DNA of 64,000 nt, from contig CAMWYJ010000002.1 in the NCBI GenBank assembly GCA_947178445.1, forward strand, positions 96,479-160,478, given 5' to 3'. The position numbers and the translations under genes were made by a program. Numbering within the stretch: position 1 is the first letter of the stretch; each line of letters opens with the position of its first letter. The stretch comes from an uncultured Clostridium sp. (lineage in GTDB: Bacteria; Bacillota; Clostridia; Lachnospirales; Lachnospiraceae). Of the stretch, positions 1 through 64,000 are shown piece by piece. The notes below the pieces were generated by a model. The model saw only the letters and a list, made by a program, of their open reading frames with translations, did not search any database and was not told the origin of the DNA.

Positions 1-288
1 AAAAATCATCAATATTCCCCCTAGCAGGAGCGCACCTCGCTTCACATATTTACTAAATTTTCTTTCCCTGTCAATCTTTTTTATCATATCCACATTCTCC
101 TTCAACATACTGTCTAAGGAAACCTCAAAACGTTCACTCATATCTACCAATGTCTGCAAATCGGGATAGCTTTTTTCCGTCTCCCAGTTAGAAACCGTCT
201 GCCTTGTGACAGCAAAAATAGAAGCAAACTCCTCCTGTGTCATCTCCTTTTCCTTCCGAATATTCAAAATACTCTCTCCTATCTTCAT
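1..288 (-). CDS. XRE-family helix-turn-helix transcriptional regulator (C-terminus runs off the window edge)
   Basis: Absent from the ORF track because there is no stop in the window. Minus-strand ATG at 288 is preceded by GGAGGA (295-300). My translation MKIGESILNIRKEKEMTQEEFASIFAVTRQTVSNWETEKSYPDLQTLVDMSERF is a canonical Cro/C1-type HTH. Confidence 0.8.
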   Translation of the reverse strand, partial: MKIGESILNIRKEKEMTQEEFASIFAVTRQTVSNWETEKSYPDLQTLVDMSERFEVSLDSMLKENVDMIKKIDRERKFSKYVKRGALLLGGILMIF

Positions 289-317
289 ACCATGTCCTCC
301 TTTTTAATTTAAATTTT

Positions 318-369
318 ATCTAAGTCATTGCGAAACTCCCTATTTCCAAAACCTAGTTTTGCAATGACC
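318..369. repeat. Foldback copy of the ATTGCGAAACTCC..AAAACCTAGTT element (related to the inverted repeats at 8951-9216)
   Basis: GTCATTGCGAAAC..GTTTTGCAATGAC forms a 12-13 bp stem. About 40 nt are roughly 85% identical to 8951-8992. It lies about 30 nt upstream of the XRE start codon. Confidence 0.5.
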
Positions 370-451
370 TACATAATTTTTATTCATTGCAATGTCATAA
401 ACCTATTATGTGGTACACAAAATGAAAAATCCAGCAAATCCTTTTTGCACA

Positions 452-483
452 AATAAAAAGAGACGCAAAGAATCTTTGCGTCC
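452..483 (-). terminator. Rho-independent terminator after the two-component operon
   Basis: GACGCAAAG-aat-CTTTGCGTC hairpin followed on the minus strand by TCTTTTTATTT. Confidence 0.7.
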
Positions 484-505
484 CAGTCAGCGGGTCAACA
501 AACCT

Positions 506-1756
506 CTACACCTTCTTCAAAAATAATGTCACCCGAAATCCTGTCTCCCCCTGATCACATATATTGCTACACTCCATGCCTCCATGCATCCGCTCCATAA
601 ACATATCAGCAAGATAGAGTCCAAGCCCAGAACCTGTTTTTCCCTTCGTATTACTTCCCCGGTAATACTTTTCCGTAACACACGACAGCTCTTCTTCCGA
701 TATCCCCTGTCCATAGTCCCTAAGCCGGATTAGGATTCCCTCTCGTTCCTCCACAAAGGAGACATCAATTGCAGTCCCCGCATATTTGTTGGAGTTGCTC
801 ACCACATTATCCAGGACTTGGGATAACCTTAATTTATCCATATAGACAAGGCACTCCGGTATTTCACCCTTTATCTGGATATTTCCATAAAATTTCAGCT
901 CATCTAATATTTCCTTAATCTGTAAGCTGCTTTCCTCTGACGGTTCTACCTTTAATACTTCCAACTCCTCCATCGCTGCCTGAAACAGATTTTCTACCAG
1001 TGCATCCATCACCTCTGCCTTTGCGGCAATGATATTAATCTTCTCTATCGTATCCGCATTTTTCTCCTTTATCAGCAACACTTCACAGGTTGCCTTTATC
1101 GTGGAAAGCGGTGTTTTAACATCATGGGACAATTCCGCCATCAGCTCCTTTTTACTCCGGTTTGCCTGATATTCGCTTTCCTTGGCACGCTTCAGTTCTT
1201 CCCTTAGCAAATCAAAGCTCTCTGTAAATGCTCCAAAAAAATTATTTTTGTTCATCGGAAGCGGCATATCAAAATTTCCCTTTGCAATCTCACCTGAAAA
1301 TCTCTGCAATCGCTTAAAGGGCGCAATAAAATGTGCATAAAAAATAAAGCAGAATACAATTCCTGCAAACAGTATCACTCCGCAGACAATTTCCAGCTTT
1401 ATCATCAAATCATGCTTCAATGCCTCATAAAGCTTTTCTCCATCGCTCCAAACTACTTTCCCCACAATCTCTTCCCTGCTTTTCAAGTCCAGAATAACCG
1501 CCTGTGAGCGCAAAGCCTCATTTAATCTTGTCTCATAATCTTTATCTGCGAAATATAAAATCTTACAGGCAAATCTCCGCTGTAACTCCTCTTTTTCCAC
1601 GGTCTCAGACAAGCCAGCTTCTATCTGCTTTAACTGCCCATTATAATATACCATATCCAGCGATGCCTGATTCTCCTCCTTGCACACCATATAAATTACT
1701 GCCATGATTCCCAGCAAAAGCACGACATAGGAAACCGCTATATATCTAATCTTCAT
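506..1756 (-). CDS. Sensor histidine kinase (TM-HAMP-HisKA-HATPase)
   Basis: N-terminal and second TM segments, H-box SHDVKTPLSTIKA, N-box NVVSNSNKYA, G-boxes DYGQGIS and GSGLGLYLA. Overlaps the upstream response regulator by 11 nt. Confidence 0.9.
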   Translation of the reverse strand: MKIRYIAVSYVVLLLGIMAVIYMVCKEENQASLDMVYYNGQLKQIEAGLSETVEKEELQRRFACKILYFADKDYETRLNEALRSQAVILDLKSREEIVGKVVWSDGEKLYEALKHDLMIKLEIVCGVILFAGIVFCFIFYAHFIAPFKRLQRFSGEIAKGNFDMPLPMNKNNFFGAFTESFDLLREELKRAKESEYQANRSKKELMAELSHDVKTPLSTIKATCEVLLIKEKNADTIEKINIIAAKAEVMDALVENLFQAAMEELEVLKVEPSEESSLQIKEILDELKFYGNIQIKGEIPECLVYMDKLRLSQVLDNVVSNSNKYAGTAIDVSFVEEREGILIRLRDYGQGISEEELSCVTEKYYRGSNTKGKTGSGLGLYLADMFMERMHGGMECSNICDQGETGFRVTLFLKKV

Positions 1757-2450
1757 CTTCTATCTCCAACATATATCCCGTCCCCCAGATTGTCTTTATC
1801 ATCTCAGGCTCGTTGGGATTATCCTCTAATTTTTCACGCAGCTTACGGATATGTACATTCAATGTACCATCACTGAAATAAGTATCTCCCCATACCACAT
1901 CAAACAGCGTTTCCTTGCTAACAATGGTATTTCTATGTTCAAAAAGACATTTTAACAGCTTAAATTCCTTTGCCTTCAAAACAACCTCTCTGCCCTTCAC
2001 AAATGCCTTTAAGGTCTCTTCCTCTAATCGAAAATTCCCACAGGAAAGGCCAGCACTGCCCACACACTCTGTTTGGCTCTGACCGCTTTTCATACGCTTC
2101 AGCATCACCTTTACCTTAGCCAGCAGTACACTTAACGTATACGGCTTTTTTATATAATCATCCCCACCGATATTTAATGCAATCAATACATCATCATCAC
2201 TCTGTCTCGCACTGATAAACAGGATTGGTATATCTGACTGCTCCCTGATTTTCTTACAAAGTGAAAATCCACTCTCCTCCTGCAGGTTAATATCCAATAG
2301 CAGAAGGTCTGCCGTATTCTCCTTTATAAAAGAAAAATATTTTGCCGGTGTATCCAGCCAGGCACAGGTTACATCAAATGCCTGAAAATATTCACATGTC
2401 ATTTTTGCCAAATCGGTCTCGTCATCTATGATTAAACAATTATAGTGCAT
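1746..2450 (-). CDS. OmpR-family response regulator (REC plus winged helix)
   Basis: Receiver motifs (IIDDE, LLLLDINL, KKP) and a C-terminal trans_reg_C pattern (EFKLLKCLFEH..VSKETL..VWG..TLNVHIRKLREKL). Confidence 0.9.
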   Translation of the reverse strand: MHYNCLIIDDETDLAKMTCEYFQAFDVTCAWLDTPAKYFSFIKENTADLLLLDINLQEESGFSLCKKIREQSDIPILFISARQSDDDVLIALNIGGDDYIKKPYTLSVLLAKVKVMLKRMKSGQSQTECVGSAGLSCGNFRLEEETLKAFVKGREVVLKAKEFKLLKCLFEHRNTIVSKETLFDVVWGDTYFSDGTLNVHIRKLREKLEDNPNEPEMIKTIWGTGYMLEIEDED

Positions 2451-2469
2451 GCCTGTTCTCCTTCTATAA

Positions 2470-2720
2470 AGCCCTTATATTCCTCCAGCGCTTTCTGATC
2501 CGTCATCGAATATTCCCAGAACATATTGAGCGCAGGAAATCAAAATAATGCTTCTGCAGCTCCTCCGCCTCCCGTTTTTCGCGTATCACGCAGTTCCATT
2601 CGTCAATTAAAAAGATAAACTGTCTGTTTTTTTGCCCTGCTTAAAAAATTCCTATGAAACATACCTCGATTTTTACAGCCAATCAGCCATGAGCAAAACT
2701 CTGTTCTCATTATATAAGAG
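2470..2720 (-). pseudogene. Frameshifted remnant, possibly of an AAA-ATPase-like (DUF1703-type) gene
   Basis: Three short minus-strand reading segments in three frames (..AKKQTVYLFN / IDEWNCVIREKREAEELQKHYFDFLRSI / MTDQKALEEYKGFIEGE). The FIDEW Walker-B-like piece resembles that family from memory only. Confidence 0.3.
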
Positions 2721-2764
2721 CGGTTGTAAATTAACAAGAGTAAACACACTTACCAAAAGTATAA

Positions 2765-3355
2765 TCATTTAAGATAACATATCACAACCTGCTTTCCATT
2801 ATTTTCTCCTATTTCCACTATATCATAATTCTTTTCGCAATACTCTCTGATACCAATAGTATCGGTCATCTTACGAATAAAAAACATCAACATAACCCTA
2901 TCTTTTTTCATGTCTTTTTGTATTAACAATATATTTTTACTTTTTTGTCCTTTATTTTGTTCGTTTAAGATTTTCAACAGTCTTAGTTCGTGAACTGTAT
3001 ATTTTTCAATCGTATCAAAGCTTAGAACAATAAATGTGTTTTTTTCAAATGTTCGAATATATTCTTTCTTCTCCTGATATCTTTTTCTATTTGTTGCGTT
3101 TTCAATCGTTCCAGCTATCCCTTGAATCACACCTGCAAGATAAATACAGCTCATAATCCACTGACTTCCATCATCCTCCATCAAAAAATGCAGCCATATC
3201 ATACTGTAAGACAGCATTACCAGCAGCATCCATCTTTCTGCTCCATAACGATTATATCTTATAACATTAGGCAGTACGCTAAACAGCATTTCGCAGATTA
3301 ACATTATTAATATAATGATTATTTTCATATAGATATGATCTTCCCTTTTCTCCAT
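2765..3355 (-). CDS. Hypothetical membrane protein (3 predicted TM plus a cytoplasmic C-domain)
   Basis: 196-aa ORF in a markedly AT-rich stretch with a hydrophobic N-terminal half. Alternative start at 3328 (MKIIII) has a better purine-rich SD. Confidence 0.6.
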   Translation of the reverse strand: MEKREDHIYMKIIIILIMLICEMLFSVLPNVIRYNRYGAERWMLLVMLSYSMIWLHFLMEDDGSQWIMSCIYLAGVIQGIAGTIENATNRKRYQEKKEYIRTFEKNTFIVLSFDTIEKYTVHELRLLKILNEQNKGQKSKNILLIQKDMKKDRVMLMFFIRKMTDTIGIREYCEKNYDIVEIGENNGKQVVICYLK

Positions 3356-3519
3356 CTAAATCGACAACCGCTGTTTCAAAATCCCGCTCATGGAATAAAT
3401 TTCTTGTGCAACTTCCAGCTCACTCATCTTTGTACAATACCCACTATTTTTAAATGATTTGGCTTTTGACAAACATTCCTTTTTACTAAGATATGTTATT
3501 AAAACACAGTTCCACCTTT

Positions 3520-3699
3520 TTACTTTTTAAAAACAAAAACACAGGCAATGAGTAAAACAATAAGAAACAACGTATTTATCTTCAATACTAAAGTATCATT
3601 AAAAAATATTTTTTCTCCTATGCTATAAGTAATGACCGCTCGCTCTATAATTGTTGTGCAAAGCATAACTACCATAATAATTTTTACTATTTTTTTCAT
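3520..3699 (-). CDS. Small hydrophobic protein (59 aa, 2 TM), candidate
   Basis: Hand-translated as MKKIVKIIMVVMLCTTIIERAVITYSIGEKIFFNDTLVLKINTLFLIVLLIACVFVFKK. It is just below the 60-aa track cutoff and has a weak SD. Confidence 0.35.
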   Translation of the reverse strand: MKKIVKIIMVVMLCTTIIERAVITYSIGEKIFFNDTLVLKINTLFLIVLLIACVFVFKK

Positions 3700-3833
3700 T
3701 TTACTAATTCCTGCTTCCTTTGAATCTTTACTAAATGTATTAAATGATTTTCCAATAATTCTTTCTTATTTTTATTCAACGAGTTTTCGATGCTAATCTG
3801 TATAATTCTTCTTTCTTGAGAAAAAGCGGAAAA

Positions 3834-4046
3834 TCAGGCATACAACCAATACACATCCAAAAAAACACATCCTATTGAGGAAACCAAATAATCTCTAACA
3901 ATATAATAGGATATAAATTCACCAAAATAGCAACTTGAAACAATCAATGATATTTTCTTTTTCATTCGATTGTTTTCTTTAAGGAATTCACTCAATTCTA
4001 TTATTCCTGCAAGAAGAATAATTATCATCAAATAGGTCTCATTCAT
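3834..4046 (-). CDS. Small membrane protein (70 aa)
   Basis: Internal ATG at 4046 (MNETYLMIIILLAG..) is preceded by GGGAGGGAAGAGA. The longer track ORF start at 4088 lacks an SD. Confidence 0.45.
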   Translation of the reverse strand: MNETYLMIIILLAGIIELSEFLKENNRMKKKISLIVSSCYFGEFISYYIVRDYLVSSIGCVFLDVYWLYA

Positions 4047-4227
4047 TCTCTTCCCTCCCTGCCGCTTACTCTTTAGGGAACTACCCATTGTCTAAAATCA
4101 CTAGGCTTCCTGCTTCATCTCCTCTGCAGCTACTCGAGTCCAAAATCTCATTTGTTGCAGACAACTTTTTGCAGGCTTATCCAATCTCTCCAATTCAATC
4201 CGTAATATCTTAAGCCAAAGATATGTA

Positions 4228-4282
4228 GTCATTACGCAACGCTACTGATGCTCATGCAGGTCATCAACCTTCGGTTGGTCAC
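4228..4282. repeat. GC-rich intergenic hairpin repeat (family copy A)
   Basis: CTGATGCTCATGCAGGTCATCAACCTTCGGTTGGTCAC nearly matches 29091-29138 and, in reverse complement, 9391-9415. Confidence 0.5.
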
Positions 4283-4284
4283 AA

Positions 4285-5859
4285 TTATAACAGCGGTGCC
4301 AGCGCTTTCGCAATGCACCCTGTCAATCTCATTCCCCATCCCTGCTTTAATACTGTTTCCATTGTTATCTCTGTGCATTGGTCCAGCGTCTGCCAAAAAT
4401 CCTCCTCAATATCAGAGATACATTTTGTATGGCACATATAGGTTGCACATTCAAAGTGATGGTAAAGGCTTCTATAATCCAGATTAATCGTGCCCACCAC
4501 CGCCTTTATGTCATCGCTGACAAATACCTTGGCATGGACAAAACCCGGTGTATATTCATAAATCTTCACCCCGGATTTTAATAAAGCATCATAATGTGTC
4601 TTGGCCAATGCATAGGGGATCCTTTTATCGGGGATTCCCGGCAGGATAATTCTCACATCAATCCCCCGCTCCGCGGCAAACTGGAGTGCCGCCTGCATCT
4701 CCCCATCCAAAATCAGGTACGGCGTCATAATATGCACATATCTACGGGACTGGTTTAAAATGTCCATATATACCCGCTCTCCCACTTTATCACGGTCCAG
4801 CGGATAGTCACCAAAGGGAAGTACATACCCCTTTGCCTCCTGTCGTTTCTCCACTGGAAAATGTATATATTTATCAAATTCCGGAACCTTCTCGTCCAGA
4901 TTCCACATCTGCAAAAACATCAGGGTAAAGCTTGCCACCGCCTCTCCCTTTAACATTACTGCAGTATCCTTCCAGTGTCCATACTTTTCCACATGGTTAA
5001 TATATTCATCTGCCAGATTCACACCGCCGTTAAATGCAGTGTGTCCGTCAATGACAAGAATCTTACGATGGTCGCGGTAATTATAATGTGTGGATACAAA
5101 AGGTGTCAGCGGTGCAAACATTTTGCACTGTATTCCAAGCTTTCTCAACCGCCTGGGATAGTCATGGGGCAGTGTAGAAAATTCACAGGTTCCGTCATAT
5201 AACACTCTGACCTCAACCCCCTCTGCCGCCTTTTTTGCCAGTATTTCCAAAATCTTCCCCCACATTACCCCTTCTTCTATGATAAAATATTCCAGAAAGA
5301 TAAAATGCTCCGCCTGTTCCAGCTGTATCAGTAATTCCTGAAATTTATCCTCCCCCAAAGGAAAATAATCCACCTCCGTATTTTGATAAACGGGGTAACA
5401 GCCTGTTCTTCCAATGTAGTGTGCCAGTGCAGTACTCTCCGGATTTTCTGCAGCCAGCTCCTGCAGGGTCTTGTCAGACTGCGGAAGACATTCCTTTGTC
5501 TCTCCAATCAACTGCTGTAGTCTTGCCTTGATTGCCCTGTGTCCGATATCCATTCTTGTATAAAGCAAAAAGATTGCACCGAATACAGGTAACAGCATAA
5601 TCACTATAAGCCATGTCAATTTCACATCTGATTCAAAGTCACAGTTAAACAGATAGATTACCATGATTGCCGTAAATAACACCGTACTTCCCATGATATG
5701 AGGAAGGAATTCACCAAACCACCAAAATGCACAAAGCAGGAAAAAAACCTGAATCACAAACAACACGAGAATCAATCCCAGACGACTGAACACAATGCGG
5801 ATTAAACCCTTCTTTCCTTTTTTCAACAGGTGCATTCCCACATTTTCTTCATTTTCCAT
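4285..5859 (-). CDS. cls: Cardiolipin synthase
   Basis: 524 aa with N-terminal TM helices and two PLD HKD motifs (HRKILVIDG.. and HAKVFVSDD..). Confidence 0.92.
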   Translation of the reverse strand: MENEENVGMHLLKKGKKGLIRIVFSRLGLILVLFVIQVFFLLCAFWWFGEFLPHIMGSTVLFTAIMVIYLFNCDFESDVKLTWLIVIMLLPVFGAIFLLYTRMDIGHRAIKARLQQLIGETKECLPQSDKTLQELAAENPESTALAHYIGRTGCYPVYQNTEVDYFPLGEDKFQELLIQLEQAEHFIFLEYFIIEEGVMWGKILEILAKKAAEGVEVRVLYDGTCEFSTLPHDYPRRLRKLGIQCKMFAPLTPFVSTHYNYRDHRKILVIDGHTAFNGGVNLADEYINHVEKYGHWKDTAVMLKGEAVASFTLMFLQMWNLDEKVPEFDKYIHFPVEKRQEAKGYVLPFGDYPLDRDKVGERVYMDILNQSRRYVHIMTPYLILDGEMQAALQFAAERGIDVRIILPGIPDKRIPYALAKTHYDALLKSGVKIYEYTPGFVHAKVFVSDDIKAVVGTINLDYRSLYHHFECATYMCHTKCISDIEEDFWQTLDQCTEITMETVLKQGWGMRLTGCIAKALAPLL

Positions 5860-5949
5860 TAAGCGTTCCTCCTTTGTTCACCAGCTTCCAAAACAGTCAA
5901 TCGGCACTCTTTCAGACTTTACAAAAATCCCCACGGCTGTATTCCAAAA

Positions 5950-6000
5950 CGTAAAAAGGCTGTCATTCCAACGATTGAAAAATCGTAATATTGACAGCCT
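5950..6000 (-). terminator. Terminator-like hairpin between the 431-aa gene and cls
   Basis: AGGCTGTCA..(26-nt loop with an inner ACGATT/AATCGT stem)..TGACAGCCT, followed on the minus strand by TTTTTACGTTTT. The large loop lowers confidence. Confidence 0.35.
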
Positions 6001-6212
6001 CCCCCCTATTTATTTTATAGCTTCTTTTTGTACTTGCACAGTTCATCTCAATAATGTCCGAAACACATCATCATATGGTGTATTTTTCATCTTAAGTACT
6101 TCTTCTTTATGCATATATTTTAACATCAAACAATGGCAAATACAATCTCTTTTCCTTTGGAGTTTTTACTATATCAAAAAAGTCGTTCCAAATACAATGT
6201 TTTTTCTTATCC

Positions 6213-7508
6213 CTATTTTTCTAGTGAAAAGCTCTTTAAATATGGTTCAAATACCCCTTCACTGTTATCCTCCTCCCTTGCACCCACAATATATACCTCA
6301 TCGCTGTTATTAGCACTATCCAAAATGTAATAAGTAAAAAATGCCCGCCGATTATCCACCGGAAATCTGCCTGACCATGCAACCTTATAGCCTTTCTGCT
6401 CTCCCAATACCACCGGCATATAAGAAAATGTTCCATACTTCCCTAAAGATTGTTCCAGCGCGCTGACAAAAGCCTTCGCCCCGAACTCTGAATTCTCATT
6501 CTTTAACTCTGCATTGGAAAAGTCAAAATATTCTCCTACCCCAAAATGTCCAAATACTTCAGCCAGATTGTTCTGCATATAGGATAACGGACTTTGGTCA
6601 AATTCCTTATCTCTTGTAAATTTTCCCAAAACCATACTCTTTCGAAAAGGGGCATCCTTTTTTACCTTTTCCTTCTCGGCACAAAAAATGAGATCTGCAG
6701 ATTCCCCTCCGTCATCCATCAACTTATGAACGAGTAATCCATGATATTCATCATACCCCTCCGGTACATCCATATATCCCGTAGTGGAATTCCCCACTCT
6801 TTTTCCCACTCCTGCCACCTGTGTACCTGGCTGCCTATTCCTCTTCAGTGAAAATGTTGTCAGATAATCCAGACAGTCTATGCCCTCCGGCTGATAGGAA
6901 GCAGTAATACAATGTATCACACCTTTTTTTTCCGGATCCTCTAAAATATATAACTGGTTATGATAGATTTTCCCTGCTTCTTCTATATTCCATTCACCAC
7001 TCATCCCTACTAAATCATTTACTTCAATAGGAGTTGCACTTGCATAGGAACCATCCTTCGCTATTATCGTATTTTCTTTCCACATCTGTTCGCTAAAATA
7101 GTCCCATGCATCATCTGCCCTTACTATTCTCTTCTTCTCGTCACACGAAAAATATTCCTGAAACCCTATTCCAATATAGGACTCCTGCTTTCTGTTTGGA
7201 GTCAGTATAGAAATCGTAATGCATGCCGTTCCTTCGGGATCATAAAAACGCACTCCCTCTCTGATCCCATCCTGACCACCGGCATAATTAGCATTCCCAC
7301 TGTCAAAAGAGCCTTTCATTACAAAGCCCTCCGGTACATCAATGTAACCATAAATATTATTTCCCACTCTTGGAGCCTTATCGGAATACTCTATTACCGT
7401 ATCATTATAATATGGCGTATATGCTAATATCCCCCATAAAACAAGCACTATCAGCAAAATACTGATAATTACAAGAAATATCCATACGGTTCCCTTTCTC
7501 TTTTCCAT
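6213..7508 (-). CDS. Membrane-anchored extracytoplasmic protein with an internal domain duplication
   Basis: 431 aa with an N-terminal TM (VWIFLVIISILLIVLVLWGIL). It has two similar modules, each opening RVGNNIYGYIDVPEGF / RVGNSTTGYMDVPEGY. I do not recognise the family. Confidence 0.7.
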   Translation of the reverse strand: MEKRKGTVWIFLVIISILLIVLVLWGILAYTPYYNDTVIEYSDKAPRVGNNIYGYIDVPEGFVMKGSFDSGNANYAGGQDGIREGVRFYDPEGTACITISILTPNRKQESYIGIGFQEYFSCDEKKRIVRADDAWDYFSEQMWKENTIIAKDGSYASATPIEVNDLVGMSGEWNIEEAGKIYHNQLYILEDPEKKGVIHCITASYQPEGIDCLDYLTTFSLKRNRQPGTQVAGVGKRVGNSTTGYMDVPEGYDEYHGLLVHKLMDDGGESADLIFCAEKEKVKKDAPFRKSMVLGKFTRDKEFDQSPLSYMQNNLAEVFGHFGVGEYFDFSNAELKNENSEFGAKAFVSALEQSLGKYGTFSYMPVVLGEQKGYKVAWSGRFPVDNRRAFFTYYILDSANNSDEVYIVGAREEDNSEGVFEPYLKSFSLEK

Positions 7509-7675
7509 TCATTCCTCATTCCTTCCACTCATACCGCATTCTGTCCATTCGTACCGCATTTTCCCACTCATGCCATATCGCTTCCATTCGTACCACATTC
7601 TCACCATCCATACCTGGTTTTTTCCACACATTTCGTCCATTCATTCCATATTTCGTCCGTTCATACCGCATTTGA
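7505..7675. repeat. Degenerate tandem array of about 20-bp units, about 8-9 copies (plus-strand consensus about CCAYTCRTACCRCATTYY)
   Basis: Units start at 7505, 7525, 7545, 7564, 7584, 7605, 7624, 7637 and 7657. The array abuts the start codon of the 6213-7508 gene and lies downstream of the anti-sigma gene. Confidence 0.8.
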
Positions 7676-7783
7676 CGGCTGCTGTGAGGATTACATACCC
7701 CGCTGCTTTACAGCACATCTTACTTAATGCCCGCTGCTTGCAGCAGAGTTGTTGACTCCCCTTTTTCTTTACAGTTCGTTATA

Positions 7784-8377
7784 TTAATTCCCTTTTTCCC
7801 ATAATGTGTATAAGATATTTCCATCCTTATCGCAATAATGCACTTTTGTTATCTCATTTTCTCCCTTATGGGTGGTATCATCTGCAAGCATGGTATAACA
7901 GGTTTGTTCCCACCATGCCAGCCTGAAATGGTCCGGAACATTTTCACCAATATAAAATTTTAAAACACCTTCACTGTCATCTACAATAATAATATCTCCT
8001 CTCGCACTCAAATTCTCACGCCGTAAATAAATACCATCCTCCATATGTACAACTTCCATATCTTTCATTAAATCATCGCCCACATAACTTACCGGTATCT
8101 CAGCTAATTGACACGCAAGATAGCCAGTGGCAATTACAATCAGTAAAAAAATGATGACGATCATCCTGAACAGAAGCTTTTTCCTGATTCTTTTAAACGG
8201 TTTAATATCTTTATCCTCTTCAATTAAGATATGACTCTGCATTCTTTCTAAAACTTCTTTACAATGCACACAATCGGATATATGATTTTCCAGCAGTTCT
8301 TTACTATCCTCGCTTAATACATTATCTACATACAACGGCATTAAATCATTGGCAATATTACAATTCATTTCTTTCAT
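7784..8377 (-). CDS. Anti-sigma factor (zf-HC2, single TM, extracytoplasmic domain)
   Basis: N-terminal HISDCVHCKEV zinc-finger anti-sigma motif, a central TM (LLFRMIVIIFLLIVIATGYL) and a 4-nt overlap with the upstream ECF sigma gene. Confidence 0.8.
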   Translation of the reverse strand: MKEMNCNIANDLMPLYVDNVLSEDSKELLENHISDCVHCKEVLERMQSHILIEEDKDIKPFKRIRKKLLFRMIVIIFLLIVIATGYLACQLAEIPVSYVGDDLMKDMEVVHMEDGIYLRRENLSARGDIIIVDDSEGVLKFYIGENVPDHFRLAWWEQTCYTMLADDTTHKGENEITKVHYCDKDGNILYTLWEKGN

Positions 8378-8928
8378 AACTGTCCTCCTCTTCTCTTTTT
8401 CCTATCATCTGTCTTATCCATCTCTTCTAAAGCATCACATATTTTCATTTTTGCCCGGTAATAAGTTACCCTTGCCCAGTTTTCTGTCTTATGATAAATT
8501 TCTGCAATCCTGCTATATGGCATCTCATGCAAAACCTTCAGTATAAAAACTTCTTTATACGGTTCCTCCATTTCGTCCAAAATCAGACGGATCTCCCTTG
8601 CTGATTCCGCATCTTCTATATCATCAAGTACCGGTTTTGCATAATCTGGGGTATTCAACAGCATATCCTCTATCCTGTCATTGGAAACCATACGCTTTTC
8701 TTTCCTTATGTAGTTCAAATAATCATTTTTTGCAATCTGGCACAGCCAGACACGGATGTCACAATCTCCACGAAATCTATATGCCGCCTGAATTGCTTTA
8801 TAAAAAGTATTCTGCGTGATTTCCTGTGCAATATCATTGTTACCGGATAGTGCTCTGGCGAAGCACAGCACGTCTTTATAGTATTTTTTATAGATAATAT
8901 CCATATCATTTTCACGTTTGTTCACCAT
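8374..8928 (-). CDS. ECF-type RNA polymerase sigma-70 factor
   Basis: Region 2 (DIAQEITQNTFYKA..) and region 4 (YSRIAEIYHKTENWARVTYYRAKMKI). Start reassigned to ATG 8928 (MVNKREND) behind GAGAGGTGAG, because the track ORF extension to 9087 reads through a repeat element. Confidence 0.85.
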   Translation of the reverse strand: MVNKRENDMDIIYKKYYKDVLCFARALSGNNDIAQEITQNTFYKAIQAAYRFRGDCDIRVWLCQIAKNDYLNYIRKEKRMVSNDRIEDMLLNTPDYAKPVLDDIEDAESAREIRLILDEMEEPYKEVFILKVLHEMPYSRIAEIYHKTENWARVTYYRAKMKICDALEEMDKTDDRKKRRGGQL

Positions 8929-8950
8929 CTCACCTCTCTTCCTTTTATTT

Positions 8951-9216
8951 ATTAGGTGATTGCGAAACTCCTTATTTTCAAAACCTAGTTGTACAATATA
9001 GACAATATCATAAGCAGGTGCTTTGGAGCCGCCGGTGCTTAGCGAGGTTTTTTCGAGCTTAGCTCCGTTGCGAGCGACAAGCAGCACAATGCCTGAATAC
9101 TTAGTGAGGCTTTGCCGAGCTTAGTAGGAAGGTATGCCTTGTGCTGCGTGCCTGCGTTGATTTGTCTATATTGTACAACGGATGTTAACGAAAACAGAGT
9201 TTCGCAATTGCCTAAT
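8951..9216. mobile_element. MITE-like element, 266 bp, with about 55-bp terminal inverted repeats and flanking TTATTT direct repeats
   Basis: Left end ATTAGGTGATTGCGAAACTC..GTTGTACAATATAGACAA versus reverse complement of the right end ATTAGGCAATTGCGAAACTC..GTTGTACAATATAGACAA. TTATTT occurs at 8945-8950 and 9217-9222. The core is non-coding with internal repeats (CTTAGCGAGG..GAGCTTAG twice). Confidence 0.55.
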
Positions 9217-9301
9217 TTATTTCAGGTACCTATTAATAAGACACATTACTTTTCATAGTATTACAAAAAAATTCATATTCCAGCCGGATTCTTTTATCAT
9301 G

Positions 9302-9415
9302 TGTCACCAATCTTCAAAGAAACTTCGTTTGTTGCAATAGTCGCCAAATGTATATACAAGTATCTACGCTTGGCTCGTTATCTGCACAAATTGATGACCT
9401 GCTTGCGCATCAGCG
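9302..9415. repeat. GC-rich intergenic hairpin repeat (family copy C, composite)
   Basis: GTCACCAA..TTGATGACCTGCTTGCGCATCAGCG is the reverse complement of copies A and B. It encloses a GTCGCCAAATG..CGCTTGGCTCGTT module that is also present at 22922-22958. Confidence 0.5.
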
Positions 9416-9430
9416 CAATTCATTTTATTG

Positions 9431-9466
9431 TAAAATACAAAGTCGGCGGTTGTCTAACCGCCGACA
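9431..9466 (-). terminator. Rho-independent terminator after the ABC exporter
   Basis: GTCGGCGGTT-gtct-AACCGCCGAC perfect 10-bp stem, followed on the minus strand by TTTGTATTTTA. Confidence 0.7.
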
Positions 9467-9520
9467 AAAATTGAAAAATCTATGCACTTTATCTGACAAA
9501 GCCAAACGACAGTCACTCTT

Positions 9521-11281
9521 CTACTGCCATTTATCCGCCATCGTATAAAATTCATAATACATTCCCTGCTTCTCCATCAGTTCATCATGGCTTCCTTCCT
9601 CCACAATTCCCTCCTGAGTAAGCACCAGAATCCGGTCAGAATTTCTGATACTGGATAATCTGTGGGCGATGGTAAGAGTTGTCCTGCCCTCTGACAATTC
9701 CACCAGAGACTTTGCCACCGCAAATTCACTCTCATTATCCAATGCCGAGGTTGCTTCATCTAAAATCAGAATCGGAGGATTTTTCAGGAATACTCTGGCA
9801 ATACTGATCCGCTGTTTTTGTCCACCTGACAGCTTTACCCCGCGCTCTCCGATATAGGTATCATATCCATCCTTTAACTCACCTATAAATTCATCTGCTC
9901 CTGCAAGCTTTGCTGCCTTTATCACCTGTTCCTTTGAAGCATCCGGTCTTCCATAGATGATATTGTCATATACCGTTCCTGAAAACAGGTATACGTCCTG
10001 CTGGACAATTCCGATATGCTGTCGCAGGCTTTTCAGTGTAAATTCTTTTATGTTCCTTCTGTCCAGACGGATACAGCCCGAATCAATATCGTAAAATCTC
10101 GGAATCAGGTTACAAAGCGTAGTCTTCCCACCGCCTGACGGACCAACGATCGCCACCCGTTCCCCCGCTTTGATGGAAAGATTCAAATTAGAAAATACTT
10201 CGTTATGGTCGTCGGGATACTCAAAGCTCACATTTTCAAACTCTATGTTTCCCGCTACCCTCTCTAATGGAACTGCACCCTCTTCATCAAAAATATCAAT
10301 ATCTGCATCCATAATCTGCAAAAAACGCTCAATGCCGGTCATTCCCCGCTGGAACTGCTCAGCAAACTCGATAATCCGCCTTATCGTAGCAATCAGTGTG
10401 GTAACATAGAGCATGTATGCCACCAAATCACCTGGTCCGATCAGTCCCTTCACCATAAAAATTCCGCCACCTATTACAACAGAGAGATACATGATACCGT
10501 CAAACATTCTGGTAGTCGTCTGAAATGCCGCCATATATTTGTAGCTCTCTTTTTTAATTTCAAAAAACCGCTGATTGTCGGTGGCAAATTTCTGATTCTC
10601 CATCTCTTCATTAGTAAATGCCTTTACCACCTTCTGTCCCAATAAGCTGTCCTCGATACGGGCATTTAACTCCCCTATCTGGTATCTCTGCTTGGAAAAC
10701 GCCATTTTCATCTTTCTGTTCAATGCCATACAGGTGAAAAACATTACAGGAACAATACAGAATATTATCAGGGTAAGCCAGAAATTGATTCCCGACAAAA
10801 TGATAAATCCTACCACAGCTTTAATTGCTGCAATGAAAAATTCCTCCGGACAGTGATGCGCAAATTCCGTCACATCAAACAAATCATTGGTAATCCGCCC
10901 CATAATCTGACCCACTTTGGTATTGCTGTAATAGGTATTGGAAAGCTTCTGCAGATGGGAATAGGCATCTGTCCTCATAGTCGTCTCTATCTTTGCCCCC
11001 ATCACATGACCTACATCCGCCATATAATAATTGGCTATGCTGTCCACAATGCGGAGAGCAAGATAGATTCCTCCTAAAATCAGTACTGTCCGGACAGACA
11101 ATGCTGCCAGATCCCGCAGCCCCTCATTGGTGATATACCTCATAATCAGTGGCAGTACCAGCTCACAGATGGTTGTCAGTGCTGCACAAAATAAATCCAG
11201 CGCCACCGTTCCTATATGTGGTTTGTAATATGGTAAAAACCGTTTCAAAAGCTCTGTTGTCTTATATTCTCTCGTATCCAT
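9521..11281 (-). CDS. ABC transporter, fused permease/ATP-binding (MsbA/exporter type)
   Basis: Six-TM N-domain, Walker A GPSGGGKTT, signature LSGGQKQR, Walker B ILILDEATSALD. ATG at 11281 (MDTREYK) follows GAGGT. The track start at 11302 is a TTG. Confidence 0.9.
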   Translation of the reverse strand: MDTREYKTTELLKRFLPYYKPHIGTVALDLFCAALTTICELVLPLIMRYITNEGLRDLAALSVRTVLILGGIYLALRIVDSIANYYMADVGHVMGAKIETTMRTDAYSHLQKLSNTYYSNTKVGQIMGRITNDLFDVTEFAHHCPEEFFIAAIKAVVGFIILSGINFWLTLIIFCIVPVMFFTCMALNRKMKMAFSKQRYQIGELNARIEDSLLGQKVVKAFTNEEMENQKFATDNQRFFEIKKESYKYMAAFQTTTRMFDGIMYLSVVIGGGIFMVKGLIGPGDLVAYMLYVTTLIATIRRIIEFAEQFQRGMTGIERFLQIMDADIDIFDEEGAVPLERVAGNIEFENVSFEYPDDHNEVFSNLNLSIKAGERVAIVGPSGGGKTTLCNLIPRFYDIDSGCIRLDRRNIKEFTLKSLRQHIGIVQQDVYLFSGTVYDNIIYGRPDASKEQVIKAAKLAGADEFIGELKDGYDTYIGERGVKLSGGQKQRISIARVFLKNPPILILDEATSALDNESEFAVAKSLVELSEGRTTLTIAHRLSSIRNSDRILVLTQEGIVEEGSHDELMEKQGMYYEFYTMADKWQ

Positions 11282-11294
11282 GATTACCTCACAG

Positions 11295-11849
11295 CTATAC
11301 AATATGGAAACATAATGCGTCTAAATAATTATAGATTATATCAGAGGGCAAATAGAATGTATACGGAGCCGTAAAGACAGCCATTGCCAATGCCACCTTT
11401 TTCCTCTGTTCCTGTGTCAATTCTGTCTTTTTAAGACAAAATTTGTAATTAAAAAGATAAATAAAGTAACCGCTAATAAGCACACATACAGTAACCCAAA
11501 GAAAGGACCAGATGCTGCCAAATGGATTGTATGCCACTGGGTCTATAATATTATAATACCACCATTCTCCAAAAGCGCTGTTTCTAATATAAATCAATTC
11601 CGCCAGAATCATCCCAAGAGCGCCAATAAAATCAGCCCCTAATCCGCATAGCCAGATTCTCAATATCGACTTTTTGGCCTGATATTTTCGATTAGGAATT
11701 TTGTAATATCCCATGACCAACACCAATACTACAAGATCAATCAGAAAATTTGCCGGCAAAACCACAAGCCATGTAATTGGAAAAATCCAAAGCAGCCAGA
11801 TTGGAAAAATAGCATCATACAACACGGTTGTCTTCACTGTTTTCTTCAT
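11295..11849 (-). CDS. Hypothetical polytopic membrane protein
   Basis: 184 aa with about 5 hydrophobic segments, immediately upstream of and nearly abutting the ABC exporter. Family not recognised. Confidence 0.6.
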   Translation of the reverse strand: MKKTVKTTVLYDAIFPIWLLWIFPITWLVVLPANFLIDLVVLVLVMGYYKIPNRKYQAKKSILRIWLCGLGADFIGALGMILAELIYIRNSAFGEWWYYNIIDPVAYNPFGSIWSFLWVTVCVLISGYFIYLFNYKFCLKKTELTQEQRKKVALAMAVFTAPYTFYLPSDIIYNYLDALCFHIV

Positions 11850-12150
11850 TATACTATCTCCTCCTTCACCCTTTTTCCATCTTCAATCTTTTTATTAAAA
11901 ACAATTCCAAACCAGAGGTCGCATACTATGAATAAAAGTATAACACAAGCGACACAAAATGATAAGCAGATTTCATGTTTCCTCCGCATGAATGTCAGTA
12001 AATGCATACAAAAGCATGGGTAAAAAAACACAAAAAATACTGACATTAATAGAACATAAAAATATCATCAGATAAAGTTCCCTTAACGTCAGCATTCTTT
12101 GAAATAATCTTTTGCGTCAAACACATCATGTTATGTCTTCTCAAACTGCA

Positions 12151-12798
12151 TCATCCATGATTCGGTCTTTTCTTTACCATTTGGGCATAATATGTAATCT
12201 CCGTCAAAAGCTTAACCTTCTCTTCCCTTGATGCTGTTCTCTCTGCTTTTGTAATAGCTGCCCCCTTCTCACTGGTAACATACTTCGGCTGTACGTTATT
12301 GAGTGTCAGTGTCAGCAAATCCCTGCGGCAGACAGGACAGGTACAAATCCCTAAACTATCAATGTATTCATCAATCTCCGATCGGATTACATCCTCCATG
12401 ACATTATGAACCATCCGATTACGGCTTACCCACAGCATATTGTCAATCCTTCTCTTTACGATATCTGGATTTAGCGGCTTTGAAATAATGTCATCAGCAC
12501 CAAGCTCAAAGACACCCGTAATATCCTCTATCCGATCTAACGATGTTAAAACCAGGACAGGAATATTTCTATGTACAGGATTACTCTCGATGCTTTTCAG
12601 CAGTTCTAATCCCTGTGCTGCCGGCACAGGCAAATCAATTATAATCAAATCAATCTCCCCAGCATTTTTTTCCAAATATAAAAGCCCCTCATCTTTGTTT
12701 TGAACCAGTATGCATTCGTAATCCACCTTTAACAAATCCTTCAGCATTTCCTGAACGGACTCGTTATTATCCACTAAAAGTATGTTTTTTTGTCGCAT
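12151..12798 (-). CDS. Response-regulator receiver domain fused to a ComFB-like domain
   Basis: REC motifs (LLVDNNES, LIIIDL, SKP) followed by GICTCPVCRRDLLTLTLNNVQPKYV, which matches my memory of the Cys-rich ComFB (PF10719) signature. Confidence 0.75.
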   Translation of the reverse strand: MRQKNILLVDNNESVQEMLKDLLKVDYECILVQNKDEGLLYLEKNAGEIDLIIIDLPVPAAQGLELLKSIESNPVHRNIPVLVLTSLDRIEDITGVFELGADDIISKPLNPDIVKRRIDNMLWVSRNRMVHNVMEDVIRSEIDEYIDSLGICTCPVCRRDLLTLTLNNVQPKYVTSEKGAAITKAERTASREEKVKLLTEITYYAQMVKKRPNHG

Positions 12799-12870
12799 CT
12801 TTCGTCCTCTTACCCCTTCTTAACACGTAATTTTTTCTACTCCGTCTCAACTGATATGCTATAGGCTATA

Positions 12871-12899
12871 ATTATAATACATTTCTTTCAAATCGTCAA
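12871..12899 (-). promoter_or_regulatory. Sigma-A-type promoter for the REC-ComFB gene
   Basis: Minus strand TTGACG-17 nt-TATAAT (-35 at 12894-12899, -10 at 12871-12876), about 70 nt upstream of the start codon. Confidence 0.6.
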
Positions 12900-12942
12900 A
12901 GTTACATGAAATATTATAAACGAAAGGGGGCAAATCCTCACT

Positions 12943-14217
12943 TTAGCACTGTGCCAGCGCCTGCCCGATATCTGCAATCAAATCTTCCTTATCCTCAAGA
13001 CCAACACTAATCCGGATAAGCTCAGCCGGTACACCAGCCTCCTTCAACTGCTCATCATTCATCTGGCGGTGAGTAGAAGAAGCAGGGTTTAAACAGCAGG
13101 TTCTCGCATCTGCAACATGCGTCTCAATCGCACCCATCTTTAAATTTTTCATAAAGGTACTTGCCGCTTCACGCCCGCCCTTTAAACCAAAGGATACCAC
13201 ACCACAGCTTCCATTTGGCAGATATTTCTGTGCCAATTCATAATATTTGTCACCTGGAAGGCTGCAGTAATTCACATAATCTACTTTGTCATGCTTTGAA
13301 AGATATTCTGCAACTGCCAGACCATTCTCACAGTGACGCTTCATGCGGACATGCAGGCTCTCCAAACCAAGATTCAGGATAAATGCATTCTGCGGACTCT
13401 GGATTGAACCCAAATCACGCATAAGCTGTGTCGTACATTTTGTGATAAATGCACCCTCATTTCCAAAACGCTCCGCATATGTAACACCGTGATAGCTCTC
13501 GTCCGGTGTTGTAAGTCCCGGATATTTATCGGCATGCGCCATCCAGTCAAACCTGCCACTGTCAACGATAGCACCGCCTACAGCAGCACCGTGTCCATCC
13601 ATATACTTCGTAGTAGAATGGACTACAATATCTGCGCCCCATTCAAACGGACGGCAGTTAACCGGTGTTGCAAAAGTATTATCTACAATCAGCGGCACTC
13701 CATGTGCATGAGCAACCTTTGCAAATTTCTCAATATCTAAAACCGTAAGGGCAGGATTTGCAATCGTCTCGCCAAACATCACCTTTGTATTTTCCTTGAA
13801 AGCAGCATTTAATTCCTCCTCTGTGGCATCCGGACTTACAAAGGTCACATCTATCCCCATACGCTTCATTGTTACAGAAATTAAATTAAAGGTTCCCCCA
13901 TAAATACTGCTCGAAGACACAATATGGTCACCGCATTCACAGATATTAAACAGAGCAAAGAAATTAGCCGCCTGTCCGCTGCTGGTAAGCATTGCCGCTG
14001 TACCACCTTCTAACTCGGCAATCTTTGCAGCAACATAATCATTTGTCGGGTTCTGAAGTCTTGTATAGAAATATCCACTTGCCTCTAAGTCAAACAGCTT
14101 ACCCATATCCTCACTGGTATCATACTTAAAGGTTGTGCTCTGCACGATTGGAATCTGGCGTGGTTCACCATTTCCCGGCGTATATCCACCTTGTACACAA
14201 ATACTGTTAATGTTCAT
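12943..14217 (-). CDS. metY: O-acetylhomoserine/O-acetylserine sulfhydrylase (PLP-dependent, Cys/Met metabolism family)
   Basis: 424 aa with family-typical blocks (YTRLQNPT, SSGQAA, HSTTKYMDGHG with the PLP lysine, THRQM). Confidence 0.88.
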   Translation of the reverse strand: MNINSICVQGGYTPGNGEPRQIPIVQSTTFKYDTSEDMGKLFDLEASGYFYTRLQNPTNDYVAAKIAELEGGTAAMLTSSGQAANFFALFNICECGDHIVSSSSIYGGTFNLISVTMKRMGIDVTFVSPDATEEELNAAFKENTKVMFGETIANPALTVLDIEKFAKVAHAHGVPLIVDNTFATPVNCRPFEWGADIVVHSTTKYMDGHGAAVGGAIVDSGRFDWMAHADKYPGLTTPDESYHGVTYAERFGNEGAFITKCTTQLMRDLGSIQSPQNAFILNLGLESLHVRMKRHCENGLAVAEYLSKHDKVDYVNYCSLPGDKYYELAQKYLPNGSCGVVSFGLKGGREAASTFMKNLKMGAIETHVADARTCCLNPASSTHRQMNDEQLKEAGVPAELIRISVGLEDKEDLIADIGQALAQC

Positions 14218-14227
14218 CTCAATATCC

Positions 14228-14334
14228 TCCTACTATAAATATTGAATTGCCCCCTCACCTTTGGCTCAGCGGCATGTCGTCAGAAGGCATGAAAAAATGC
14301 TCCGCATTTGCCTTCTTCCTACTATTGAATTGCC
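14228..14334. repeat. About 65-nt GC-rich insert flanked by an about 18-nt direct duplication in the metY leader
   Basis: TCCTACTAT(aaatat)TGAATTGCC at 14228-14251 and TCCTACTATTGAATTGCC at 14317-14334 bracket a hairpin-containing insert (GAAGGCA..TGCCTTC). Confidence 0.5.
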
Positions 14335-14428
14335 TTTTTACTGCCAAAAAAGCAGTATTTCTGATTCCCACTTATCATAGCATAAAACAGGAATGAAAAC
14401 ACTACCTTTTTTATTTGTCACAAACAAT

Positions 14429-14463
14429 CAAAAAAGGGCAGGTGGTATCATTTCCACCTGCCC
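14429..14463 (-). terminator. Rho-independent (bidirectional-looking) terminator
   Basis: GGGCAGGTGG-8 nt loop-CCACCTGCCC with a flanking A-run and T-run, directly after the stop of the 14477-16027 gene. Confidence 0.8.
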
Positions 14464-14476
14464 TTTGGCTTTTTTA

Positions 14477-16027
14477 TTATTCCTTCAAAATCACGATCCT
14501 GTCACCCGGTACCACATAATCCGAATCCAATTCATTCATACTCTTAATCTGTGCTACCGTTGTATAATACTGCTTTGCAATACTCCACAAAGTGTCATCC
14601 TTCTTTACCACATATCCAATCACGCCTGGCAATGCCTTCTTACGCTCTAAATTGATTGGCTTCACTTCCATGTCAAGCACCACTCTTGTACGCTCATTGG
14701 TAAATGCCAGCACATCCAATGATACCTCTGCCTTAATTTCAATCTGATTATCACTTAACTGCATAGCTGTTATCTGGTCAATAAATGGTACAATGGAATA
14801 GGTCACATCTTCCTGCATTCCCGGCACTTCAATTTCATAGGTAAAAGGAATATCAAAAGTAGTGGAACAAATGGCACCCTTTTCCTCCTTGTTAAGGTAG
14901 GTAATCTGTGTTCCTACCACCCCTTCTACTACAATACCCTTTTGAGACCGCTCTGTTTCATCAATTGACACAGCTCCCTCCACGTTACATATTTGAAGGA
15001 TACTATGCTGGCTCGGCATCATAACAAGATCTGTTACCTTTGTCTTTGCGCAATTGCGAAGCAGCAAATGCTGTACTGAAAAATCACGGCATTTAGGATT
15101 TAACTCCAGTTCTGTAGAATATGCATCCCGCAAAAGCTTCATATCCTCTCTGCCATAAAGCTTAATTTCCACCTTGAATTCCCCACTGATATCAATCAGC
15201 CGATCCTCACCATTTTCATCTGGAATGACCTTGATGTGGTACTGGTCAAGCGCAAGGACACTTCCCGAAATCATATCCTCATTTGCCATTTCCTCCTCTA
15301 ACCGTTTTTCAAACGGTACCTCCATGGTAAAGTACTGTATCGGCATTCCCTCCTCCTCTGCGGTATAAACAAGAAATATACACAATGTTCCCGTTACTAG
15401 CAGATAACCGTCTGCCGGCTTCATCTGGATACCTGTAACCGATAGGCTTTTCCAGATAACCTGATATATATTAGGCTTATTGGCTGGAATTTCCACCTGC
15501 TCCTCCACCTGCAGCAAATCCTTTCTCTGCAATTTCAGACACATCATGGAAAGGTTTCCGCCCAGTACCTCTGCTTCTGCATTGTCTTCAATATCCGTTA
15601 TCACCGTAAAATCTTCACTTTTCTTTACCTGATAGTCCATGCCAACCAATGCCTTTAAACTGATTTTTCGGGAATGAAGCATAGTTACAGTCAAATCATT
15701 TAAGCTGGCATGTACTTCTATGTAATCCTCCTCTGCTGTGCCATCTGCATTGACGTATTCTACAAATGGAACCTTCCCTTCTATACTGTCAAAAGCATTA
15801 TTTTCTTTGTCAGCACTATAGAGAATCTGATAATTCAATGTCCCTTTCATTTGAAAGCGGTCCACCATAGCCTGCATCTCGTCCACCACTACATTTCCCT
15901 TCACTAAAACGAGCCGTTCCATATCTAAATGGCTGTCTGGCACATTTATTGCATCATCTATTGTAAACTGCATTGTATTTCTGACCTTCCAGGTCGAATT
16001 GTGAATCTCTTTTTTAATAAACTCCAT
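14477..16027 (-). CDS. DUF3794-like protein with a C-terminal LysM domain (SipL-like spore coat morphogenetic protein)
   Basis: C-terminal YVVKKDDTLWSIAKQYYTTVAQIKSMNELDSDYVVPGDRIVILK is a clear LysM. The repeated beta-rich N-region and overall size resemble clostridial SipL, from memory. Confidence 0.6.
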   Translation of the reverse strand: MEFIKKEIHNSTWKVRNTMQFTIDDAINVPDSHLDMERLVLVKGNVVVDEMQAMVDRFQMKGTLNYQILYSADKENNAFDSIEGKVPFVEYVNADGTAEEDYIEVHASLNDLTVTMLHSRKISLKALVGMDYQVKKSEDFTVITDIEDNAEAEVLGGNLSMMCLKLQRKDLLQVEEQVEIPANKPNIYQVIWKSLSVTGIQMKPADGYLLVTGTLCIFLVYTAEEEGMPIQYFTMEVPFEKRLEEEMANEDMISGSVLALDQYHIKVIPDENGEDRLIDISGEFKVEIKLYGREDMKLLRDAYSTELELNPKCRDFSVQHLLLRNCAKTKVTDLVMMPSQHSILQICNVEGAVSIDETERSQKGIVVEGVVGTQITYLNKEEKGAICSTTFDIPFTYEIEVPGMQEDVTYSIVPFIDQITAMQLSDNQIEIKAEVSLDVLAFTNERTRVVLDMEVKPINLERKKALPGVIGYVVKKDDTLWSIAKQYYTTVAQIKSMNELDSDYVVPGDRIVILKE

Positions 16028-16098
16028 ACTGCCTCCTGCTCCTTAAAATGTTACTATCTTCTGTTTATTATTCTATGATAAAAGCTCCTAAAATATGA

Positions 16099-16518
16099 CT
16101 ACTTAAAATTTACCTCCAAGTCATATAATTCACATTTCACCGCAATCCATGGGTAGGTCACTTTATTATCCGCCAATATTCTATTTTCCTCAGAGATCAT
16201 TTCCGTATCCACAAATATAGCATTTTCTGTCAGATAAAGTTCATTCATTACCACATTTAAATCCATACGGTCCTGCGCGCCATACCCTACCACGATATAG
16301 AGGTAATCCTTTGTGCGATAAGTCAGCTTAAATGGCTCCTTTCTTTTTTCCTGAATAATCTCCTTAAGCTCCACTGGCAGCTTGCTCTCATCACAAATAG
16401 TGTAATCCAGATCTTTTACCTTCTTCTCATTTGTTTCCTCAAATTGACATCCGGTTAAAGCCGCCAGTAGAAAAACACCCAGCATTACCAGAAGAAAAAC
16501 TGCCCTTCTTTTTTTCAT
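16099..16518 (-). CDS. Lipoprotein, unknown function
   Basis: MKKRRAVFLLVMLGVFLLAALTGC signal peptide with a lipobox. ATG at 16518 follows GGAGAG. Confidence 0.6.
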   Translation of the reverse strand: MKKRRAVFLLVMLGVFLLAALTGCQFEETNEKKVKDLDYTICDESKLPVELKEIIQEKRKEPFKLTYRTKDYLYIVVGYGAQDRMDLNVVMNELYLTENAIFVDTEMISEENRILADNKVTYPWIAVKCELYDLEVNFK

Positions 16519-16636
16519 TCTATTTCTCTCCACCCGGCAAAAGCTTTTATTCATGTATATTTCCTTTTAGACAAAAAAATGCACCTTCCATCACCAATTT
16601 CAATATTCGATGACAGAAAGTGCATAGTCTATGAGC

Positions 16637-17254
16637 CTATTTAAACTGATGTGCTCCAAGGCTGTATTTCGCATTTCTTACATATCTCGAAAAGAATAAA
16701 TATTTTTTCATCTCTTTCTTCTTTCCATTAACCTTAATTGTTGTCGATCCATCTAACACCTCAATAGCAGCCTTGCGGCAAGACTTCATCTCACCCTTAA
16801 ACTTATGATTTTTATTCTGCTGGTCATAGGTGCTAAGTGCACGGGAAAGACTTCCATTTCTCACTGGAGAAAACTGTCCACTCTGATAAATTACCTCCTT
16901 AATGCTATTCGGGAACTTCTCGCTTTTTACACGATTCATAACCACAATTCCCACTGCCTTTTGTCCTGCATAGCTCTCGCCTCTTGCTTCACAATAAATA
17001 ATACTTGTCATATAGCGAAGCTCACTGGCTGTATATTTCTTTTTGTTATTCTTTTTCTTATTTTTCTTCGTGCTTTTTTTTGTAGCTTTCTTCTTAGCTT
17101 TCTTTGTAGTTTTCTTTGCATTTCTCTTAACAGTGCTGATGGTCTTGCTGTCTTTTGTAGTAGCTTTGGTTGTAGCAGCTGCCTCACACGGTAAACTGAG
17201 CATTATACATAATGCAACGGTAGCTACAATTACGGTTACTATTTTCTTGTTCAT
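16637..17254 (-). CDS. SleB/CwlJ-family cell wall hydrolase with a Lys-rich linker
   Basis: Signal peptide, KKxTKK low-complexity tract, then a Hydrolase_2-type block (IIYCEARGESYAGQKAVGIVVMNRV..PNSIKEVIYQSGQFSP). Confidence 0.75.
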   Translation of the reverse strand: MNKKIVTVIVATVALCIMLSLPCEAAATTKATTKDSKTISTVKRNAKKTTKKAKKKATKKSTKKNKKKNNKKKYTASELRYMTSIIYCEARGESYAGQKAVGIVVMNRVKSEKFPNSIKEVIYQSGQFSPVRNGSLSRALSTYDQQNKNHKFKGEMKSCRKAAIEVLDGSTTIKVNGKKKEMKKYLFFSRYVRNAKYSLGAHQFK

Positions 17255-17304
17255 AATTTTCGGTTTCTATTTCTATCCCGAAACCTCTCACTCCTTTTTT
17301 TGGT

Positions 17305-17440
17305 TTGTTACGAAATACGTTTCATATCCGAAACCATTTCGAAATCACTTTGTAACAGTTTCGTAACAATTATAGCATGAATTTCTATTATGTCAACCCT
17401 TTTTTTAAATTATGTCAACAATTTCCAGTATTATGTTAAC
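17305..17440. promoter_or_regulatory. Candidate operator cluster in the divergent intergenic region
   Basis: Perfect 11-bp inverted repeat TTGTTACGAAA (17305-17315) / TTTCGTAACAA (17359-17369), and three direct ATTATGT(C/T)AAC repeats at 17387, 17409 and 17430 (22- and 21-bp phasing). Confidence 0.4.
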
Positions 17441-17646
17441 ATTTTTTAATTTTTTCTTAAAATACGACAGAATTTGACTTGGTATTTCGTCATAAATTTT
17501 ACATTTTTGTAATATATTGGTTTTTGATTTGTATTACAAGTAGCATCTAAATATTAAATTACAATCAAAATCATGATAAGAACTTGCATTACCTCCTAAA
17601 ACACGATACAATAGTTGATAGAATGAATTATATAAGGAGGCTTCCT

Positions 17647-18294
17647 ATGACATTTAAGCATCAAACCACGAAAATTTACTCAAAATACAATAATTTGATA
17701 GCTATTGACGTAATTCCGGGACACTTTGCAACCAATCATTCCCATATCACACATTATATCGATATGTCTGTTCTAAAAGCCCGCCAGAGCATGGCAAGGG
17801 CTGCTGCAAAATCAATCGCAAATGAATATATGGCTTCAACTGTTATTGATACCATTGTATGCATGGATGGCACAGAGGTGATTGGCTCTTATCTTGCAGA
17901 AGAGCTTACCCATTCCGGTATCATGTCAATGAACCAGCACAAGGCTATGTACATAGTTACTCCAGAATTTAACTCTGTTGGACAGATGGTTTTCCGTGAT
18001 AACCTTCAACCAATGATCAAAGGAAAACACGTCTTATTCCTGCTGGCATCTGCCACAACAGGACGCACCATTGAGAGAAGCTTAGAATGTGTATCCTACT
18101 ATGGAGGGATCGTAGCCGGTATCTCTGCAATTTTCTCTGCAAATGAAGAGATTGCCGGACAGAAGATACATACTTTATTCCATGTTGAAGATATTCCTCA
18201 ATATAATACATACCCACACAATGCATGTCCTTTCTGTCAGGCTGGCAAAAAGATTGAGGCCATTGTTAACAGCTACGGATACTCTAAACTATAA
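17647..18294 (+). CDS. Phosphoribosyltransferase-domain protein (PyrE-like)
   Basis: ATG at 17647 follows AAGGAGG. The PRTase-like block is KGKHVLFLLASATTGRTI. Specific substrate not inferable. Confidence 0.55.
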   Translation: MTFKHQTTKIYSKYNNLIAIDVIPGHFATNHSHITHYIDMSVLKARQSMARAAAKSIANEYMASTVIDTIVCMDGTEVIGSYLAEELTHSGIMSMNQHKAMYIVTPEFNSVGQMVFRDNLQPMIKGKHVLFLLASATTGRTIERSLECVSYYGGIVAGISAIFSANEEIAGQKIHTLFHVEDIPQYNTYPHNACPFCQAGKKIEAIVNSYGYSKL

Positions 18295-18318
18295 AATATT
18301 ATTGTGTTTTAATCCAAA

Positions 18319-18368
18319 AATGGCTGCTACACGGAATATCGTTTTCCATGTGGCAGCCATTTCGTTTT
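18319..18368 (+). terminator. Rho-independent terminator
   Basis: ATGGCTGCTACA..TGTGGCAGCCAT stem followed by TTCGTTTT. Confidence 0.55.
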
Positions 18369-18673
18369 ACACGAATCACCTTACACTATGCTCATACCGT
18401 CATCATCCAATTCAAAATCTCCACAATAAATACAGCCGCTGAAATAAAACTGATTGCATAAATACATACATCTCCAATTATCTGTTTTACCCTTCTAATC
18501 TGTCTCGCTCTCTCCATAATATTCACCATACCCTTTCTCTTCCGGTTTCCTTTGAAACAATACCTTACATGTCCTGTAACTGTTCTAAATTCAGAATATC
18601 ACCACACCTTGACAGACTATGGCAAACACTATTTTATTTTTTAAAAACGGATTCTTAATTTTCTGTATTTTCT

Positions 18674-19456
18674 TTAATAAGAAGAATTTACCATCGGAAT
18701 TCCCACCTTTATATATGTTTTATCATTTTCCTCATCATAGGCCATCACAAGCTGCACATTTGTTTTCTCCCCTTTATGCATCAGGTAGGATGCCTCTTCT
18801 CTCCGATATCCATATACTGTATAGATCCCGTTCTCATTTATCGTCTCTACCAGCGAGGCATGCAGTACATCAAACAATCTATCAACCGTTTCCTCTGCGT
18901 TTACTATCAAATTCCCTGTCTGTTCCATCATAACTTCAAAATTTACAGTTGCCTTTACGCCAATCTCCTCGTAAATCCGTTTTACCATATCATAATATTC
19001 TTTTCCCTGCTTTACAGAATCTCTTGTATTTATACGGATTAAAATATACTGCTCCGCTTCTTCCTCCCCACCATTCTCATCCTCCGATACATTCCCCATA
19101 CTCACAAGCTGTAATACCACTTCCATCTTTTCTGTTCCGTGTATAAGCTCAAGCCTTTCATAGCTTTCCCCAGTTGAAGAATGTATGTCATAAGGCGCAG
19201 AAATCTCCAGCTTATCGGCAAGATTTTTAAGCATTTGCTCCTTTGTATCATCCGAAAGCTCCATTCTTCCAAAATAACCATATCCCGTTATCATTTCTTC
19301 TACTACATCATTTTCTACTACAGAAAATGCAGTCACTGCCTGTTCCTGCTTCTGTCTGCTTTGCTGGTAATTTACGAAAATCTGCAATGCAACGATGCTC
19401 CATACCAAAATTAAAAAGCTGATTTTTACTTTTCTGGTCACAAAAAATGCCCCCAA
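18674..19456 (-). CDS. YwmB-family (DUF1779-like) membrane-anchored protein
   Basis: N-terminal TM. The C-terminal NVQLVMAYDEENDKTYIKVGIPMVNSSY resembles the YwmB family ending, from memory. Confidence 0.5.
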   Translation of the reverse strand: MGAFFVTRKVKISFLILVWSIVALQIFVNYQQSRQKQEQAVTAFSVVENDVVEEMITGYGYFGRMELSDDTKEQMLKNLADKLEISAPYDIHSSTGESYERLELIHGTEKMEVVLQLVSMGNVSEDENGGEEEAEQYILIRINTRDSVKQGKEYYDMVKRIYEEIGVKATVNFEVMMEQTGNLIVNAEETVDRLFDVLHASLVETINENGIYTVYGYRREEASYLMHKGEKTNVQLVMAYDEENDKTYIKVGIPMVNSSY

Positions 19457-19491
19457 TCCTTTTTATTATAGGATTGACGGCATTTCAAATT

Positions 19492-20208
19492 CTATTCAAT
19501 ATTTTCCGGTCTTGTCTCCACAGGATCGCTTTTGGTCAACTCAAATGCAGATGAAATCTCCTGCTTTGATTCCTGGCTTTGCTGATGATAAGTCCATTCC
19601 TGTTCTTCTTGCATCATCCCCTCCTGTTTCCCTGTTTCCACAAGGGTAGGATTTTCTGTGGCTTCAAAAGAGGATTCTACTGGGCTTATTCCTGTTGTCT
19701 CTGAAGGATTTTCCATCTCCCCATATGTCACAAAGGATGGAGATGCTGTCTTGCCTGTTCGCCTGAACATATTTTTATATACCACATGAGTATCACAAAG
19801 CATATCATGAAACCCCTGCTTTTCCTTCTGAACAATCACCGCAAGATACCCAATATTGAGCAACGAAGACAAAAAACGTCCAACCGTCTCACGGTACAAT
19901 ACGTTCGTGAAGGTCCATTTTTTCTCACTGGTCACCTCAAGGTGAAACAGCATTTTTCCTATTGTCGTATGCGCAAAATAAGTCAACAGTACAAAATAAG
20001 CTGCAATTCCCACATATCCTAGCACATCCAGAAAGGAATATTCAAATATAAAATTACTTTTCAGGAAATTCACACCGCCGGATGCTGCGATTGAAAACGG
20101 TATTTTTACCATCCCCACCACAATCGATGCAATCAACATATCAATGCCATACGCAACGAACCGCACAAAGAATCCCGCATACGCCTTACTCTCCAACTGG
20201 CTCTGCAT
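19492..20208 (-). CDS. RDD-family membrane protein
   Basis: YAGFFVRFVAYGIDMLI .. RETVGRFLS .. GFHDMLCDTHVV layout of RDD domains, with an acidic/Gln-rich tail. Confidence 0.8.
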   Translation of the reverse strand: MQSQLESKAYAGFFVRFVAYGIDMLIASIVVGMVKIPFSIAASGGVNFLKSNFIFEYSFLDVLGYVGIAAYFVLLTYFAHTTIGKMLFHLEVTSEKKWTFTNVLYRETVGRFLSSLLNIGYLAVIVQKEKQGFHDMLCDTHVVYKNMFRRTGKTASPSFVTYGEMENPSETTGISPVESSFEATENPTLVETGKQEGMMQEEQEWTYHQQSQESKQEISSAFELTKSDPVETRPENIE

Positions 20209-21244
20209 AATACATTGGCACCCCGCTTCCTAAATTGTTCATCAAATCAACCAATACCTCTGACTCGGACTTCTCCTTCGCATTTGCCAAAGAGCCAAAG
20301 ATGCCTGCCAGATATCCATTCGCCCTTTGTGGTTCATAAAAGAACGAAACACCACTCTGCTCTTTTACATAATCGTCAAATTCCTCAGAGGTTTTGATGC
20401 CATCAATCAAACCGTTCTCCACGGCCTGTGTTGCAGTATAAATACGGCCATCCGCTAACTTCTTTACCTGGTCAACCGTCATGTTACGACCCTCTGCCAC
20501 GATTTCCACAAACCGTTCATAATACTCATCTACCACAGACTGATAAATGGCAAGCTGTTCATTGGTCATTGGTTTTCCGGCACTTCCCATATCCTTATTC
20601 TTTGCAGAAACAATGTTCACCTCTTTGATGCCAAGCTTTTCATATAGTCCGCTCATATCATAACTAGACATAATAACACCAATAGAACCTGTTGTCGTAA
20701 TGCGGTTTGCATACTGCTCATCTGAAGCAGATGCAATATAAACGCCGCCGGAGCAGCAATAGCTCTCCATATAAACCCAGATTGGACGTCCTGTTTTTTC
20801 CTTATACTGCTTAATCTTAAGATAAAGTTCATCTGCCTCATACACCGTTCCGCCCGGTGTATCCATCCGCAAAATCATGCCTTTATTGTGCCCATTATCA
20901 ATCAATTTATCTACATACTCCATCAGCAGATTATGGTCATATCCTATAGTCGTACCATAAATGCTTCCTGAATCTGAGCTTGCCTGAATGGTTCCCTCCA
21001 CCGGTACCACCGCAATAAAATCCTTATCCCCCGGCATATCTGCGAGTGCTAATGATTTGCCGCCATATAATTCTTCCATAAAGCTGTTCAAACCGGATTT
21101 ACCAGCACTTTCTTCACTTGCAGATAACTGCGAAGATATCGTATTTGTCACTACACTAATGACTCCCACCACCACAAAAATCACAGCAGCAAGAATCAAA
21201 CCCTTGGTTTGTTTGTCATTCATTTTATTCTCCTCTTTTTGCAC
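20186..21244 (-). CDS. sppA: Signal peptide peptidase SppA (S49, 36K type)
   Basis: N-terminal TM and S49 blocks (ILRMDTPGGTVYEA, CCSGGVYIASA, GSIGV, K-containing VNIVSAKNKD). Confidence 0.85.
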   Translation of the reverse strand: MQKEENKMNDKQTKGLILAAVIFVVVGVISVVTNTISSQLSASEESAGKSGLNSFMEELYGGKSLALADMPGDKDFIAVVPVEGTIQASSDSGSIYGTTIGYDHNLLMEYVDKLIDNGHNKGMILRMDTPGGTVYEADELYLKIKQYKEKTGRPIWVYMESYCCSGGVYIASASDEQYANRITTTGSIGVIMSSYDMSGLYEKLGIKEVNIVSAKNKDMGSAGKPMTNEQLAIYQSVVDEYYERFVEIVAEGRNMTVDQVKKLADGRIYTATQAVENGLIDGIKTSEEFDDYVKEQSGVSFFYEPQRANGYLAGIFGSLANAKEKSESEVLVDLMNNLGSGVPMYYAEPVGE

Positions 21245-21253
21245 AAAGCCTTC

Positions 21254-22801
21254 TTATAATGGAATATTTCCATGCTTCTTGTATGGTCTTGTTACATTCT
21301 TTGTCTTTAAAATATCGAGGGCAGACATAATCTTTATTCTCGTTTCATCCGGGCGGATTACCTCATCCACAAATCCACGTTTTGCTGCAATATAAGGATT
21401 TAAGAATTTCTCCTCGTATTCTTCAATCATCTCCGCACGCTTTGCTGCCGGATCCTCCGCTGCCTGAATCTGCCGACGCCCAATAATATTAACTGCGCCC
21501 TCCGCACCCATAACTGCAATTTCTGCAATTGGCCAGGCATATACGATATCTGCACCCATATGTTTCGAATTCATGGCAATATATGCACCCCCATACGCTT
21601 TACGCATGATAAGCGAAATTTTCGGAACGGTTGCTTCAGAGTATGCATATAAAATTTTTGCACCATGACGAATAATACCGTTATGCTCCTGCTCAGAACC
21701 TGGCAAAAATGCCGGAACATCAATCAGGGATACCAATGGGATATTAAAACAGTCACAAAAACGAATAAACCTTGCCATTTTGTCAGACGCATCGATATCT
21801 AAAGAGCCACCTTTAAAATTTGCCTGATTACAGACAAACCCAACCGTGTTACCATCCATCCTGCCAAACCCGGTTACTGCATTTTTTGCCCAGTTCTTCT
21901 GAACCTCAAAAAAACTCTCCCTGTCAATCATGGCATTGATTACCTCATGTACATCATAGCTCTTTTTCTTGTTGTCCGGAACAATATTTGTTAAGGCTTT
22001 ACATTTATCCACTGCCTTGCTTCCTGCTTTCACCGGAAGCGGCGACTGGTTATTATCCGGCAGATAAGAAAGCAGTTCCCTTACACCACCTAAACAATTC
22101 TTTTCACTCTTATACAAAAAATGTGCCACACCCGACTTAGTGGCATGCGTCATAGCACCACCTAACTCATCCGGTGTTAATTCCTCTCCAATTACGGTCT
22201 TAACCACTTGCGGACCGGTTATAAACATCTTACTGACTTCCTCCACCACGAAAATAAAGTCACAAATAGCAGGAGAGTAGCAGGCACCTCCGGAACATGG
22301 TCCCAAAATAACTGCTATCTGCGGAATCACACCAGATGCAATCGTATTTCTCTCAAAAATTCCGGAATATCCGCTTAACGAATCAATACCTTCCTCAATC
22401 CGGGCTCCACCACTATCATTAATCGTTACAATTGGGCATTTCATCCGAATTGCCATATCCTGCAAATGTACAATCTTTCTTGAATGATATTCCCCAAGAC
22501 TTCCTCCGATAACCGTAAAATCTTCAGACGATGCAAATACCGTTCTGCCATTCACCTTACCGTATCCGGTGACAACACCATCTCCTGGAATACGTTTCTT
22601 ATCCAGTCCGAAATCATCAATTCGGGATTCTGCCAAATCATTAACCTCTACAAACGTTCCCTCATCAAACAAAATCTCCAGACGTTCTCTTGCTGTTAAT
22701 TTGCCTTTTTCGTGCTGTTTCTCAATCGCTGCTTCTCCACCGCCAAGCCTTGCCTGACTTCTCCGATTTTCTAAATCTTCAATCGCTTCATTCCAATTCA
22801 T
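21254..22801 (-). CDS. Acyl-CoA carboxylase carboxyltransferase subunit (methylmalonyl-CoA decarboxylase alpha / PCC beta family)
   Basis: Two crotonase-like CT domains (GGSLGEYHSRKI.., GGAYIAMNSKHMGAD..). ATG at 22801 (MNWNEAIEDL) follows AGGAGGAAAG. Confidence 0.88.
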   Translation of the reverse strand: MNWNEAIEDLENRRSQARLGGGEAAIEKQHEKGKLTARERLEILFDEGTFVEVNDLAESRIDDFGLDKKRIPGDGVVTGYGKVNGRTVFASSEDFTVIGGSLGEYHSRKIVHLQDMAIRMKCPIVTINDSGGARIEEGIDSLSGYSGIFERNTIASGVIPQIAVILGPCSGGACYSPAICDFIFVVEEVSKMFITGPQVVKTVIGEELTPDELGGAMTHATKSGVAHFLYKSEKNCLGGVRELLSYLPDNNQSPLPVKAGSKAVDKCKALTNIVPDNKKKSYDVHEVINAMIDRESFFEVQKNWAKNAVTGFGRMDGNTVGFVCNQANFKGGSLDIDASDKMARFIRFCDCFNIPLVSLIDVPAFLPGSEQEHNGIIRHGAKILYAYSEATVPKISLIMRKAYGGAYIAMNSKHMGADIVYAWPIAEIAVMGAEGAVNIIGRRQIQAAEDPAAKRAEMIEEYEEKFLNPYIAAKRGFVDEVIRPDETRIKIMSALDILKTKNVTRPYKKHGNIPL

Positions 22802-22832
22802 GATTCTTTCCTCCTGGAACATCATTCTACCT

Positions 22833-22970
22833 CAGTCAAATACCCCGCAACAAGCTACGGGGCATGACCTAGCTTCTTTTAGTAAGTTCGCCCCAAGGGG
22901 CGGGGTATTTGACCCGCACGCAGTCGCCAAATGCAAACAAGCTTGCGCTTGGCTCGTTGCGTATGCGAGA
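22833..22970. repeat. GC-rich structured intergenic repeat (family copy D) in the carboxyltransferase 5' leader
   Basis: TCAAATACCCCGC..GCGGGGTATTTGA inverted repeat enclosing two small hairpins (CCCCG..CGGGG; CGCCCC..GGGGCG), followed by a GTCGCCAAATGC..CGCTTGGCTCGTT module shared with 9341-9379. Confidence 0.5.
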
Positions 22971-23109
22971 ATAAAAATGCTGTATCTCTACAATGCTTAC
23001 ATTACTTGTTGATTTTACAACAACTTTCTCCGGCTTGCAAGTATTATATAAAAGATAAACAATCGTCCTGTGCGATTTGAAACATCAAATCCTCCAAACC
23101 AAATGACAG

Positions 23110-24819
23110 CTAATCCTCTGATGTGACGGTTCTCATCCACTCTTCCAGAGTCGTAACCTGCAGCCCTGGCACAATCGCACCACCTTCCGTTGCATCATAT
23201 ACCGGCATTACCACATCTTCTTTCTTTACCCGTTTTTCTATCCATTTGTTATATATAATAAATAAACGGCTTGTAGGAACCGTTCCTCCGCCTATTGCAG
23301 AAACCTGCTGCATATCTGCTGTTTCACCCGCCATCCTTCTCGCCGTTCCGGCAGCATGGGCTAGATTATCCGTATATGCCAGATCCAAACCGATAAATGC
23401 AATGGATTTGCTGTTTAAATAAATACATACATCCAAAGCGGTGGTGCTGACAGAACCACCTGTTTCATATAAATGCCACCCTTTTTTCGCCGCCAGCTCC
23501 TCTGCCCGGTCATATCCATTTTGACAAATCAAATATTTCTTTCCCTGATAGTTTTGGGAATACCCCTTATAGGCTGTTGCCAAATAAAGCATAGGAACCT
23601 GGCTATCCTCCAACCCTTTGATATGACTATATATCCGGCTATTGGCATCTGTTACAATCATATAATCTACATCAATTCCAAGGCTTAAAAGCTTTCGAAA
23701 TGCAGTTTCTACTGACAAAATAACCATATTCGGCTTTTTTTCTTTTAATAATTCCACATTTTTGTCCAGAGATGGTCCGGCTGCCACAATAACTACATCC
23801 TTTCCCTCAAAGCTCTCCCGAAGCCCATCTACATACCCATCATATTGCCTGAAATTCTCCCGGCTGTTACTCTCAAACAAAGCAGCAACATTACGTTTAC
23901 CACTGTCACGAATGAAAAACATTTCCATCTGTTCACGAATCCGTTCATCCTGAATATGACGCAGGGAAGGATGATGTATTATTAAATTTTCCTGAATGTT
24001 TGAAAGCGTACCAATAATTTTTTGGAAATCAGGATCATACACAATAGAAAATCCCGGTAAAGCAAGAAAATAAGACATATCTACAGCTGACAGACAATGG
24101 TAAATAATATCCAGGTCGTTTTCATAAACTGTCAGCACAAGCCCCTCATCCAGCAGCAGTAATTCCCTGACATGATAGCCCAGACCCATACCCCAGATTA
24201 CATAGTTTTCACTCCCCGCCCGATAATAATATCTTGCAAAATCCGCAGCCTCAGCCATTGGAGCTACATTGCTGTGATAGTAATACATTCCCTGTTCGTC
24301 CTGTCCCGACATAGTAAAGGCACCGGAATTCGTATCCTCTAAACGATGCATTCCCTGCCATGTACCTGCTTCACTTTCTTTCTCATAACGTTCATGATAA
24401 GCTTTTAGCTGTTTCCACAAAACAGCATCCTTTTTTTCCAGGGCAGCCATATTATTTATCCACACATTCGGATCTGTACAAATGACATCATAACTGCGAA
24501 TTACACTCTGCAAGGATTGTAAAAATGGAATCAACTGAAGTTCCAGCAAATCTGCCAATAAGACATAGTCCTGATTTTCCTGTGCACTCAGCATATCTTG
24601 CAAAGATGCGCCTACTCCCTCCTGGCTCACGAATTCCATATCCCGGTTATAATAAGTAAGATCGGAAAAGACAGCCTCCAACATCGGCATCATAGAACCC
24701 GTTACCTGACCAAAGAGCCTCACCACACAATCATAATTTTGTGTGTGGCAGGCATAAATAATTCTATGAATATGCTCCTGCAGTTGTGTACTGATGTTGT
24801 AAATCTGTTGTTTTGTCAT
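23110..24819 (-). CDS. Motility-associated factor (Maf) family glycosyltransferase (DUF115/MptE-like)
   Basis: Central VVIVAAGPSLDKN..DYMIVTDAN..GGSVSTTALD blocks typical of Maf nonulosonate transferases. ATG at 24819 overlaps the upstream stop (ATGA) and follows GGAGAAGGAGAAAA. Confidence 0.8.
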   Translation of the reverse strand: MTKQQIYNISTQLQEHIHRIIYACHTQNYDCVVRLFGQVTGSMMPMLEAVFSDLTYYNRDMEFVSQEGVGASLQDMLSAQENQDYVLLADLLELQLIPFLQSLQSVIRSYDVICTDPNVWINNMAALEKKDAVLWKQLKAYHERYEKESEAGTWQGMHRLEDTNSGAFTMSGQDEQGMYYYHSNVAPMAEAADFARYYYRAGSENYVIWGMGLGYHVRELLLLDEGLVLTVYENDLDIIYHCLSAVDMSYFLALPGFSIVYDPDFQKIIGTLSNIQENLIIHHPSLRHIQDERIREQMEMFFIRDSGKRNVAALFESNSRENFRQYDGYVDGLRESFEGKDVVIVAAGPSLDKNVELLKEKKPNMVILSVETAFRKLLSLGIDVDYMIVTDANSRIYSHIKGLEDSQVPMLYLATAYKGYSQNYQGKKYLICQNGYDRAEELAAKKGWHLYETGGSVSTTALDVCIYLNSKSIAFIGLDLAYTDNLAHAAGTARRMAGETADMQQVSAIGGGTVPTSRLFIIYNKWIEKRVKKEDVVMPVYDATEGGAIVPGLQVTTLEEWMRTVTSED

Positions 24820-27203
24820 TTTTCTCCTTCTCTCCACTTCTCAAACCCAAGTTCCATATTAATTGTAATATCTGTACTTTCCCACATTTCATCAGAGCCC
24901 TCTGTGGTTTCTCCGACAAACAAAAGCGTACTGATATCTCCATCCGCTCCCTCTGGCAGGCAATATGAATACACATTTTTGTTATTTCCCTTATTTATAA
25001 GGATTTTCTCTCCTGTATCCGGTGCCACCAAATAGATATTACAATCCTTCTTTACCCCTGTATCTGACACCTCATCCTTTACTGCCAGTTCAATACTCTT
25101 AATGTTTATCTTTACGTCAAACTCACTATTATTAACAAGTGTTATATCATCTGAGAATATCTGTTCACGGTTTAAAATCTGCTGGGGGTCAATATGTATT
25201 GTAAATTGCTGTGGCATAAATACAGATACCAGTTCTGGTTTTTCCACTGTAATGGTCTGCTCTTTTACCGATACATTACCTGCATGATCGGTAACCGTCA
25301 CCACAACATCATACTCCCCTTCTTCTGTAAACGGCAGAGAAAACTCGTATTTTGACGGAACCTCTATCCCTTTATCAATCACTACCTCCTCTAAAAGAGT
25401 GAGATCACTTATATCATAAGATTCTCCATTTACACTGCATTCCACCTTCTCAATACCTGAAATAATATGCCCCTTATCAGCCACATCAACCCATAAGGTA
25501 TATGGTGTAGTACAAATGGCATCCTGCGCCATGGAAATCTCCGGTGCACTCTGTTCCATCAAATAGTATTTGGATATCACATCTGAAGCATTGCCTGCTT
25601 TATCGGTGCAATTCATCAAAATTCTTCCATAAAAGTCATCTGCAATTTGAATCCCTGCCTCATTAAAATGGTCAACTACATATAAAAGCTTGTCACCATA
25701 CACATAACAAAGCTTATCAATACCAGTTCCCGGAGTTCCATCCAAATCATCATCACAAGCAATATTCAGCTTTGAGTCATTCGTGCAATAAATCGTCTTG
25801 TTATCACCCTGCAGTTTATTAAGTCCCTCCTCATCAAAGGTCAGCACTGGCGATACCGTGTCTTTTGAATAGGTAAAATCCACACCCGTCGTCACTTGGC
25901 TCCCATTTGAAAAATACAATGTTACCTTCTCATCTGCTGCATCCTTTGTAAGTGTTACCGCACTGCCAAACTCTCCATCTTCACCTATCCGCACCTGGTT
26001 AAATCCCTTTATTCCCGTCGGTTCAATTGTTATATCCCCTACAAATGCCTCCACATCTGTACGCATACTGCCCCTTACCGTAAAATAACCGGCATTTGCC
26101 ACAATCTTCTGCTCTGCCTCTTCCGATTCCTGTTCTTCCTCCCCAGACTGTACATCTTCTTCCTGTGCCAACGCCTCTTCCTGCTCTGTTTCTTCTGTAT
26201 CCGATGCGTTCTCCTGGTCTTCAGACACTCCTACATCATCTGCCTCTTCCTCAGAAGACGGCAGTTCCTCATTTGACTCACTCTTCCTGCCACCACTTAC
26301 TGTTTTCTTCACTGCTGTGCGGGCTTTTCGCTCATCTTCCGACAGGCTCTTTTCAATGGGAGATGTAGGAAGGATTGCATTCCAGATATTCTTCTGAAAC
26401 TGTATGCTGGCAGTTATCCGCTTGTCTTTTTCCGTATTGTCCTGTGTTTGCTCCTCACTATCCTCTGTATTCCGGATATCTTCCTCATCGTCCTGCGCCT
26501 GTCCCTCGCTATCCTCTGTATTCCGGGGATCTTCCTCACCATCTTCCATGTTCCGGTTACTTTCCTCATCATCTATATTCTGTGTCTGCTCTTCACTGTC
26601 TGCTACATCCTGAACATTTTTTCCATTATCCTTCTCAGGCCTCGTCTCAAATACATCATTTAACAGGTAATCCGCTTTTGTCTGCTTTCCATCATAATTA
26701 AAGTCGATGGCATATCCAATCTCTACCGGATATTGATAAAGTACTTTCTCTTCATTGCCCAAAGGCTTTATTCCATTGTTTCTATATAATGCCTGCACCT
26801 GTGAGAGCGGAACTGGATTTTCTACAACCGCATTTCTGTCACTGGTCTGCGCAGGAGACACAACATTTCTTTTTACGCTGCCTTTCTTACTGGATGTTTG
26901 TTCCTGCTGATCATAATCCGTCTTTTCTGCAGCTACCTCGGAATTATGAATTTCAATACTTGCCGTTGTATTCTTATTTGTCACTGTATTGTGTTTCTTC
27001 ACCGATGCTGTACTCATCATCTGTTCTTCCGGAATGGAATGTGTCACGCCACTTCCCAAAAGTGATATCATCAAGAGAAGTACCAGCGTACCAGCACAAA
27101 TACCCTCTGCCAGCCTCTTTTTCATTACAATTGATAATCTTCTATTCAATGTCGCAAAAAATACATATATATATACGAATATCCGGGCAATTTTTTCACG
27201 CAT
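24816..27203 (-). CDS. Large membrane-anchored surface protein with an acidic repeat region and Ig-like C-terminal domains
   Basis: 795 aa with a TM near the N-terminus, an about 250-aa D/E/S/T-rich tract with 17-aa repeats (RNTEDSE.Q.QDDEEDI) and beta-rich modules (e.g. VVVTVTDHAGNVS). SD GGGAGGA lies before 27203. Confidence 0.7.
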   Translation of the reverse strand: MREKIARIFVYIYVFFATLNRRLSIVMKKRLAEGICAGTLVLLLMISLLGSGVTHSIPEEQMMSTASVKKHNTVTNKNTTASIEIHNSEVAAEKTDYDQQEQTSSKKGSVKRNVVSPAQTSDRNAVVENPVPLSQVQALYRNNGIKPLGNEEKVLYQYPVEIGYAIDFNYDGKQTKADYLLNDVFETRPEKDNGKNVQDVADSEEQTQNIDDEESNRNMEDGEEDPRNTEDSEGQAQDDEEDIRNTEDSEEQTQDNTEKDKRITASIQFQKNIWNAILPTSPIEKSLSEDERKARTAVKKTVSGGRKSESNEELPSSEEEADDVGVSEDQENASDTEETEQEEALAQEEDVQSGEEEQESEEAEQKIVANAGYFTVRGSMRTDVEAFVGDITIEPTGIKGFNQVRIGEDGEFGSAVTLTKDAADEKVTLYFSNGSQVTTGVDFTYSKDTVSPVLTFDEEGLNKLQGDNKTIYCTNDSKLNIACDDDLDGTPGTGIDKLCYVYGDKLLYVVDHFNEAGIQIADDFYGRILMNCTDKAGNASDVISKYYLMEQSAPEISMAQDAICTTPYTLWVDVADKGHIISGIEKVECSVNGESYDISDLTLLEEVVIDKGIEVPSKYEFSLPFTEEGEYDVVVTVTDHAGNVSVKEQTITVEKPELVSVFMPQQFTIHIDPQQILNREQIFSDDITLVNNSEFDVKINIKSIELAVKDEVSDTGVKKDCNIYLVAPDTGEKILINKGNNKNVYSYCLPEGADGDISTLLFVGETTEGSDEMWESTDITINMELGFEKWREGEK
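26450..26600 (-). repeat. In-frame 51-bp tandem repeat (about 3 units) encoding the acidic RNTEDSE repeat
   Basis: CTATCCTCTGTATTCCGG recurs at 26458 and 26509 (51-nt period), followed by a third degenerate unit. Confidence 0.6.
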
Positions 27204-27266
27204 GGCTTATCCTCCCTTCCTGATCTTACAAATACTTTCAGTATTCGTCACTTTTAAACCAATCTA

Positions 27267-28118
27267 TTAATATTGTCTCCTATGTGTATAAATCGAAAAA
27301 CCTGCCGTAAGCATTACAATATATACCACCACACCAAATATAATATGCACTGCCGTTATCTGCATATCCGGCCAGCACCATGTAAGCGGGGACACGGCTG
27401 TCAATATCTCCGTCTGCGTACCAATCTGTGAAATCTTATCTACAATGGCACCCTCCCGTCCGGTCAGCACCAGCAGCGCCGAAAAAAAACGCAAAAATGC
27501 CGGAATTCGGGAAACTAATAGCGGAATAATAAGAATTGCTACTATCGTATCACCTGACATATCTTTTTTTCCTTTACAAGCTGCCGCAAACAAGGCAATT
27601 ACAAGATATAGCATGCAGACTAAAAACAAAATACCATAATATTTTAATGCATTCCATATTCCCTGTGTATAACGGAGTATTGCTGCAGATACAACATTTA
27701 CCACAGCAAGAGAAAGGCAGCAAAGTACCATTTCCCCCATCCACACAAACCATTTTGCTGCGAAAAGTTCTCTCCGGCTGACTCCTGCATTGTGTAGGTA
27801 AACTATGGTTTCCAGACGTTCCTCCTCCGATATCGCCTGTGCCTGTTCCTTCATTATATTATAAATCAGGTAAAAAGGGTATGCCAGCATAAAAAACTGC
27901 CATACATTCAGCCATAAATGGCTGGTCCAGCTCCTAAGACAGAGCAGGTCCTTTAACATATCCGGCCATTTCATATAGTTGTTATTAAAATTCGGAAATA
28001 TTCCATCAACAGCCATACAAACCGCAAACAGTATAACAGAAAAAATAATCGGCCAGACAATATATTTTAACATCCTCTTCTTTTTTCTTGTAATCTCAAA
28101 ATATACAACTATATTCAT
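27267..28118 (-). CDS. ABC-2-type permease-like membrane protein
   Basis: 6 TM with an EEERLETIVYL..VSRRELFAAKW block like the ABC-2 E-x-ERE-GT-LE / SR motif. ATG at 28118 overlaps the upstream stop (ATGA). Confidence 0.65.
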   Translation of the reverse strand: MNIVVYFEITRKKKRMLKYIVWPIIFSVILFAVCMAVDGIFPNFNNNYMKWPDMLKDLLCLRSWTSHLWLNVWQFFMLAYPFYLIYNIMKEQAQAISEEERLETIVYLHNAGVSRRELFAAKWFVWMGEMVLCCLSLAVVNVVSAAILRYTQGIWNALKYYGILFLVCMLYLVIALFAAACKGKKDMSGDTIVAILIIPLLVSRIPAFLRFFSALLVLTGREGAIVDKISQIGTQTEILTAVSPLTWCWPDMQITAVHIIFGVVVYIVMLTAGFSIYTHRRQY

Positions 28119-28993
28119 TGCAGCCACCTTTCGTAATTTTCAAACAGCTCTTCCTCCATTGTAAGCTCTTCCACGTTAAAATTCCTGCATCCAGACATAC
28201 CAATGCGTATACCTAATTCTTTCATATCAGATTCCCTGTAAAGAAAGCGGAAACACTCCTTATTCCGGCTAAGTATCTCCATTTTTTCCCGCATGAAAGA
28301 GGCAATACTGCCTCCCCATAATGTGACCACCTTAGCAGGCAACGGCAGCTGATCCCTATTATACTGCCCGGCAATTTTACCATTTTCCAAAAAAATATAT
28401 TCATGGCAAGGTATTACCACTTCTTTATAACTTTGTGCGGCAATAACAATGCCAGATCCCCTTGAATACAGATTAACGATTTCCTTCAAAATGCGTCTAT
28501 AATCCTCCCGCTCCAGCATATCATAAGGACGATCTAACAGCAATAATGCCGGCTGTGCCATAACTGCCTGTATAATGGATACAAGCCGGTTATCTCCAAA
28601 AGTCATCTCCAGAAGCTGTTCATTCGCATTTATTCCAAAAAGAGATAAAAGCTTTTCTGCTGTTGCCTCCATCTGTTCACTCCCATTTGCAATTCCATGA
28701 ATAAAATCCCATACTGTCAAATCCGGATAACAGATGATATCATCCGGAACATATTGAATTCTCTTTGGATATGCTGCCACTTCCTCTTTTTTCATCCCGG
28801 GATATGTAATCTGACCCTTATCTGGCTGATATAACCCTGCTATCAGCTTTAAGATTTCCCCGGCACTGTCATCCTCAGAAATAAGCGCAGTAATCTGTTC
28901 TTTCTTTATTTGCAGAGAAATATCATTTAACAGCACATTCTGTTGTCCCTTTACTGTTACCTGACTACATCTGCATAATACTTCTTTTGACAT
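28115..28993 (-). CDS. Degenerate ABC ATPase-like protein (catalytic motifs lost)
   Basis: ABC fold layout, but Walker A is replaced by ALISEDDSAGEILK, the signature by TFGDNR, and Walker B is LLLLDRP (Arg in place of the catalytic Glu). ATG at 28993 follows GGAGGAATCAG. Confidence 0.65.
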   Translation of the reverse strand: MSKEVLCRCSQVTVKGQQNVLLNDISLQIKKEQITALISEDDSAGEILKLIAGLYQPDKGQITYPGMKKEEVAAYPKRIQYVPDDIICYPDLTVWDFIHGIANGSEQMEATAEKLLSLFGINANEQLLEMTFGDNRLVSIIQAVMAQPALLLLDRPYDMLEREDYRRILKEIVNLYSRGSGIVIAAQSYKEVVIPCHEYIFLENGKIAGQYNRDQLPLPAKVVTLWGGSIASFMREKMEILSRNKECFRFLYRESDMKELGIRIGMSGCRNFNVEELTMEEELFENYERWLQ

Positions 28994-29085
28994 CTGATTC
29001 CTCCAAAAAAGCCCATTTAAAAACACTAATATATACAAAATATCATAGAAAGTTGGTTATCGCAATACATTTTATTATTAATGAA

Positions 29086-29138
29086 GCTCGCTGATGCTCG
29101 CGCAGGTCATCAACCTCCACTTCGCTTCGGTTGGTGAC
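29086..29138. repeat. GC-rich intergenic hairpin repeat (family copy B)
   Basis: GCTCGCTGATGCTCGCGCAGGTCATCAACC..CGGTTGGTGAC. The stem GTCATCAACC/GGTTGGTGAC is shared with copies at 4245-4282 and 9302-9415. Confidence 0.5.
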
Positions 29139-29164
29139 ATTTTATCATAAGCACTTTCTCATGC

Positions 29165-29192
29165 TTAAAAAAGGGCTGCATAACAGCCCTTT
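29165..29192 (-). terminator. Rho-independent terminator after the flagellin gene
   Basis: Minus strand GGGCTG-TTAT-GCAGCCC followed by TTTTTT. Confidence 0.8.
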
Positions 29193-29214
29193 TCCCACTT
29201 ACATTTCTTTTCCG

Positions 29215-29967
29215 TTAATTCACCTGAATAATCTTTCTTTTCTGTTCCTCTTCTTGCATTCGTTTCTTCTGCATCTTAAGCTGTACCTGTTCTAAAATCT
29301 GATTCTTATACAAGTCGCTCATTTCTTTTGCCATATCGGTATCCCGAAGAGAACTAAATGTAGACTCCAGATTATATGACGTGTTCTGATTATTCATAAC
29401 CGTGTATGCCAGACGGTTCGACTGTGCCCCGATAGAAGACTGTGCCGATGTAACTTTCTTAAGTGCATTATCAATATCCCGAATATCAAACTTCTTTGTC
29501 ACATCAAAATCCGCAATTCCAAGCTCTTCTAAGGTTACATTCACAAGCTCCATCTCATGTCCCACTCCAGATGGGTTCGTTGCTAACTCCATCGTTGCCA
29601 TACTGCCATCTAAGAGCTTTAATCCATTAAACTGGGTATCCCTTGCAATACTTGTGATTCCCTTCTTGATCTGGTCAATCTCTGCCTGCATCATGGAAAG
29701 TTCGTCTTTGGAGTAGATTGCCGAATTAGATGCCTGCAATCCCAATTCCCGGATTCTGCTTAGGGAATCATACATAGAAGACAATGCACCATCTGCTACA
29801 TTTAAAACGCTATTGCCCTTCTCTGCATTCTCAGTTCCGATGTCATAACCGTTCTTCTGGCTCTTAATCTTCTCTGAAATAGATAATCCAGCCGCATCAT
29901 CCGCTGCACTGTTAATCTTATAACCACTGGATAAATTGTGGTAATTCTTATCAATACTAAGCGACAT
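29215..29967 (-). CDS. Flagellin-family protein, short and atypical (truncated N-terminal D0, divergent C-terminus)
   Basis: LSSGYKINSAADDAAGLSISEKIK and ..SIGAQSNRLAYT..LRDTDMAKEMSDLYKNQIL are flagellin N and C signatures. ATG at 29967 follows GAAGGAGG. In-frame stops prevent any N-terminal extension. Confidence 0.8.
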   Translation of the reverse strand: MSLSIDKNYHNLSSGYKINSAADDAAGLSISEKIKSQKNGYDIGTENAEKGNSVLNVADGALSSMYDSLSRIRELGLQASNSAIYSKDELSMMQAEIDQIKKGITSIARDTQFNGLKLLDGSMATMELATNPSGVGHEMELVNVTLEELGIADFDVTKKFDIRDIDNALKKVTSAQSSIGAQSNRLAYTVMNNQNTSYNLESTFSSLRDTDMAKEMSDLYKNQILEQVQLKMQKKRMQEEEQKRKIIQVN

Positions 29968-30152
29968 AGCTACACCTCCTTCTATGATTTGCCAAAACAT
30001 TTATTAAAGATATTTTAACATATCTTAAATCAATCATCAATCGAAAAATTCGGGAAAACAATTTATAATGCTTCTATTACAATCATATGCTGCAGCAGGT
30101 TGCTACTCTACCGCCAAAAAGAAAATCTTGAGGGAGTCGTCTGTTTTATACT

Positions 30153-30716
30153 TTAAATCCCCGTTAGATAATAAAACCCATTACGCATCTTTATATTGTC
30201 GTTTTGTTCAATTCTTTTTTCGGTAAGAATTTCCAATCTTTCCCACATTTCCTCCTGAAACAAACCAATACGCTGCTTTATAAATTCTTCATCATCAGAA
30301 AGAAACAACTGAACCATTGGGATAAAATCTACCCATCTATTCAAATACTTCTCACCTACAATAATATCAGCGGCTATTTGAGAGCCCCTGAAATAAACAT
30401 TTGATGTAACCAGCCTCATTCCTTTTTTAAGAGTATACATGTTTTGCATTTCATATGGAAATCTGAGAAGCAGTACTGCATCCATCTCATCTGAATATGC
30501 TGATATGATAAGAGGATTCAAAGAAGTTACAACTGCAGGCTGCGTATCGCCATGTGCTAAATATTGATTAATACGCTCAAACTGTCTGTTATAGTGTCCT
30601 TTCTTTAAAAATGGCACCTTCAATACATCGTCACGGAGCTTTTTAAATTTTCTTTTTGACAGGTGCACCTCTCCTGCATTTTGTGCAGAAGTTGTTGGAT
30701 CCATATAATTTTTCAT
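30153..30716 (-). CDS. Hypothetical protein
   Basis: 187-aa ORF with an AGGAGGGAAAC-type SD upstream of 30716. No motif recognised. Confidence 0.55.
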   Translation of the reverse strand: MKNYMDPTTSAQNAGEVHLSKRKFKKLRDDVLKVPFLKKGHYNRQFERINQYLAHGDTQPAVVTSLNPLIISAYSDEMDAVLLLRFPYEMQNMYTLKKGMRLVTSNVYFRGSQIAADIIVGEKYLNRWVDFIPMVQLFLSDDEEFIKQRIGLFQEEMWERLEILTEKRIEQNDNIKMRNGFYYLTGI

Positions 30717-30943
30717 AGTTTCCCTCCTTAAATTTATTGTTTATTATCAAAATCTTCAGCAATTTATTATTCGGTTCAATATGATTATTAATATATTTTT
30801 ATCATACCACAAAATGACCTTTTTCGCCTTACTCTTTTATTCCCTTAATTCTGATTTAAAATGAATATATTTGATATACTATATTAAGAAAACATTCCCA
30901 CAAAGTTTTCTTTAATTAAAATAATAAGAAAAGGAGATTGATT

Positions 30944-31483
30944 ATGAGAAAATCTAAACTATTCGCTCTATCTCTCACTATGCTATCTATATTTATGCTT
31001 ACAGGATGTGACGATGACAACAACAAGGATGCTAATTATCGTAAATTGGAAAGCAGAGTTGCACAGCTTGAACAAGATGTTGCCACACCGAAAAACACAG
31101 GAACAGATAATTCAACCAGCAACTTAGATGCGGAGTCCACTGACAACTCTGCCAACTCACCCAATACCATTTCTAATGAAGCTTTTTCCGACACGATTGA
31201 ATCTCTTACCAATGCTGTAGAGGAAGTAACAGCAAAAGCAGATTCTGCCACCCCTTCCGGAAATAAAGAGGAAAGCAAAACTCAGTTTTTTAACCTTAAA
31301 GATGAACTGGATCTCATTGAACGACGATTAGACACTTACGATGATTATATCGAAGCCCAATACAAACAGGGTAATCTTTCCTATGAAGATTATCGAAATC
31401 AGGAACATGCACTGGAAGATATAGAGGATAAATTGGATGCCTCCGAGGATCGTTTAGAACGAACCTTTGGAATTAATGATTAG
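30944..31483 (+). CDS. Lipoprotein with a coiled-coil/acidic C-terminal region
   Basis: MRKSKLFALSLTMLSIFMLTGC lipobox. ATG at 30944 follows AAAGGAGA. Confidence 0.65.
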   Translation: MRKSKLFALSLTMLSIFMLTGCDDDNNKDANYRKLESRVAQLEQDVATPKNTGTDNSTSNLDAESTDNSANSPNTISNEAFSDTIESLTNAVEEVTAKADSATPSGNKEESKTQFFNLKDELDLIERRLDTYDDYIEAQYKQGNLSYEDYRNQEHALEDIEDKLDASEDRLERTFGIND

Positions 31484-31510
31484 TTAAAACAAGGGGGACT
31501 AATTTTCTCC

Positions 31511-32059
31511 TTACTCCACAATGCGAGGTTGTCCAAACAAGCCTTTATATTCTACTTTCGTAAAATACTTCAATTCATATTGGGTTTCACCTCGTTTCAT
31601 AGCTTCATTAATCTCTGCGATTTCTTTCTGAATTTCATCTGCTGTTTTATACCAGCCTAAAATAATGTTGCGCTCTCCCCAGAAAGTAACCCCTTCAACA
31701 CCTAACAGCACATACGCAGGAGCTTTACCGTTACCAAAAACCTTTGATGATTTTACTGCCTGGCAAGCCACAATATGATTCTTATCAAAAGAAACAATTG
31801 TAATTTTTTCTGACGGTGCATAAACAACCGTTCTGTCCTGCCCTTCTATATTTCCAATATTGGATTGCTCCTTTACAAGATAGTCGATAGATACATTCAG
31901 TTTTTCAGAAAGCAAAATCAGTTTTTCAGTCTCAGGATACCCAGACTCTGACTCCCATTTTGAGATAGCCTGTCTTGATACATCCAACATCTCAGCTAAC
32001 TGCTCCTGCGTTATTCCTCTCTCTTTCCTAATAAGTCTTAAATTTTCTCCAAATGACAT
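31511..32059 (-). CDS. XRE-family HTH regulator with an uncharacterised C-terminal domain
   Basis: MSFGENLRLIRKERGITQEQLAEMLDVSRQAISKWESESGYPETEKLILLSEKLNVSIDYL is a canonical HTH_3. Confidence 0.8.
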   Translation of the reverse strand: MSFGENLRLIRKERGITQEQLAEMLDVSRQAISKWESESGYPETEKLILLSEKLNVSIDYLVKEQSNIGNIEGQDRTVVYAPSEKITIVSFDKNHIVACQAVKSSKVFGNGKAPAYVLLGVEGVTFWGERNIILGWYKTADEIQKEIAEINEAMKRGETQYELKYFTKVEYKGLFGQPRIVE

Positions 32060-32396
32060 GATTATACCTTCTCTCTTATTTTTTATAAGAAAATCTTACT
32101 TATTTTTTCTCATTTCAACCACCAACCTGCAGTTGCGTTTACGTAACGTGAAGTTGCAATTTTTATTTTTACTAGTTATCTCTTTTTGTTGATTCTATAT
32201 CAACTCAGTAACAGCATGTGCACCGACAACTAGCTTCGTCTCCGCAAAAACCAAACTTCAAAATTCTCATAATAATCATAGCACTTCCAGCAAAACTACT
32301 CAATAAAACAAGTTATGAAGTAATATAACTTGGCAAAAAGAATATTCTGCTCTGGTATACGTATATACGTTACTAATTGGTACAAACGTTTTTCTG

Positions 32397-32738
32397 GTGG
32401 ATTTTATTGATTTATCATTACAAATTGATTATAACGAAGAATTTCAGGAACTGATGGACTTTTTTAACGGAATGACACCGAGGGGAGCTTTCACCAATGC
32501 ATTACAGAAGGAGGTTTCCAGAGTGAAGGCGAGTCAGGAATGGAGGCGGGAATATATGACACCTAATGAATTGCTGTCAGATACTTCTGATTATCAGGAT
32601 AAATGGGATGTGGATTATATGTTGGTGGACGATACGTCCGAAGATTACATTCTCCTGCAGCAATATCACACATTAGCTGTTGCAAAGAGAGCCAGACTGA
32701 TGGGATATTTGCAGGCATTGTGTCAGCCAGAAAAGTGA
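32397..32738 (+). pseudogene. Possible C-terminal remnant of an Rpn/PD-(D/E)XK putative transposase family gene
   Basis: GTG-initiated ORF without a convincing SD. EEFQELMDFFNG..VSRVKASQEWRREYMT resembles the conserved C-terminal WRxEYMT region of that family, from memory. The N-terminal nuclease part is absent. Confidence 0.35.
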
Positions 32739-32755
32739 AAGTTCGACGCATTATA

Positions 32756-33388
32756 CTAGCTGTAACTCGTTCTATTATACCTCTCATACTGCTTTACAGC
32801 ACCTATATGTGGAGTATTATGATGATTCTCTTCGACTAAAACCATCCCACACTCATTACTTCCATGATCAATACCCGAATTCGGTATATGATGCCACACA
32901 TATCCAGACGTTTCCTCTGCTTTAATCGGTCTACCCTCAACCCTCAATTGCCGATATGCTTCTCTTTTATCTCCTTCTCTGCTACCTGTCATTGTAATCC
33001 AAACTTTTGACCTATCTATATACCCTCCATAACAAACAGCATCTGTAATCTGAAGAATAAGATTTTCCGGAATTTGCTCACTTGAATTCTTCCAATAATT
33101 GTGAATAAACGCTTCTGTGTCCTCCGCATCTTTAATCAATTCTTCCTGCATTTTAGCCCAATTTGGTATAAATTCATCATCACTCTTTTGTATCACCTTA
33201 GATATCCGCACATCCTGCATTTGTTGACACTGCAAAACCAATCTGTCACTTTGATTATAAATAACTCTTATATCCTTTGGAAAAATTCTATTCGATACAG
33301 AACCTTTCTCTCTCGCTTGATTATTTCTAAATATAGTTCCTTCATCTACAAGACCATAAACATTTTCTTTTTCCCTGCTTATATACAT
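32756..33388 (-). CDS. Protein with a C-terminal WHH-type HNH/EndoVII nuclease toxin domain
   Basis: GYVWHHIPNSG..CGMVLVEENHHNTPHIGA matches the W-H-H .. LV .. H .. H-x-G pattern of WHH polymorphic-toxin nuclease domains. No recognisable secretion or trafficking domain. Confidence 0.55.
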   Translation of the reverse strand: MYISREKENVYGLVDEGTIFRNNQAREKGSVSNRIFPKDIRVIYNQSDRLVLQCQQMQDVRISKVIQKSDDEFIPNWAKMQEELIKDAEDTEAFIHNYWKNSSEQIPENLILQITDAVCYGGYIDRSKVWITMTGSREGDKREAYRQLRVEGRPIKAEETSGYVWHHIPNSGIDHGSNECGMVLVEENHHNTPHIGAVKQYERYNRTSYS

Positions 33389-33627
33389 TCTATTCCTCCT
33401 GTAATAATTTGCAAAAACCCTTCATTGCCTATCTTTAAAAGTCCATCCGTTATTCCTAATAAAACCAAATCCTCTTAAGAGATTGTTTTGACTGGTTGCC
33501 TGCGTCACCAGATTAACTGCATATCCATCATCTTTTTCCTCAACCATACACCCACATGATTTTTATAACCGCTAAATCAACTATAACTCTGCTAATTAGA
33601 AAATTCACACGATTCCTTCGACAAATA

Positions 33628-33657
33628 TTGACACTTTTTTACAAATTATGGTAGAAT
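33628..33657 (+). promoter_or_regulatory. Sigma-A-type promoter with an extended -10
   Basis: TTGACA (33628-33633), 18-nt spacer ending in TGg, then TAGAAT (33652-33657). It lies about 115 nt upstream of the 33772 start. Confidence 0.55.
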
Positions 33658-33771
33658 ATCCGCACAACAGGGAAATTTTTCTGTTGCAGGGCTAAACTTT
33701 CATTCAAGTCAGTCCGATACAAAATATAAGGCATGGTATGTCTGAGTAATGACGAGGAGGATGAGGAGTTC

Positions 33772-34323
33772 ATGTCAAACGAATCAAGTCAGGAACGAAT
33801 CTCTCAAAAATTGTCTCAAGGCACAGAGAATAAGCCAAAAAACAATGTTCTTGTCATTGTGGTATGTTTTATCGTTGCCGCCATCGTAGTTACTGCTCTT
33901 GTATTAATTTTAACGAGACAGTCTGCTGATGCCGAGAAGCGTAACGTAGTTGTAACCCCTGATAATGTGGAAGAGGTTCTTTCCGATATGCAGAATCAAC
34001 AGGTTCAAGCAGGTACATATGAGGTTACAATGAATACAACATGGAATTTCGACAAAGGGGATTCTGCTTCCAGTAATGCCTATGTTGAAAATTCTACCGC
34101 AAATGCTAACAATGTGTATTTTGACATTGTCCGCTCTGACACAGAAGAGACAATTTACAAATCGCCTATCATACCATTAGGCAGCCATTTGGAAAATATT
34201 ACTTTGGATACCCCGTTGGACAAGGGGACTTACGATTGTGTACTGACCTATCATCTATTAGATGATAACGAGGAACCGATTAGTATGCTGAATATTAATC
34301 TATCCATTGTAATAGAGAATTAG
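33772..34323 (+). CDS. Membrane-anchored extracytoplasmic protein, unknown function
   Basis: ATG at 33772 (MSNESSQ) follows GAGGAG. Single TM (VLVIVVCFIVAAIVVTALVLIL) followed by a beta-rich domain. Confidence 0.6.
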   Translation: MSNESSQERISQKLSQGTENKPKNNVLVIVVCFIVAAIVVTALVLILTRQSADAEKRNVVVTPDNVEEVLSDMQNQQVQAGTYEVTMNTTWNFDKGDSASSNAYVENSTANANNVYFDIVRSDTEETIYKSPIIPLGSHLENITLDTPLDKGTYDCVLTYHLLDDNEEPISMLNINLSIVIEN

Positions 34324-34403
34324 GTGGCAGTAGGTACATTGTACCTGCAATATAACCACAAACGAAGACGTTTGTAAATTTAATGTTCAAGGAGGAATGT
34401 TTT

Positions 34404-35726
34404 ATGAAGAAATTTGGAAAGAGACTCATGGCTTTGACCATGGTGGGTGTATTAATGTGTGCACCTTTAACTGCATTTGCTACCGAAGTAGATGAGGAAT
34501 CCTCAGCACAGGGTAACATTACTGGTTCTGGTGACGTAGAAGGCATTGTGAACAAAGATGTATTTAAAGTTGTACTCCCTACCGTTGCTGCAGGTGATAC
34601 TACTTTTAATTTCATCTTAGACCCACAGGGATTAATTAAGGACACTGACGGATCAAAATACACTAATGCTACCTTTGATGCTGCTGCAAAAGGACTCTAT
34701 TTTGCAAATCCACAGGATGGCGGAAGCACCAAGTATATGGCTTCTAGTCCTGCACTTACCGCTACTAACAAAGGTACGGTTGACGTTGATGTTACTTTAA
34801 CTGCAACTGCTGATGCTGATTCTTTGAAGGATGCTGATAAGGGATATACAATCGGACTTGCTGCAGATGATACCTTTGCCAACGATAAGACTACTAGTGT
34901 ATATCTTGCTTTAGTTAGCGGAGATCAGACAGCCGCTTTGACCGCTGATGGTGCAACCATTACCGACACTTTAGCTGCTGCACCAAGCGATGCTTATGAA
35001 GTAACATATAATTCTACTAGCAGTAAGTACGAGTATGGTTTAACCGCTGCTGCTCAGGCTGCTGATTATACTGGATTTAAATCTTTAGACTTTAACTTAA
35101 CCGGTGCATGTAATACTGATGCAGATTGGGCTGTTGCAGAGGATGCTGCACCAAGCGTAAATGTTGCTTGGACATTGGAGAAGCATATTGATGAATTAAC
35201 TTATGATAAAATGAAAGGTGATACTTCTGCAATCACTGTTACAACATATGATGCTGTAAAATCTGCTAAGTTAGTTAAGTTCAATGGTGCTGCTAACACA
35301 AATCCATTAACTATAGGTACAAATTGTTCTGTATCTGGCACCTCGTTTACTTTACTTGCTGCATGGACTACTAAAATTACGGCTGAAACTGTTATCACAT
35401 TAACATTTGAAAATGGTCGGACCCAGACTCTTACGATTAATGTTATTGACCCTACAGCCACCCCTCTGCCATTGACTTATAATAGAAAAAGCGGTGATAC
35501 TTCTGCAATTTCTGTTACAACTTTTGCCGAGGTAAAATCTGCTAAGTTAGTTAAGTACAATGGTGCCGCTAACGCAAATCCATTAACTATAGGTACAAAT
35601 TGTTCTGTATCTGGCAAGACCTTTACTTTACTTGCTTCATGGGCTTCTAAGATTACAGCTGAAACTGTTATCACATTAACATTCGAAGATGGTCGGACTC
35701 AGACTCTTACTGTTAATGTACAATAA
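34404..35726 (+). CDS. Secreted Thr/Ala-rich surface protein with two tandem about 90-aa C-terminal repeats
   Basis: ATG at 34404 follows AAGGAGGAA. Signal peptide MKKFGKRLMALTMVGVLMCAPLTAFA. A WxL-like NVAWTLE motif precedes the repeats. Confidence 0.7.
   Translation: MKKFGKRLMALTMVGVLMCAPLTAFATEVDEESSAQGNITGSGDVEGIVNKDVFKVVLPTVAAGDTTFNFILDPQGLIKDTDGSKYTNATFDAAAKGLYFANPQDGGSTKYMASSPALTATNKGTVDVDVTLTATADADSLKDADKGYTIGLAADDTFANDKTTSVYLALVSGDQTAALTADGATITDTLAAAPSDAYEVTYNSTSSKYEYGLTAAAQAADYTGFKSLDFNLTGACNTDADWAVAEDAAPSVNVAWTLEKHIDELTYDKMKGDTSAITVTTYDAVKSAKLVKFNGAANTNPLTIGTNCSVSGTSFTLLAAWTTKITAETVITLTFENGRTQTLTINVIDPTATPLPLTYNRKSGDTSAISVTTFAEVKSAKLVKYNGAANANPLTIGTNCSVSGKTFTLLASWASKITAETVITLTFEDGRTQTLTVNVQ
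35196..35723 (+). repeat. In-frame tandem duplication (276-nt period, two units, high nucleotide identity by eye)
   Basis: Unit 1 starts at 35196 (LTYDKMKGDTSAITV..) and unit 2 at 35472 (LTYNRKSGDTSAISV..). Long identical runs include AAATCTGCTAAGTTAGTTAAGT and ATAGGTACAAATTGTTCTGTATCTGGCA. Confidence 0.85.
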
Positions 35727-35778
35727 TTTTATAAAATAGAACAAGTAACGAAATATATTTAACTTGTTTTCTCATTCT

Positions 35779-35819
35779 AACCGTACATCAGCGTATTTAT
35801 AGCCTGATGTACGGTTTTT
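35779..35819 (+). terminator. Rho-independent terminator
   Basis: AACCGTACATCAG-12 nt-CTGATGTACGGTT followed by TTTTT. Confidence 0.8.
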
Positions 35820-35963
35820 AACTGTAAACATTCTACAACTGTAAAGCGTTTCTACAAACAAAGGATTATGATATTTCAGAGATCTGTCGGAGCAGATGAT
35901 TATCTTTCTTTACCACAGTAGGATGCCGTAAATACTAGATATCGTTAAAGTACCGCATCTTAT

Positions 35964-36010
35964 CACAAAAATAAAGTGCATAAGTTGGTTACCAGTAACT
36001 TACACACTTT
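35964..36010 (-). terminator. Terminator at the distal end of the glycan island
   Basis: AAAGTG.ATAAGTT..AACTTA..CACTTT imperfect hairpin, followed on the minus strand by ATTTTTGTG. Confidence 0.5.
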
Positions 36011-36060
36011 ATATTAGACTCTTGTCAGTACAGACAGATCGTTTCGCCGCACCATAATAT

Positions 36061-37110
36061 TTATATTATCTTGTCCAAAAGATAATAATTATAATTCGCT
36101 TTTTTTAATATTTTTTCAGGAATCTCTATTTTATCAGAATAGAAACTGTTAATACTATTTTTCACCTTTTCATAAGATGCATTAAAAATATCCATACACC
36201 TTTCTGAATATCCAATTTGCTCATAATATAAACTTGTCTTTGCATATTGTACAGAAAAACTCATAACAGATTTTTTCAACGTACAACCAACAATCCCAAC
36301 ATGAAATTTTCCTGTTATTACGCAATCCACATTATCAATAATTGTTATCAACTGACTGACATCTCTATACTTAAAAGTCATACAACGGTTTTTAGGAAAA
36401 TGCCGAGCAAACTCTTTAATCTCAGCATAACCGGCATAACCACCTATACCATCTGCACCTATTACAAAAACAATATCATCCCGTGTAAAAAACAGTTCCC
36501 GTACAGCTTGATAAACCTTATCTAAGTATTCCTTAACATTTAAATAATGAATAAATATTACTTTTTTTCCAGAATAACTTTCTTTTATCTTTCGTGATTC
36601 AGCACATTCTTTAATAAAATTATGCGAAATGAGAGTTTGTGCTGTATCTGCCGTAACGTATATTTTCTTCTTACCAGCTCCAACTTTTTGTAATAATCTT
36701 TTACTTTTATAATCCCTTACAGAAATTAAAACAGCTCTTTTTGCAATCAGTCCTAACATCTTATCCAGTAGCGGATATTCATAAGGTCCTATTCCCTGTG
36801 CTAGTAATATAATTTTTTTCTTTAAAAAAACTGCCTTAATACCTGGATAATAATATCTGGTTACTCTCTGTATTGTTTTTTTCAGAGAACCTGAATACCA
36901 ATGTTCAATATAACCCAAGTACCCTCCTGGTATAAAAATAAAAAAATCACACTCATTAATCTCTTTTAAAGTTGTATCTTTGTTATAATCAACTATTTGT
37001 AAGTTATTATCATATTTCCGAAGATTATTTATCAATATCTGCCTTAATAAATCATCTCCAAAATTTCCCACTTCACATTGCAGCGCTCCACAAAGCATTA
37101 TCTTCCTCAT
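36061..37110 (-). CDS. Polysaccharide pyruvyl transferase family protein (CsaB/WcaK-like)
   Basis: 349 aa. N-terminal GALQCEVGNFGDDLL and the general layout are typical of PS_pyruv_trans proteins. Confidence 0.7.
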   Translation of the reverse strand: MRKIMLCGALQCEVGNFGDDLLRQILINNLRKYDNNLQIVDYNKDTTLKEINECDFFIFIPGGYLGYIEHWYSGSLKKTIQRVTRYYYPGIKAVFLKKKIILLAQGIGPYEYPLLDKMLGLIAKRAVLISVRDYKSKRLLQKVGAGKKKIYVTADTAQTLISHNFIKECAESRKIKESYSGKKVIFIHYLNVKEYLDKVYQAVRELFFTRDDIVFVIGADGIGGYAGYAEIKEFARHFPKNRCMTFKYRDVSQLITIIDNVDCVITGKFHVGIVGCTLKKSVMSFSVQYAKTSLYYEQIGYSERCMDIFNASYEKVKNSINSFYSDKIEIPEKILKKANYNYYLLDKII

Positions 37111-37135
37111 ATCGTATCCTTTCTATTTTCTAAAA

Positions 37136-37723
37136 TCATCTATTTGACCAATACTCTAAAATTTGTTGGACTTTCTCTTTTTGAAATTGCTCGGGTGTTA
37201 GAACATAATAATTAAATTCTGCATCACGTATTGTCACTGTTTTGATTTTTTCAAATCCAAGCTGCTTTGAAAACGAATTCATTACTCGATTATCCTTTTT
37301 ATTTTCATTGACCATTCGATTTAAATGCAAGATTTCAAATGCAAATTGTATCGTTAAATATTTTGCTTCAATTGCATATGGTGCTTCTTTGGCATAATTC
37401 TCATCAATAATACAACTACCTTCCTCACAGGAACCGTCACTGATATCATAAAGCCTTATCGTTCCAACCAAATTTCCCTTCTTATTATGTATTCCCCAAT
37501 AAATATCATCCTTCCGGATGCAGTATTTCTGATACCATATTCTTTGTTGTTCTAAAGTAATGTCTGACTCCTGATGTAAAAAATATTTATTTCTTTCCTG
37601 ATTTCTTAACATTACAATATCATTCAAATCTATTTCTCTAATTGGAATGAGATTACAAAAACTACCTTCTATAACATTTTGCTTATAACTAAATACTATT
37701 TCCTCAAGATTCATTTTCATCAC
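37136..37723 (-). CDS. GNAT-family N-acetyltransferase (RimJ/RimL-like)
   Basis: 195 aa with the Acetyltransf_3-type pattern (..NEN..NRVMNSFSKQLGFEKI..). Overlaps the upstream gene by 20 nt. Confidence 0.7.
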   Translation of the reverse strand: MMKMNLEEIVFSYKQNVIEGSFCNLIPIREIDLNDIVMLRNQERNKYFLHQESDITLEQQRIWYQKYCIRKDDIYWGIHNKKGNLVGTIRLYDISDGSCEEGSCIIDENYAKEAPYAIEAKYLTIQFAFEILHLNRMVNENKKDNRVMNSFSKQLGFEKIKTVTIRDAEFNYYVLTPEQFQKEKVQQILEYWSNR

Positions 37724-38099
37724 CTGATTCTAATAATTCAACCAAACCAATCTGTGACATTAAGAATACTACTTTTCTGTTATTGAATAAAATTGCACTC
37801 TTTTCATCAGATACTAAAACTGCACCACTCGCAATCCATTTCTCTTTTTCCTGTTCTATATTTGCCACTTCATAGCATGTATGATATAAATTAATATGTT
37901 TTTTGACAAATCTGCTAACAGCATTTCCTTCTATTAACTCCACTCTTCCAGAACCTTCTAATTCTAACATGCACAACCATGCATCCTGTAAAGGATCATA
38001 TATTTTTTCAGTTCTACTCACAATTACTGTAACCGTTTCTAAAAACTCTATTGTCTTATCTATATTATCCGTTGCAATTCCAACATGGTGTAATTTCAT
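37704..38099 (-). CDS. VOC-family protein (glyoxalase/methylmalonyl-CoA epimerase-like)
   Basis: MKLHHVGIATDNIDKTIEF start and about 130-aa size are typical of the VOC fold. Confidence 0.7.
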   Translation of the reverse strand: MKLHHVGIATDNIDKTIEFLETVTVIVSRTEKIYDPLQDAWLCMLELEGSGRVELIEGNAVSRFVKKHINLYHTCYEVANIEQEKEKWIASGAVLVSDEKSAILFNNRKVVFLMSQIGLVELLESGDENES

Positions 38100-38102
38100 T
38101 TT

Positions 38103-38339
38103 CTATCTTCCTTTACTTTCAATCAAACTAAGTAATTCTCCAACTGTAGCTAAACTTGCAATTTCCTCTGTTGTAAATTTTATGCCAAACTCCATTTCCA
38201 CTTCCATAATCATTTGAAAATGTGTTAATGAATCCCATCCTTCTATATCATCAGCTGTAATTCCCGGTGCAATTACCAACTCTTCGTCTTCAAATACTTC
38301 TCTAAATATTTCTTGTATTTTTTCTTCTATCTCGTTCAT
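38103..38339 (-). CDS. Acyl carrier protein
   Basis: 78 aa and acidic, with the phosphopantetheine attachment motif GWDSLTHFQ. Confidence 0.8.
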   Translation of the reverse strand: MNEIEEKIQEIFREVFEDEELVIAPGITADDIEGWDSLTHFQMIMEVEMEFGIKFTTEEIASLATVGELLSLIESKGR

Positions 38340-38342
38340 TTT

Positions 38343-40148
38343 CTAATCCTCCATAATATAAATTTGAAATACTGGTCTACTTTCTATATCATATTGGTAG
38401 ATCCTACTGTTTTTCTCTGTTTTTCCATCTTCAACATCTATTTCGCTAAAGCCCAATTGCGGATACAATTCTTTAACCAACACATTTTTTTCTGTAGGAA
38501 TGTATTCACCTATGACCTTATCACAATTGTGCTCATCTGCCCAATCATAAATATGTTGAAACACCAGATATTCTAATCCACGTTTTAATATTCGGCAACT
38601 CATAACCCATGTATCAATAAAACAGACGTTATCCTGCTTTTGCAAGATAACACAAGCAATACATCCATAATCACTAAATTTATCTTTTAATGAGACTGCT
38701 ATTAAACCATAATCCTCCCTGCCTAATAAACTTTCTATATAGGTATCCAAATACCTTCTTGTACGGACATTAAATTGGTTTGATTTATTTATTAACTGAA
38801 CAAACCTCTTTAACATTTTAGAAGTCACTTCTAAGATGTTTGCTTTCATTTCTAAAGCTTTCAAATATTCATCATAATTCAATGATATCTCCTGCAATTC
38901 TATCCTGGCACGATTCTTCTCATAAGTCTCTGCCCTGGCATAATCCTCTGGCGTTATTTGAAGCCACTCGAAAGCCCAAACTGCATCTAATGCGTTCACA
39001 TAATTTGCAGGATCCTCAGGTACATCAACCACTGTCACTTCAGGAAGATTCATTCGCACGATTTCCCTCTCCGCAGGATTATCATCAAAAAAAACCATAC
39101 TATCCAATCCTATATTTATTTCTTCAGCAATTTTTTTAATATTAGATGCCTTGTCCTGCCAGTTTGCCTGAAACGAAGCAAAATCATTTAAGGATAACGG
39201 CATTTTTTTATTATATTTAAAGGGCTGTTCTGCTATTTCCCTGTCATTTTTACTACATACAGCCAATAAAATTCCTCTGTTATTCAACTCTTTCAAATAT
39301 TTTTGAAATGTAAGATAAGACTCCCCTACAGCATCATTAACATCAATCCTTATCCCATCCCATCCTTCTTCTGCTACAATTCCACCCCATAATGTATTAT
39401 CCAAATCAAGTACTATACATTTTTTTATTTTTCCTCTCCACGCAACAATCAGCTTCACAAACATCTCCACAACATCTCCAATATACTGCAAAGAAAAAGA
39501 AACTTTACTTAATGCATACAGAGAACTATCAAACCAATTCTTTTTACCATAAAGCGAAGCTAAATACTCCAAATCAACTATTACAACATTATCAGAATGC
39601 TGTTGTGTTAATTCGATGTTCAACCGTTTTATAAAGTTATGTTGTGAAAATATATAATTTGCTTCAAGGTTGCCAAGTACTCTTTCGATCGGAATAACAA
39701 AATTTCCCTGTAATATCTTTGTCTGTGGTAAATATTTTTTAATGATGCCCCATATATTTTTATAATCGTCTATATAATATTTTATTAGTTTATTAATCCC
39801 ATCAATATCTTCATTATATTGTGGCAACTGGTTAATATCACGATAATCTGGCAATATAATTAGTATATCTGGCTGAAATTGAAAAAGAGCGGACTCTCCA
39901 TTCAAAACATCCATTTTAATCCCATTATATTCACCCTCATATATATCTGCACTTACCCCTTCTTTATAGAGTAAAAGTCTTAAAACTTGTACAAAATATT
40001 GAATGCTACATGATCCAAGAACCGCAACCTTTATATCAGAAGGCGTTGTATTCACAATATTTTTCACTTTTTTTGCAAGACGTAAAATACTACGATAGTC
40101 ACTCAAATGCAAGTTTTTTATTTCTTCCTGTACTTCTCTTATCTGCAT
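38343..40148 (-). CDS. FkbH-like HAD-IIIC phosphatase/acyl-loading protein
   Basis: HAD motif I VLDLDNTLWGG, CSKNDRE, FFDDNPAERE, and a C-terminal GNAT-like region; this is the FkbH-like domain layout. ATG at 40148 follows AGAGGTG. Confidence 0.75.
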   Translation of the reverse strand: MQIREVQEEIKNLHLSDYRSILRLAKKVKNIVNTTPSDIKVAVLGSCSIQYFVQVLRLLLYKEGVSADIYEGEYNGIKMDVLNGESALFQFQPDILIILPDYRDINQLPQYNEDIDGINKLIKYYIDDYKNIWGIIKKYLPQTKILQGNFVIPIERVLGNLEANYIFSQHNFIKRLNIELTQQHSDNVVIVDLEYLASLYGKKNWFDSSLYALSKVSFSLQYIGDVVEMFVKLIVAWRGKIKKCIVLDLDNTLWGGIVAEEGWDGIRIDVNDAVGESYLTFQKYLKELNNRGILLAVCSKNDREIAEQPFKYNKKMPLSLNDFASFQANWQDKASNIKKIAEEINIGLDSMVFFDDNPAEREIVRMNLPEVTVVDVPEDPANYVNALDAVWAFEWLQITPEDYARAETYEKNRARIELQEISLNYDEYLKALEMKANILEVTSKMLKRFVQLINKSNQFNVRTRRYLDTYIESLLGREDYGLIAVSLKDKFSDYGCIACVILQKQDNVCFIDTWVMSCRILKRGLEYLVFQHIYDWADEHNCDKVIGEYIPTEKNVLVKELYPQLGFSEIDVEDGKTEKNSRIYQYDIESRPVFQIYIMED

Positions 40149-40279
40149 TAGCACTGCACCTCTTCAAAATACATCTCTACTAAGTGTTTATCCAATTGAC
40201 CCCTTCATATATTACTGGAATATCTAGTCCCTCTCTTGTATCATATATATCATTCATATACATTACTTACAATAATATT

Positions 40280-40308
40280 ATTATATCCATTTAAACACTA
40301 TTTTTCAA
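40280..40308 (-). promoter_or_regulatory. Internal sigma-A promoter for the FkbH sub-operon
   Basis: Minus strand TTGAAA-17 nt-TATAAT (-35 at 40303-40308, -10 at 40280-40285) in the 212-bp gap. Confidence 0.6.
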
Positions 40309-40366
40309 GCATAAGTAAAACCAGAGCCGACCGTTGTTCTAGCGATTTATTACAATTTATCCTCAC

Positions 40367-41425
40367 CTATTGAATATCATCCTGCAAGCCTTCATTTACA
40401 ACATATGCCGCAATACGCCTGGCTCCATTTCCGTCAACTAATGACTGCATGCGTATAGATTTACTTTTCCGTTCCTCATAATGATTCTTGTAAAATAAAA
40501 GTGATTTCACACATTGCTCTATACATTTTTGATGATTCTGATAAGCATTACCGGCATACAGCATACAGCCAGCTTTTTCCCATACTACTGCTCCTTCCTG
40601 ATTCTCTGCCACTTCCAAACAGATAGAAGGAATTCCGCAGGCGCATAGCTCATAGGTAGTTGTTCCCGCTGCGGATACAGCAACATCACATTCACGCATC
40701 CAGCCAGCCATATTATCCACATTCTCATGCAGGCAGATATTGGAATGTAAACCTGCCAAGAGATGCAGCATCTCTTTATTCTGATTAAAACATCCAACAA
40801 TTACATGATACTCCAATTCCATCAATTCAGAATTCCTAAGCACAGCATCTAACAAATCACCCGCCACATTTAACTGATCTGTTCCTCCTGTTGTAATAAG
40901 TACTTTCCTGACCTGCGCATGCACCTCATAGGATTTCAAGGCAAATTCTTCTCTCAATGGAATATAACGACTTCCTATCAAAAAACGGGGATTTATACCC
41001 GTTAACTGATACACACTTTCATATAAATTTTCATCTGCAAAAGCACTATAATTAATCACAGTATCTACAGGATATGCAAACCGGCGCAAATCATCAATAT
41101 AAATTATTCTTGTATATTGTGATACCTTCTGTAAATATTCCTCTGTCACAAAATAGCTGTCCATAAGAAGAACCTCTACATGATGCTCTTTCACATAATC
41201 ACATAGCTTCTCTGTCTCCTGATCAAGCTCATTCCAAATAGTTTCTAATACATCCACGAAAAAGCCTTTTTGTTTGATTAACTTGCAGGGTCTGTCATCC
41301 GCCACCACAAAGGTAACCTCTGCTCCCATTTTCCGTATCTGCTCTGCAACAGACAAGCACCTCATAACATGTCCCGTTGCTATTATCTCATTACCATCGA
41401 CACGTATATATACATGATTTATCAT
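40367..41425 (-). CDS. pseG: UDP-2,4-diacetamido-2,4,6-trideoxy-beta-L-altropyranose hydrolase
   Basis: IRVDGNEIIATGHVMRCLSVAEQ N-terminus and a GT28-like C-half typical of PseG. Adjacent to pseC. Confidence 0.78.
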   Translation of the reverse strand: MINHVYIRVDGNEIIATGHVMRCLSVAEQIRKMGAEVTFVVADDRPCKLIKQKGFFVDVLETIWNELDQETEKLCDYVKEHHVEVLLMDSYFVTEEYLQKVSQYTRIIYIDDLRRFAYPVDTVINYSAFADENLYESVYQLTGINPRFLIGSRYIPLREEFALKSYEVHAQVRKVLITTGGTDQLNVAGDLLDAVLRNSELMELEYHVIVGCFNQNKEMLHLLAGLHSNICLHENVDNMAGWMRECDVAVSAAGTTTYELCACGIPSICLEVAENQEGAVVWEKAGCMLYAGNAYQNHQKCIEQCVKSLLFYKNHYEERKSKSIRMQSLVDGNGARRIAAYVVNEGLQDDIQ

Positions 41426-41444
41426 ATTACTATCTTTCCTACTA

Positions 41445-42584
41445 TTACATTTTCAATTGTTTTTCAACAATTTCGATTGTTTGCTCTACCACATAATCTA
41501 CCTGTTCCTCTGTCATACCTGCAAATAACGGAAGCGTAATCGCTCTGTCATAGAACTCCTCTGCATTCGGACAACAGACATCCTGATAACCATGTGTTTG
41601 ATAATATGGATGTTTATATACTGGAATATAATGTACATTTACTCCAATCCCAATTCTTCGCAGTTCCTCAAATACATTCTTCCTGATTGCTGCTGGAACC
41701 TGAACCATATATAGATGGTAGCTGCTTAAACAGTCCGGATGCTGGTAGGGTGTAACAATATTGGAATTACCTGCAAATCCTCTGTCATACCTGTCCGCTA
41801 ACTCTCTTCTATGTTTCGCAAAAGCGTCCAGCTTCTTCATCTGGGAAATCCCCAACGCACATTGGATATCGGTGATGCGGTAATTATATCCTAGTGCTAA
41901 CTGTTCATAATACCACGGACCATCATGGTTTTCTAAAAATTTCTCTTCTCTTGTAATTCCATGTGTATGATATAGTTTTAACTTCTCATACAAATCCTTA
42001 TCATTCGTTGTTACCATTCCGCCTTCTCCAGTTGTTACCGGCTTCACTGGATGAAAACTAAAGGTTGTCATATCGGATATGGTGCCAATTTTTCTTCCTT
42101 TATACTCACCACTAATAACCTGGGCACCATCCTCAATTACAATTAAATGATGCTTTTTTGCTATTTCAGTAATGGCATCCATTTCACAAGGCTGACCTGT
42201 GTAGTGAACAGGAATAATTGCTTTCGTCTTTGAAGTAATTTTACGTTCTATATCCTCTGGGTCAATATTATAAGTATCCTTCTTAATATCCGCAAATACT
42301 GGAGTTCCCCCACAATAAAGGACACAATTTGCTGACGCCGCAAAAGTAATTGGAGATGTAATCACTTCGTCACCCTGTCCGATTCCCGCTGCCAGACAGG
42401 CAATATGGAGTGCTGCTGTTCCATTTGATACGGCTACCGCATATTTAGCCCCTACATAATCTGCCACTATCTGCTCAAATTCAGCCACCTTTGGCCCCGT
42501 TGTAAGATAGTCGGAACGCAGTACATCCACAACCGCTTGTATATCTTCTTCATCTACTAATTGTCTTCCATATGGTATGAACAT
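41445..42584 (-). CDS. pseC: UDP-4-amino-4,6-dideoxy-N-acetyl-beta-L-altrosamine transaminase
   Basis: IPYGRQLVDEEDIQAVVDVLRSDYLTTGPKV start and a DegT-type PLP block (SFHPVKPVTTGEGG) are characteristic of PseC. Confidence 0.85.
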   Translation of the reverse strand: MFIPYGRQLVDEEDIQAVVDVLRSDYLTTGPKVAEFEQIVADYVGAKYAVAVSNGTAALHIACLAAGIGQGDEVITSPITFAASANCVLYCGGTPVFADIKKDTYNIDPEDIERKITSKTKAIIPVHYTGQPCEMDAITEIAKKHHLIVIEDGAQVISGEYKGRKIGTISDMTTFSFHPVKPVTTGEGGMVTTNDKDLYEKLKLYHTHGITREEKFLENHDGPWYYEQLALGYNYRITDIQCALGISQMKKLDAFAKHRRELADRYDRGFAGNSNIVTPYQHPDCLSSYHLYMVQVPAAIRKNVFEELRRIGIGVNVHYIPVYKHPYYQTHGYQDVCCPNAEEFYDRAITLPLFAGMTEEQVDYVVEQTIEIVEKQLKM

Positions 42585-42611
42585 ATATGCTTTCCTCCAT
42601 CTATATATAAC

Positions 42612-43940
42612 CTATCTCTTCTTCTTAAATCTGTCACCATAAAATGTCTCTGTTGTCAATCTGTATGAAACCGGTCTTTTATATGATTCCAAATTTTCTT
42701 TACAATATTTTCTTAATTGTTTGATATAATCCCTGTTATTATTTTTATCTTCTACACAAATATTGGCAATAACACTTTGTCCTGTAATTGGATTTGCCTC
42801 ACCATAAACATATACATCTTTCACTCCATCAAAAGATAATAAAACACTTTCTATCTCATTTGGATATACTTTTTCTCCGCCTACATTTATTAAATCTGTA
42901 GTTCGACCCAATATTTTAAGATAATCCCCTTTTACCTCAACCTTGTCCTTTGTATTAAACCAGCCCTCTTCATCAAATGGAGATGGGGCATTCAGGTAAC
43001 CTATCATTGCGGATCTGGCTTTTATATATAAAATATCATCTTCTATTTTTGTTTCGTATCCCATGCCGCCTATTTTCATCCAAAGAGAATCTGAACTTTC
43101 CGACTTCGTAGACATAATGCCAATTTCTGATAAGCCATAAGTTTGTTTTAATCTCACATCTGGCAGAATTTTATGCAATTGCTTTAACGTCGACTCCGGC
43201 ATTGGTTCTGTACCATATGATATCATCTTAAGGCTGGATAAATCATATTTCTCATAAACTCTGCTCAAAAGAATCATATTGATAAATGTCGGTGATGTCG
43301 GTAAAAGCTCTATATCATACTTCTCAATAATTCCACACACTTCTTCGGGACTTCTGGTTTTCAAGGTAGCAATCATACACCCGCTTGACAATGAATGCAT
43401 GATTGTATTAAATCCACCTATATGATCAAACAGCAAAAATGTAACTGTACGTAAACATTTTCCCGGCTGATTAAATTTTTCTATTAAATAAGTTAAATCA
43501 TGCAACGCTGCTTTTGGCTCTCCAGTTGTTCCAGATGAAAATAGTATTAACCCCGGAGCTTTTTTTTCAATCAAGCCACGCAGCATTTCATGTTTCACTT
43601 CATAGTCAGTTTTCCTAATCTCTATATCCTCTTGCAAATTGATGACATATTGACTTTCAGAAATTCTAATATAATTCTCTTTTCCTTTAATCGTTTTCGA
43701 TATAGGAACGATGATAACATCACGCTCTATTAAAGCAACCAAAAACGCAATTGACACAGGTGTAAACTCTGCTATAATAGAAACAACATTTCCTGAAGAA
43801 ATATTGTTCTCCTCCAATAACTTTGTAACCTTTTGATATTCCTCATAAATATCTCCAAAAGTATATTCTTTATTATCTGAAACTACAGCCAGTTTGTCCT
43901 TGTTCTCTCTTAATCGATCTAATATATAATCTATCTTCAT
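42612..43940 (-). CDS. AMP-dependent adenylating enzyme (acyl/aminoacyl-carrier-protein ligase-like)
   Basis: AMP-binding signature LFSSGTTGEPKA, YGLSE and GEKVYPNEIE. 442 aa (short C-domain). ATGA overlap with the upstream SDR. Confidence 0.82.
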   Translation of the reverse strand: MKIDYILDRLRENKDKLAVVSDNKEYTFGDIYEEYQKVTKLLEENNISSGNVVSIIAEFTPVSIAFLVALIERDVIIVPISKTIKGKENYIRISESQYVINLQEDIEIRKTDYEVKHEMLRGLIEKKAPGLILFSSGTTGEPKAALHDLTYLIEKFNQPGKCLRTVTFLLFDHIGGFNTIMHSLSSGCMIATLKTRSPEEVCGIIEKYDIELLPTSPTFINMILLSRVYEKYDLSSLKMISYGTEPMPESTLKQLHKILPDVRLKQTYGLSEIGIMSTKSESSDSLWMKIGGMGYETKIEDDILYIKARSAMIGYLNAPSPFDEEGWFNTKDKVEVKGDYLKILGRTTDLINVGGEKVYPNEIESVLLSFDGVKDVYVYGEANPITGQSVIANICVEDKNNNRDYIKQLRKYCKENLESYKRPVSYRLTTETFYGDRFKKKR

Positions 43941-44632
43941 CGATTCACCCCTCCTAAATATATAATCTGCCCTGTTATAAAGTCACTGCTAGGATTTAGG
44001 TAAAAGTCAATTACATTGATTATATCCTTAAACTCACCAAAACGATGAATTGCCTGGTTATCTAACAACTTATTCAATTTCTCTTCTGGTACTTTTGCAA
44101 TCAAATCTGTTTTTATTGGAGTTGGTCCTACAGCATTAACTGTAATACGAAACATTGCCAATTCTTTAGCCAATATTTTGGTCATGCTTTCAACTGCCGC
44201 TTTAGAAGAAGAATAGGCCATTTCTCCCTCTAAATTAAATGGTACTGCTACTGTTGAAAAATTAACAACTCTTGGATGCTCAGATTTCTTAAGCAAAGAG
44301 GCAAATGCTCGGATGCAAATCAGTCCTCCAAGATAATTGACCTCCATCAAATGCTTTGCAGTCTCGATAGGGGTCATCATAAAATGATTCATTGCTGCTA
44401 TTCCCGCATTGTTAATCAAAACGTCAACAAATTTGTAGTCTCTACGTACCTGCTTTGCAAAATCATTCACTTGCTTTTCATCACATACATCTACAACAAA
44501 ATGCCTGTACTGATCATGCACAATTTGACTTTCATGACGACTACACCCTATAACGGTATGCCCTTTCTCAAGATAATACTGAGCAATATTATATCCAATT
44601 CCTTTATGTGTACCTGTAATCACAATATTCAT
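43937..44632 (-). CDS. SDR-family oxidoreductase
   Basis: VITGTHKGIG cofactor motif, NNAG, YSSSKAA catalytic motif. Confidence 0.85.
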   Translation of the reverse strand: MNIVITGTHKGIGYNIAQYYLEKGHTVIGCSRHESQIVHDQYRHFVVDVCDEKQVNDFAKQVRRDYKFVDVLINNAGIAAMNHFMMTPIETAKHLMEVNYLGGLICIRAFASLLKKSEHPRVVNFSTVAVPFNLEGEMAYSSSKAAVESMTKILAKELAMFRITVNAVGPTPIKTDLIAKVPEEKLNKLLDNQAIHRFGEFKDIINVIDFYLNPSSDFITGQIIYLGGVNR

Positions 44633-44634
44633 TA

Positions 44635-44925
44635 TTATTCTACTTCCTTTATAAGTTCAGCAATAAATTCCTCTAATGTCTCAAATGAATAGAACGGACT
44701 TCTTTCTCTTGAAAAAGCCTTATCTGACACAATCCTTATATCCTTATCCAATTCATCTGAAATCCGTTCTTCAATAATCGTAATAAACGTAACAAACTCC
44801 ATAGAATCAATAGCGGCCTTTTTTCCTATCAACCTGACATCTTCGGAATATACCAGCTGTCTATCGTCATCCAATTGCTCATTTAATTCCTCAATAGAAT
44901 CCATTATAATCTCTTTAACCGTCAT
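44635..44925 (-). CDS. Carrier protein (ACP/PCP-like)
   Basis: 96 aa and acidic, with an IDSMEFVTFI Ser motif. Abuts the SDR and adenylase genes. Confidence 0.6.
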   Translation of the reverse strand: MTVKEIIMDSIEELNEQLDDDRQLVYSEDVRLIGKKAAIDSMEFVTFITIIEERISDELDKDIRIVSDKAFSRERSPFYSFETLEEFIAELIKEVE

Positions 44926-44964
44926 ACTCTTAACTCCTTACATACATATAATCACTTCACTCAC

Positions 44965-45366
44965 TTATGACTCTTTAATAAACTTTAGAAATTCATCGTA
45001 ATCTCTTATATAATCTTCTTCCTTATATACTTCGGAAGCCAAACACATTAGTACCGCATCTGCAGAAAAATCATACATTTCTCTCCACATATTATTAGGT
45101 ACATATAAGCCTTCATATGGCTTTTCCAGAAAAACTTTTTTCTTTTCTCTTCCGTTGTCCAATAATATCTTGCATGAACCATGAATACATATTAATATCT
45201 GCTCTAAAGTTTTATGTGCATGATATCCCCGAACTACACCTTCACCCGTATCATACATATAATAAACTCGTTTAATTTCAAAAGGAATATCATTAAATTC
45301 CTCTAAAGCAACAAGCTGTCCTCTCTCATCACCATGCTGCTGAAATTGATATTTTATAATCTGCAT
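44965..45366 (-). CDS. FdtA/WxcM-like cupin (sugar 3,4-ketoisomerase family)
   Basis: HGDERGQLVALE..PFEIKRVYYMYD..RGYHAHK..Q is the WxcM/FdtA signature. Confidence 0.78.
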   Translation of the reverse strand: MQIIKYQFQQHGDERGQLVALEEFNDIPFEIKRVYYMYDTGEGVVRGYHAHKTLEQILICIHGSCKILLDNGREKKKVFLEKPYEGLYVPNNMWREMYDFSADAVLMCLASEVYKEEDYIRDYDEFLKFIKES

Positions 45367-45434
45367 CTCATCTTCCTCTCTCTGCTAAAATTACTATCAA
45401 TCTTCCTATTTTTCATTCGATTTAACTCCTGTGT

Positions 45435-46523
45435 CTAAAAATTGTTAATTACTCTAATAACTTGTTTTATTTCATCTTCTGACATTCCTACCCATAATGG
45501 TAGAGACAATTCAGATTCTGCTATATACTCAGAAACAGGAAAGTCGCCCCTTTTATAATTCAAATCTTTATATGCCTCCTGCAAATGAACAGGTATCGGA
45601 TAATGAATCTGTGTCATAATGCCATTCTTCTGCAAATATTCCTGTAATTGTTGGCGTTCATCACAAAAAACTGTAAAAACATGCCACACATTATCCTTTT
45701 CTGAATACTGAGGTAACTTCAGCTTTGGATTATGAATATGCTCTATATACATCTGCGCAATTCTGCATCTCTCCAAATTCCAAGCCTCCAAACAAGCAAG
45801 CTTAACTCTCAAAACTGCTGCCTGTATCTCGTCCATACGGGAATTAAATCCTGCATAAATATGATGATACTTTTTCATGGAACCATAATTGCGTAATGCT
45901 TTCGCTTTATTATATAGATTCTCATCATTGGTTGTAATGGCTCCTGCATCTCCCAATGCGCCAAGATTCTTACCTGGGTAAAAACTAAATCCCGCAGCAT
46001 CTCCAACTGATCCTGCCATTTGGTTGTCCCTCACTGCACCATGTGCCTGCGCAGCATCTTCTATTACAATTAAATTGTATCTTCTTGACACCTCATTAAT
46101 TGCATCCATATCTGCCATTCTTCCATACAGATGCACTGCAATAACTGCCTTTGTACGCTCTGTTATTTTTTCTTCAATTAACCCGGGATCCATATTACAG
46201 GTATCTTCACATACATCTACCAACACAGGGGTCGCCCCTGCATAAGACACCGCTAATGCAGTTGCAATAAAAGTATTGGCCGGAACAAGTACTTCATCAC
46301 CCTTTCCTATCCCATATGCCTCTAAAATAATATGTAATGCATCTAACCCATTACCAACACCTAAACAATACCTGACTCCTATATAATCAGCATACTCCTT
46401 TTCAAATCTTTCCAGCTCTTCACCGAGAATATACCAGCTATTATCCAAAACAGAATTAATTGCCTGATTCATTTTCTGTCGAATGGGTGCATTGAGTTTT
46501 TCTAAGTTCAAATACGGTATCAT
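45435..46523 (-). CDS. DegT/DnrJ/EryC1-family sugar aminotransferase (FdtB-like)
   Basis: [13 protein letters not shown] start (ATG at 46523) and the PLP-lysine block [15 protein letters not shown]. Confidence 0.85.
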
Positions 46524-46527
46524 AAAA

Positions 46528-47340
46528 TCACTCTCCCATCCACATCGGCAAAAAATGTATAATACCATCTATGGCATCTTTATACTTCTTACATTTTAAT
46601 AATTCCTTTAATTGTGCATAAAAGAAAAACTTCCCTCTACTCTTTAAAAAAGATGAGTTATTTGATGTCCATAAGGATGTGCTGGAAATTCTATACCGTA
46701 CCAGCGTTTCATCTAACAGCACCACCTCATTTCCACTTACAATATAATTAAATAAAAACGGATAATCATCCAACATTGGATATCGAATATCGAATCCGCC
46801 AATCCCTTTAATATATTCTGTCAAATAAAAGTTACTTGCCGGTCCTGCTATAATATTCTCTATAATAATATTGTCATACTGCTCCTGCCATCCCATTTTA
46901 ATAATCTTATAACCTTTTTCAAAATACCGTTTCATTTCATTCACACGGGCGATATTGGAACCAAATGGCTCTACCTTGCAAAATACAGCATTTAGTGACT
47001 TCTCTTTTGCAAAATAATATTTTTTTTCAATTGCCTGCTCCAATAAAATATCATCTCCCGCTATTATCTGGATATATTTCCCCTGTGCCTGCCATATACC
47101 AATATTGCAATTCTTTGTCACTCCATGATTCTGTTTTGCTGAAAGTAATCTTGACTTCTCAAATCTTTTAGAGTTTGTCCGTAACCATTCTTTTACGATT
47201 TCAACCGTATTATCTGTTGAATGATCATCTGATACAATCAATTCCAAATTTTCATATGTTTGATTTTTGATACTTTCCAATGTTTCAATAATGGTTTTAC
47301 ATGAATTATATGTAACAACCACTACGCTAATAAGCTCCAC
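46528..47340 (-). CDS. Family 2 glycosyltransferase
   Basis: [28 protein letters not shown] motifs. Confidence 0.85.
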
Positions 47341-47370
47341 TCATATCACCTGCCATTGTATAAAATTTCC

Positions 47371-47874
47371 CTATATTTCAAATACAACCTCTTCCAAAGA
47401 AATTACTGTAGTTTTTGTTTTCTTAGATAACAGCTCTTTTATCTCATCATATGCGAAAGTTGCTGTTACAACAATCACATCGACTGTTTCTATTTCATCA
47501 TCTATTGTAATCATTTTAAGTTCCGGATCAGTACAAACCGCATTTTGATCAATTGCATATCTTACCTCAATATTAGTCTGTTTTAAATCCTCATATAACC
47601 GGCTGCCCATTCCGCCCATTCCATATATGGCAATCGTTTTATATCCATTTCGTATAAAATATTCTTCCAATGACCGACCTTCCTGCTTTATTGCCATCCA
47701 TTGATTCAGCATATTATAATAACCCCTAAATTTATCAACATCCTTATTGGCAGTCTCTGCCAATTTTTTCACTGCTATTCCCATTATTGCTACACCACCA
47801 ATGAAACCTGCTGCTAATGATACTCCAAATCCCTTTTTCACTATTGATTTCCTCCTCTTTATCTTCTTTTCCAA
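47371..47874 (-). CDS. Membrane-anchored protein with a Rossmann-like domain, unknown function
   Basis: N-terminal TM, then TIAIYGMGGMGSRLYEDL. Similar in style to the N-terminus of the 630-aa protein at 58184-60076. Confidence 0.5.
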   Translation of the reverse strand: MEKKIKRRKSIVKKGFGVSLAAGFIGGVAIMGIAVKKLAETANKDVDKFRGYYNMLNQWMAIKQEGRSLEEYFIRNGYKTIAIYGMGGMGSRLYEDLKQTNIEVRYAIDQNAVCTDPELKMITIDDEIETVDVIVVTATFAYDEIKELLSKKTKTTVISLEEVVFEI

Positions 47875-48831
47875 TTATACTACTACAGTTCCGTACACAA
47901 TCCCACAAGAAAGCCCAACACCAAATCCACACAGTAATACCCTGTTTTTCCCATCCTGAAGCAATTCAGAGTTCACAGTAAGTGTTACCGGAATAGAAGC
48001 GCCAGCTGTATTACCATACTCTCCGTAAGATGTCAGTACTTTATCTCTATTCAGGCCACAAAAATCTGCTACATTGTCCACAATATACTTTTGTGCCTGA
48101 TGAAATACATAATAATCAATATCTTCATCCGTAAGCTTCGCCCGTTCCATAAATTCCTTCACATAGCCCACAACCTGACTAATTGTATAATGAAACACTT
48201 CCATACCATCCATGTGAAAATAATCGTTATGATCTTTCATAAATATTTTATCATACTTCTGTCCCATAGATTTCTGCATATAGAATATCTTATTATCTGG
48301 TACAACCTCAAGACCGGTTGCTGTTCCTGCGTCACTAAACATCATCTTTGACTGGATATCATCCTCTTTCAGGCATTGTGTTACCGTGTCTCCTACCAAC
48401 AAAAGCATCTTACTTCCTAATTCCATACTGGCCAACAGACTACTCACAATATGTAATCCTACTGTATATCCAGAACATCCCAGATTCACATCAAATACAA
48501 TACAGTTTTCCCCAATATCAAGCCGCTTCTGAATAATAAAGGCTGTTGACGGCATGACACAACTTGGAGTCTGCGTAATTAAAATAATTCCTCTAATCTC
48601 GTCTTTACTCCATTGTAATCTTGCAAGCAGACGCTTTGCAGCTTCCACACACATATCCTCAGCGGACTCGTCGTCTTCTGCCACGTAACACGATTGAATA
48701 CCTGTAAGTTTTATCTGACTTGCCACTTTACGCTCACCAAGCTGTTTATTATATTCACAATTATCAATTTTTCTTTTCGGAACTACTGTCTCAATTCCCC
48801 GGATTGCTATATTGTTATACTCGCTAAACAT
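47875..48831 (-). CDS. KASIII (FabH)-like 3-oxoacyl-ACP synthase/acyltransferase
   Basis: Cys-His-Asn triad contexts LGCSGY, VFHQAQ and YGNTAGASIP. Confidence 0.8.
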   Translation of the reverse strand: MFSEYNNIAIRGIETVVPKRKIDNCEYNKQLGERKVASQIKLTGIQSCYVAEDDESAEDMCVEAAKRLLARLQWSKDEIRGIILITQTPSCVMPSTAFIIQKRLDIGENCIVFDVNLGCSGYTVGLHIVSSLLASMELGSKMLLLVGDTVTQCLKEDDIQSKMMFSDAGTATGLEVVPDNKIFYMQKSMGQKYDKIFMKDHNDYFHMDGMEVFHYTISQVVGYVKEFMERAKLTDEDIDYYVFHQAQKYIVDNVADFCGLNRDKVLTSYGEYGNTAGASIPVTLTVNSELLQDGKNRVLLCGFGVGLSCGIVYGTVVV

Positions 48832-48875
48832 ATTTCACTCTCCGATTTTTCTTCCTATCCATCTACATTTCCTAT

Positions 48876-49622
48876 TTAGTATTCTATACCACCACTGACT
48901 ACAACTAATTCACCAGTCATAAATTTTGCATTATCTGATAATAAAAACTCTGCCAGATATGCTATTTGTTCTGCTTCTATAATTCCCAAAGGCTGCCATG
49001 TCTGTGCTGATTCCAGATAATTCTCAATCTCCTGAACTCCAACCATCAACATTGTCGTTTTTACACAGGCGGGAAGAATTGCATTCACTCGAATCTTTCT
49101 CCTCATAAATTCCTTTGACATCGTTTTGACTACAGAATTTACCGCTGCTTTTGAGGCCGAATACTGTGACTGACCTTTGCTATTAAGCACGGATGCAATA
49201 GAAGAAATTGCAACCAGGGAACTTCCGTCATTAGAATATTTTTTCATGGAAAAATACTTACCTAATTCAAACAATGCAAAACAATTTATTCTCATTGCCT
49301 GTTCCATTTCTTCAATATTATTTGTTTTTATCACACTAGTAAATGTAACACCGGCACAATGCACTAATCCATCTAACTTTAAGCTGTTTTCTTTACAATA
49401 GCGGAATATATCTTCCATATTTTCCAAATCCATTAAATCATATGAAAACGGAAAAATATGGTCAGGATTTTCCTGATGCAGCTTTTCCAGCCGCTCCTTA
49501 TTCCTTGCAACTGCTACAATCTTTGCCCCTGCCATGACCAACTGTTTCGTTATCGCCTCTCCAATGCCTGAAGTTGCTCCAGTCACTAATATTATTTTGC
49601 TGTCCATATTTGTATCTAACAT
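48876..49622 (-). CDS. SDR-family ketoreductase (FabG-like)
   Basis: VTGATSGIGEA and YSASKAA motifs. Confidence 0.85.
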   Translation of the reverse strand: MLDTNMDSKIILVTGATSGIGEAITKQLVMAGAKIVAVARNKERLEKLHQENPDHIFPFSYDLMDLENMEDIFRYCKENSLKLDGLVHCAGVTFTSVIKTNNIEEMEQAMRINCFALFELGKYFSMKKYSNDGSSLVAISSIASVLNSKGQSQYSASKAAVNSVVKTMSKEFMRRKIRVNAILPACVKTTMLMVGVQEIENYLESAQTWQPLGIIEAEQIAYLAEFLLSDNAKFMTGELVVVSGGIEY

Positions 49623-49692
49623 ATCACATTCCCCATTCTATCATCCACATATAACGCAGTCCTCATTGGCATTGACAAATGCCTATACTTCT

Positions 49693-50709
49693 TTAATATG
49701 AATAGATCCGATCCGTCTCTAACATTTTCAAACACATATTGCTATCAATGCTCATATATACTGCACTCCATGCCAGTCCCACTCCAAATCCACACATTAA
49801 TACCCTTGCTCCATCCACAAATTTATCTTGATTAATACACATTGTTAATGGAATAGATGCACTGGAAGTATTACCATAATCCTTATAGGAAACCAGCATC
49901 TTTTCGTCAGGAATATTCATTATATCTTTCATATTATCTAAAATCATTTTCTGAGCCTGATGAAAAACATAATAGTCAATATCTTCATCCGTTATATGTA
50001 TATCACTCATAAACTTCTGAATGCTATCCACCACATCATTAATTGCAAATGAAAAAACAGCATCCCCTTTCATCCTTGGCAACTGTCCAAACGCTTTGCT
50101 AATATCCATACAACCTTCTGCATTTACATATTGCATACCATATATCTTGGGTGCATCAGATTTTTCTATGGCAGTCGCAGATATAGCAGACCCAAACAGC
50201 AGCCAGTCAGAGATATGTTCCTCCCATTCTCCATTTTGCTTCCATTCAGGATTATATTTACAAAGATCTCCCGCCAGCAGGATTGCTCTGTCTCCAGTAT
50301 TCTGCAGCAAATTCGCTATCGTCTGAATCCCCGTTGTATAACCTGAACAGCCCAGATTAATATCAAATACTGTCATTTCTTTTTTAAAATGAAAGGCTTT
50401 GTGTACAAACATGGCCGTAGCAGGTAAAAACATGTCCTGAGATTGTGTGACTAATATGAGAATATCTATACTATCCGCACTCCAGCCTGTTTCATCCAAA
50501 AGCTGCCGGACTGCTTCAATTGCCAAATCAGAGGTTTTTTGTTCTCCCCAAATTACTCTTCTTCGTTCAATACCAGTGAGTTTAACATGTCTTTTAAGCT
50601 TCTTTTCACCCATAATCTCTGCATATTGAGCTTGGTTACATTCCTCCTCACATTCAGGTACCGCTGTTACAATCCCTTTAATTGCAATATCATCAAATAC
50701 AGTTAACAT
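49693..50709 (-). CDS. KASIII (FabH)-like 3-oxoacyl-ACP synthase/acyltransferase, second paralogue
   Basis: LGCSGY, VFHQAQ and YGNTSSASIP triad contexts. Confidence 0.8.
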   Translation of the reverse strand: MLTVFDDIAIKGIVTAVPECEEECNQAQYAEIMGEKKLKRHVKLTGIERRRVIWGEQKTSDLAIEAVRQLLDETGWSADSIDILILVTQSQDMFLPATAMFVHKAFHFKKEMTVFDINLGCSGYTTGIQTIANLLQNTGDRAILLAGDLCKYNPEWKQNGEWEEHISDWLLFGSAISATAIEKSDAPKIYGMQYVNAEGCMDISKAFGQLPRMKGDAVFSFAINDVVDSIQKFMSDIHITDEDIDYYVFHQAQKMILDNMKDIMNIPDEKMLVSYKDYGNTSSASIPLTMCINQDKFVDGARVLMCGFGVGLAWSAVYMSIDSNMCLKMLETDRIYSY

Positions 50710-50724
50710 GAAAACTATCCACCT

Positions 50725-50943
50725 TTACTCTAAATAATCACAAATATCCTTTACTGTCTGGAAACTCTTTAATTCCTCCACTGTAATGGACTTGTTGTAT
50801 AACTTTTTAATAGTGGCCATCAAAGATAATTTTGTAAGAGAATCCCATTCCTCAACATCCTCCAGATTTGCGTTGATATCTAATTCTCCCTCATCCAACT
50901 CCATTAAGTCCTCCAACAATACAATCTTTTCCTCTGTCGTCAT
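50725..50943 (-). CDS. Acyl carrier protein
   Basis: 72 aa and acidic, with an EWDSLTKLSL attachment motif. Confidence 0.8.
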   Translation of the reverse strand: MTTEEKIVLLEDLMELDEGELDINANLEDVEEWDSLTKLSLMATIKKLYNKSITVEELKSFQTVKDICDYLE

Positions 50944-51050
50944 AATAAATTCCTCGCTTTCTTATATTCTTCCATTTGACAAAACATCTCTATTAAATAA
51001 GCCAATGGATTATTTTAATATTTCTTTTCAATAGCACACCATAATATGCG

Positions 51051-51632
51051 TTATAGTACCAGCATATCTTCTAACGATTCTTCATCAATAAAGCTCCTCG
51101 CTATCTTTGCTATTCTACTGTTCTCATCCCACATCCGTAAAGGATAACTAAACTGGTACACATCATGTTTTACTCCATCTAATATCACATGATCTTTTAG
51201 AATTTTCTCTACTGTACCACCCATCCGGATCTGCATGTTCAATGCATCTTTATTGGTGTCAACAACCTCTGCACATATTTTCTCCACCTTCAAACATGTA
51301 TATTCAATGACACCAATCATATAATACATGATTGTTCCATATCCCATCATCTGATAAGTTTCATCAATCAAATAATTTCCATTCGTCACCGTATGCTCTT
51401 TTGGATTCACTTCATATTGAAACACACCAAATGGTTCATTATCTAAGAAAAAAACAAATAACCCTCTATTTGGATCCATTTTCAATTTATCTATATATTT
51501 TCTATGTTCCTCCTCTGTAATAATATGTGTTTGGAACATATTTCTACGGACAAATTCCTGATTTCTCCATATACGGATATCCGCTATTGTTTTCTCATCC
51601 AATCTATTCAACTCCACTGCTCTGAACTTCAT
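51051..51632 (-). CDS. pseH: GNAT acetyltransferase, PseH-like
   Basis: ATG at 51632 (MKFRAVEL) follows GGGGGGAG. IRIWRNQEFVRRNMFQTHIITEEEHRKYIDKL resembles the PseH N-terminal pattern. Lies directly downstream of pseI. Confidence 0.65.
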   Translation of the reverse strand: MKFRAVELNRLDEKTIADIRIWRNQEFVRRNMFQTHIITEEEHRKYIDKLKMDPNRGLFVFFLDNEPFGVFQYEVNPKEHTVTNGNYLIDETYQMMGYGTIMYYMIGVIEYTCLKVEKICAEVVDTNKDALNMQIRMGGTVEKILKDHVILDGVKHDVYQFSYPLRMWDENSRIAKIARSFIDEESLEDMLVL

Positions 51633-51646
51633 AGCTCCCCCCACTC

Positions 51647-52696
51647 TTATTCTACCATATTCCACGACAAGGGAGTGCCTTTTTTTAAGTCTGTACGGGC
51701 AGTACTTCCCAATATTTTATCGTAATACATCGTATGCAGCCCCTTTCCCGGACGAATCGACTTTATATTATCTGGTGTAAATTTTTCTCCTTTTTTCATA
51801 TCTTTTACTACGTACAAAGAGCGTGTTCCATTGCGGGCACCTTTCTGATTATCCGTTAACTCAAAGGTAGTTTTTCCCAGTGCGTCTTCCAAATTGCGAA
51901 TCTGCCGAATCATATCTGTAAATTCCTCTATTTCCATAGAAAATGCAGCATCCGGTCCTCCATCCTCCCTTTTGATTGTAACATGCTTTTCTATTATCTT
52001 TGCACCCAAGGCAACCGCCCCCAATGCAACTTCACTACCCAACGTATGGTCTGATAATCCTACCATACAATCAAATGTATTCTTCATCAATGGTATCGCC
52101 TTTAAATTCATATCCCCATAAGGACATGGATAAGCCGAAGTGCATTTCAGTAAAACGACATTTTCATTTCCCTCTTCCTTACAAACTGCTAAGGCTCTTT
52201 CTATATCCTCCAAATAAGCCGTACCTGTCGATATAATAACCGGTTTCCCTGTTCTGGCAATCCTTTGAAGCATCGGTATATCATTTATTTCATAAGATGC
52301 CACCTTAAATGCTGGCATGTTTATTTCACACATAAAATCAACTGCGGTCAAATCAAAGGGGGAAGAAAAACAGCTTAAGCCAAGACTATTCGCATATTTT
52401 ACTAAATCCTCCTGCCATTCCCACGGTGTATATGCTTTCTGATATAAACTATATAAAGTCTCTCCATCCCACAATCCACCATGTATTTGAAATTCAGGAT
52501 TATTACAATCTATTGTAATTGTATCTGCTGTATAGGTTTGCAGTTTCACTGCATCCGTACCAGAATCCTTTAACCGATATATAATTTCCTTTGCTCTATC
52601 AAAGCTCATCAAATGATTGGCTGACATTTCTGCAATAACATATACTGGTGAAGTCTCACTTATCATACGATTGTCAATGTGAATCTCTTTCTTCAA
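51647..52696 (-). CDS. pseI: Pseudaminic acid synthase (NeuB family with a SAF domain)
   Basis: IAEMSANH, KLQTY, VGLSDHT and C-terminal IRPG.GL SAF blocks. Its context with pseH, pseF, pseG, pseC and pseB argues for Pse rather than Neu or Leg. Confidence 0.85.
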   Translation of the reverse strand: MKKEIHIDNRMISETSPVYVIAEMSANHLMSFDRAKEIIYRLKDSGTDAVKLQTYTADTITIDCNNPEFQIHGGLWDGETLYSLYQKAYTPWEWQEDLVKYANSLGLSCFSSPFDLTAVDFMCEINMPAFKVASYEINDIPMLQRIARTGKPVIISTGTAYLEDIERALAVCKEEGNENVVLLKCTSAYPCPYGDMNLKAIPLMKNTFDCMVGLSDHTLGSEVALGAVALGAKIIEKHVTIKREDGGPDAAFSMEIEEFTDMIRQIRNLEDALGKTTFELTDNQKGARNGTRSLYVVKDMKKGEKFTPDNIKSIRPGKGLHTMYYDKILGSTARTDLKKGTPLSWNMVE

Positions 52697-52731
52697 CTAA
52701 ATGACCTCCCTGTTTCATAAAATTAAAATTT

Positions 52732-53412
52732 TTATGTAATCTCAAATCTATTAAGAATATTTTCTTTTCCATGTCCCGGAAAAACAATTGTATCTTTTGA
52801 AAGTCCTTCCAGAAATGGTTTTGTAATGAGCCGATACTCTTTTTTACTTCCTCCTGGCAATCTTGTAATAACGGCATTATCCGCTACAAGGCTATCTCCC
52901 GTAAACACATATTGTTCTTCCACCAATATACATATACTTCCTTTGGAATGACCTGGTGTTTCTATCAATTGAATATCTAGCCCCTGCCATTCAAAGCCAT
53001 ATCTTCCATCAAATCCGATATCTGCATAGCATGAATAATTTTCATCAAAAACTTCTTCCGCTATTCTTACTGTTTCTGCATCTTTGTCTATTAACAGGCT
53101 TTTAAAATATGCAGATAAATTTTTCAAAGGATCTGTTAAATATTCTTTTGCATGATTCCCACATAAAACAGTACAAGACCAATGCTCTCTAAAAAAATTC
53201 ACACCCGATATATGATCAAAATGTTCATGTGTCAATATGATCCATATTTCCTCAACTGTCTTCTGTTCCAAAAATTCTACCGCATCTTGACAAATATGAG
53301 GATCAATAATTAATGCAGATTTATTCTTAACGATTAAATACATATTAGAATTAATCGGTTCCAAAATATATTTATGTATTTCCAGTTCATTTACCTTGAA
53401 TTCACTTAACAT
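52732..53412 (-). CDS. MBL-fold metallo-hydrolase
   Basis: THEHFDH motif and downstream TPGHSKGS. Overlaps pseF by 11 nt. Confidence 0.8.
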   Translation of the reverse strand: MLSEFKVNELEIHKYILEPINSNMYLIVKNKSALIIDPHICQDAVEFLEQKTVEEIWIILTHEHFDHISGVNFFREHWSCTVLCGNHAKEYLTDPLKNLSAYFKSLLIDKDAETVRIAEEVFDENYSCYADIGFDGRYGFEWQGLDIQLIETPGHSKGSICILVEEQYVFTGDSLVADNAVITRLPGGSKKEYRLITKPFLEGLSKDTIVFPGHGKENILNRFEIT

Positions 53413-54109
53413 TTTCTGATACCATTATTTTATATTTCATTTCTGCAATCTGCCAGTCTTCTTCGTTATCTATATCCTGAACCTCTAATTCTGAAACAAT
53501 CAGCGGAAGGGATTTTTTAATTTTTACATCATTTAATACATTGTCTACCCTCATAACATAGAATTGTCCACAATCATGATAAACAGGCTCCAAGTCCTGA
53601 GAACGGCTGCTGGCATACTCTGGAAACTGGTACTGAAGAAAATTCTCCTGAATCACAAATGCTCTCTGTGGCGGAAAAGAAAAACGGACAACTGGCGTTA
53701 CTGCATCTGCATGCTCACTTTCCATCAATTCAACTGCCTCTTTAAGCTTCTTCGCTGTTACAAATGGTGCTGTCGGATAAATGCAAACTGCTATGTCAAA
53801 ATGCTGTCCCCGTTTTTCATATTCCGTAAATACTTCCTTCAATACATCATTCGTACCGGCATAATCATTTGAAGTTTCTTCACTCCGCATAAAAGGGACA
53901 TTTGCTCCAAACTTTCTTGCAATTTCTGCAATCTCTTCGTCATCCGTAGACACCATTACCTCATCAAACAAACCGGAAGCAAGTGCCGCTTCAATAGAAT
54001 ATTGTATAATGGGTTTGCCGCAAAACTCTTTAATATTTTTTCTTGGTATTCTTTTACTGCCTCCCCGGGCAGTAATTACTGCTATTGATTTACTCATATC
54101 TCCATTCAT
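53402..54109 (-). CDS. pseF: Pseudaminic acid cytidylyltransferase
   Basis: AVITARGGSKRIPRKNIKEFCGKPIIQYSIEAA..VSTDDEEIA is the CMP-nonulosonate synthetase signature. An alternative start at 54097 is possible. Confidence 0.8.
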   Translation of the reverse strand: MNGDMSKSIAVITARGGSKRIPRKNIKEFCGKPIIQYSIEAALASGLFDEVMVSTDDEEIAEIARKFGANVPFMRSEETSNDYAGTNDVLKEVFTEYEKRGQHFDIAVCIYPTAPFVTAKKLKEAVELMESEHADAVTPVVRFSFPPQRAFVIQENFLQYQFPEYASSRSQDLEPVYHDCGQFYVMRVDNVLNDVKIKKSLPLIVSELEVQDIDNEEDWQIAEMKYKIMVSENVK

Positions 54110-54170
54110 CCACCCTTTAAAACTATAGTCTTTCGGATTTTCCGGTTTTTATTTTCTGCAAATCTGATCA

Positions 54171-56255
54171 TTACACTGGATTAAGAACTGTTTCCAACAA
54201 ATCATTCTCCATTAAAATATCAATAATAGAAATCAACTCTTCTGTTGATACACCAATGATATCACTAATTTTGATCAAATCATTTTTTCCATCTGCATAA
54301 GTTAAAAAATTCGTCATATTCCGTGTTGAGGAAGCACTACCCTTCTGGCTTAAAGTAGAATATAAACCTCTCTTTCCTAGCTGAGGTTCACAATAACACT
54401 TTACTTTATAATGATAATTGTACTCTAATGTTTGAATGCATTTTTTCATTAATATAAACGCACCTTCCAGCCCTTCTTCTGAAATTAAATCCAGATTATC
54501 TTCAGAAGTATGGTATTCCGGATACTCCCCGTATTTTGAACGACAAACTGCGCAAACAGGCAGGTCAATACCTGGCGCATTAAATTGTCTTTCATCTGAA
54601 CCTCTCTGCAGAAAACTATATTTTTTATAATTTGGATAATGATATGACAATACATTCTGTAATAATCTATCCGTTAATGTATTTGCATATTTACTTTCTA
54701 CATAAGAATATTCCCGATTATCACCTACGCAGGATAATACAAAGCCCGCAATAACCTTTTCTTTCAAATTTTGATTCTCATAATTTTTACTCAACCAGGC
54801 AATTGATCCAATTGTCTCTGGTACAAAAATAAACCGATAACTGTATCTACGATGCTTTAATCCTGCAATATACTTGGCAAGAAAAGTTGCTACGGCAGGA
54901 CCTGAACATTCATTATTAGCCATAGATGGGTGACACAAATATGTAGAAATCAAGATTTCCTCTTTTAATTCTCCTGGAAAATATGCTTCACCATAGCTCA
55001 AAGAACCATTGTCTTTAAAATCGCTTTTTATCACTAAATGATATTTTCCTTCTTCCAATGAATCAAATTGTCTTTTACTCATGCAGAATCCTGATCGTGT
55101 TTCATAATAAGATGTCACATACGGAATGGCATCTGGCTGCTCTTCCTGCACATATACATATTTATCCAGTTCCTTCAAATCTACCCACATATCTATTGGT
55201 GCCGAGTACCCTACCACATGTAAATTATTTTTTTTAAAATCTACTATTTTTTCTCCTTTTTCATTCTCAATATAAGCCTTCTCTATATTCCATTCATCAG
55301 GCACTTCCCAATCATACACCTTTGTTCCTGATTTTATTTCAAACAACTCTAACTGGGATAAATATGATTTTACAATCTGTAATCGATTCCTTAATCCCTC
55401 ACCAGTAATACTACTGCATAACGTATACAGCTCTTTCGCCATTCCATACATTAATGTACCTACTGACAGTGAATTGCCCTGTCCGATATGAGTGCAGACC
55501 TTTCTAGCCATATTACTTAAAATATCTTCTTTTATAATTGGATAGGTTTTAGCAAAATCAATCTTAGCAAACTTCAAACCATTAATATATATATTATCTT
55601 GTGCTCCCTTTTTTATAAAGTCATCCTCGAAAAAATCGACTTCTTCAATGACTTCATACCAATAAGAACGCACAAGCATAGAATAAACTCTTTTATCAGT
55701 ATTTCCAAATTCATCCGTATAATCTGCTCTAAAATTTTTCATATATCTATATGGTACATTTTTCATCAACTGCTCTTCCACAAAATGAACAAATGTAAAA
55801 GAATGTTTGAATTCTACATTAATAATTATATTTGTAACATGATTCTCCAAAAAATAGGCAAATGGCGAATCATGACCAAATGCACTCTTATTATCCATCC
55901 CACACAATAATTCCTGATCTCGTCCCCACACCGCAAATGAATATATAGGATGTTTCGTCCTCTTAAAATCTGATCTTTCTAATGCAGTTTGAGATAATGC
56001 CCCAACTTGAGAAGAAGTATTCTTATAATCAAATGCCTCCCCCTTACACCAATCCCAATTATAAGTGGGAAAAATTACCGTACCTTCCTCTCCTACTGCA
56101 TCAATAAATGCATCTATCAAATCATTTAAATCAACGTTTTCTTCATGTTCTCTACATATTTTTACCAAAGATTTTACAGCAGAACTGACAAAAATCTTAT
56201 CACCTTTCTCTATGCCTAAAGATATTGGAATATCTTGTAATTTTATATAGTCCAT
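54171..56255 (-). CDS. Fusion protein: AAC(3)-like N-acetyltransferase domain plus DUF4910/M28 aminopeptidase-like domain
   Basis: The N-terminus (LGIEKGDKIFVSS..AVGEEGTVIFPTYNW) resembles the aminoglycoside N3-acetyltransferase fold. The C-terminal about 400 aa (..CHPSMANNECSGPAV..YRFIFVPETIGS..) resembles aminopeptidase-like DUF4910 proteins, from memory. Confidence 0.55.
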   Translation of the reverse strand: MDYIKLQDIPISLGIEKGDKIFVSSAVKSLVKICREHEENVDLNDLIDAFIDAVGEEGTVIFPTYNWDWCKGEAFDYKNTSSQVGALSQTALERSDFKRTKHPIYSFAVWGRDQELLCGMDNKSAFGHDSPFAYFLENHVTNIIINVEFKHSFTFVHFVEEQLMKNVPYRYMKNFRADYTDEFGNTDKRVYSMLVRSYWYEVIEEVDFFEDDFIKKGAQDNIYINGLKFAKIDFAKTYPIIKEDILSNMARKVCTHIGQGNSLSVGTLMYGMAKELYTLCSSITGEGLRNRLQIVKSYLSQLELFEIKSGTKVYDWEVPDEWNIEKAYIENEKGEKIVDFKKNNLHVVGYSAPIDMWVDLKELDKYVYVQEEQPDAIPYVTSYYETRSGFCMSKRQFDSLEEGKYHLVIKSDFKDNGSLSYGEAYFPGELKEEILISTYLCHPSMANNECSGPAVATFLAKYIAGLKHRRYSYRFIFVPETIGSIAWLSKNYENQNLKEKVIAGFVLSCVGDNREYSYVESKYANTLTDRLLQNVLSYHYPNYKKYSFLQRGSDERQFNAPGIDLPVCAVCRSKYGEYPEYHTSEDNLDLISEEGLEGAFILMKKCIQTLEYNYHYKVKCYCEPQLGKRGLYSTLSQKGSASSTRNMTNFLTYADGKNDLIKISDIIGVSTEELISIIDILMENDLLETVLNPV

Positions 56256-56273
56256 AACTTAATATCCCCTTGT

Positions 56274-56687
56274 CTAATTTATATTTTTACTTAAATTCGG
56301 TAATTTAACCAAAGCTTCTCCCTCGATTACCTTAACCCCTTGTCCATTGAACACATCTGTACGCAATTTCGCTTTTCCCTTTTCTAAAAATTCAATAATT
56401 TCTATTTGGAATTCAACTTCTTCATTCACATATACTGGACTTGAAAATTTTAAATTTTGTCCCATATATATAGTCCCTTCCCCAGGAAACTGTGTTCCCA
56501 AAATTGCAGATATTAGAGATGCACTTATCATTCCATGTGCTATACATTTTCCAAACGGTCCCGATTTTGCAACATTTTCATTCAAATGAAGAGGATTATT
56601 ATCTCCTGAAATTCTTGCAAAATCTTCCACCAATTCCTTAGATATCAATTTTTTAACTCGTATCATATCGCCCAAAGAATACTCCAT
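56274..56687 (-). CDS. MaoC-like (R)-specific hydratase/dehydratase (hot-dog fold)
   Basis: FARISGDNNPLHLN and AHGM motifs; 137 aa. Confidence 0.75.
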   Translation of the reverse strand: MEYSLGDMIRVKKLISKELVEDFARISGDNNPLHLNENVAKSGPFGKCIAHGMISASLISAILGTQFPGEGTIYMGQNLKFSSPVYVNEEVEFQIEIIEFLEKGKAKLRTDVFNGQGVKVIEGEALVKLPNLSKNIN

Positions 56688-56739
56688 TTACCTCATACAC
56701 TCCTATGGTAACATTCCCATCGTAACAAATGGATCTCTG

Positions 56740-57723
56740 TTACATCTCTGTAATCTTTTTCTTTAACTCATCTACTGTAAGCCACTCCTTGTTCGTTCCT
56801 GAACTATATTCAAATCCCTGTTCCACCAATTTGCCTCCAGAAATAATCTCCTTGTCCCACCATTCAAAATGAGGATAGATAATAAAATGTTCTTCATACT
56901 CATATGTCGTCATAGAATCCTCTCTAGTAACCATGACTTCGTGCAATTTTTCACCTTCTCTAATACCAACTTCGGGCATACTGCAGCCCGGCAGCATCGC
57001 TTGAGCTAAATCCGTAATTTTAAAGGATGGTATCTTAGAAATAAAGGTTTCTCCACCCTTTGCATCCTGCAACGCTTTAATTACCAATTCCACCCCTTGT
57101 TCCAAATCAATCCAGAATCTTGTCATTCGATAATCGGTAATCGGCAATTCTGTTCCTCCATTATCAATAATATTTTTAAAAAATGGAATAACAGAACCAC
57201 GGCTGCCTGCAACATTACCATATCGGACAACCGAAAAATTCAAATCCCTGTTTCCTGTATAAGCATTAGCAGCAATAAATAATTTATCCGATACCAGTTT
57301 CGTACCACCATATAAATTAATGGGATTCACTGCCTTGTCCGTAGAAAGTGCCACTACTCTTTGAACCGAATCTGAATCAAGCACTGCATCTACAACATTC
57401 ATGGCACCATTAATATTGGTTTTGACCGCCTCAATCGGATTATATTCGCATGCAGGAACCTGCTTCATCGCTGCCGCATGGATTACATAATCTACTCCCT
57501 TTAACGCCCTTTTTAGTCGATCTTTATCACGCACATCGCCAATAAAAAATCTTAGAATATCTTTATATTCTTTGTACTTGTTTGCCATAACAAACTGTTT
57601 GTATTCATCTCTAGAATAGATTATAATTTTTCTAGGTGTATAATTTTTTAATACATATTCTACAAAATGATTGCCAAAAGAACCAGTTCCACCCGTAATT
57701 AATATTGCTTTTCCGTTTAGCAT
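56740..57723 (-). CDS. pseB: UDP-N-acetylglucosamine 4,6-dehydratase (inverting)
   Basis: ILITGGTGSFG, IIIYSRDEYKQ, HAAAMKQVP, YGGTKLVSDKLF and VRYGNVAGSRGSVIPFF closely follow the FlaA1/PseB pattern. Confidence 0.9.
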   Translation of the reverse strand: MLNGKAILITGGTGSFGNHFVEYVLKNYTPRKIIIYSRDEYKQFVMANKYKEYKDILRFFIGDVRDKDRLKRALKGVDYVIHAAAMKQVPACEYNPIEAVKTNINGAMNVVDAVLDSDSVQRVVALSTDKAVNPINLYGGTKLVSDKLFIAANAYTGNRDLNFSVVRYGNVAGSRGSVIPFFKNIIDNGGTELPITDYRMTRFWIDLEQGVELVIKALQDAKGGETFISKIPSFKITDLAQAMLPGCSMPEVGIREGEKLHEVMVTREDSMTTYEYEEHFIIYPHFEWWDKEIISGGKLVEQGFEYSSGTNKEWLTVDELKKKITEM

Positions 57724-58183
57724 GACATATCCTCCATTATTCTTATCTGTTCCAAGTACTCCATATAAACACTCAAAATTTCCCTAATGTAATAATTTTT
57801 CCATTTTTCTTACGCATTAGGAATAAAACACACAACAGGTTCTGCTTCCCGAAAAAAAGCAGATATTTTATAACTTCTTTTATTCGATCGACATCATGCA
57901 ATTGCTTTAGAATAGTTAACTATGTAAACTTTTACATTGTTCCATATATTTATTCCATTAATTTAATATCAAAAAAACTTGGTTCAGCTTCAACTTTAAA
58001 AAAATTTTCTTCAAAACACCTAAGTTACACATATCTATTAAGTATACAACAAATACTCTTCAAAATCAATAATCTGTATACCGCCTCTATCATCCAGTAT
58101 ATCCATAAATATACAATCTCTTGTATTTTCTATCTATACTACTTATCCCACTCTGAACCAATCTATAATGTCTTCAATTTTAA

Positions 58184-60076
58184 TTAAAAGCCTCTCGCCT
58201 TAAGAATTCTTTTTACATTTTTATAAACTGCAGGTTCATTTTGGGCAATTATTCCCACTATCTCTTCAACTCCCGGCATTTCACAAATCTCTTTTACAGA
58301 TAAACCAATCCACTTCGTCTGATCACATTCAGTAAATGGTGTTCTTATATCATAATGTCTAAGAAAATAATATGCCATATATGCATTTTCTATATTCTGA
58401 CATATTGCAGACTGTGAATGTTGCAAATAATATTGAATTTTATCAAAGTAATCCTGTTTGCTATGTGCTTTATATGCAATATCAATATCATCATAATACA
58501 CATTTGTATGCAGGATTACATTTTTCCCCATAAGAACCGATTCAATACCGGTTGTAGATGTATATGGTAAAACTAATTTGCATGCTTCGATATATTGATA
58601 AGTATTTACTTTAGCAGCTGCATCAGCAAAGAAAATTCTTTCTGGATATTGTAATAATATTGGTAGTTCTTTATCACATCTGGCATATAAAAATTCTCGA
58701 TCTCCATATTGTGCCGGATGTTCCCTTACCATAACAGTTGCATTTGTATTTTTCATAAGAAACTCTAACGTCTCTTTTAGCCATTCTATCTCATTTTCAA
58801 ATAAATTATTTCGACCTAGTGCTGCAGAATCCCAGAATATATTAAGCGGAATCACTACATCATATGGTCTCTCAATTTCCCCTCCTTTTACTATTTGAAA
58901 ATTGTAACCAACATTACCTTTAACACTATCTCTACGCTGATTAAAATCTTCTTTAGCCAACGTGGCAATATCTTTTCTCTCCTGCTCTGTAAAAGCATTT
59001 TCATTAATAAGTGTAGCGATTTCCTGCCTATGTGTAGATACCCCTGTCGTTCCGTATATTGTTATACCAATCTTATCACCATCATAAGTAGATACTCGCA
59101 TTCCCATTTTTTTTCCGAGATATGTATATACACACCGATGTCTATGTATCCCCGTATAGACATTAATTGTGTCATATGCACTGTTTTCTAAAAAGTATTT
59201 AATATGCCTCATTGTTTCATTTAAAAGATTTTCTGCGATTAAAATCCTATTTGCTTCTCTCGGTAAAAAAACTTCATCTCTACGAGAATTTAACCATTTT
59301 ACAACAATTGGTGCAAATTTATGAGACATTGCCAAATCCTCATCATCCAAATCCGTGCACTTTTCCTCATCAATATATGCAACACCTATATCTGGACATT
59401 TTTCCTGTAAAATATTTACAATGTAGTCTATATATATTTTTGCAACAGCTTCGACTCCCTCAAAATAGATATAACTATCAAAGCTCTTTAACGTATCAAT
59501 AATTAATGTAGATTGGTATCCATTATACCGCAAAACTAAACTTTGAGCCATCGCATACCATGTTATATGTTGGACCATTTCTCCTAGACATACAATACCA
59601 ATTTTTTTTCCTTCTTTAACAGGAATATTAGAAAAATATCCATCGGGTATCCGCTCCAGAAAATCTATAAAATCATATGCATCTTTTTCGAACTTTTTAA
59701 TCCGAAAATATGCAACAAATTCATTATATATATCATAATAGTCAGCCTCATCAATCCCATATTCCTGTAACTGTTCTCTAATAGCCATTACATGCTTACT
59801 CAAAATCAAAACAATGTAACTTCCTTTTTTCATTTCTTTTAAAATTTGTGGTGAACGAATTGGTTTTCCGTAAAGTTCTGTCCCTTGCTTTGCCTTGTTA
59901 TTATCCAAAAAACAAAGAACCTCATACCGATATAGTAAACTTTCCATCAAAATCTCTGCTGCAGTTCCACCACCAAAACAGATCAAATCTTTTCCTTTAT
60001 TTTTCTCAATGATCGATTCAATATATTCCATATTGATATGTTGCTTTGCATCATAAATTTCTTCTCTCATAAACAT
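58184..60076 (-). CDS. Large uncharacterised protein, possible GT-B-type (KpsS/sialyltransferase-like) glycosyltransferase
   Basis: 630 aa with a Rossmann-like N-terminus (LICFGGGTAAE..CFLDNN). The C-half has VIPLNIFWDSAAL, REHP and PYTSTTG motifs reminiscent of capsule/nonulosonate transferases. Assignment is weak. Confidence 0.4.
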   Translation of the reverse strand: MFMREEIYDAKQHINMEYIESIIEKNKGKDLICFGGGTAAEILMESLLYRYEVLCFLDNNKAKQGTELYGKPIRSPQILKEMKKGSYIVLILSKHVMAIREQLQEYGIDEADYYDIYNEFVAYFRIKKFEKDAYDFIDFLERIPDGYFSNIPVKEGKKIGIVCLGEMVQHITWYAMAQSLVLRYNGYQSTLIIDTLKSFDSYIYFEGVEAVAKIYIDYIVNILQEKCPDIGVAYIDEEKCTDLDDEDLAMSHKFAPIVVKWLNSRRDEVFLPREANRILIAENLLNETMRHIKYFLENSAYDTINVYTGIHRHRCVYTYLGKKMGMRVSTYDGDKIGITIYGTTGVSTHRQEIATLINENAFTEQERKDIATLAKEDFNQRRDSVKGNVGYNFQIVKGGEIERPYDVVIPLNIFWDSAALGRNNLFENEIEWLKETLEFLMKNTNATVMVREHPAQYGDREFLYARCDKELPILLQYPERIFFADAAAKVNTYQYIEACKLVLPYTSTTGIESVLMGKNVILHTNVYYDDIDIAYKAHSKQDYFDKIQYYLQHSQSAICQNIENAYMAYYFLRHYDIRTPFTECDQTKWIGLSVKEICEMPGVEEIVGIIAQNEPAVYKNVKRILKARGF

Positions 60077-60097
60077 AACTCCTATTCATCTTATATA

Positions 60098-61246
60098 TCA
60101 CTGTTTTTCAAGAATTGCCTGTACTACCGCTTTTGCCGCATTCCCCGTTTCCTTTGAACCAATTTCACAATGATAATCAATTAATTGTGCCTGGTATTTT
60201 TCCTCATCAAAAGAACAAATATGTTCAATTAACTCTTGTTCATTTTTACTTACACTATATGGCAACTCAAAATAATTAACATAAAAATCTCTTTCTATAC
60301 CATATGCTTCTATATCTTCTGCATATAAAAAAATGGGCTTTTTCATTATGGAAAACTCACTTATGACACTTGAATAATCTGAAATCAAAACATCCGCCCC
60401 TGCCAGCAACTCCTGCATGTCATCATATCCTGAAGCATTTAAAATTCTGTCATTATAAGATAATTCCTGCGATTTTTCCTCCATTGTTGGGTGCAGTCTT
60501 TTTAACATATACCATTCTCCACCAAATCGCTTTTTCAAAGCCTGCAAAATAGAAGCACCCTGTAATTGAATCTGATCTGTTTTCCTGCCCTTTCGATAAG
60601 TAGGTGCATATATTACAATCTTACTATCCTCAGGTAATTTAAAACTCTCTCGAATGATTGGAACATATTTTTCCCAACCCTGTACTAAAATATCATTTCT
60701 TGGTGCCCCACATTCTAAAATTTTCCCAGTATATAAGAAAGCACGTCTATATATCTCACTCCGCAGCGTTCCATTAGAAACCATAATGTCCACAATTTTA
60801 TTCATATGACGAGAGGTATGCTCATAGGGTTTATTATGAAAATTCGCTGGATTATCGGCACCAATCTTTTTAATAGGACCAGCCCCACCATGCCAGGTTT
60901 CAACAAAAAATTGTCCTTTACGCTTACGGTGATACCATAATTTCCGTTGATTGTCTACCCAAACGGCAGCTGTTGCTAACTCGTATATGGCTTCATTACT
61001 ATCCCACATTACCGTTCTTATACCTGCCGGAAATTCTTTCGTTTCTTTCTTTACAATCCATACAATATCCCACTGAGGATCCCTTCTCATTAACTCCAAA
61101 GCAATGTATTTGGGATTACATCCGAATCCATTACCATTATAATTGCAAAACACTGCTTTTTTCGGTTCAATTGGCATTCTACGATACCAATAATAATGTA
61201 AAGCAATTCTATATTCCTTCATTCGTTCACTCAATTTCATCATCAT
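60098..61246 (-). CDS. CDP-glycerol glycerophosphotransferase family protein (TagB/TagF-like)
   Basis: WHGG, YAPTYR and LISDYSSVISEF motifs. The start lies among ATGATGATG overlapping the upstream stop. Confidence 0.8.
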   Translation of the reverse strand: MMMKLSERMKEYRIALHYYWYRRMPIEPKKAVFCNYNGNGFGCNPKYIALELMRRDPQWDIVWIVKKETKEFPAGIRTVMWDSNEAIYELATAAVWVDNQRKLWYHRKRKGQFFVETWHGGAGPIKKIGADNPANFHNKPYEHTSRHMNKIVDIMVSNGTLRSEIYRRAFLYTGKILECGAPRNDILVQGWEKYVPIIRESFKLPEDSKIVIYAPTYRKGRKTDQIQLQGASILQALKKRFGGEWYMLKRLHPTMEEKSQELSYNDRILNASGYDDMQELLAGADVLISDYSSVISEFSIMKKPIFLYAEDIEAYGIERDFYVNYFELPYSVSKNEQELIEHICSFDEEKYQAQLIDYHCEIGSKETGNAAKAVVQAILEKQ

Positions 61247-61676
61247 TGACCTCTCTAACCGCATCCTTCTCTTTATCTTTTAAAAATGTTGAAGAAATCC
61301 CCTTTGTATATGTTAAATATACAACTTCTGCATTGTATTTTTTCAAATCAATCTGAGTCTGATTCCATCTTGAATCTCCCCGCCAATCATCACCAATAAA
61401 TATTGCTTCAAATTGAAACTGTTTCCATTGTTGCACTTTATCCAAACTATTTACAATTTCACATTGATCAACATAAATAATTGAACGAACAATTTCTGCA
61501 CGATCTTCCTCTTTTACAACCGTTTGTTTGTGTTTGTAATTTTGAACCAATTGATCTGAATTAACTCCAACAATTAAGTATTCACATTCTGCCTTTGCCT
61601 GTTTTAATAAATTTAAATGTCCAATATGAAACATATCAAACACACCTTGGGTATATCCAATTTTATATTTTTTCAT
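61227..61676 (-). CDS. Cytidylyltransferase-family protein (second TagD-like paralogue)
   Basis: GYTQGVFDMFHIGHLNLLKQAK (HxGH) and C-terminal ISST. 149 aa, with a C-terminal extension relative to its neighbour. Confidence 0.8.
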   Translation of the reverse strand: MKKYKIGYTQGVFDMFHIGHLNLLKQAKAECEYLIVGVNSDQLVQNYKHKQTVVKEEDRAEIVRSIIYVDQCEIVNSLDKVQQWKQFQFEAIFIGDDWRGDSRWNQTQIDLKKYNAEVVYLTYTKGISSTFLKDKEKDAVREVNDDEIE

Positions 61677-61684
61677 ATATCCTC

Positions 61685-62074
61685 CTACATCTTCAAATCA
61701 CTCTTAATCTTTGTCGTAGATATCTCCGGTGTTCTATCCAAATAAACCACTTCACAATAAGGCTTCAAAAAATCAAACTTCCCTTCCCAGTCATTTCCCA
61801 TGACAAATGTATCCACCTTAAATTCTTGAACATCCGATATTTTTTGTTCCCAGTTTTCCTCCGGTATCACCAAATCCACATATCGAATCGCTTCTAGCAA
61901 ACGCTTTCGTTCCTCATAGGAAAAGTATGTTACCTTTCCCTTCATCTCACTGTTAAATTCATCCGTAGACAACGCTACAATCAGATAATCGCCTAATGCC
62001 TTTGCACGCTGCAACAGATTGATGTGCCCATAATGTAATAAATCAAAGGTCCCGTATGTTATTATTTTTTTCAT
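61685..62074 (-). CDS. tagD: Glycerol-3-phosphate cytidylyltransferase
   Basis: MKKIITYGTFDLLHYGHINLLQRAKALGDYLIVALSTDEFN..RTPEISTT is near-canonical TagD; 129 aa. Confidence 0.88.
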   Translation of the reverse strand: MKKIITYGTFDLLHYGHINLLQRAKALGDYLIVALSTDEFNSEMKGKVTYFSYEERKRLLEAIRYVDLVIPEENWEQKISDVQEFKVDTFVMGNDWEGKFDFLKPYCEVVYLDRTPEISTTKIKSDLKM

Positions 62075-62088
62075 CTTCTGACTCCGTT

Positions 62089-63387
62089 CTAATTTTTAAT
62101 ATTTTGTATTTCTTCCACTAAATCCCTGCTGATGTATTTCTCAGTCATGTCATATAGCTTCTTTTGCAATACCCTTCTTGCTTCCTTATATTCATCTATA
62201 CCTTTTGTAATATCTAACAATGCCTGTTCCAACTCAGCCTGATTTCCTGCTTTTACACCTGGTGTATATTCCTCATAATCAAAATACATCTCCCTGGAAT
62301 CCTCCAGATAAGTCTCCAAATCATAATCAAAAAAAAGAATCGGTTTTTCTGCAAACAGATAGTCAAAATAAATCGACGAGTAATCCGTTATCAATGCATC
62401 CGATATTGGTATAAACACATACGGATCCGTGTCTGCGTCAATATTCACAATATTTCCCTTTTCAATTGCCAGAAACTGTTCCTTTAGCTTTGACTTTGGA
62501 TGCAGCTTTGTACAAAAAATCAAGTGGTTTTCCTGCAAAAAGCAGTTAAAGCTCTCCAAATCCATCTTATCAAAGAATTCTATTTCACTATTCCGAAATG
62601 TTGGCATATAATAAATCATTTTATTCTCTGTATCCTTGTCCAACAACTCCTGTATTCTGTCTAATGTACGTTGTTCTGTCTCCGTATAAAGATTCTCAAT
62701 ACATTCAAATGCAAAGCTGTCAATCCTTGGATATCCTGCTGTGGAAACATTTTTCGTTCGAAACGCCGAACCAAAAATCGGTTTCATAAATTCTGACGTG
62801 GCAAGTATATGATGAGATGGTTTCTCATCTGACAACCGCCTTGGAAAAGCTTTAAACGCCTCCCAGCCATTCTTAGGATGTCTCACTTGGTCAAATACAT
62901 TATCTGCCTGTATCTTTTTAAGGGGAACGCCATGCCACATATTAAATTTCACTGCCCCACCACTTAACCAGAAATGAATATCCTTTGAATAATTATCGAA
63001 CAGATACACCTTACCTCTCAATGCATACCAGATCCCCTTTAAGGAATGATAATCATACGCTTCATAACCATTCTCATTTAAAAAACTGACAATTCCCTTG
63101 TCATGACTAATCCATATCGGACGAATCCCTTTACAATTCTCATCCTCGGTAAAGGCATGTCCCGCCTTTTTCCAATCCGCTATACCAGTCTTTACCTGTT
63201 CGGATGCCCTGTCACTGTGCTGGCTTACATACAGATAAAGATATCTGGGATTATCCGCAAACCGCCGCCCAAAGGTGGAACCAAACAACCAGATATGCTT
63301 GTCTCTGGGAAATAAAAAAGATAACCAATAGATTGGCAAAAGCAGAAGCTGTCCCCAGTACTTCATCCCATTGATTATCTGTTTCAT
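62089..63387 (-). CDS. CDP-glycerol glycerophosphotransferase family protein (TagF-like)
   Basis: MWHG, YMPTFR and LITDYSSIYFDY motifs. First gene of the island (SD GGAGGAGGA before 63387). Confidence 0.8.
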   Translation of the reverse strand: MKQIINGMKYWGQLLLLPIYWLSFLFPRDKHIWLFGSTFGRRFADNPRYLYLYVSQHSDRASEQVKTGIADWKKAGHAFTEDENCKGIRPIWISHDKGIVSFLNENGYEAYDYHSLKGIWYALRGKVYLFDNYSKDIHFWLSGGAVKFNMWHGVPLKKIQADNVFDQVRHPKNGWEAFKAFPRRLSDEKPSHHILATSEFMKPIFGSAFRTKNVSTAGYPRIDSFAFECIENLYTETEQRTLDRIQELLDKDTENKMIYYMPTFRNSEIEFFDKMDLESFNCFLQENHLIFCTKLHPKSKLKEQFLAIEKGNIVNIDADTDPYVFIPISDALITDYSSIYFDYLFAEKPILFFDYDLETYLEDSREMYFDYEEYTPGVKAGNQAELEQALLDITKGIDEYKEARRVLQKKLYDMTEKYISRDLVEEIQNIKN

Positions 63388-63543
63388 GCTATATATCCTC
63401 CTCCGTGAGTCTTTGTAATATCATATTATTACACACTATAAAATGACATCTACATGTATTATATCGGTAGAATTGTTCTTTTTATTAATATTTCTGCCAT
63501 TTCGTCAAAGGCATTTCCTTCTATATGGAATTCTCACTATTCC

Positions 63544-63895
63544 TCATCGCCCTAGTTCATATATATCAGAAATTTCCTTGCCACTATTTAATTCTTCCAG
63601 TAGCGCTTTCCTCTCTTGCGCTTGATCCACATCATTTTGTAATTCGCTTGAAATAATTCCATTCATTATTTCCTCTTCCAAGCTTTGCAATAGTTCTGTG
63701 CCATACGGTATTGTAAAATTCAAAAAGAGCATTGTGTCCCGCTGCAAAATGTTTACCAGTGAACAGGAGGGGTTTATTCCCATCTATAAGTTTTTGGATT
63801 CCGAAAAAGTTTATAGCTATGAAGATTTGATTGTCTTTTGCCAGCAATATGGCATTGTTGGCAAGAGCCATGCAGTCAGATTTAGAAGATTTTGA
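63544..63895. pseudogene. Decayed coding remnant, strand ambiguous
   Basis: Two minus-strand ORFs in different frames join sensibly (..KHFAAGHNALFEF / TIPYGTELLQSLEEEIMNG..). A plus-strand ORF also overlaps. No family recognised. Confidence 0.3.
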
Positions 63896-63940
63896 ACATT
63901 ATTACCGAACACTGGGACATAAGATTGACGGCGGATAGTA

Positions 63941-63990
63941 AATGCTCCCATATAAGCAAGCTTCATTCCTCTCACTTATATGGGAGCATT
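63941..63990. repeat. Perfect 16-bp inverted repeat (hairpin) without a U-tract
   Basis: AATGCTCCCATATAAG-18 nt-CTTATATGGGAGCATT. Confidence 0.6.
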
Positions 63991-64000
63991 ACTATTCCCC

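Follow-up and report, generated by a model that had tools for sequence, protein, structure and literature searches.

An FkbH-ACP cassette linked to aminodideoxyhexose genes as a candidate source of an N-acyl group in a flagellin glycosylation island

Genes and borders of the cassette

In the window, i.e., the whole 64,000-nucleotide stretch of DNA analysed, five tightly packed open reading frames (ORFs) were found on the minus strand at 36061-40154, in agreement with the first-pass annotation. They are spaced, in gene order, by 3 nt, 3 nt, an overlap and 25 nt, and they are listed here with the flanking signals:

40280-40308, minus: promoter-like site TTGAAA-17-TATAAT
38343-40154, minus: FkbH-type HAD-IIIC enzyme (FkbH_N, HAD and C-terminal domains; TIGR01686, PF21211)
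38103-38339, minus: dedicated acyl carrier protein, ACP (PP-binding, 30 bits; DSL phosphopantetheine site)
37704-38099, minus: VOC-fold metalloenzyme, methylmalonyl-CoA epimerase-like (Glyoxalase_4)
37136-37723, minus: FdhC-like GNAT (Acetyltransf_3)
36061-37110, minus: PS_pyruv_trans-family pyruvyltransferase (Pfam 101.5 bits, cut-off 25.3)
about 35966-36012, minus: terminator-like hairpin and U-run closing the operon

The FkbH protein, which carries the motif VLDLDNTLWGG, scored 293 bits against TIGR01686 (cut-off 146.65), also matched FkbH_N and HAD-IIIC, and retrieved PDB entry 3SLR (BF1531) at E 4e-67. Its DLDNT motif and SCR cysteine are invariant across 17 homologues; translation more likely begins at ATG 40148, located 10 nt downstream of GAAGAGG. 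With the TIGR01686 cut-off passed and an ACP adjoining FkbH in 73 of 82 FkbH loci, the earlier assignment as an FkbH-type HAD protein with an ACP partner was upheld. The window holds a single FkbH copy, no second one being found. The metal ligands of the VOC protein (H5, E54, H73 and E121) do not vary, and methylmalonyl-CoA epimerases are its best characterised relatives in the PDB; in the related locus L089, VOC and GNAT are joined as one fusion.

A profile search with the GNAT retrieved FdhC (5KTA) at E 4.6e-16, the runner-up match scoring 33 bits, with an identity to FdhC of just 23-25%. The AF2 model of the GNAT (pLDDT 93.7) had 5KTC as its top Foldseek match, many other GNATs scoring about equally. 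Profile scans of the ORFs revealed no other FdtC- or FdhC-type enzyme in the island. The former label 'CsaB-like' for the pyruvyltransferase is true at the family level only, since the score against the CsaB model was 58.6 with a cut-off of 213. The sequence of this protein matched no solved structure, and Foldseek returned generic GT-B-like matches only.

The near-consensus promoter reported ahead of the FkbH gene is present, TTGAAA-17-TATAAT (40308-40280) being the top promoter match of the region at 11/12 positions. Promoter-like sites were not enriched in the scan (36 seen vs 33.7 expected), and 7 matches of at least 11/12 in the window compare with about 3.2 expected by chance. The site is credible solely by its position, on the correct strand and within the only gap, the 212 nt between PseG and FkbH. 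Downstream of the pyruvyltransferase gene, the terminator that had been proposed was seen as a hairpin at 35971-36012 followed by UUUUU (-18.2 kcal/mol, z = -2.6); a consensus scan did not pick it up. The suggested island end is a true border, where the identity to the sister locus L002 is 88.5% below 35736 vs 79% within the cassette. Flagellin and Maf are both present in the window.

Aminodideoxyhexose genes and related loci

Two aminodideoxyhexose genes, encoding FdtA and an aminotransferase, lie 5 kb upstream of the cassette, beyond a segment that is missing from L002, L083 and L084:

46528-47340, minus: GT2 glycosyltransferase (Glycos_transf_2), candidate for transfer of the acylated sugar
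45435-46568, minus: QdtB/FdtB-like C3 aminotransferase, dTDP-Fuc3N or dTDP-Qui3N (PDB 3FRK, QdtB, E 7e-137)
44965-45366, minus: FdtA-type dTDP-6-deoxy-3,4-ketohexulose isomerase (Pfam FdtA 180.9 bits; PDB 2PA7, FdtA, E 1.7e-42)
40168-44970, minus: window-specific 4.8-kb segment splitting the module and not part of it, with the following five genes
44635-44925, minus: ACP-like ORF
43937-44632, minus: SDR
42612-43940, minus: acyl-AMP ligase
41445-42584, minus: PseC
40367-41425, minus: PseG

The isomerase matched FdtA (2PA7) better than QdtA and is 90-91% identical to the FdtA proteins of L002, L083 and L084. In these three loci, the genes for aminotransferase, FdtA, FkbH, ACP, VOC, GNAT and pyruvyltransferase are contiguous, with a gene-free intergenic gap of ~20-60 nt between FdtA and FkbH. 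The five genes, previously described as a separate sub-operon, instead make up the distal half of a module, conserved elsewhere and split in the window by the 4.8-kb insertion. That the PseC-PseG/ACP/SDR/ligase block entered this lineage between FdtA and FkbH would explain why a promoter is present, the promoter-like site itself sitting in the window-specific DNA. Since PseC and PseG came within this window-only insertion, the adjacency of the cassette to pse genes is lineage-specific. RmlA and RmlB, for the dTDP precursor, had no match among the scanned ORFs, and the unscanned ORFs of 1-14217 lack a typical RmlA or RmlB length.

For comparison, 15 loci carrying the window-type GNAT or pyruvyltransferase clade were used; many of them are closely related, so that fewer than 15 independent events are represented. 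In 14 of the 15, a QdtB-like aminotransferase is encoded no more than 10 kb from FkbH-ACP, which in 12 of those 14 also adjoins an FdtA ketoisomerase. Among the more distant loci, the gene set is likewise retained in L092, L093, L011, L095 and L096, whilst an LbH acyltransferase takes the place of the GNAT in L090 and L091. In L002, L083, L084 and L089-L092, a GT2 gene is the neighbour of either FdtA or the aminotransferase. GNAT orthologues co-occur with FdtA and the QdtB-like aminotransferase, not with pse genes; at one orthologue locus, L008 (Oribacterium), neither FdtA nor the aminotransferase was found within 10 kb. Where the context of the pyruvyltransferase clade was seen (41-77% identity), FkbH, ACP, FdtA and the aminotransferase were present in 9/9 other loci.

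Proposed pathway and alternatives

We favour, with moderate confidence, the view that the five genes provide and modify the acyl donor for an N-acylated 3-amino-3,6-dideoxyhexose of the island's flagellin glycan, by a chemistry that we infer throughout. As predicted from family membership and gene linkage, FkbH would charge its ACP partner with the C3 unit of 1,3-bisphosphoglycerate in the form of (2R)-glyceryl. The VOC protein, in view of its nearest characterised relatives, is predicted to be a C2 epimerase of glyceryl-ACP and would invert C2 of the thioester. FdtA and the QdtB-like aminotransferase, both strong homology assignments, would convert dTDP-4-keto-6-deoxyglucose to dTDP-Fuc3N or dTDP-Qui3N. 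The GNAT, a predicted acyl-ACP:dTDP-3-amino-3,6-dideoxyhexose N-acyltransferase by homology and gene linkage, would then move the glyceroyl from ACP to the sugar N3, giving dTDP-N-glyceroyl-Fuc3N or -Qui3N. ACP is the assumed donor here, whereas that of FdhC is an acyl-CoA. In the least secure step, the PEP-using pyruvyltransferase would cap the product; because the acylated ring keeps only O2 and O4 free, the ketal is most likely on the glyceroyl 2',3'-diol. The neighbouring GT2 probably attaches the acylated sugar. If true, the cassette offers a genetic route, open to testing, to a bacterial surface sugar not yet described.

The first-pass annotation had the GNAT pass glyceroyl from ACP to an amino sugar, to give an N-glyceroyl nonulosonate or hexosamine; the amino-sugar outlet is plausible, but pseudaminic acid (Pse) as the acceptor found no support. 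A transfer to UDP-4-amino-4,6-dideoxy-beta-L-AltNAc or Pse, giving N-glyceroyl Pse that is then pyruvylated, is very unlikely in our judgement, even though the cassette immediately follows PseG and PseC, the pse island around it is complete, and the GNAT weakly matches the PseH model. That match, at 24.9 bits, is far under the cut-off of 93.1, a proper PseH (51051-51665) that scores exactly at this cut-off is encoded elsewhere in the island, and the two proteins compare in BLASTP at E = 0.52. The profile search matched no PseH structure at E <= 1, leaving FdhC as the sole clear characterised relative. The window alone among the GNAT-orthologue loci has the pse gene set; L002 shares both flanks with it at 89-90% identity, and the whole L002 island is devoid of pse genes. 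FkbH-ACP does adjoin pse genes in 4/80 genome loci (L017, L029, L033 and L040, from other phyla), but all four are without this GNAT. Compatible with the favoured model, though improbable, is a shared use of the donor, in which FkbH-ACP also feeds a branch of MaoC, reductase and AAC(3)-like/DUF4910 proteins that would turn glyceryl-ACP into lactyl-ACP or a related C3 acyl and place it on a Pse amine. The MaoC and AAC(3)-like/DUF4910 genes sit between PseB and PseF:

56274-56687: MaoC dehydratase
54171-56255: AAC(3)-like/DUF4910 protein, fused into one ORF here

Such a branch would be in line with the single FkbH of the window, with MaoC, usually accompanied by an SDR, following FkbH-ACP in 34/82 loci, and with polyketide synthase (PKS) loading modules whose FkbH-like domains are taken to give D-lactyl-ACP (PMC7901079). 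L017 has PseI, DUF4910, MaoC, an AAC(3)-like gene, FkbH and ACP, and L040 combines pse genes with ACP, an AAC(3)-like gene, MaoC, a methyltransferase and FkbH. However, the MaoC/AAC(3)-like trio is 14 kb away from FkbH, the MaoC matches FkbH-linked MaoCs at only 25-65 bits, and L002 retains FkbH-ACP but has neither MaoC nor the AAC(3)-like gene. The MaoC could also serve the module in which ACP 50725-50943 is accompanied by an SDR and a pair of FabH-like proteins, or the ACP-like ORF 44635-44925 with its SDR and ligase.

With the donor and acceptor of the favoured model, the pyruvyltransferase could instead act on another residue of the finished glycan and form an ordinary sugar ketal, leaving the glyceroyl free, and the VOC protein might be no epimerase; we regard this as the less likely course. 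To our knowledge, all characterised PS_pyruv_trans enzymes pyruvylate sugar rings, and we know of no precedent for a glyceroyl side chain that bears a pyruvate ketal. The Pfam and Foldseek matches of the protein are generic, and since a GT2 is conserved along with the module, the target could be a neighbouring sugar that is itself conserved. Against this, the clade accompanies FkbH-ACP in all contexts seen at 41-100% identity, flagellin islands and Wzx-type polysaccharide loci among them, the clade being lost at 32% (L094), and in L090-L092 its gene directly adjoins FkbH or ACP. In L085 and L087, a methyltransferase beside FkbH substitutes for the pyruvyltransferase. By chemical reasoning, an N3-acylated 3,6-dideoxyhexose is also without a ketal-forming ring diol.

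Comparison with known systems

The module resembles the FdtA/FdtB/FdhC and QdtA/QdtB/QdhC pathways of E. coli O103, Acinetobacter and Hafnia in its 3,4-ketoisomerase, C3 aminotransferase and GNAT N-acyltransferase. These pathways yield dTDP-Fuc3N or dTDP-Qui3N with N-(R)-3-hydroxybutanoyl on N3, FdhC being the dTDP-Fuc3N 3-hydroxybutanoyltransferase (PMC4869667). The window differs in its predicted donor, an FkbH-made ACP thioester from a glycolytic intermediate in place of an acyl-CoA, in the added epimerase-like VOC protein and pyruvyltransferase, and in a GNAT that is ~25% identical to FdhC. The pairing of an FkbH-type HAD with a stand-alone ACP is shared with the FK520 methoxymalonyl-ACP and tetronate (tetromadurin Mad7/Mad8) systems; in polyketide pathways, such pairs use 1,3-bisphosphoglycerate as the C3 source (PMC7489565). 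Unlike these, the cassette is without FkbK-/FkbI-type dehydrogenases, a PKS or a tied tetronate-forming FabH, and its outlet is an N-acyltransferase within a glycan locus.

Glyceroyl on Pse, mentioned in the earlier annotation, is documented as Pse5Am7Gra of T. forsythia, an amide-linked glyceroyl on a surface-glycan amino sugar whose genetic basis was stated as unknown in 2017 (PMC5378307), and as 2,3-di-O-methylglyceroyl-Pse in C. jejuni flagellin glycan (PMC3068675). The accompanying remark that no genetic route had been defined agrees with the searchable literature, in which none was found. The T. forsythia sugar is a nonulosonic acid, unlike that of our model. By description, the flagellar glycosylation island of C. 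jejuni NCTC 11168 likewise contains an FkbH-domain gene (cj1302) and an 'epimerase' gene (cj1301) (PMC7099621, PMC3068675, SugarBase preprint), whose functional characterisation was not found in the searchable literature. The glyceroyl there is O-capped, as predicted for the window, but by methyl groups, and the acceptor is Pse or Leg. In C. difficile type B, another Firmicute flagellin glycan carries a terminal, N3-acylated Fuc3N, and the locus encodes an FdtB homologue; in contrast to the window, a taurine-containing peptide forms the acyl group and FdtA is missing from the locus (PMC5207245). The pyruvyltransferase, finally, matches PF04230 across the whole domain, as CsaB-type polysaccharide pyruvyltransferases do, but falls far short of the CsaB equivalog cut-off and belongs to a clade that goes with FkbH-ACP and not with SCWP or EPS loci.

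Donor genes and the VOC protein

The five tightly packed genes that the first-pass annotation had placed at 36061-40154 were recovered as minus-strand open reading frames at these coordinates, with intergenic distances of 3 nt, 3 nt, an overlap and 25 nt. The cassette opens with the following pair:

38343-40154, minus strand: FkbH, with an ATG at 40148 giving 601 aa; TIGR01686, HAD-IIIC, FkbH_N
38103-38339, minus strand: ACP with a DSL site, starting 3 nt 3' of FkbH

That the first gene encodes a true FkbH-type protein was confirmed via TIGR01686 (293.1 bits, cut-off 146.65; alignment over model positions 2-320 of 323); the HAD-IIIC phosphatase domain scored 70.6 bits on TIGR01681 (cut-off 35.75), and a domain scan revealed FkbH_N. 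The DxDxT motif, DLDNT at residues 248-252 of 601 aa, is invariant across 17 homologues, as is the cysteine C518 in an M-S-C-R motif. In work on OzmB, the catalytic cysteine of FkbH-type enzymes is said to carry the glyceryl-S-enzyme intermediate, and C518 is a candidate for the corresponding position. The sole solved FkbH relative is the Bacteroides protein BF1531, itself uncharacterised, and the close homologues bearing names belong, by annotation, to Lachnospiraceae MAGs.

FkbH-anchored sampling covered 80 genome loci from many phyla (L003-L082), or 82 when the window and L002, a sister island from another genome, are counted. An ACP adjoins FkbH in 73 of the 82, as expected of a dedicated, stand-alone partner. 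Among the FkbH-anchored loci, a VOC gene was present in nine, a cassette-type GNAT in four and pse genes in five. From family membership and linkage, FkbH is predicted to take up 1,3-bisphosphoglycerate and to yield glyceryl-ACP.

A MaoC gene was observed near FkbH-ACP in 34 FkbH-anchored loci, mostly just downstream and mostly accompanied by an SDR; these loci span many phyla, among them Bacillota, Bacteroidota, Nitrospirota, Planctomycetota and Ignavibacteria. If PKS loading modules are a guide, MaoC may serve lactyl-ACP synthesis at such loci.

The VOC protein scored 48.6 bits on Pfam Glyoxalase_4, and none of its four canonical metal-binding residues (H5, E54, H73, E121) varies among 12 orthologues, in line with a paired beta-alpha-beta-beta-beta fold. 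A profile search revealed methylmalonyl-CoA epimerases as its closest functionally characterised relatives (3RMU, 62.7 bits) and gave no match to true glyoxalase I structures; on the methylmalonyl-CoA epimerase equivalog TIGR03081 it reached 35.4 bits against a cut-off of 114.95. Judged by these scores, the VOC protein is a relative of methylmalonyl-CoA epimerase and not that enzyme itself. At the comparator locus L089, a single 317-aa VOC-GNAT fusion is encoded at 9020-9973, being the top match (P0169) of an exhaustive profile search, which implies that VOC and GNAT serve one substrate stream. The VOC protein would act in this stream as a C2 epimerase on a 2-hydroxyacyl thioester.

Acceptor of the GNAT

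The presence of flagellin and Maf genes in the window implies that the neighbouring genes form a flagellin glycosylation island. The relevant genes are listed below.

23110-24837: Maf-type transferase
29215-30000: flagellin gene
First block, upstream of the cassette on the same strand: PseG, PseC, acyl-AMP ligase, SDR, 96-aa ACP-like ORF
Second block: FdtA, DegT-family aminotransferase, GT2, small C2185-like protein
Third block: two FabH-like proteins, SDR and a third ACP (50725-50943)
Fourth block: PseH, PseI, MBL-fold protein, PseF
Fifth block: AAC(3)-like/DUF4910 fusion, MaoC, PseB
Sixth block: large putative transferase, TagF-like genes

It follows from this list that the Pse pathway is complete, its own PseH included, and that the first two dedicated steps towards a dTDP-3-amino-3,6-dideoxyhexose are also encoded. 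The aminotransferase matched QdtB (3FRK) at E 7e-137 and the isomerase matched FdtA (2PA7) at E 1.7e-42, with a somewhat poorer match to QdtA. An FdtC-type LbH acetyltransferase was not found among the scanned island ORFs. RmlA and RmlB gave no match among the scanned ORFs, and the unscanned ORFs of 1-14217 do not have the typical length of either; rmlA and rmlB may be located elsewhere in the genome.

The first-pass annotation had suggested that the GNAT could transfer glyceryl from the ACP to an amino sugar, either a nonulosonate such as pseudaminic acid (Pse) or a hexosamine. The donor logic of this proposal stood; Pse as the acceptor is probably wrong and was rejected as the leading model on both PseH membership and co-occurrence. 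The GNAT (Pfam Acetyltransf_3) scored 24.9 bits on the PseH model TIGR03585, far under the cut-off of 93.1, a score that the ORF at 51051-51665, the island's PseH, reached with 93.1 bits; BLASTP revealed no similarity between the two proteins (E = 0.52). A single-sequence search retrieved FdhC (5KTA) at E 3.6e-8, and with a 16-sequence profile this value improved to 4.6e-16, with the runner-up at 33 bits and no PseH structure in the PDB at E <= 1, which makes FdhC its nearest characterised relative. FdhC is a GNAT that moves 3-hydroxybutanoyl onto dTDP-Fuc3N (PMC4869667); it uses an acyl-CoA donor, whereas an acyl-ACP donor is predicted for the cassette GNAT from gene context. In Foldseek, the AF2 model of the GNAT (pLDDT 93.7) also had FdhC (5KTC) on top, with dozens of GNATs scoring alike, and the fold alone therefore does not discriminate.

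A word-indexed search for GNAT homologues returned 14 relatives, and a metagenome scan added two loci. Counting the window, this GNAT or its fusion occurs in 13 loci; 12 of them have the aminotransferase and 10 have FdtA, in a sample that is small and consists in part of close relatives. The clade itself is small: an exhaustive profile search of proteins without genomic context returned, at E <= 1e-30, 46 representatives. Gene orders are compiled below.

Gene order at comparator loci from other genomes
L002, L083, L084 (FkbH 75-82% identical): GT2, aminotransferase, FdtA, FkbH, ACP, VOC, GNAT, pyruvyltransferase; contiguous
L089: GT2, FdtA, aminotransferase, x, FkbH, ACP, VOC-GNAT fusion, pyruvyltransferase
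L085, L087: FdtA and aminotransferase with methyltransferase, FkbH, ACP, VOC, GNAT; without pyruvyltransferase
L092: GT2, FdtA, Wzx, pyruvyltransferase, ACP, FkbH, VOC, GNAT, aminotransferase
L093: FdtA, GNAT, ACP, FkbH, VOC, x, aminotransferase ... pyruvyltransferase
L090, L091: FdtA, aminotransferase, pyruvyltransferase, FkbH, ACP, VOC; LbH acyltransferase replacing GNAT
L011, L095, L096: aminotransferase (with FdtA in L011), FkbH, ACP, MaoC, SDR, GNAT
L008 (Oribacterium): the sole exception, without FdtA or aminotransferase within 10 kb

The pse gene set is absent from all comparator loci carrying this GNAT or the clade of the pyruvyltransferase. Pse genes occur near this GNAT in the window only, and L002, which shares the island borders, is without any. 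As evident from DNA alignment, FdtA and FkbH are separated by about 20-60 gene-free nucleotides in L002, L083 and L084; the window holds an extra 4.8 kb at this point (44970-40168), with the ACP-like ORF, SDR, ligase, PseC and PseG, and also the gap in which the promoter-like site lies. The island of L002 (13.9 kb) has no pse genes between flanks that it shares with the window, and therefore the cassette works without Pse in the sister lineage. The adjacency of cassette and PseG in the window is secondary.

Transfer to an aminodideoxyhexose does not preclude a second use of the donor, in that one glyceryl-ACP pool might also feed the N-acyl branch of Pse. The window encodes an AAC(3)-like/DUF4910/wHTH fusion and a MaoC dehydratase between PseF and PseB (54171-56687), and two MAGs, one deltaproteobacterial and one of Anaerohalosphaeraceae, have like parts beside FkbH-ACP within their pse clusters (L017, 2947-5771; L040, 7401-8991). 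This recurring pair, together with the sole FkbH of the window, is the reason why the pool might serve Pse N-acylation as well. The two FabH-like proteins were also weighed as users of glyceryl-ACP in a tetronate-type reaction; as their genes do not travel with the cassette, this idea was set aside.

We conclude that the module, comprising the cassette, FdtA (44965-45366) and the aminotransferase (45435-46568), is a variant of the Fdt/Fdh-type pathways for N-acylated aminodideoxyhexoses with an FkbH/ACP donor, its enzymology being predicted; the neighbouring GT2 (46528-47340) is a candidate transferase for the product.

Pyruvyltransferase and the predicted glycan

The last cassette protein matched the family PF04230 (PS_pyruv_trans) with 101.5 bits against a gathering cut-off of 25.3, over profile positions 1-278 of 280. 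Of the earlier label 'CsaB-like', membership in this family was retained and CsaB identity was not, as the CsaB equivalog TIGR03609 gave 58.6 bits against 213.1. A sequence search of the PDB gave zero matches, and Foldseek with the structure model (pLDDT 91.3) returned generic GT-B-like UDP-GlcNAc 2-epimerases only (TM 0.5-0.64), with no pyruvyltransferase structure in the results; family membership is therefore taken from Pfam alone. The clade comprises 34 proteins. Members at 41-100% identity were accompanied by FkbH-ACP, FdtA and aminotransferase in every context seen, and a homologue at 32% identity (L094) lies in an ordinary EPS locus where FkbH is absent.

At three loci, a SAM methyltransferase stands beside FkbH instead of the pyruvyltransferase, immediately upstream of FkbH:

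L085, 6850-7605: SAM methyltransferase
L087, 6858-7586: SAM methyltransferase
L040, 9000-9944: SAM methyltransferase

This replacement is reminiscent of C. jejuni and its di-O-methylglyceroyl group. The only free hydroxyls on an N3-acylated 3,6-dideoxyhexose are O2 and O4; the only vicinal diol made by the module is in the glyceroyl chain, and a pyruvate ketal on this side chain is therefore favoured, with modest confidence, as the pyruvyltransferase product.

The statement that glyceroyl groups on Pse are chemically known was borne out by the N-glyceroyl-Pse of T. forsythia, the genes behind which were unknown in 2017 (PMC5378307). D-Glyceroyl on QuiNAc4N in Pragia fontium is cited in PMC10609480, and N-acylated Fuc3N occurs on C. 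difficile type B flagellin (PMC5207245). C. jejuni 11168 makes di-O-methylglyceroyl-Pse; FkbH is represented there by cj1302 and an 'epimerase' by cj1301, both uncharacterised in the literature searched (PMC3068675, PMC7099621), and Cj1298 is LegH (PMC3438082). The likeness of Campylobacter to the cassette is drawn from these papers. No functional study of FkbH with pseudaminic acid or polysaccharide was found in the literature searched.

Tailoring around FkbH-ACP may be swappable between the epimerase-like VOC, a MaoC-SDR pair and a methyltransferase or pyruvyltransferase, and the outlets may likewise be swappable between GNAT, LbH acyltransferase and AAC(3)-like acyltransferase. We tentatively propose, as a possibility with the odds against it, that FkbH-ACP is a general supplier of glycolytic C3 acyl groups for surface glycans with such swappable parts, here giving Fuc3N or Qui3N with an N-glyceroyl group and a pyruvate ketal on its 2',3'-diol. 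If true, the sugar is new to description, the pyruvyltransferase acts on an acyl side chain and not on the sugar ring, and the logic extends to the unassigned N-glyceroyl (T. forsythia) and di-O-methylglyceroyl (C. jejuni) groups. The predicted flagellin residue masses are 233.09 Da for the N-glyceroyl aminodideoxyhexose and 303.10 Da for its pyruvylated form, for a gut or rumen Lachnospiraceae lineage.

How surface glycans look to antibodies, phages and innate receptors is set largely by N-acyl decorations. The locus offers concrete candidate genes for the attachment of C3 hydroxyacyl groups in amide linkage, tying the polyketide-type FkbH to glycan biosynthesis, and could steer work on the unexplained glyceroyl groups of Campylobacter and Tannerella. 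FkbH-ACP cassettes with varied tailoring partners were found in glycan-type loci of many phyla, and therefore one reconstitution would annotate many 'HAD family hydrolase' genes.

Transcription signals, island borders and further genes

The promoter proposed for the cassette, TTGAAA-17-TATAAT at 40308-40280 on the minus strand, was the top match of the region. Matches of such quality numbered seven in the window against about three expected, and the consensus scan revealed no enrichment of promoter-like sites in the cassette region; the call is credible through its position only, on the correct strand and within a gap of 212 nt, the one large gap there. The terminator was found as a hairpin with U-run at 35971-36012 (-18.2 kcal/mol, z = -2.6). 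A perfect 12/12 sigma-70 consensus, TTGACA-16-TATAAT at 43751-43778 on the plus strand, lies antisense within the acyl-AMP ligase gene and is probably due to chance, the DNA being AT-rich.

The flanks common to the window and L002 (window 33619-35736 and 61682-61840) are 89-90% identical, and between these conserved stretches lies the island, a hypervariable cassette of 25.6 kb in the window and 13.9 kb in L002. The GC content of the FkbH cassette (0.31) is the lowest of any segment. A convergent gene at 34383-35726 (plus strand), which L002 and L084 also have next to the island, encodes a secreted protein with two CBM_X2-like repeats of about 80 aa; the repeats show at the DNA level as well (35195-35437 and 35472-35719), and the terminator that closes the gene, at 35779-35816, is strong (z = -6.3).

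Two further carrier-protein modules were observed. One, directly downstream of PseH (51051-51665) in the region 47875-51665, combines a 72-aa ACP (50725-50943) with an SDR and a pair of FabH-like proteins, which suggests a 3-hydroxyacyl donor for Pse and not plain acetylation. The other, at 42612-44925, shares the 4.8-kb insertion with the PseC and PseG genes; its parts are the 96-aa ACP-like ORF, which bears a DSM motif, the acyl-AMP ligase and an SDR. A small C2185-like_N domain protein (about 160 aa) is conserved together with the GT2/FdtA block, beside which it lies:

Window, 47371-47874: C2185-like_N protein
L002, 6060-6560: C2185-like_N protein
L084, 3835-4344: C2185-like_N protein
L089, 3562-4089 and 6462-6935: C2185-like_N proteins

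Between Maf and an ABC transporter, a 795-aa ORF at 24816-27203 gave zero Pfam matches. At the opposite island end, 60098-63387 holds two TagF-like CDP-glycerol glycerophosphotransferases and two small cytidylyltransferases, which suggests a glycerol-phosphate part in the glycan.

Follow-up and report, generated by a model that had tools for sequence, protein, structure and literature searches.

A four-gene cassette in the stretch of DNA analysed here (the window, 64,000 nucleotides) is probably a dedicated unit, distinct from housekeeping fatty acid synthesis, in which a short acyl chain is assembled on a carrier protein; the product would then pass to an amino sugar on the flagellin glycan. 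By analogy with characterised relatives, the product is most likely a short hydroxy-acyl decoration of that sugar. The window holds a Lachnospiraceae flagellin glycosylation island of roughly 40 kb.

The four-gene cassette

The cassette consists of the following genes.

50725..50943, minus strand: ACP72, carrier protein of 72 aa (PP-binding, E 9.7e-8; EEWDSL motif containing the WDSL serine)
49693..50709, minus strand: KASIII-A, 338 aa, paralogue of the 'acp-KS-KR' type (ACP_syn_III_C, E 3.9e-26)
48876..49622, minus strand: SDR248, FabG-like ketoreductase of 248 aa (adh_short_C2, E 1e-48; KR domain, E 5.8e-19)
47875..48831, minus strand: KASIII-B, 318 aa, FkbH-associated paralogue (ACP_syn_III_C, E 8.9e-22; ACP_syn_III, E 1.9e-9)

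The first-pass annotation had placed an ACP, two KASIII enzymes and a ketoreductase at 47875-50943 on the minus strand, and domain matches confirmed all four. SDR248 carries the motifs TGATSGIG and YSASK, the latter containing the catalytic Tyr-x3-Lys. KASIII-A and KASIII-B are 38% identical to each other. An alignment bore out the Cys-His-Asn contexts noted before in the two enzymes, with no loss in either: the equivalents of C112, H244 and N274 of E. coli FabH are kept in NLGCSGY, FHQAQ and YGNT(S/A), respectively. Together with G209, F304 and G305, these residues were invariant (100%) across both orthogroups, KASIII-A and KASIII-B, and across every related cluster. Among the orthologous loci compared, KASIII-A was invariably located between an ACP and a ketoreductase gene.

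The genes could in principle be the type II fabH, fabG and acpP of housekeeping fatty acid synthesis, lying near pse genes by chance. Their domain families are identical to those of FabH, FabG and AcpP, and the gene inventory used to reject this reading is that of the window. However, the NCBIfam cut-offs for FabH, FabG and AcpP are far above all cassette scores: KASIII-A and KASIII-B scored 172.6 and 190.1 bits, respectively, against a FabH cut-off of 249, and SDR248 was under every FabG cut-off. The KASIII paralogues show 20-25% identity to E. coli FabH, and its CoA-contact residues W32, R36 and R151 are replaced in them. Domain searches of the ORFs of the cassette's operon found no fabD, fabF, fabZ, fabI, fabK or acc genes. 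As many as six KASIII copies per glycan locus occur in relatives, and in Pseudomonas genetic evidence links homologous cassettes to acylation of the flagellin glycan (PMC3927599). The housekeeping reading is close to refuted already, and we give it almost no weight. The FabH scores below cut-off and the Pse, Maf and flagellin context agree with the earlier view of a dedicated module in a nonulosonic-acid/flagellin glycosylation locus.

The flagellin glycosylation island

The genes surrounding the cassette were identified as follows.

56740..57723, minus strand: PseB (TIGR03589, 531 bits, cut-off 408)
56274..56687, minus strand: MaoC-type (R)-hydratase/dehydratase (MaoC_dehydratas, E 4e-20; hydratase-2 motif SGDNNPLH)
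54171..56255, minus strand: 694-aa fusion of AAC(3)-like N-acyltransferase, DUF4910/DUF2172 aminopeptidase-like and HTH_47 domains (Pfam)
53402..54109, minus strand: PseF (TIGR03584, 290.7 bits, cut-off 205.7)
52732..53412, minus strand: MBL-fold hydrolase, possible thioesterase (Lactamase_B, E 1.8e-20; GloB-like matches)
51647..52696, minus strand: PseI (TIGR03586, 469.5 bits, cut-off 340)
51051..51665, minus strand: PseH-like GNAT, immediately upstream of ACP72 (TIGR03585, 93.1 bits, the same as the cut-off)
47371..47874, minus strand: p167, N-terminal helix and mini-Rossmann domain (C2185-like_N; AF2 model, pLDDT 84)
46528..47340, minus strand: GT2 glycosyltransferase (Glycos_transf_2, E 9e-28)
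45435..46568, minus strand: DegT-family sugar aminotransferase, FdtB-like (DegT_DnrJ_EryC1, E 1.4e-120; under the PseC cut-off)
44965..45366, minus strand: FdtA-type 3,4-ketoisomerase (FdtA, E 1.1e-53)
44635..44925, minus strand: p96, probable second carrier protein (AIDSM motif; no Pfam match)
43937..44632, minus strand: SDR231, second FabG-like reductase (51% identical to the L016 homologue)
42612..43940, minus strand: AMP-dependent ligase, acyl-ACP/CoA synthetase-like (AMP-binding, E 5.9e-34)
41445..42584, minus strand: PseC (TIGR03588, 511.9 bits, cut-off 423.5)
40367..41425, minus strand: PseG (TIGR03590, 205 bits, cut-off 153.6)
38343..40154, minus strand: FkbH-family protein, predicted glyceryl-ACP loader (TIGR01686, 293 bits, cut-off 146.7; FkbH_N)
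38103..38339, minus strand: ACP78, carrier protein directly downstream of FkbH (GWDSL motif; ACP models, E 1e-10)
37136..37723, minus strand: GNAT195, candidate N-acyltransferase linked to FkbH (Acetyltransf_3, E 2e-13)
29215..30000, minus strand: flagellin of 261 aa, probable glycosylation target (Flagellin_N, E 1.3e-28; Flagellin_C, E 1.7e-13)
23110..24837, minus strand: Maf-type flagellin nonulosonic-acid glycosyltransferase (MptE-like, E 1e-35; Maf_flag10_N, E 5e-8; PseD-domain)

The PseB/C/H/G/I/F set is complete, with all members at or above the equivalog cut-offs of the TIGR models, and the scores of PseI and the PseH-like GNAT uphold the location of the cassette directly downstream of pseI-pseH. 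From about 57723 to 36061 all genes share one strand and are spaced by 0-107 bp, except for 212 bp before FkbH, and no intergenic terminator-like sites were found within the four-gene cassette. A single transcription unit across about 57723-36061 is therefore plausible from the sequence. The MaoC gene reported before was confirmed, while its membership of the same transcription unit is plausible only. The first-pass annotation had an inventory that lacked FkbH-ACP78, the fusion of AAC(3)-like and Cj1295-like domains, a third carrier system (p96, SDR and AMP-ligase), the flagellin and Maf.

Several of these neighbours recur in other loci. A MaoC gene adjoins FkbH in L012 and L013, where a distant GNAT (23% identity to GNAT195) is next to ACP-FkbH. 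The 694-aa fusion, whose aminopeptidase-like part is of the kind described for Cj1295, matched PDB 3K9T (E 6e-107) and YokD/AAC(3) structures, and L051 has a full-length homologue adjoining both PseB and a two-KASIII cassette. Of 87 loci, 10 had an MBL-fold hydrolase together with the cassette. A search of the PDB with p167 gave no significant match; in most of the orthologous contexts a C2185-like_N protein is encoded beside KASIII-B or close to it. The GT2 gene is syntenic behind KASIII-B and p167 in L001 and L092. The DegT protein is 66% identical to its L001 counterpart, and FdtA shares 80-90% identity with the L001 and L013 homologues; no FdtC-type acetyltransferase accompanies the FdtA/DegT genes of the window. 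The p96 gene and the SDR and AMP-ligase genes beside it keep a syntenic arrangement in L016, whose AMP-ligase homologue is 44% identical.

KASIII-B and the proposed acyl pathway

A scan with the KASIII-B alignment yielded 79 loci from many phyla, and linkage was counted over 87 non-redundant loci. An SDR or ketoreductase was linked in 72 of these, an ACP or ACP-like ORF in 83, a sugar aminotransferase in 37, an LbH transferase in 32, and a flagellin or Maf gene in 12; 40 loci had two or more KASIII. Judged by these sequence comparisons, the window cassette is a member of a widespread ACP-KASIII-KR family of glycan loci. The layout 'KS acp KS KR' was found in Paenibacillus, Bacteroidota and Proteobacteria, and one Paenibacillus locus (L066) combined it with Maf, NulO genes, LbH and an aminotransferase. 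At least 12 Lachnospiraceae loci have, upstream of acp-KS-KR, a member of an uncharacterised 330-aa family, and most of these loci are without a KASIII-B orthologue.

KASIII-B is a lineage-specific paralogue of Lachnospiraceae, and the widespread 'second KS' (WfpC-like cluster 2) is not its orthologue. Its companions in relatives are FkbH-ACP and often a small Rossmann protein, GT2, DegT and FdtA. FkbH-ACP81 immediately preceded KASIII-B in 6 of 7 orthologous contexts, while in the window the FkbH-ACP78 pair is 8 kb downstream of the cassette and not adjacent to KASIII-B. The linkage of the cassette with pseI and pseH holds for the window and is not kept in relatives, where KASIII-B goes with FkbH-ACP. 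The window FkbH contains the HAD motif DLDNT and the motif MSCR and matched PDB 3SLR (E 4e-67). Its identity to the FkbH proteins at the syntenic position in relatives is only about 33%.

In the proposed pathway, KASIII-A would condense a small primer with malonyl-ACP72, and SDR248 would reduce the 3-oxo group to give a 3-hydroxyacyl-ACP, such as 3-hydroxybutanoyl-ACP, both by analogy with VioS/VioR/ACP and WfpC-F. In glycerate-primed PKS loading modules the order is FkbH-ACP, then KS; this order and the FkbH-ACP-KASIII-B synteny suggest that KASIII-B is a second condensing enzyme adding one C2 unit. Its primer would most likely be ACP-bound, either glyceryl-ACP from FkbH/ACP78 or the C4 product. 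ACP72 and SDR248 may be re-used in the second round, leading to a C5-C7 acyl-ACP with several hydroxyl groups, such as 3,5-dihydroxyhexanoyl or 3,4,5-trihydroxypentanoyl, which the MaoC protein could dehydrate. Against this pathway count the lack of a malonyl transferase gene among the genes of the island, the separation of FkbH-ACP78 from KASIII-B, and the low identity of the window FkbH to its syntenic counterparts. In the least certain step, a separate transferase would move the chain as an amide to the amino sugar of the flagellin glycan. The candidate transferases are the PseH-like GNAT, GNAT195 and the AAC(3)-like domain of the 694-aa fusion. The candidate acceptors are N5 of Pse, once deacetylated by the Cj1295-like domain, N7 of Pse, and a dTDP-3-amino-3,6-dideoxyhexose from FdtA/DegT, whose genes are directly downstream with no FdtC-type acetyltransferase.

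KASIII-B might instead be a non-condensing, KASIII-like acyltransferase, a role that we regard as possible though rather unlikely. This follows the first-pass annotation, which suggested that one paralogue may transfer the acyl group made by the other. KASIII-A, SDR248 and ACP72 would then make a hydroxyacyl-ACP, or FkbH and ACP78 a glyceryl-ACP, and the cysteine of KASIII-B would be loaded from the ACP and pass the acyl group either to a nucleotide-activated amino sugar, at its amine, or to a hydroxyl of glyceryl-ACP, so that the two ACP-bound units are joined. CerJ, ChlB6 and PtmR are KASIII-like acyltransferases and provide a precedent. In Lachnospiraceae stacks KASIII-B is the only KASIII without its own ketoreductase, which fits a non-elongating role and shared use of a ketoreductase equally well. 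A preceding FkbH-ACP also suits a transferase. LbH transferases, frequent in Proteobacteria and Bacteroidota cassettes, are missing from 17 of 19 Lachnospiraceae-type two-KASIII loci. KASIII-B, p167, GT2, DegT and FdtA are contiguous in the window, L001 and L092, and no recognisable N-acetyltransferase was found beside FdtA in the window and L001. However, L092 has a weak Acetyltransf_6 protein behind FdtA, the window offers two GNATs and the AAC(3)-like domain, and the 330-aa family may be the missing transferase. The Cys-His-Asn triad and nearby motifs are fully conserved, including the Asn required only for decarboxylative condensation, and the nearest solved structures by sequence were of the FabH type, with CerJ and DpsC not among the matches listed. 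A condensing role of KASIII-B is thus preferred.

In tetronate clusters, 'glycerate utilisation' involves three components: FkbH, its dedicated ACP and an enzyme resembling FabH. The same functions are linked in the relatives. FkbH, ACP and KASIII-B could thus join with a 3-oxoacyl-ACP from KASIII-A to make a tetronate- or butenolide-type small molecule unrelated to the glycan. This is very improbable: every context examined was a one-strand sugar operon among pse, Fdt, GT and Maf/flagellin genes, the ketoreductase neighbouring KASIII-A would remove the 3-oxo group needed for a tetronate, and none of the PKS, acyltransferase/hydrolase pair and export genes typical of such clusters was seen.

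Comparison with known acylation systems

In P. syringae, vioS, vioR and acp serve N-(3-hydroxybutanoyl) viosamine on flagellin; the modification was lost in vioR and vioB mutants, and the roles of vioS and acp were assigned from homology (PMC3927599). The Pseudomonas loci (vioA, vioB, vioS, vioR, acp, vioM, vioT; orfA-orfE) resemble the window in a contiguous ACP, KASIII and 3-oxoacyl-ACP reductase and a linked DegT-type aminotransferase within a flagellin glycosylation locus, and orfB-D of a-type P. aeruginosa are a documented member of the same cassette family. L084, a flagellin glycosylation island of P. paraeruginosa with flgK, flgL-like, DegT, ACP, KASIII, KR and LbH genes, is homologous to the viosamine island of P. 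syringae. Its KASIII is 29-34% identical to those of the window and belongs to the same wider family; both paralogues of the window had sequence cluster 3 as their nearest neighbour. However, the Pseudomonas loci have a single KASIII, an LbH acyltransferase (VioB/OrfE) and no FkbH, while the window has two KASIII, no LbH, FkbH-ACP at another place in the island and a Gram-positive host. In Pseudomonas a rhamnose glycan carries viosamine as the sugar, whereas the window context is Pse or Fdt.

In F. psychrophilum, wfpC and wfpE (both KASIII), wfpD (ACP), wfpF (KR) and wfpG (PglD-like) were proposed to make 3,5-dihydroxyhexanoyl on Qui2NAc4N of the O-antigen, with two KASIII for two elongations and transfer by the separate PglD-type enzyme (PMC6519341). 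The window cassette likewise has two different KASIII with one ACP and one ketoreductase. However, the second KASIII of Flavobacterium belongs to cluster 2, unlike KASIII-B, so the analogy is limited to architecture; a PglD-type transferase is present there and FkbH is not. A short C4-C6 hydroxyacyl product, suggested before for the window, would fit the 3-hydroxybutanoyl (PMC3927599) and 3,5-dihydroxyhexanoyl (PMC6519341) groups of these relatives.

Compared by gene inventory, Cj1295-Cj1304 of C. jejuni, also part of a Pse flagellin island, resembles the window in its aminopeptidase-like, N-acetyltransferase, FkbH, KASIII and extra ACP genes. The aminopeptidase-like and AAC(3)-like functions are fused in the window and separate in C. 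jejuni (Cj1295 and Cj1296/7, the latter of which we take to be AAC(3)-like); acpP3 is presumably the name of a further ACP gene in this region. A ketoreductase and a second KASIII were not reported there. The Campylobacter fabH and acpP paralogues mentioned in the first-pass annotation agree with the annotation of cj1303 as fabH2 and Cj1299 as acpP2, with cj1302 as an FkbH-domain gene (PMC3229698, PMC6109747, PMC7099621). C. jejuni Pse carries an N5 2,3-di-O-methylglyceroyl amide, a C3 group without chain extension, despite Cj1296/7, annotated as an N-acetyltransferase, being out of frame (PMC3068675, PMC7099621). This unextended group beside FkbH, fabH2 and ACP genes suggests that an FkbH-linked KASIII can be a transferase, and speaks for such a role of KASIII-B.

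The Aeromonas pse-island set shares three functions with p96, SDR231 and the AMP-ligase at 42612-44925, but LuxC/LuxE are absent from the window and KASIII is absent from the Aeromonas set (PMC7874193). Glycerate-primed PKS and tetronate systems resemble the relatives in the order of FkbH, dedicated ACP and thiolase-fold enzyme seen in six orthologous contexts, whereas here the proteins are discrete, encoded in a glycan operon, with a KASIII-type KS and no PKS. Since ACP-KASIII-KR cassettes have already been described in Pseudomonas and Flavobacterium, the window cassette is less new than was implied before; it differs from these cassettes in that its second synthase is linked to an enzyme that loads glycerate.

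The cassette and its flagellin glycosylation island

The window, which comes from a Lachnospiraceae MAG, is a flagellin glycosylation island. It encodes a flagellin, a Maf-type transferase and a complete pseudaminic acid (Pse) pathway, the six enzymes of which scored at or above the NCBIfam equivalog cut-offs. PseB, PseC, PseG, PseI and PseF reached 531, 512, 205, 469.5 and 291 bits against cut-offs of 408, 424, 154, 340 and 206 bits, respectively, and the PseH-like GNAT was borderline with 93.1 bits at a cut-off of 93.1. PseI and the PseH-like GNAT are encoded directly upstream of a cassette of four genes.

Flagellin, Maf and cassette genes
23110-24837, Maf-type transferase
29215-30000, flagellin, 261 aa
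50725-50943, minus strand, ACP72, acyl carrier protein of 72 aa (PP-binding, E 9.7e-8; EEWDSL motif)
49693-50709, minus strand, KASIII-A, the paralogue of the acp-KS-KR type, 338 aa (ACP_syn_III_C, E 3.9e-26)
48876-49622, minus strand, SDR248, FabG-like ketoreductase (KR) of 248 aa (adh_short_C2, E 1e-48; TGATSGIG and YSASK motifs)
47875-48831, minus strand, KASIII-B, the FkbH-associated paralogue, 318 aa (ACP_syn_III_C, E 8.9e-22)

The first-pass annotation had described these four genes, and all of them were found on the minus strand where it placed them, as was the MaoC protein that it reported at 56274-56687. ACP72, KASIII-A and SDR248 form a contiguous ACP-KASIII-KR trio with gaps of 15 and 70 bp, and only 44 bp separate SDR248 from KASIII-B. 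KASIII-A and KASIII-B share 38% identity, and KASIII-A is 100% identical to an NCBI protein from a 'Lachnospiraceae bacterium' MAG. Both paralogues were said to keep the Cys, His and Asn contexts of a condensing KASIII, and this was borne out (NLGCSGY, FHQAQ and YGNT). An alignment of 140 sequences revealed no catalytic-residue loss: the equivalents of C112, H244 and N274 (E. coli FabH numbering) were 100% conserved in both orthogroups, and G209, F304 and G305 were likewise invariant.

Both KASIII proteins stayed below the FabH cut-offs. KASIII-A and KASIII-B scored 172.6 and 190.1 bits with NF006829 (cut-off 249) and 137.6 and 164.8 bits with TIGR00747 (cut-off 292), respectively. They were 20-25% identical to a manually entered E. 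coli FabH reference sequence, in which C112, H244 and N274 mapped correctly. W32, R36 and R151 are acetyl-CoA contact residues of E. coli FabH, and their equivalents were replaced in both proteins by K/R/S, L/Y and I/L/Y, respectively. No fabD, fabF, fabZ, fabK/I or acc partner was found within the 64-kb window. Judged by these features, the cassette is very probably not housekeeping fatty acid synthesis.

Several neighbors had not been noted in the first-pass annotation. An FdtA, DegT and GT2 trio lies immediately downstream of KASIII-B, and two GNATs and an MBL-fold hydrolase belong to the same one-strand gene array. Two sugar aminotransferases, DegT377 (of the DegT type) and PseC, are linked to the cassette. 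No ORF in the window encodes an LbH acyltransferase (the VioB/PglD-type family). Judging by their spacing, the genes may form one long operon; promoter and terminator scans of the window were uninformative, with promoter counts at the level of shuffled sequence and every terminator-like site of the minus strand located inside a gene. The MBL-fold hydrolase (52732-53412, minus strand) is encoded between pseF and pseI, and its best NCBIfam matches were glyoxalase II and SolJ. Homologues were encoded together with KASIII cassettes at 10 of the 87 loci compared, so this protein may act as an acyl-ACP thioesterase.

The head of the flagellin glycosylation operon (58184-63387, minus strand) encodes two TagF-like glycerophosphotransferases and two TagD-like cytidylyltransferases. 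It also includes a 630-aa protein (58184-60076, minus strand) whose C-terminal part weakly matched Capsule_synth and the BFO_1060 (Tannerella) glycosyltransferase family. These genes hint that glycerol phosphate may be a substituent and that nonulosonic acid may have a second transferase. At the other end, a 795-aa protein without a Pfam or NCBIfam match (24816-27203, minus strand) overlaps the start of the Maf gene. An MmdA-like carboxyltransferase just past Maf (21254-22825, minus strand; 773 bits, below the cut-off of 999) is probably housekeeping and could have a role in malonyl or methylmalonyl supply.

Distribution and relationships of the KASIII enzymes

A KASIII-B alignment was scanned against one genome per species (GTDB representatives), which yielded 79 loci from Bacillota, Pseudomonadota, Bacteroidota and other phyla. 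There was no close KASIII orthologue among these representatives, the best match having 46% identity. Together with 16 loci fetched around close homologues, and after removal of near-duplicates, 87 loci were obtained, and their ORFs were annotated by BLAST against the window proteins. An ACP was present in 83 of the 87 loci, a linked ketoreductase in 72, a DegT-type sugar aminotransferase in 37, an LbH acyltransferase in 32, and a flagellin or Maf gene in 12. At least two KASIII genes were found in 40 loci and at least three in 11. The window composition of two KASIII, one ACP and one KR recurred in at least 16 loci from outside the Lachnospiraceae. The LbH transferase was missing from 17 of the 19 Lachnospiraceae-type two-KASIII loci and present in the other 2.

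Average-linkage clustering on pairwise identities was carried out with 139 KASIII sequences from the fetched loci and E. coli FabH. Cluster 3 comprised the broad acp-KS-KR enzymes, including the KASIII of a Pseudomonas flagellin island, and a separate broad cluster, cluster 2, held the second KS. Both KASIII-A and KASIII-B belonged to cluster 5, a Lachnospiraceae-type radiation, to which cluster 3 was the nearest outside cluster. KASIII-B was on average 28% identical to cluster 2. Because KASIII-B clustered with KASIII-A, it is not a second synthase of the WfpC type known from Flavobacterium psychrophilum; on pairwise identity, it is predicted to be a lineage-specific duplicate.

Members of the KASIII-A orthogroup were always flanked by an ACP and a KR. 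In L018 and L023 (Eubacterium sp. MAGs), L004 and L014, ACP-KASIII-KR trios were stacked two to five times, and L023 carried up to six KASIII in one locus. Among the KASIII of the stacked loci were longer proteins (540-577 aa) whose C-terminal extension matched SDR models in some cases. The stacks resemble a mini-PKS of discrete proteins in which each module would serve one step, without iteration.

FkbH association and the proposed role of KASIII-B

The window also encodes an FkbH-family protein and a second carrier protein, neither of which appeared in the first-pass annotation.

FkbH and its carrier protein
38343-40154, minus strand, FkbH-family protein (TIGR01686, 293 bits, cut-off 146.7; DLDNT HAD motif)
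38103-38339, minus strand, ACP78, carrier protein of 78 aa, 3 bp downstream of FkbH (GWDSL)

The ACP78 ORF is smaller than usual ORF size filters. The pair (38103-40154, minus strand) is followed by a glyoxalase-fold protein, a GNAT and a pyruvyl transferase, and the 212-bp gap upstream of FkbH contains a promoter-like site, TTGAAA-17-TATAAT.

In six of seven non-redundant orthologous contexts, KASIII-B came directly after an FkbH (588-605 aa) and an ACP (80-81 aa). The window was the exception, with KASIII-B located 7.7 kb upstream of FkbH and not adjacent to it. Its FkbH-ACP78 is a different pair, about 33% identical to the counterparts in relatives and next to a GNAT, an arrangement that resembles the order acp-GNAT-FkbH-MaoC in L012 and L013. 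In relatives, the six-gene block ACP-KS-KR-FkbH-ACP-KS was conserved while its flanks varied among NeuB and Maf, phosphonate genes, LicD and choline genes, and FdtA/DegT/GT2. The persistence of the block despite changing flanks argues that both halves work together. The order FkbH-ACP-KS is that of glycerate-primed PKS loading modules.

We propose, with good confidence, that ACP72, KASIII-A and SDR248 would convert malonyl-ACP and a small primer into 3-hydroxyacyl-ACP. With lower confidence, KASIII-B would be a second condensing enzyme that takes an ACP-bound primer, either FkbH-derived glyceryl-ACP, which fits the loading order, or a C4 intermediate. Re-use of ACP72 and the reductase would give a polyhydroxy C5-C7 acyl-ACP. 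The final amide bond, to Pse N5, to Pse N7 or to the 3-amino sugar made by FdtA/DegT, would be formed by a GNAT or the AAC(3)-like domain. KASIII-B has bulky pocket residues (M87, V142 and F205), while KASIII-A has S/T/P at position 205; these bulky residues would suit a small primer and lend weak additional support to the condensing role.

The main rival is that KASIII-B is itself the acyltransferase, or joins two ACP-bound units. KASIII-B alone among the KASIII has no reductase of its own and is tied to FkbH-ACP, LbH transferases are lacking in Lachnospiraceae loci, and the Campylobacter product has no chain extension, all of which would fit transfer. KASIII-like acyltransferases include CerJ, DpsC (triad Ser-His-Asp), ChlB6 and PtmR, and some of them keep Cys-His-Asn. 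The triad of KASIII-A and KASIII-B is Cys-His-Asn and is not altered as in DpsC, so that it is compatible with acyltransferase activity as well. However, KASIII-B strictly keeps the Asn that takes part in decarboxylation, and its nearest solved structures are FabH-type enzymes: the best PDB matches listed were 4EFI and FabH entries, and CerJ and DpsC were absent among the 60 matches listed. Other candidate transferases are also present. On balance, the condensing reading of KASIII-B is slightly ahead. The first-pass interpretation, that one paralogue may make a C4-C6 (hydroxy)acyl-ACP and the other may transfer it onto the 4-amino sugar intermediate or Pse, is partly supported: its first half agrees with the role proposed here for KASIII-A, and its second half is the rival just described.

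Among those other candidates is a conserved family of about 330-350 aa, whose genes directly precede acp-KS-KR in at least 12 loci of Lachnospiraceae (L001 5860-6852, L006 4785-5789, L007 3977-4987, L004 8591-9649, L092 1922-2941 and others). It had no match in Pfam or PDB, and distant homologues occurred in three Paenibacillus loci. The missing acyltransferase may belong to this family; in the window, the equivalent position is occupied by the PseH-like GNAT. Another, likewise absent from the first-pass annotation, is a 694-aa fusion (54171-56255, minus strand) in which a DUF4910/DUF2172 aminopeptidase-like domain and HTH_47 are joined to an N-acyltransferase that is AAC(3)-like. A full-length homologue with 28% identity over 719 aa was found in a Desulfomonilaceae MAG (L051, 8948-11119), where it adjoins PseB and a two-KASIII cassette, KS-acp-KS-KR. 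The fusion, together with the C. jejuni parallel described below, suggests an enzyme that may deacetylate Pse N5 and then re-acylate it.

A third carrier set (42612-44925, minus strand), also missing from the first-pass annotation, consists of p96, a probable carrier (44635-44925, minus strand) with an AIDSM motif and no Pfam match, a second SDR and an AMP-dependent ligase. Its syntenic counterpart is 16624-18964 of L016, a Schwartzia MAG, with identities of 28%, 51% and 44%, respectively, and the set is functionally like orf1-3 of the group II Aeromonas flagellin glycosylation island.

The gene after KASIII-B encodes p167 (47371-47874, minus strand), an N-terminal helix followed by a mini-Rossmann domain, C2185-like_N. 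A Foldseek search of its AF2 model (pLDDT 84) against PDB returned generic Rossmann matches only (best E 0.0099), and a likeness to the PglD N-domain was unsupported, with no significant PDB match. The C2185-like_N domain, present in the window and in L001, L007, L092 and L094, occurs alone in proteins of about 158 aa with an N-terminal helix, and in related loci it is fused to very different enzymes, namely LicD, Gtf3_C, WcbI, TylF and FkbM methyltransferases, and GT2. By eye, the N-terminus of the 630-aa protein at the operon head resembles it.

KASIII-B may, tentatively, represent a class of FkbH-coupled KASIII that handles glyceryl-ACP in nonulosonic-acid islands, using glycerate to prime a short polyhydroxy acyl chain or transferring glyceroyl directly to a sugar amine. 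If true, this would explain C. jejuni cj1299-cj1304 and its dimethylglyceroyl-Pse, the same logic would cover N-glyceroyl Pse in Tannerella, and the acp-KS-KR stacks of Lachnospiraceae would be explained as mini-PKS through which gut commensals vary the acyl groups of their flagellin glycans. Flagellins of Lachnospiraceae are prominent immune antigens of the gut, and to our knowledge their glycosylation has hardly been studied.

Comparison with known systems

Non-acetyl N-acyl groups such as 3-hydroxybutanoyl, glyceroyl and dihydroxyhexanoyl commonly serve as antigenic determinants when carried by nonulosonic acids and amino sugars of bacteria, and we know of no reconstitution of their biosynthesis. 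In 2017, the genetic basis of N-glyceroyl Pse in Tannerella was called 'a major challenge' (PMC5378307). The present comparison supplies mass increments to expect and testable enzyme sets, namely the six-gene block, its variant in the window, and the AAC(3)-like/Cj1295-like fusion.

L084, from Pseudomonas paraeruginosa ATCC 9027, is an a-type flagellin glycosylation island with the order flgJ, flgK, flgL-like, DegT, ACP, KASIII, KR, LbH and methyltransferase. Its KASIII is 29% and 34% identical to KASIII-A and KASIII-B, respectively. Its counterpart is the viosamine island of P. syringae, in which vioS (KASIII), vioR (reductase) and acp were assigned to the synthesis of dTDP-N-(3-hydroxy-1-oxobutyl)-2-O-methylviosamine, and deletion of vioR or vioB led to loss of the modified sugar from flagellin (PMC3927599). 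In F. psychrophilum, wfpC and wfpE (two different KASIII), wfpD (ACP), wfpF (reductase) and wfpG (PglD-like) were proposed as the source of the 3,5-dihydroxyhexanoyl amide of Qui2NAc4N, a structure established by NMR, and the published model has two condensations giving a C6 chain (PMC6519341). With these precedents, ACP/KASIII/KR cassettes that equip glycan amino sugars with a hydroxyacyl amide are already known. Unlike cassettes of the VioS/VioR/ACP and OrfB-D types, the window has no LbH acyltransferase. The Gram-negative 3-hydroxybutanoyl genes FdhC/QdhC and, in A. baumannii, psaG/psaH or lgaH/lgaI were not taken as the closest analogue because the reports involve no KASIII/ACP cassette (PMC4869667, PMC9676051). 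The papers on Geobacillus and Clostridium flagellin islands do not mention such cassettes.

The first-pass annotation had pointed to fabH and acpP paralogues in the Campylobacter flagellar glycosylation locus, and the literature agrees: cj1303 is fabH2 (PMC3229698), Cj1299 is acpP2 (PMC6109747), and cj1302 is an FkbH-domain gene (PMC7099621). No role for fabH2 or the extra ACPs of C. jejuni was assigned in the literature found. Flagellin of C. jejuni NCTC 11168 bears 7-acetamido-5-(2,3-di-O-methylglyceroyl)amino-Pse, which depends on the aminopeptidase-like Cj1295 and is made despite an out-of-frame N-acetyltransferase, Cj1296/7 (PMC3068675). The dimethylglyceroyl modification was missing in two strains, one without cj1302 and the other without cj1301 (PMC7099621). 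In C. jejuni, Cj1296/7, annotated as an N-acetyltransferase, and the aminopeptidase-like Cj1295 are encoded by separate neighboring genes, whereas the window encodes one fused protein; apart from that fusion, the inventory of the window is of the same kind as the C. jejuni set.

Cassettes of this type have been known since the work on Pseudomonas flagellin islands, and since acylation of a flagellin sugar by an ACP/KASIII/KR cassette is already published, the cassette extends known biology and is not a new kind. The FkbH-coupled second KASIII, the stacked trios of gut Lachnospiraceae and the parallel with C. jejuni offer a route to the question of nonulosonic-acid N-acylation.
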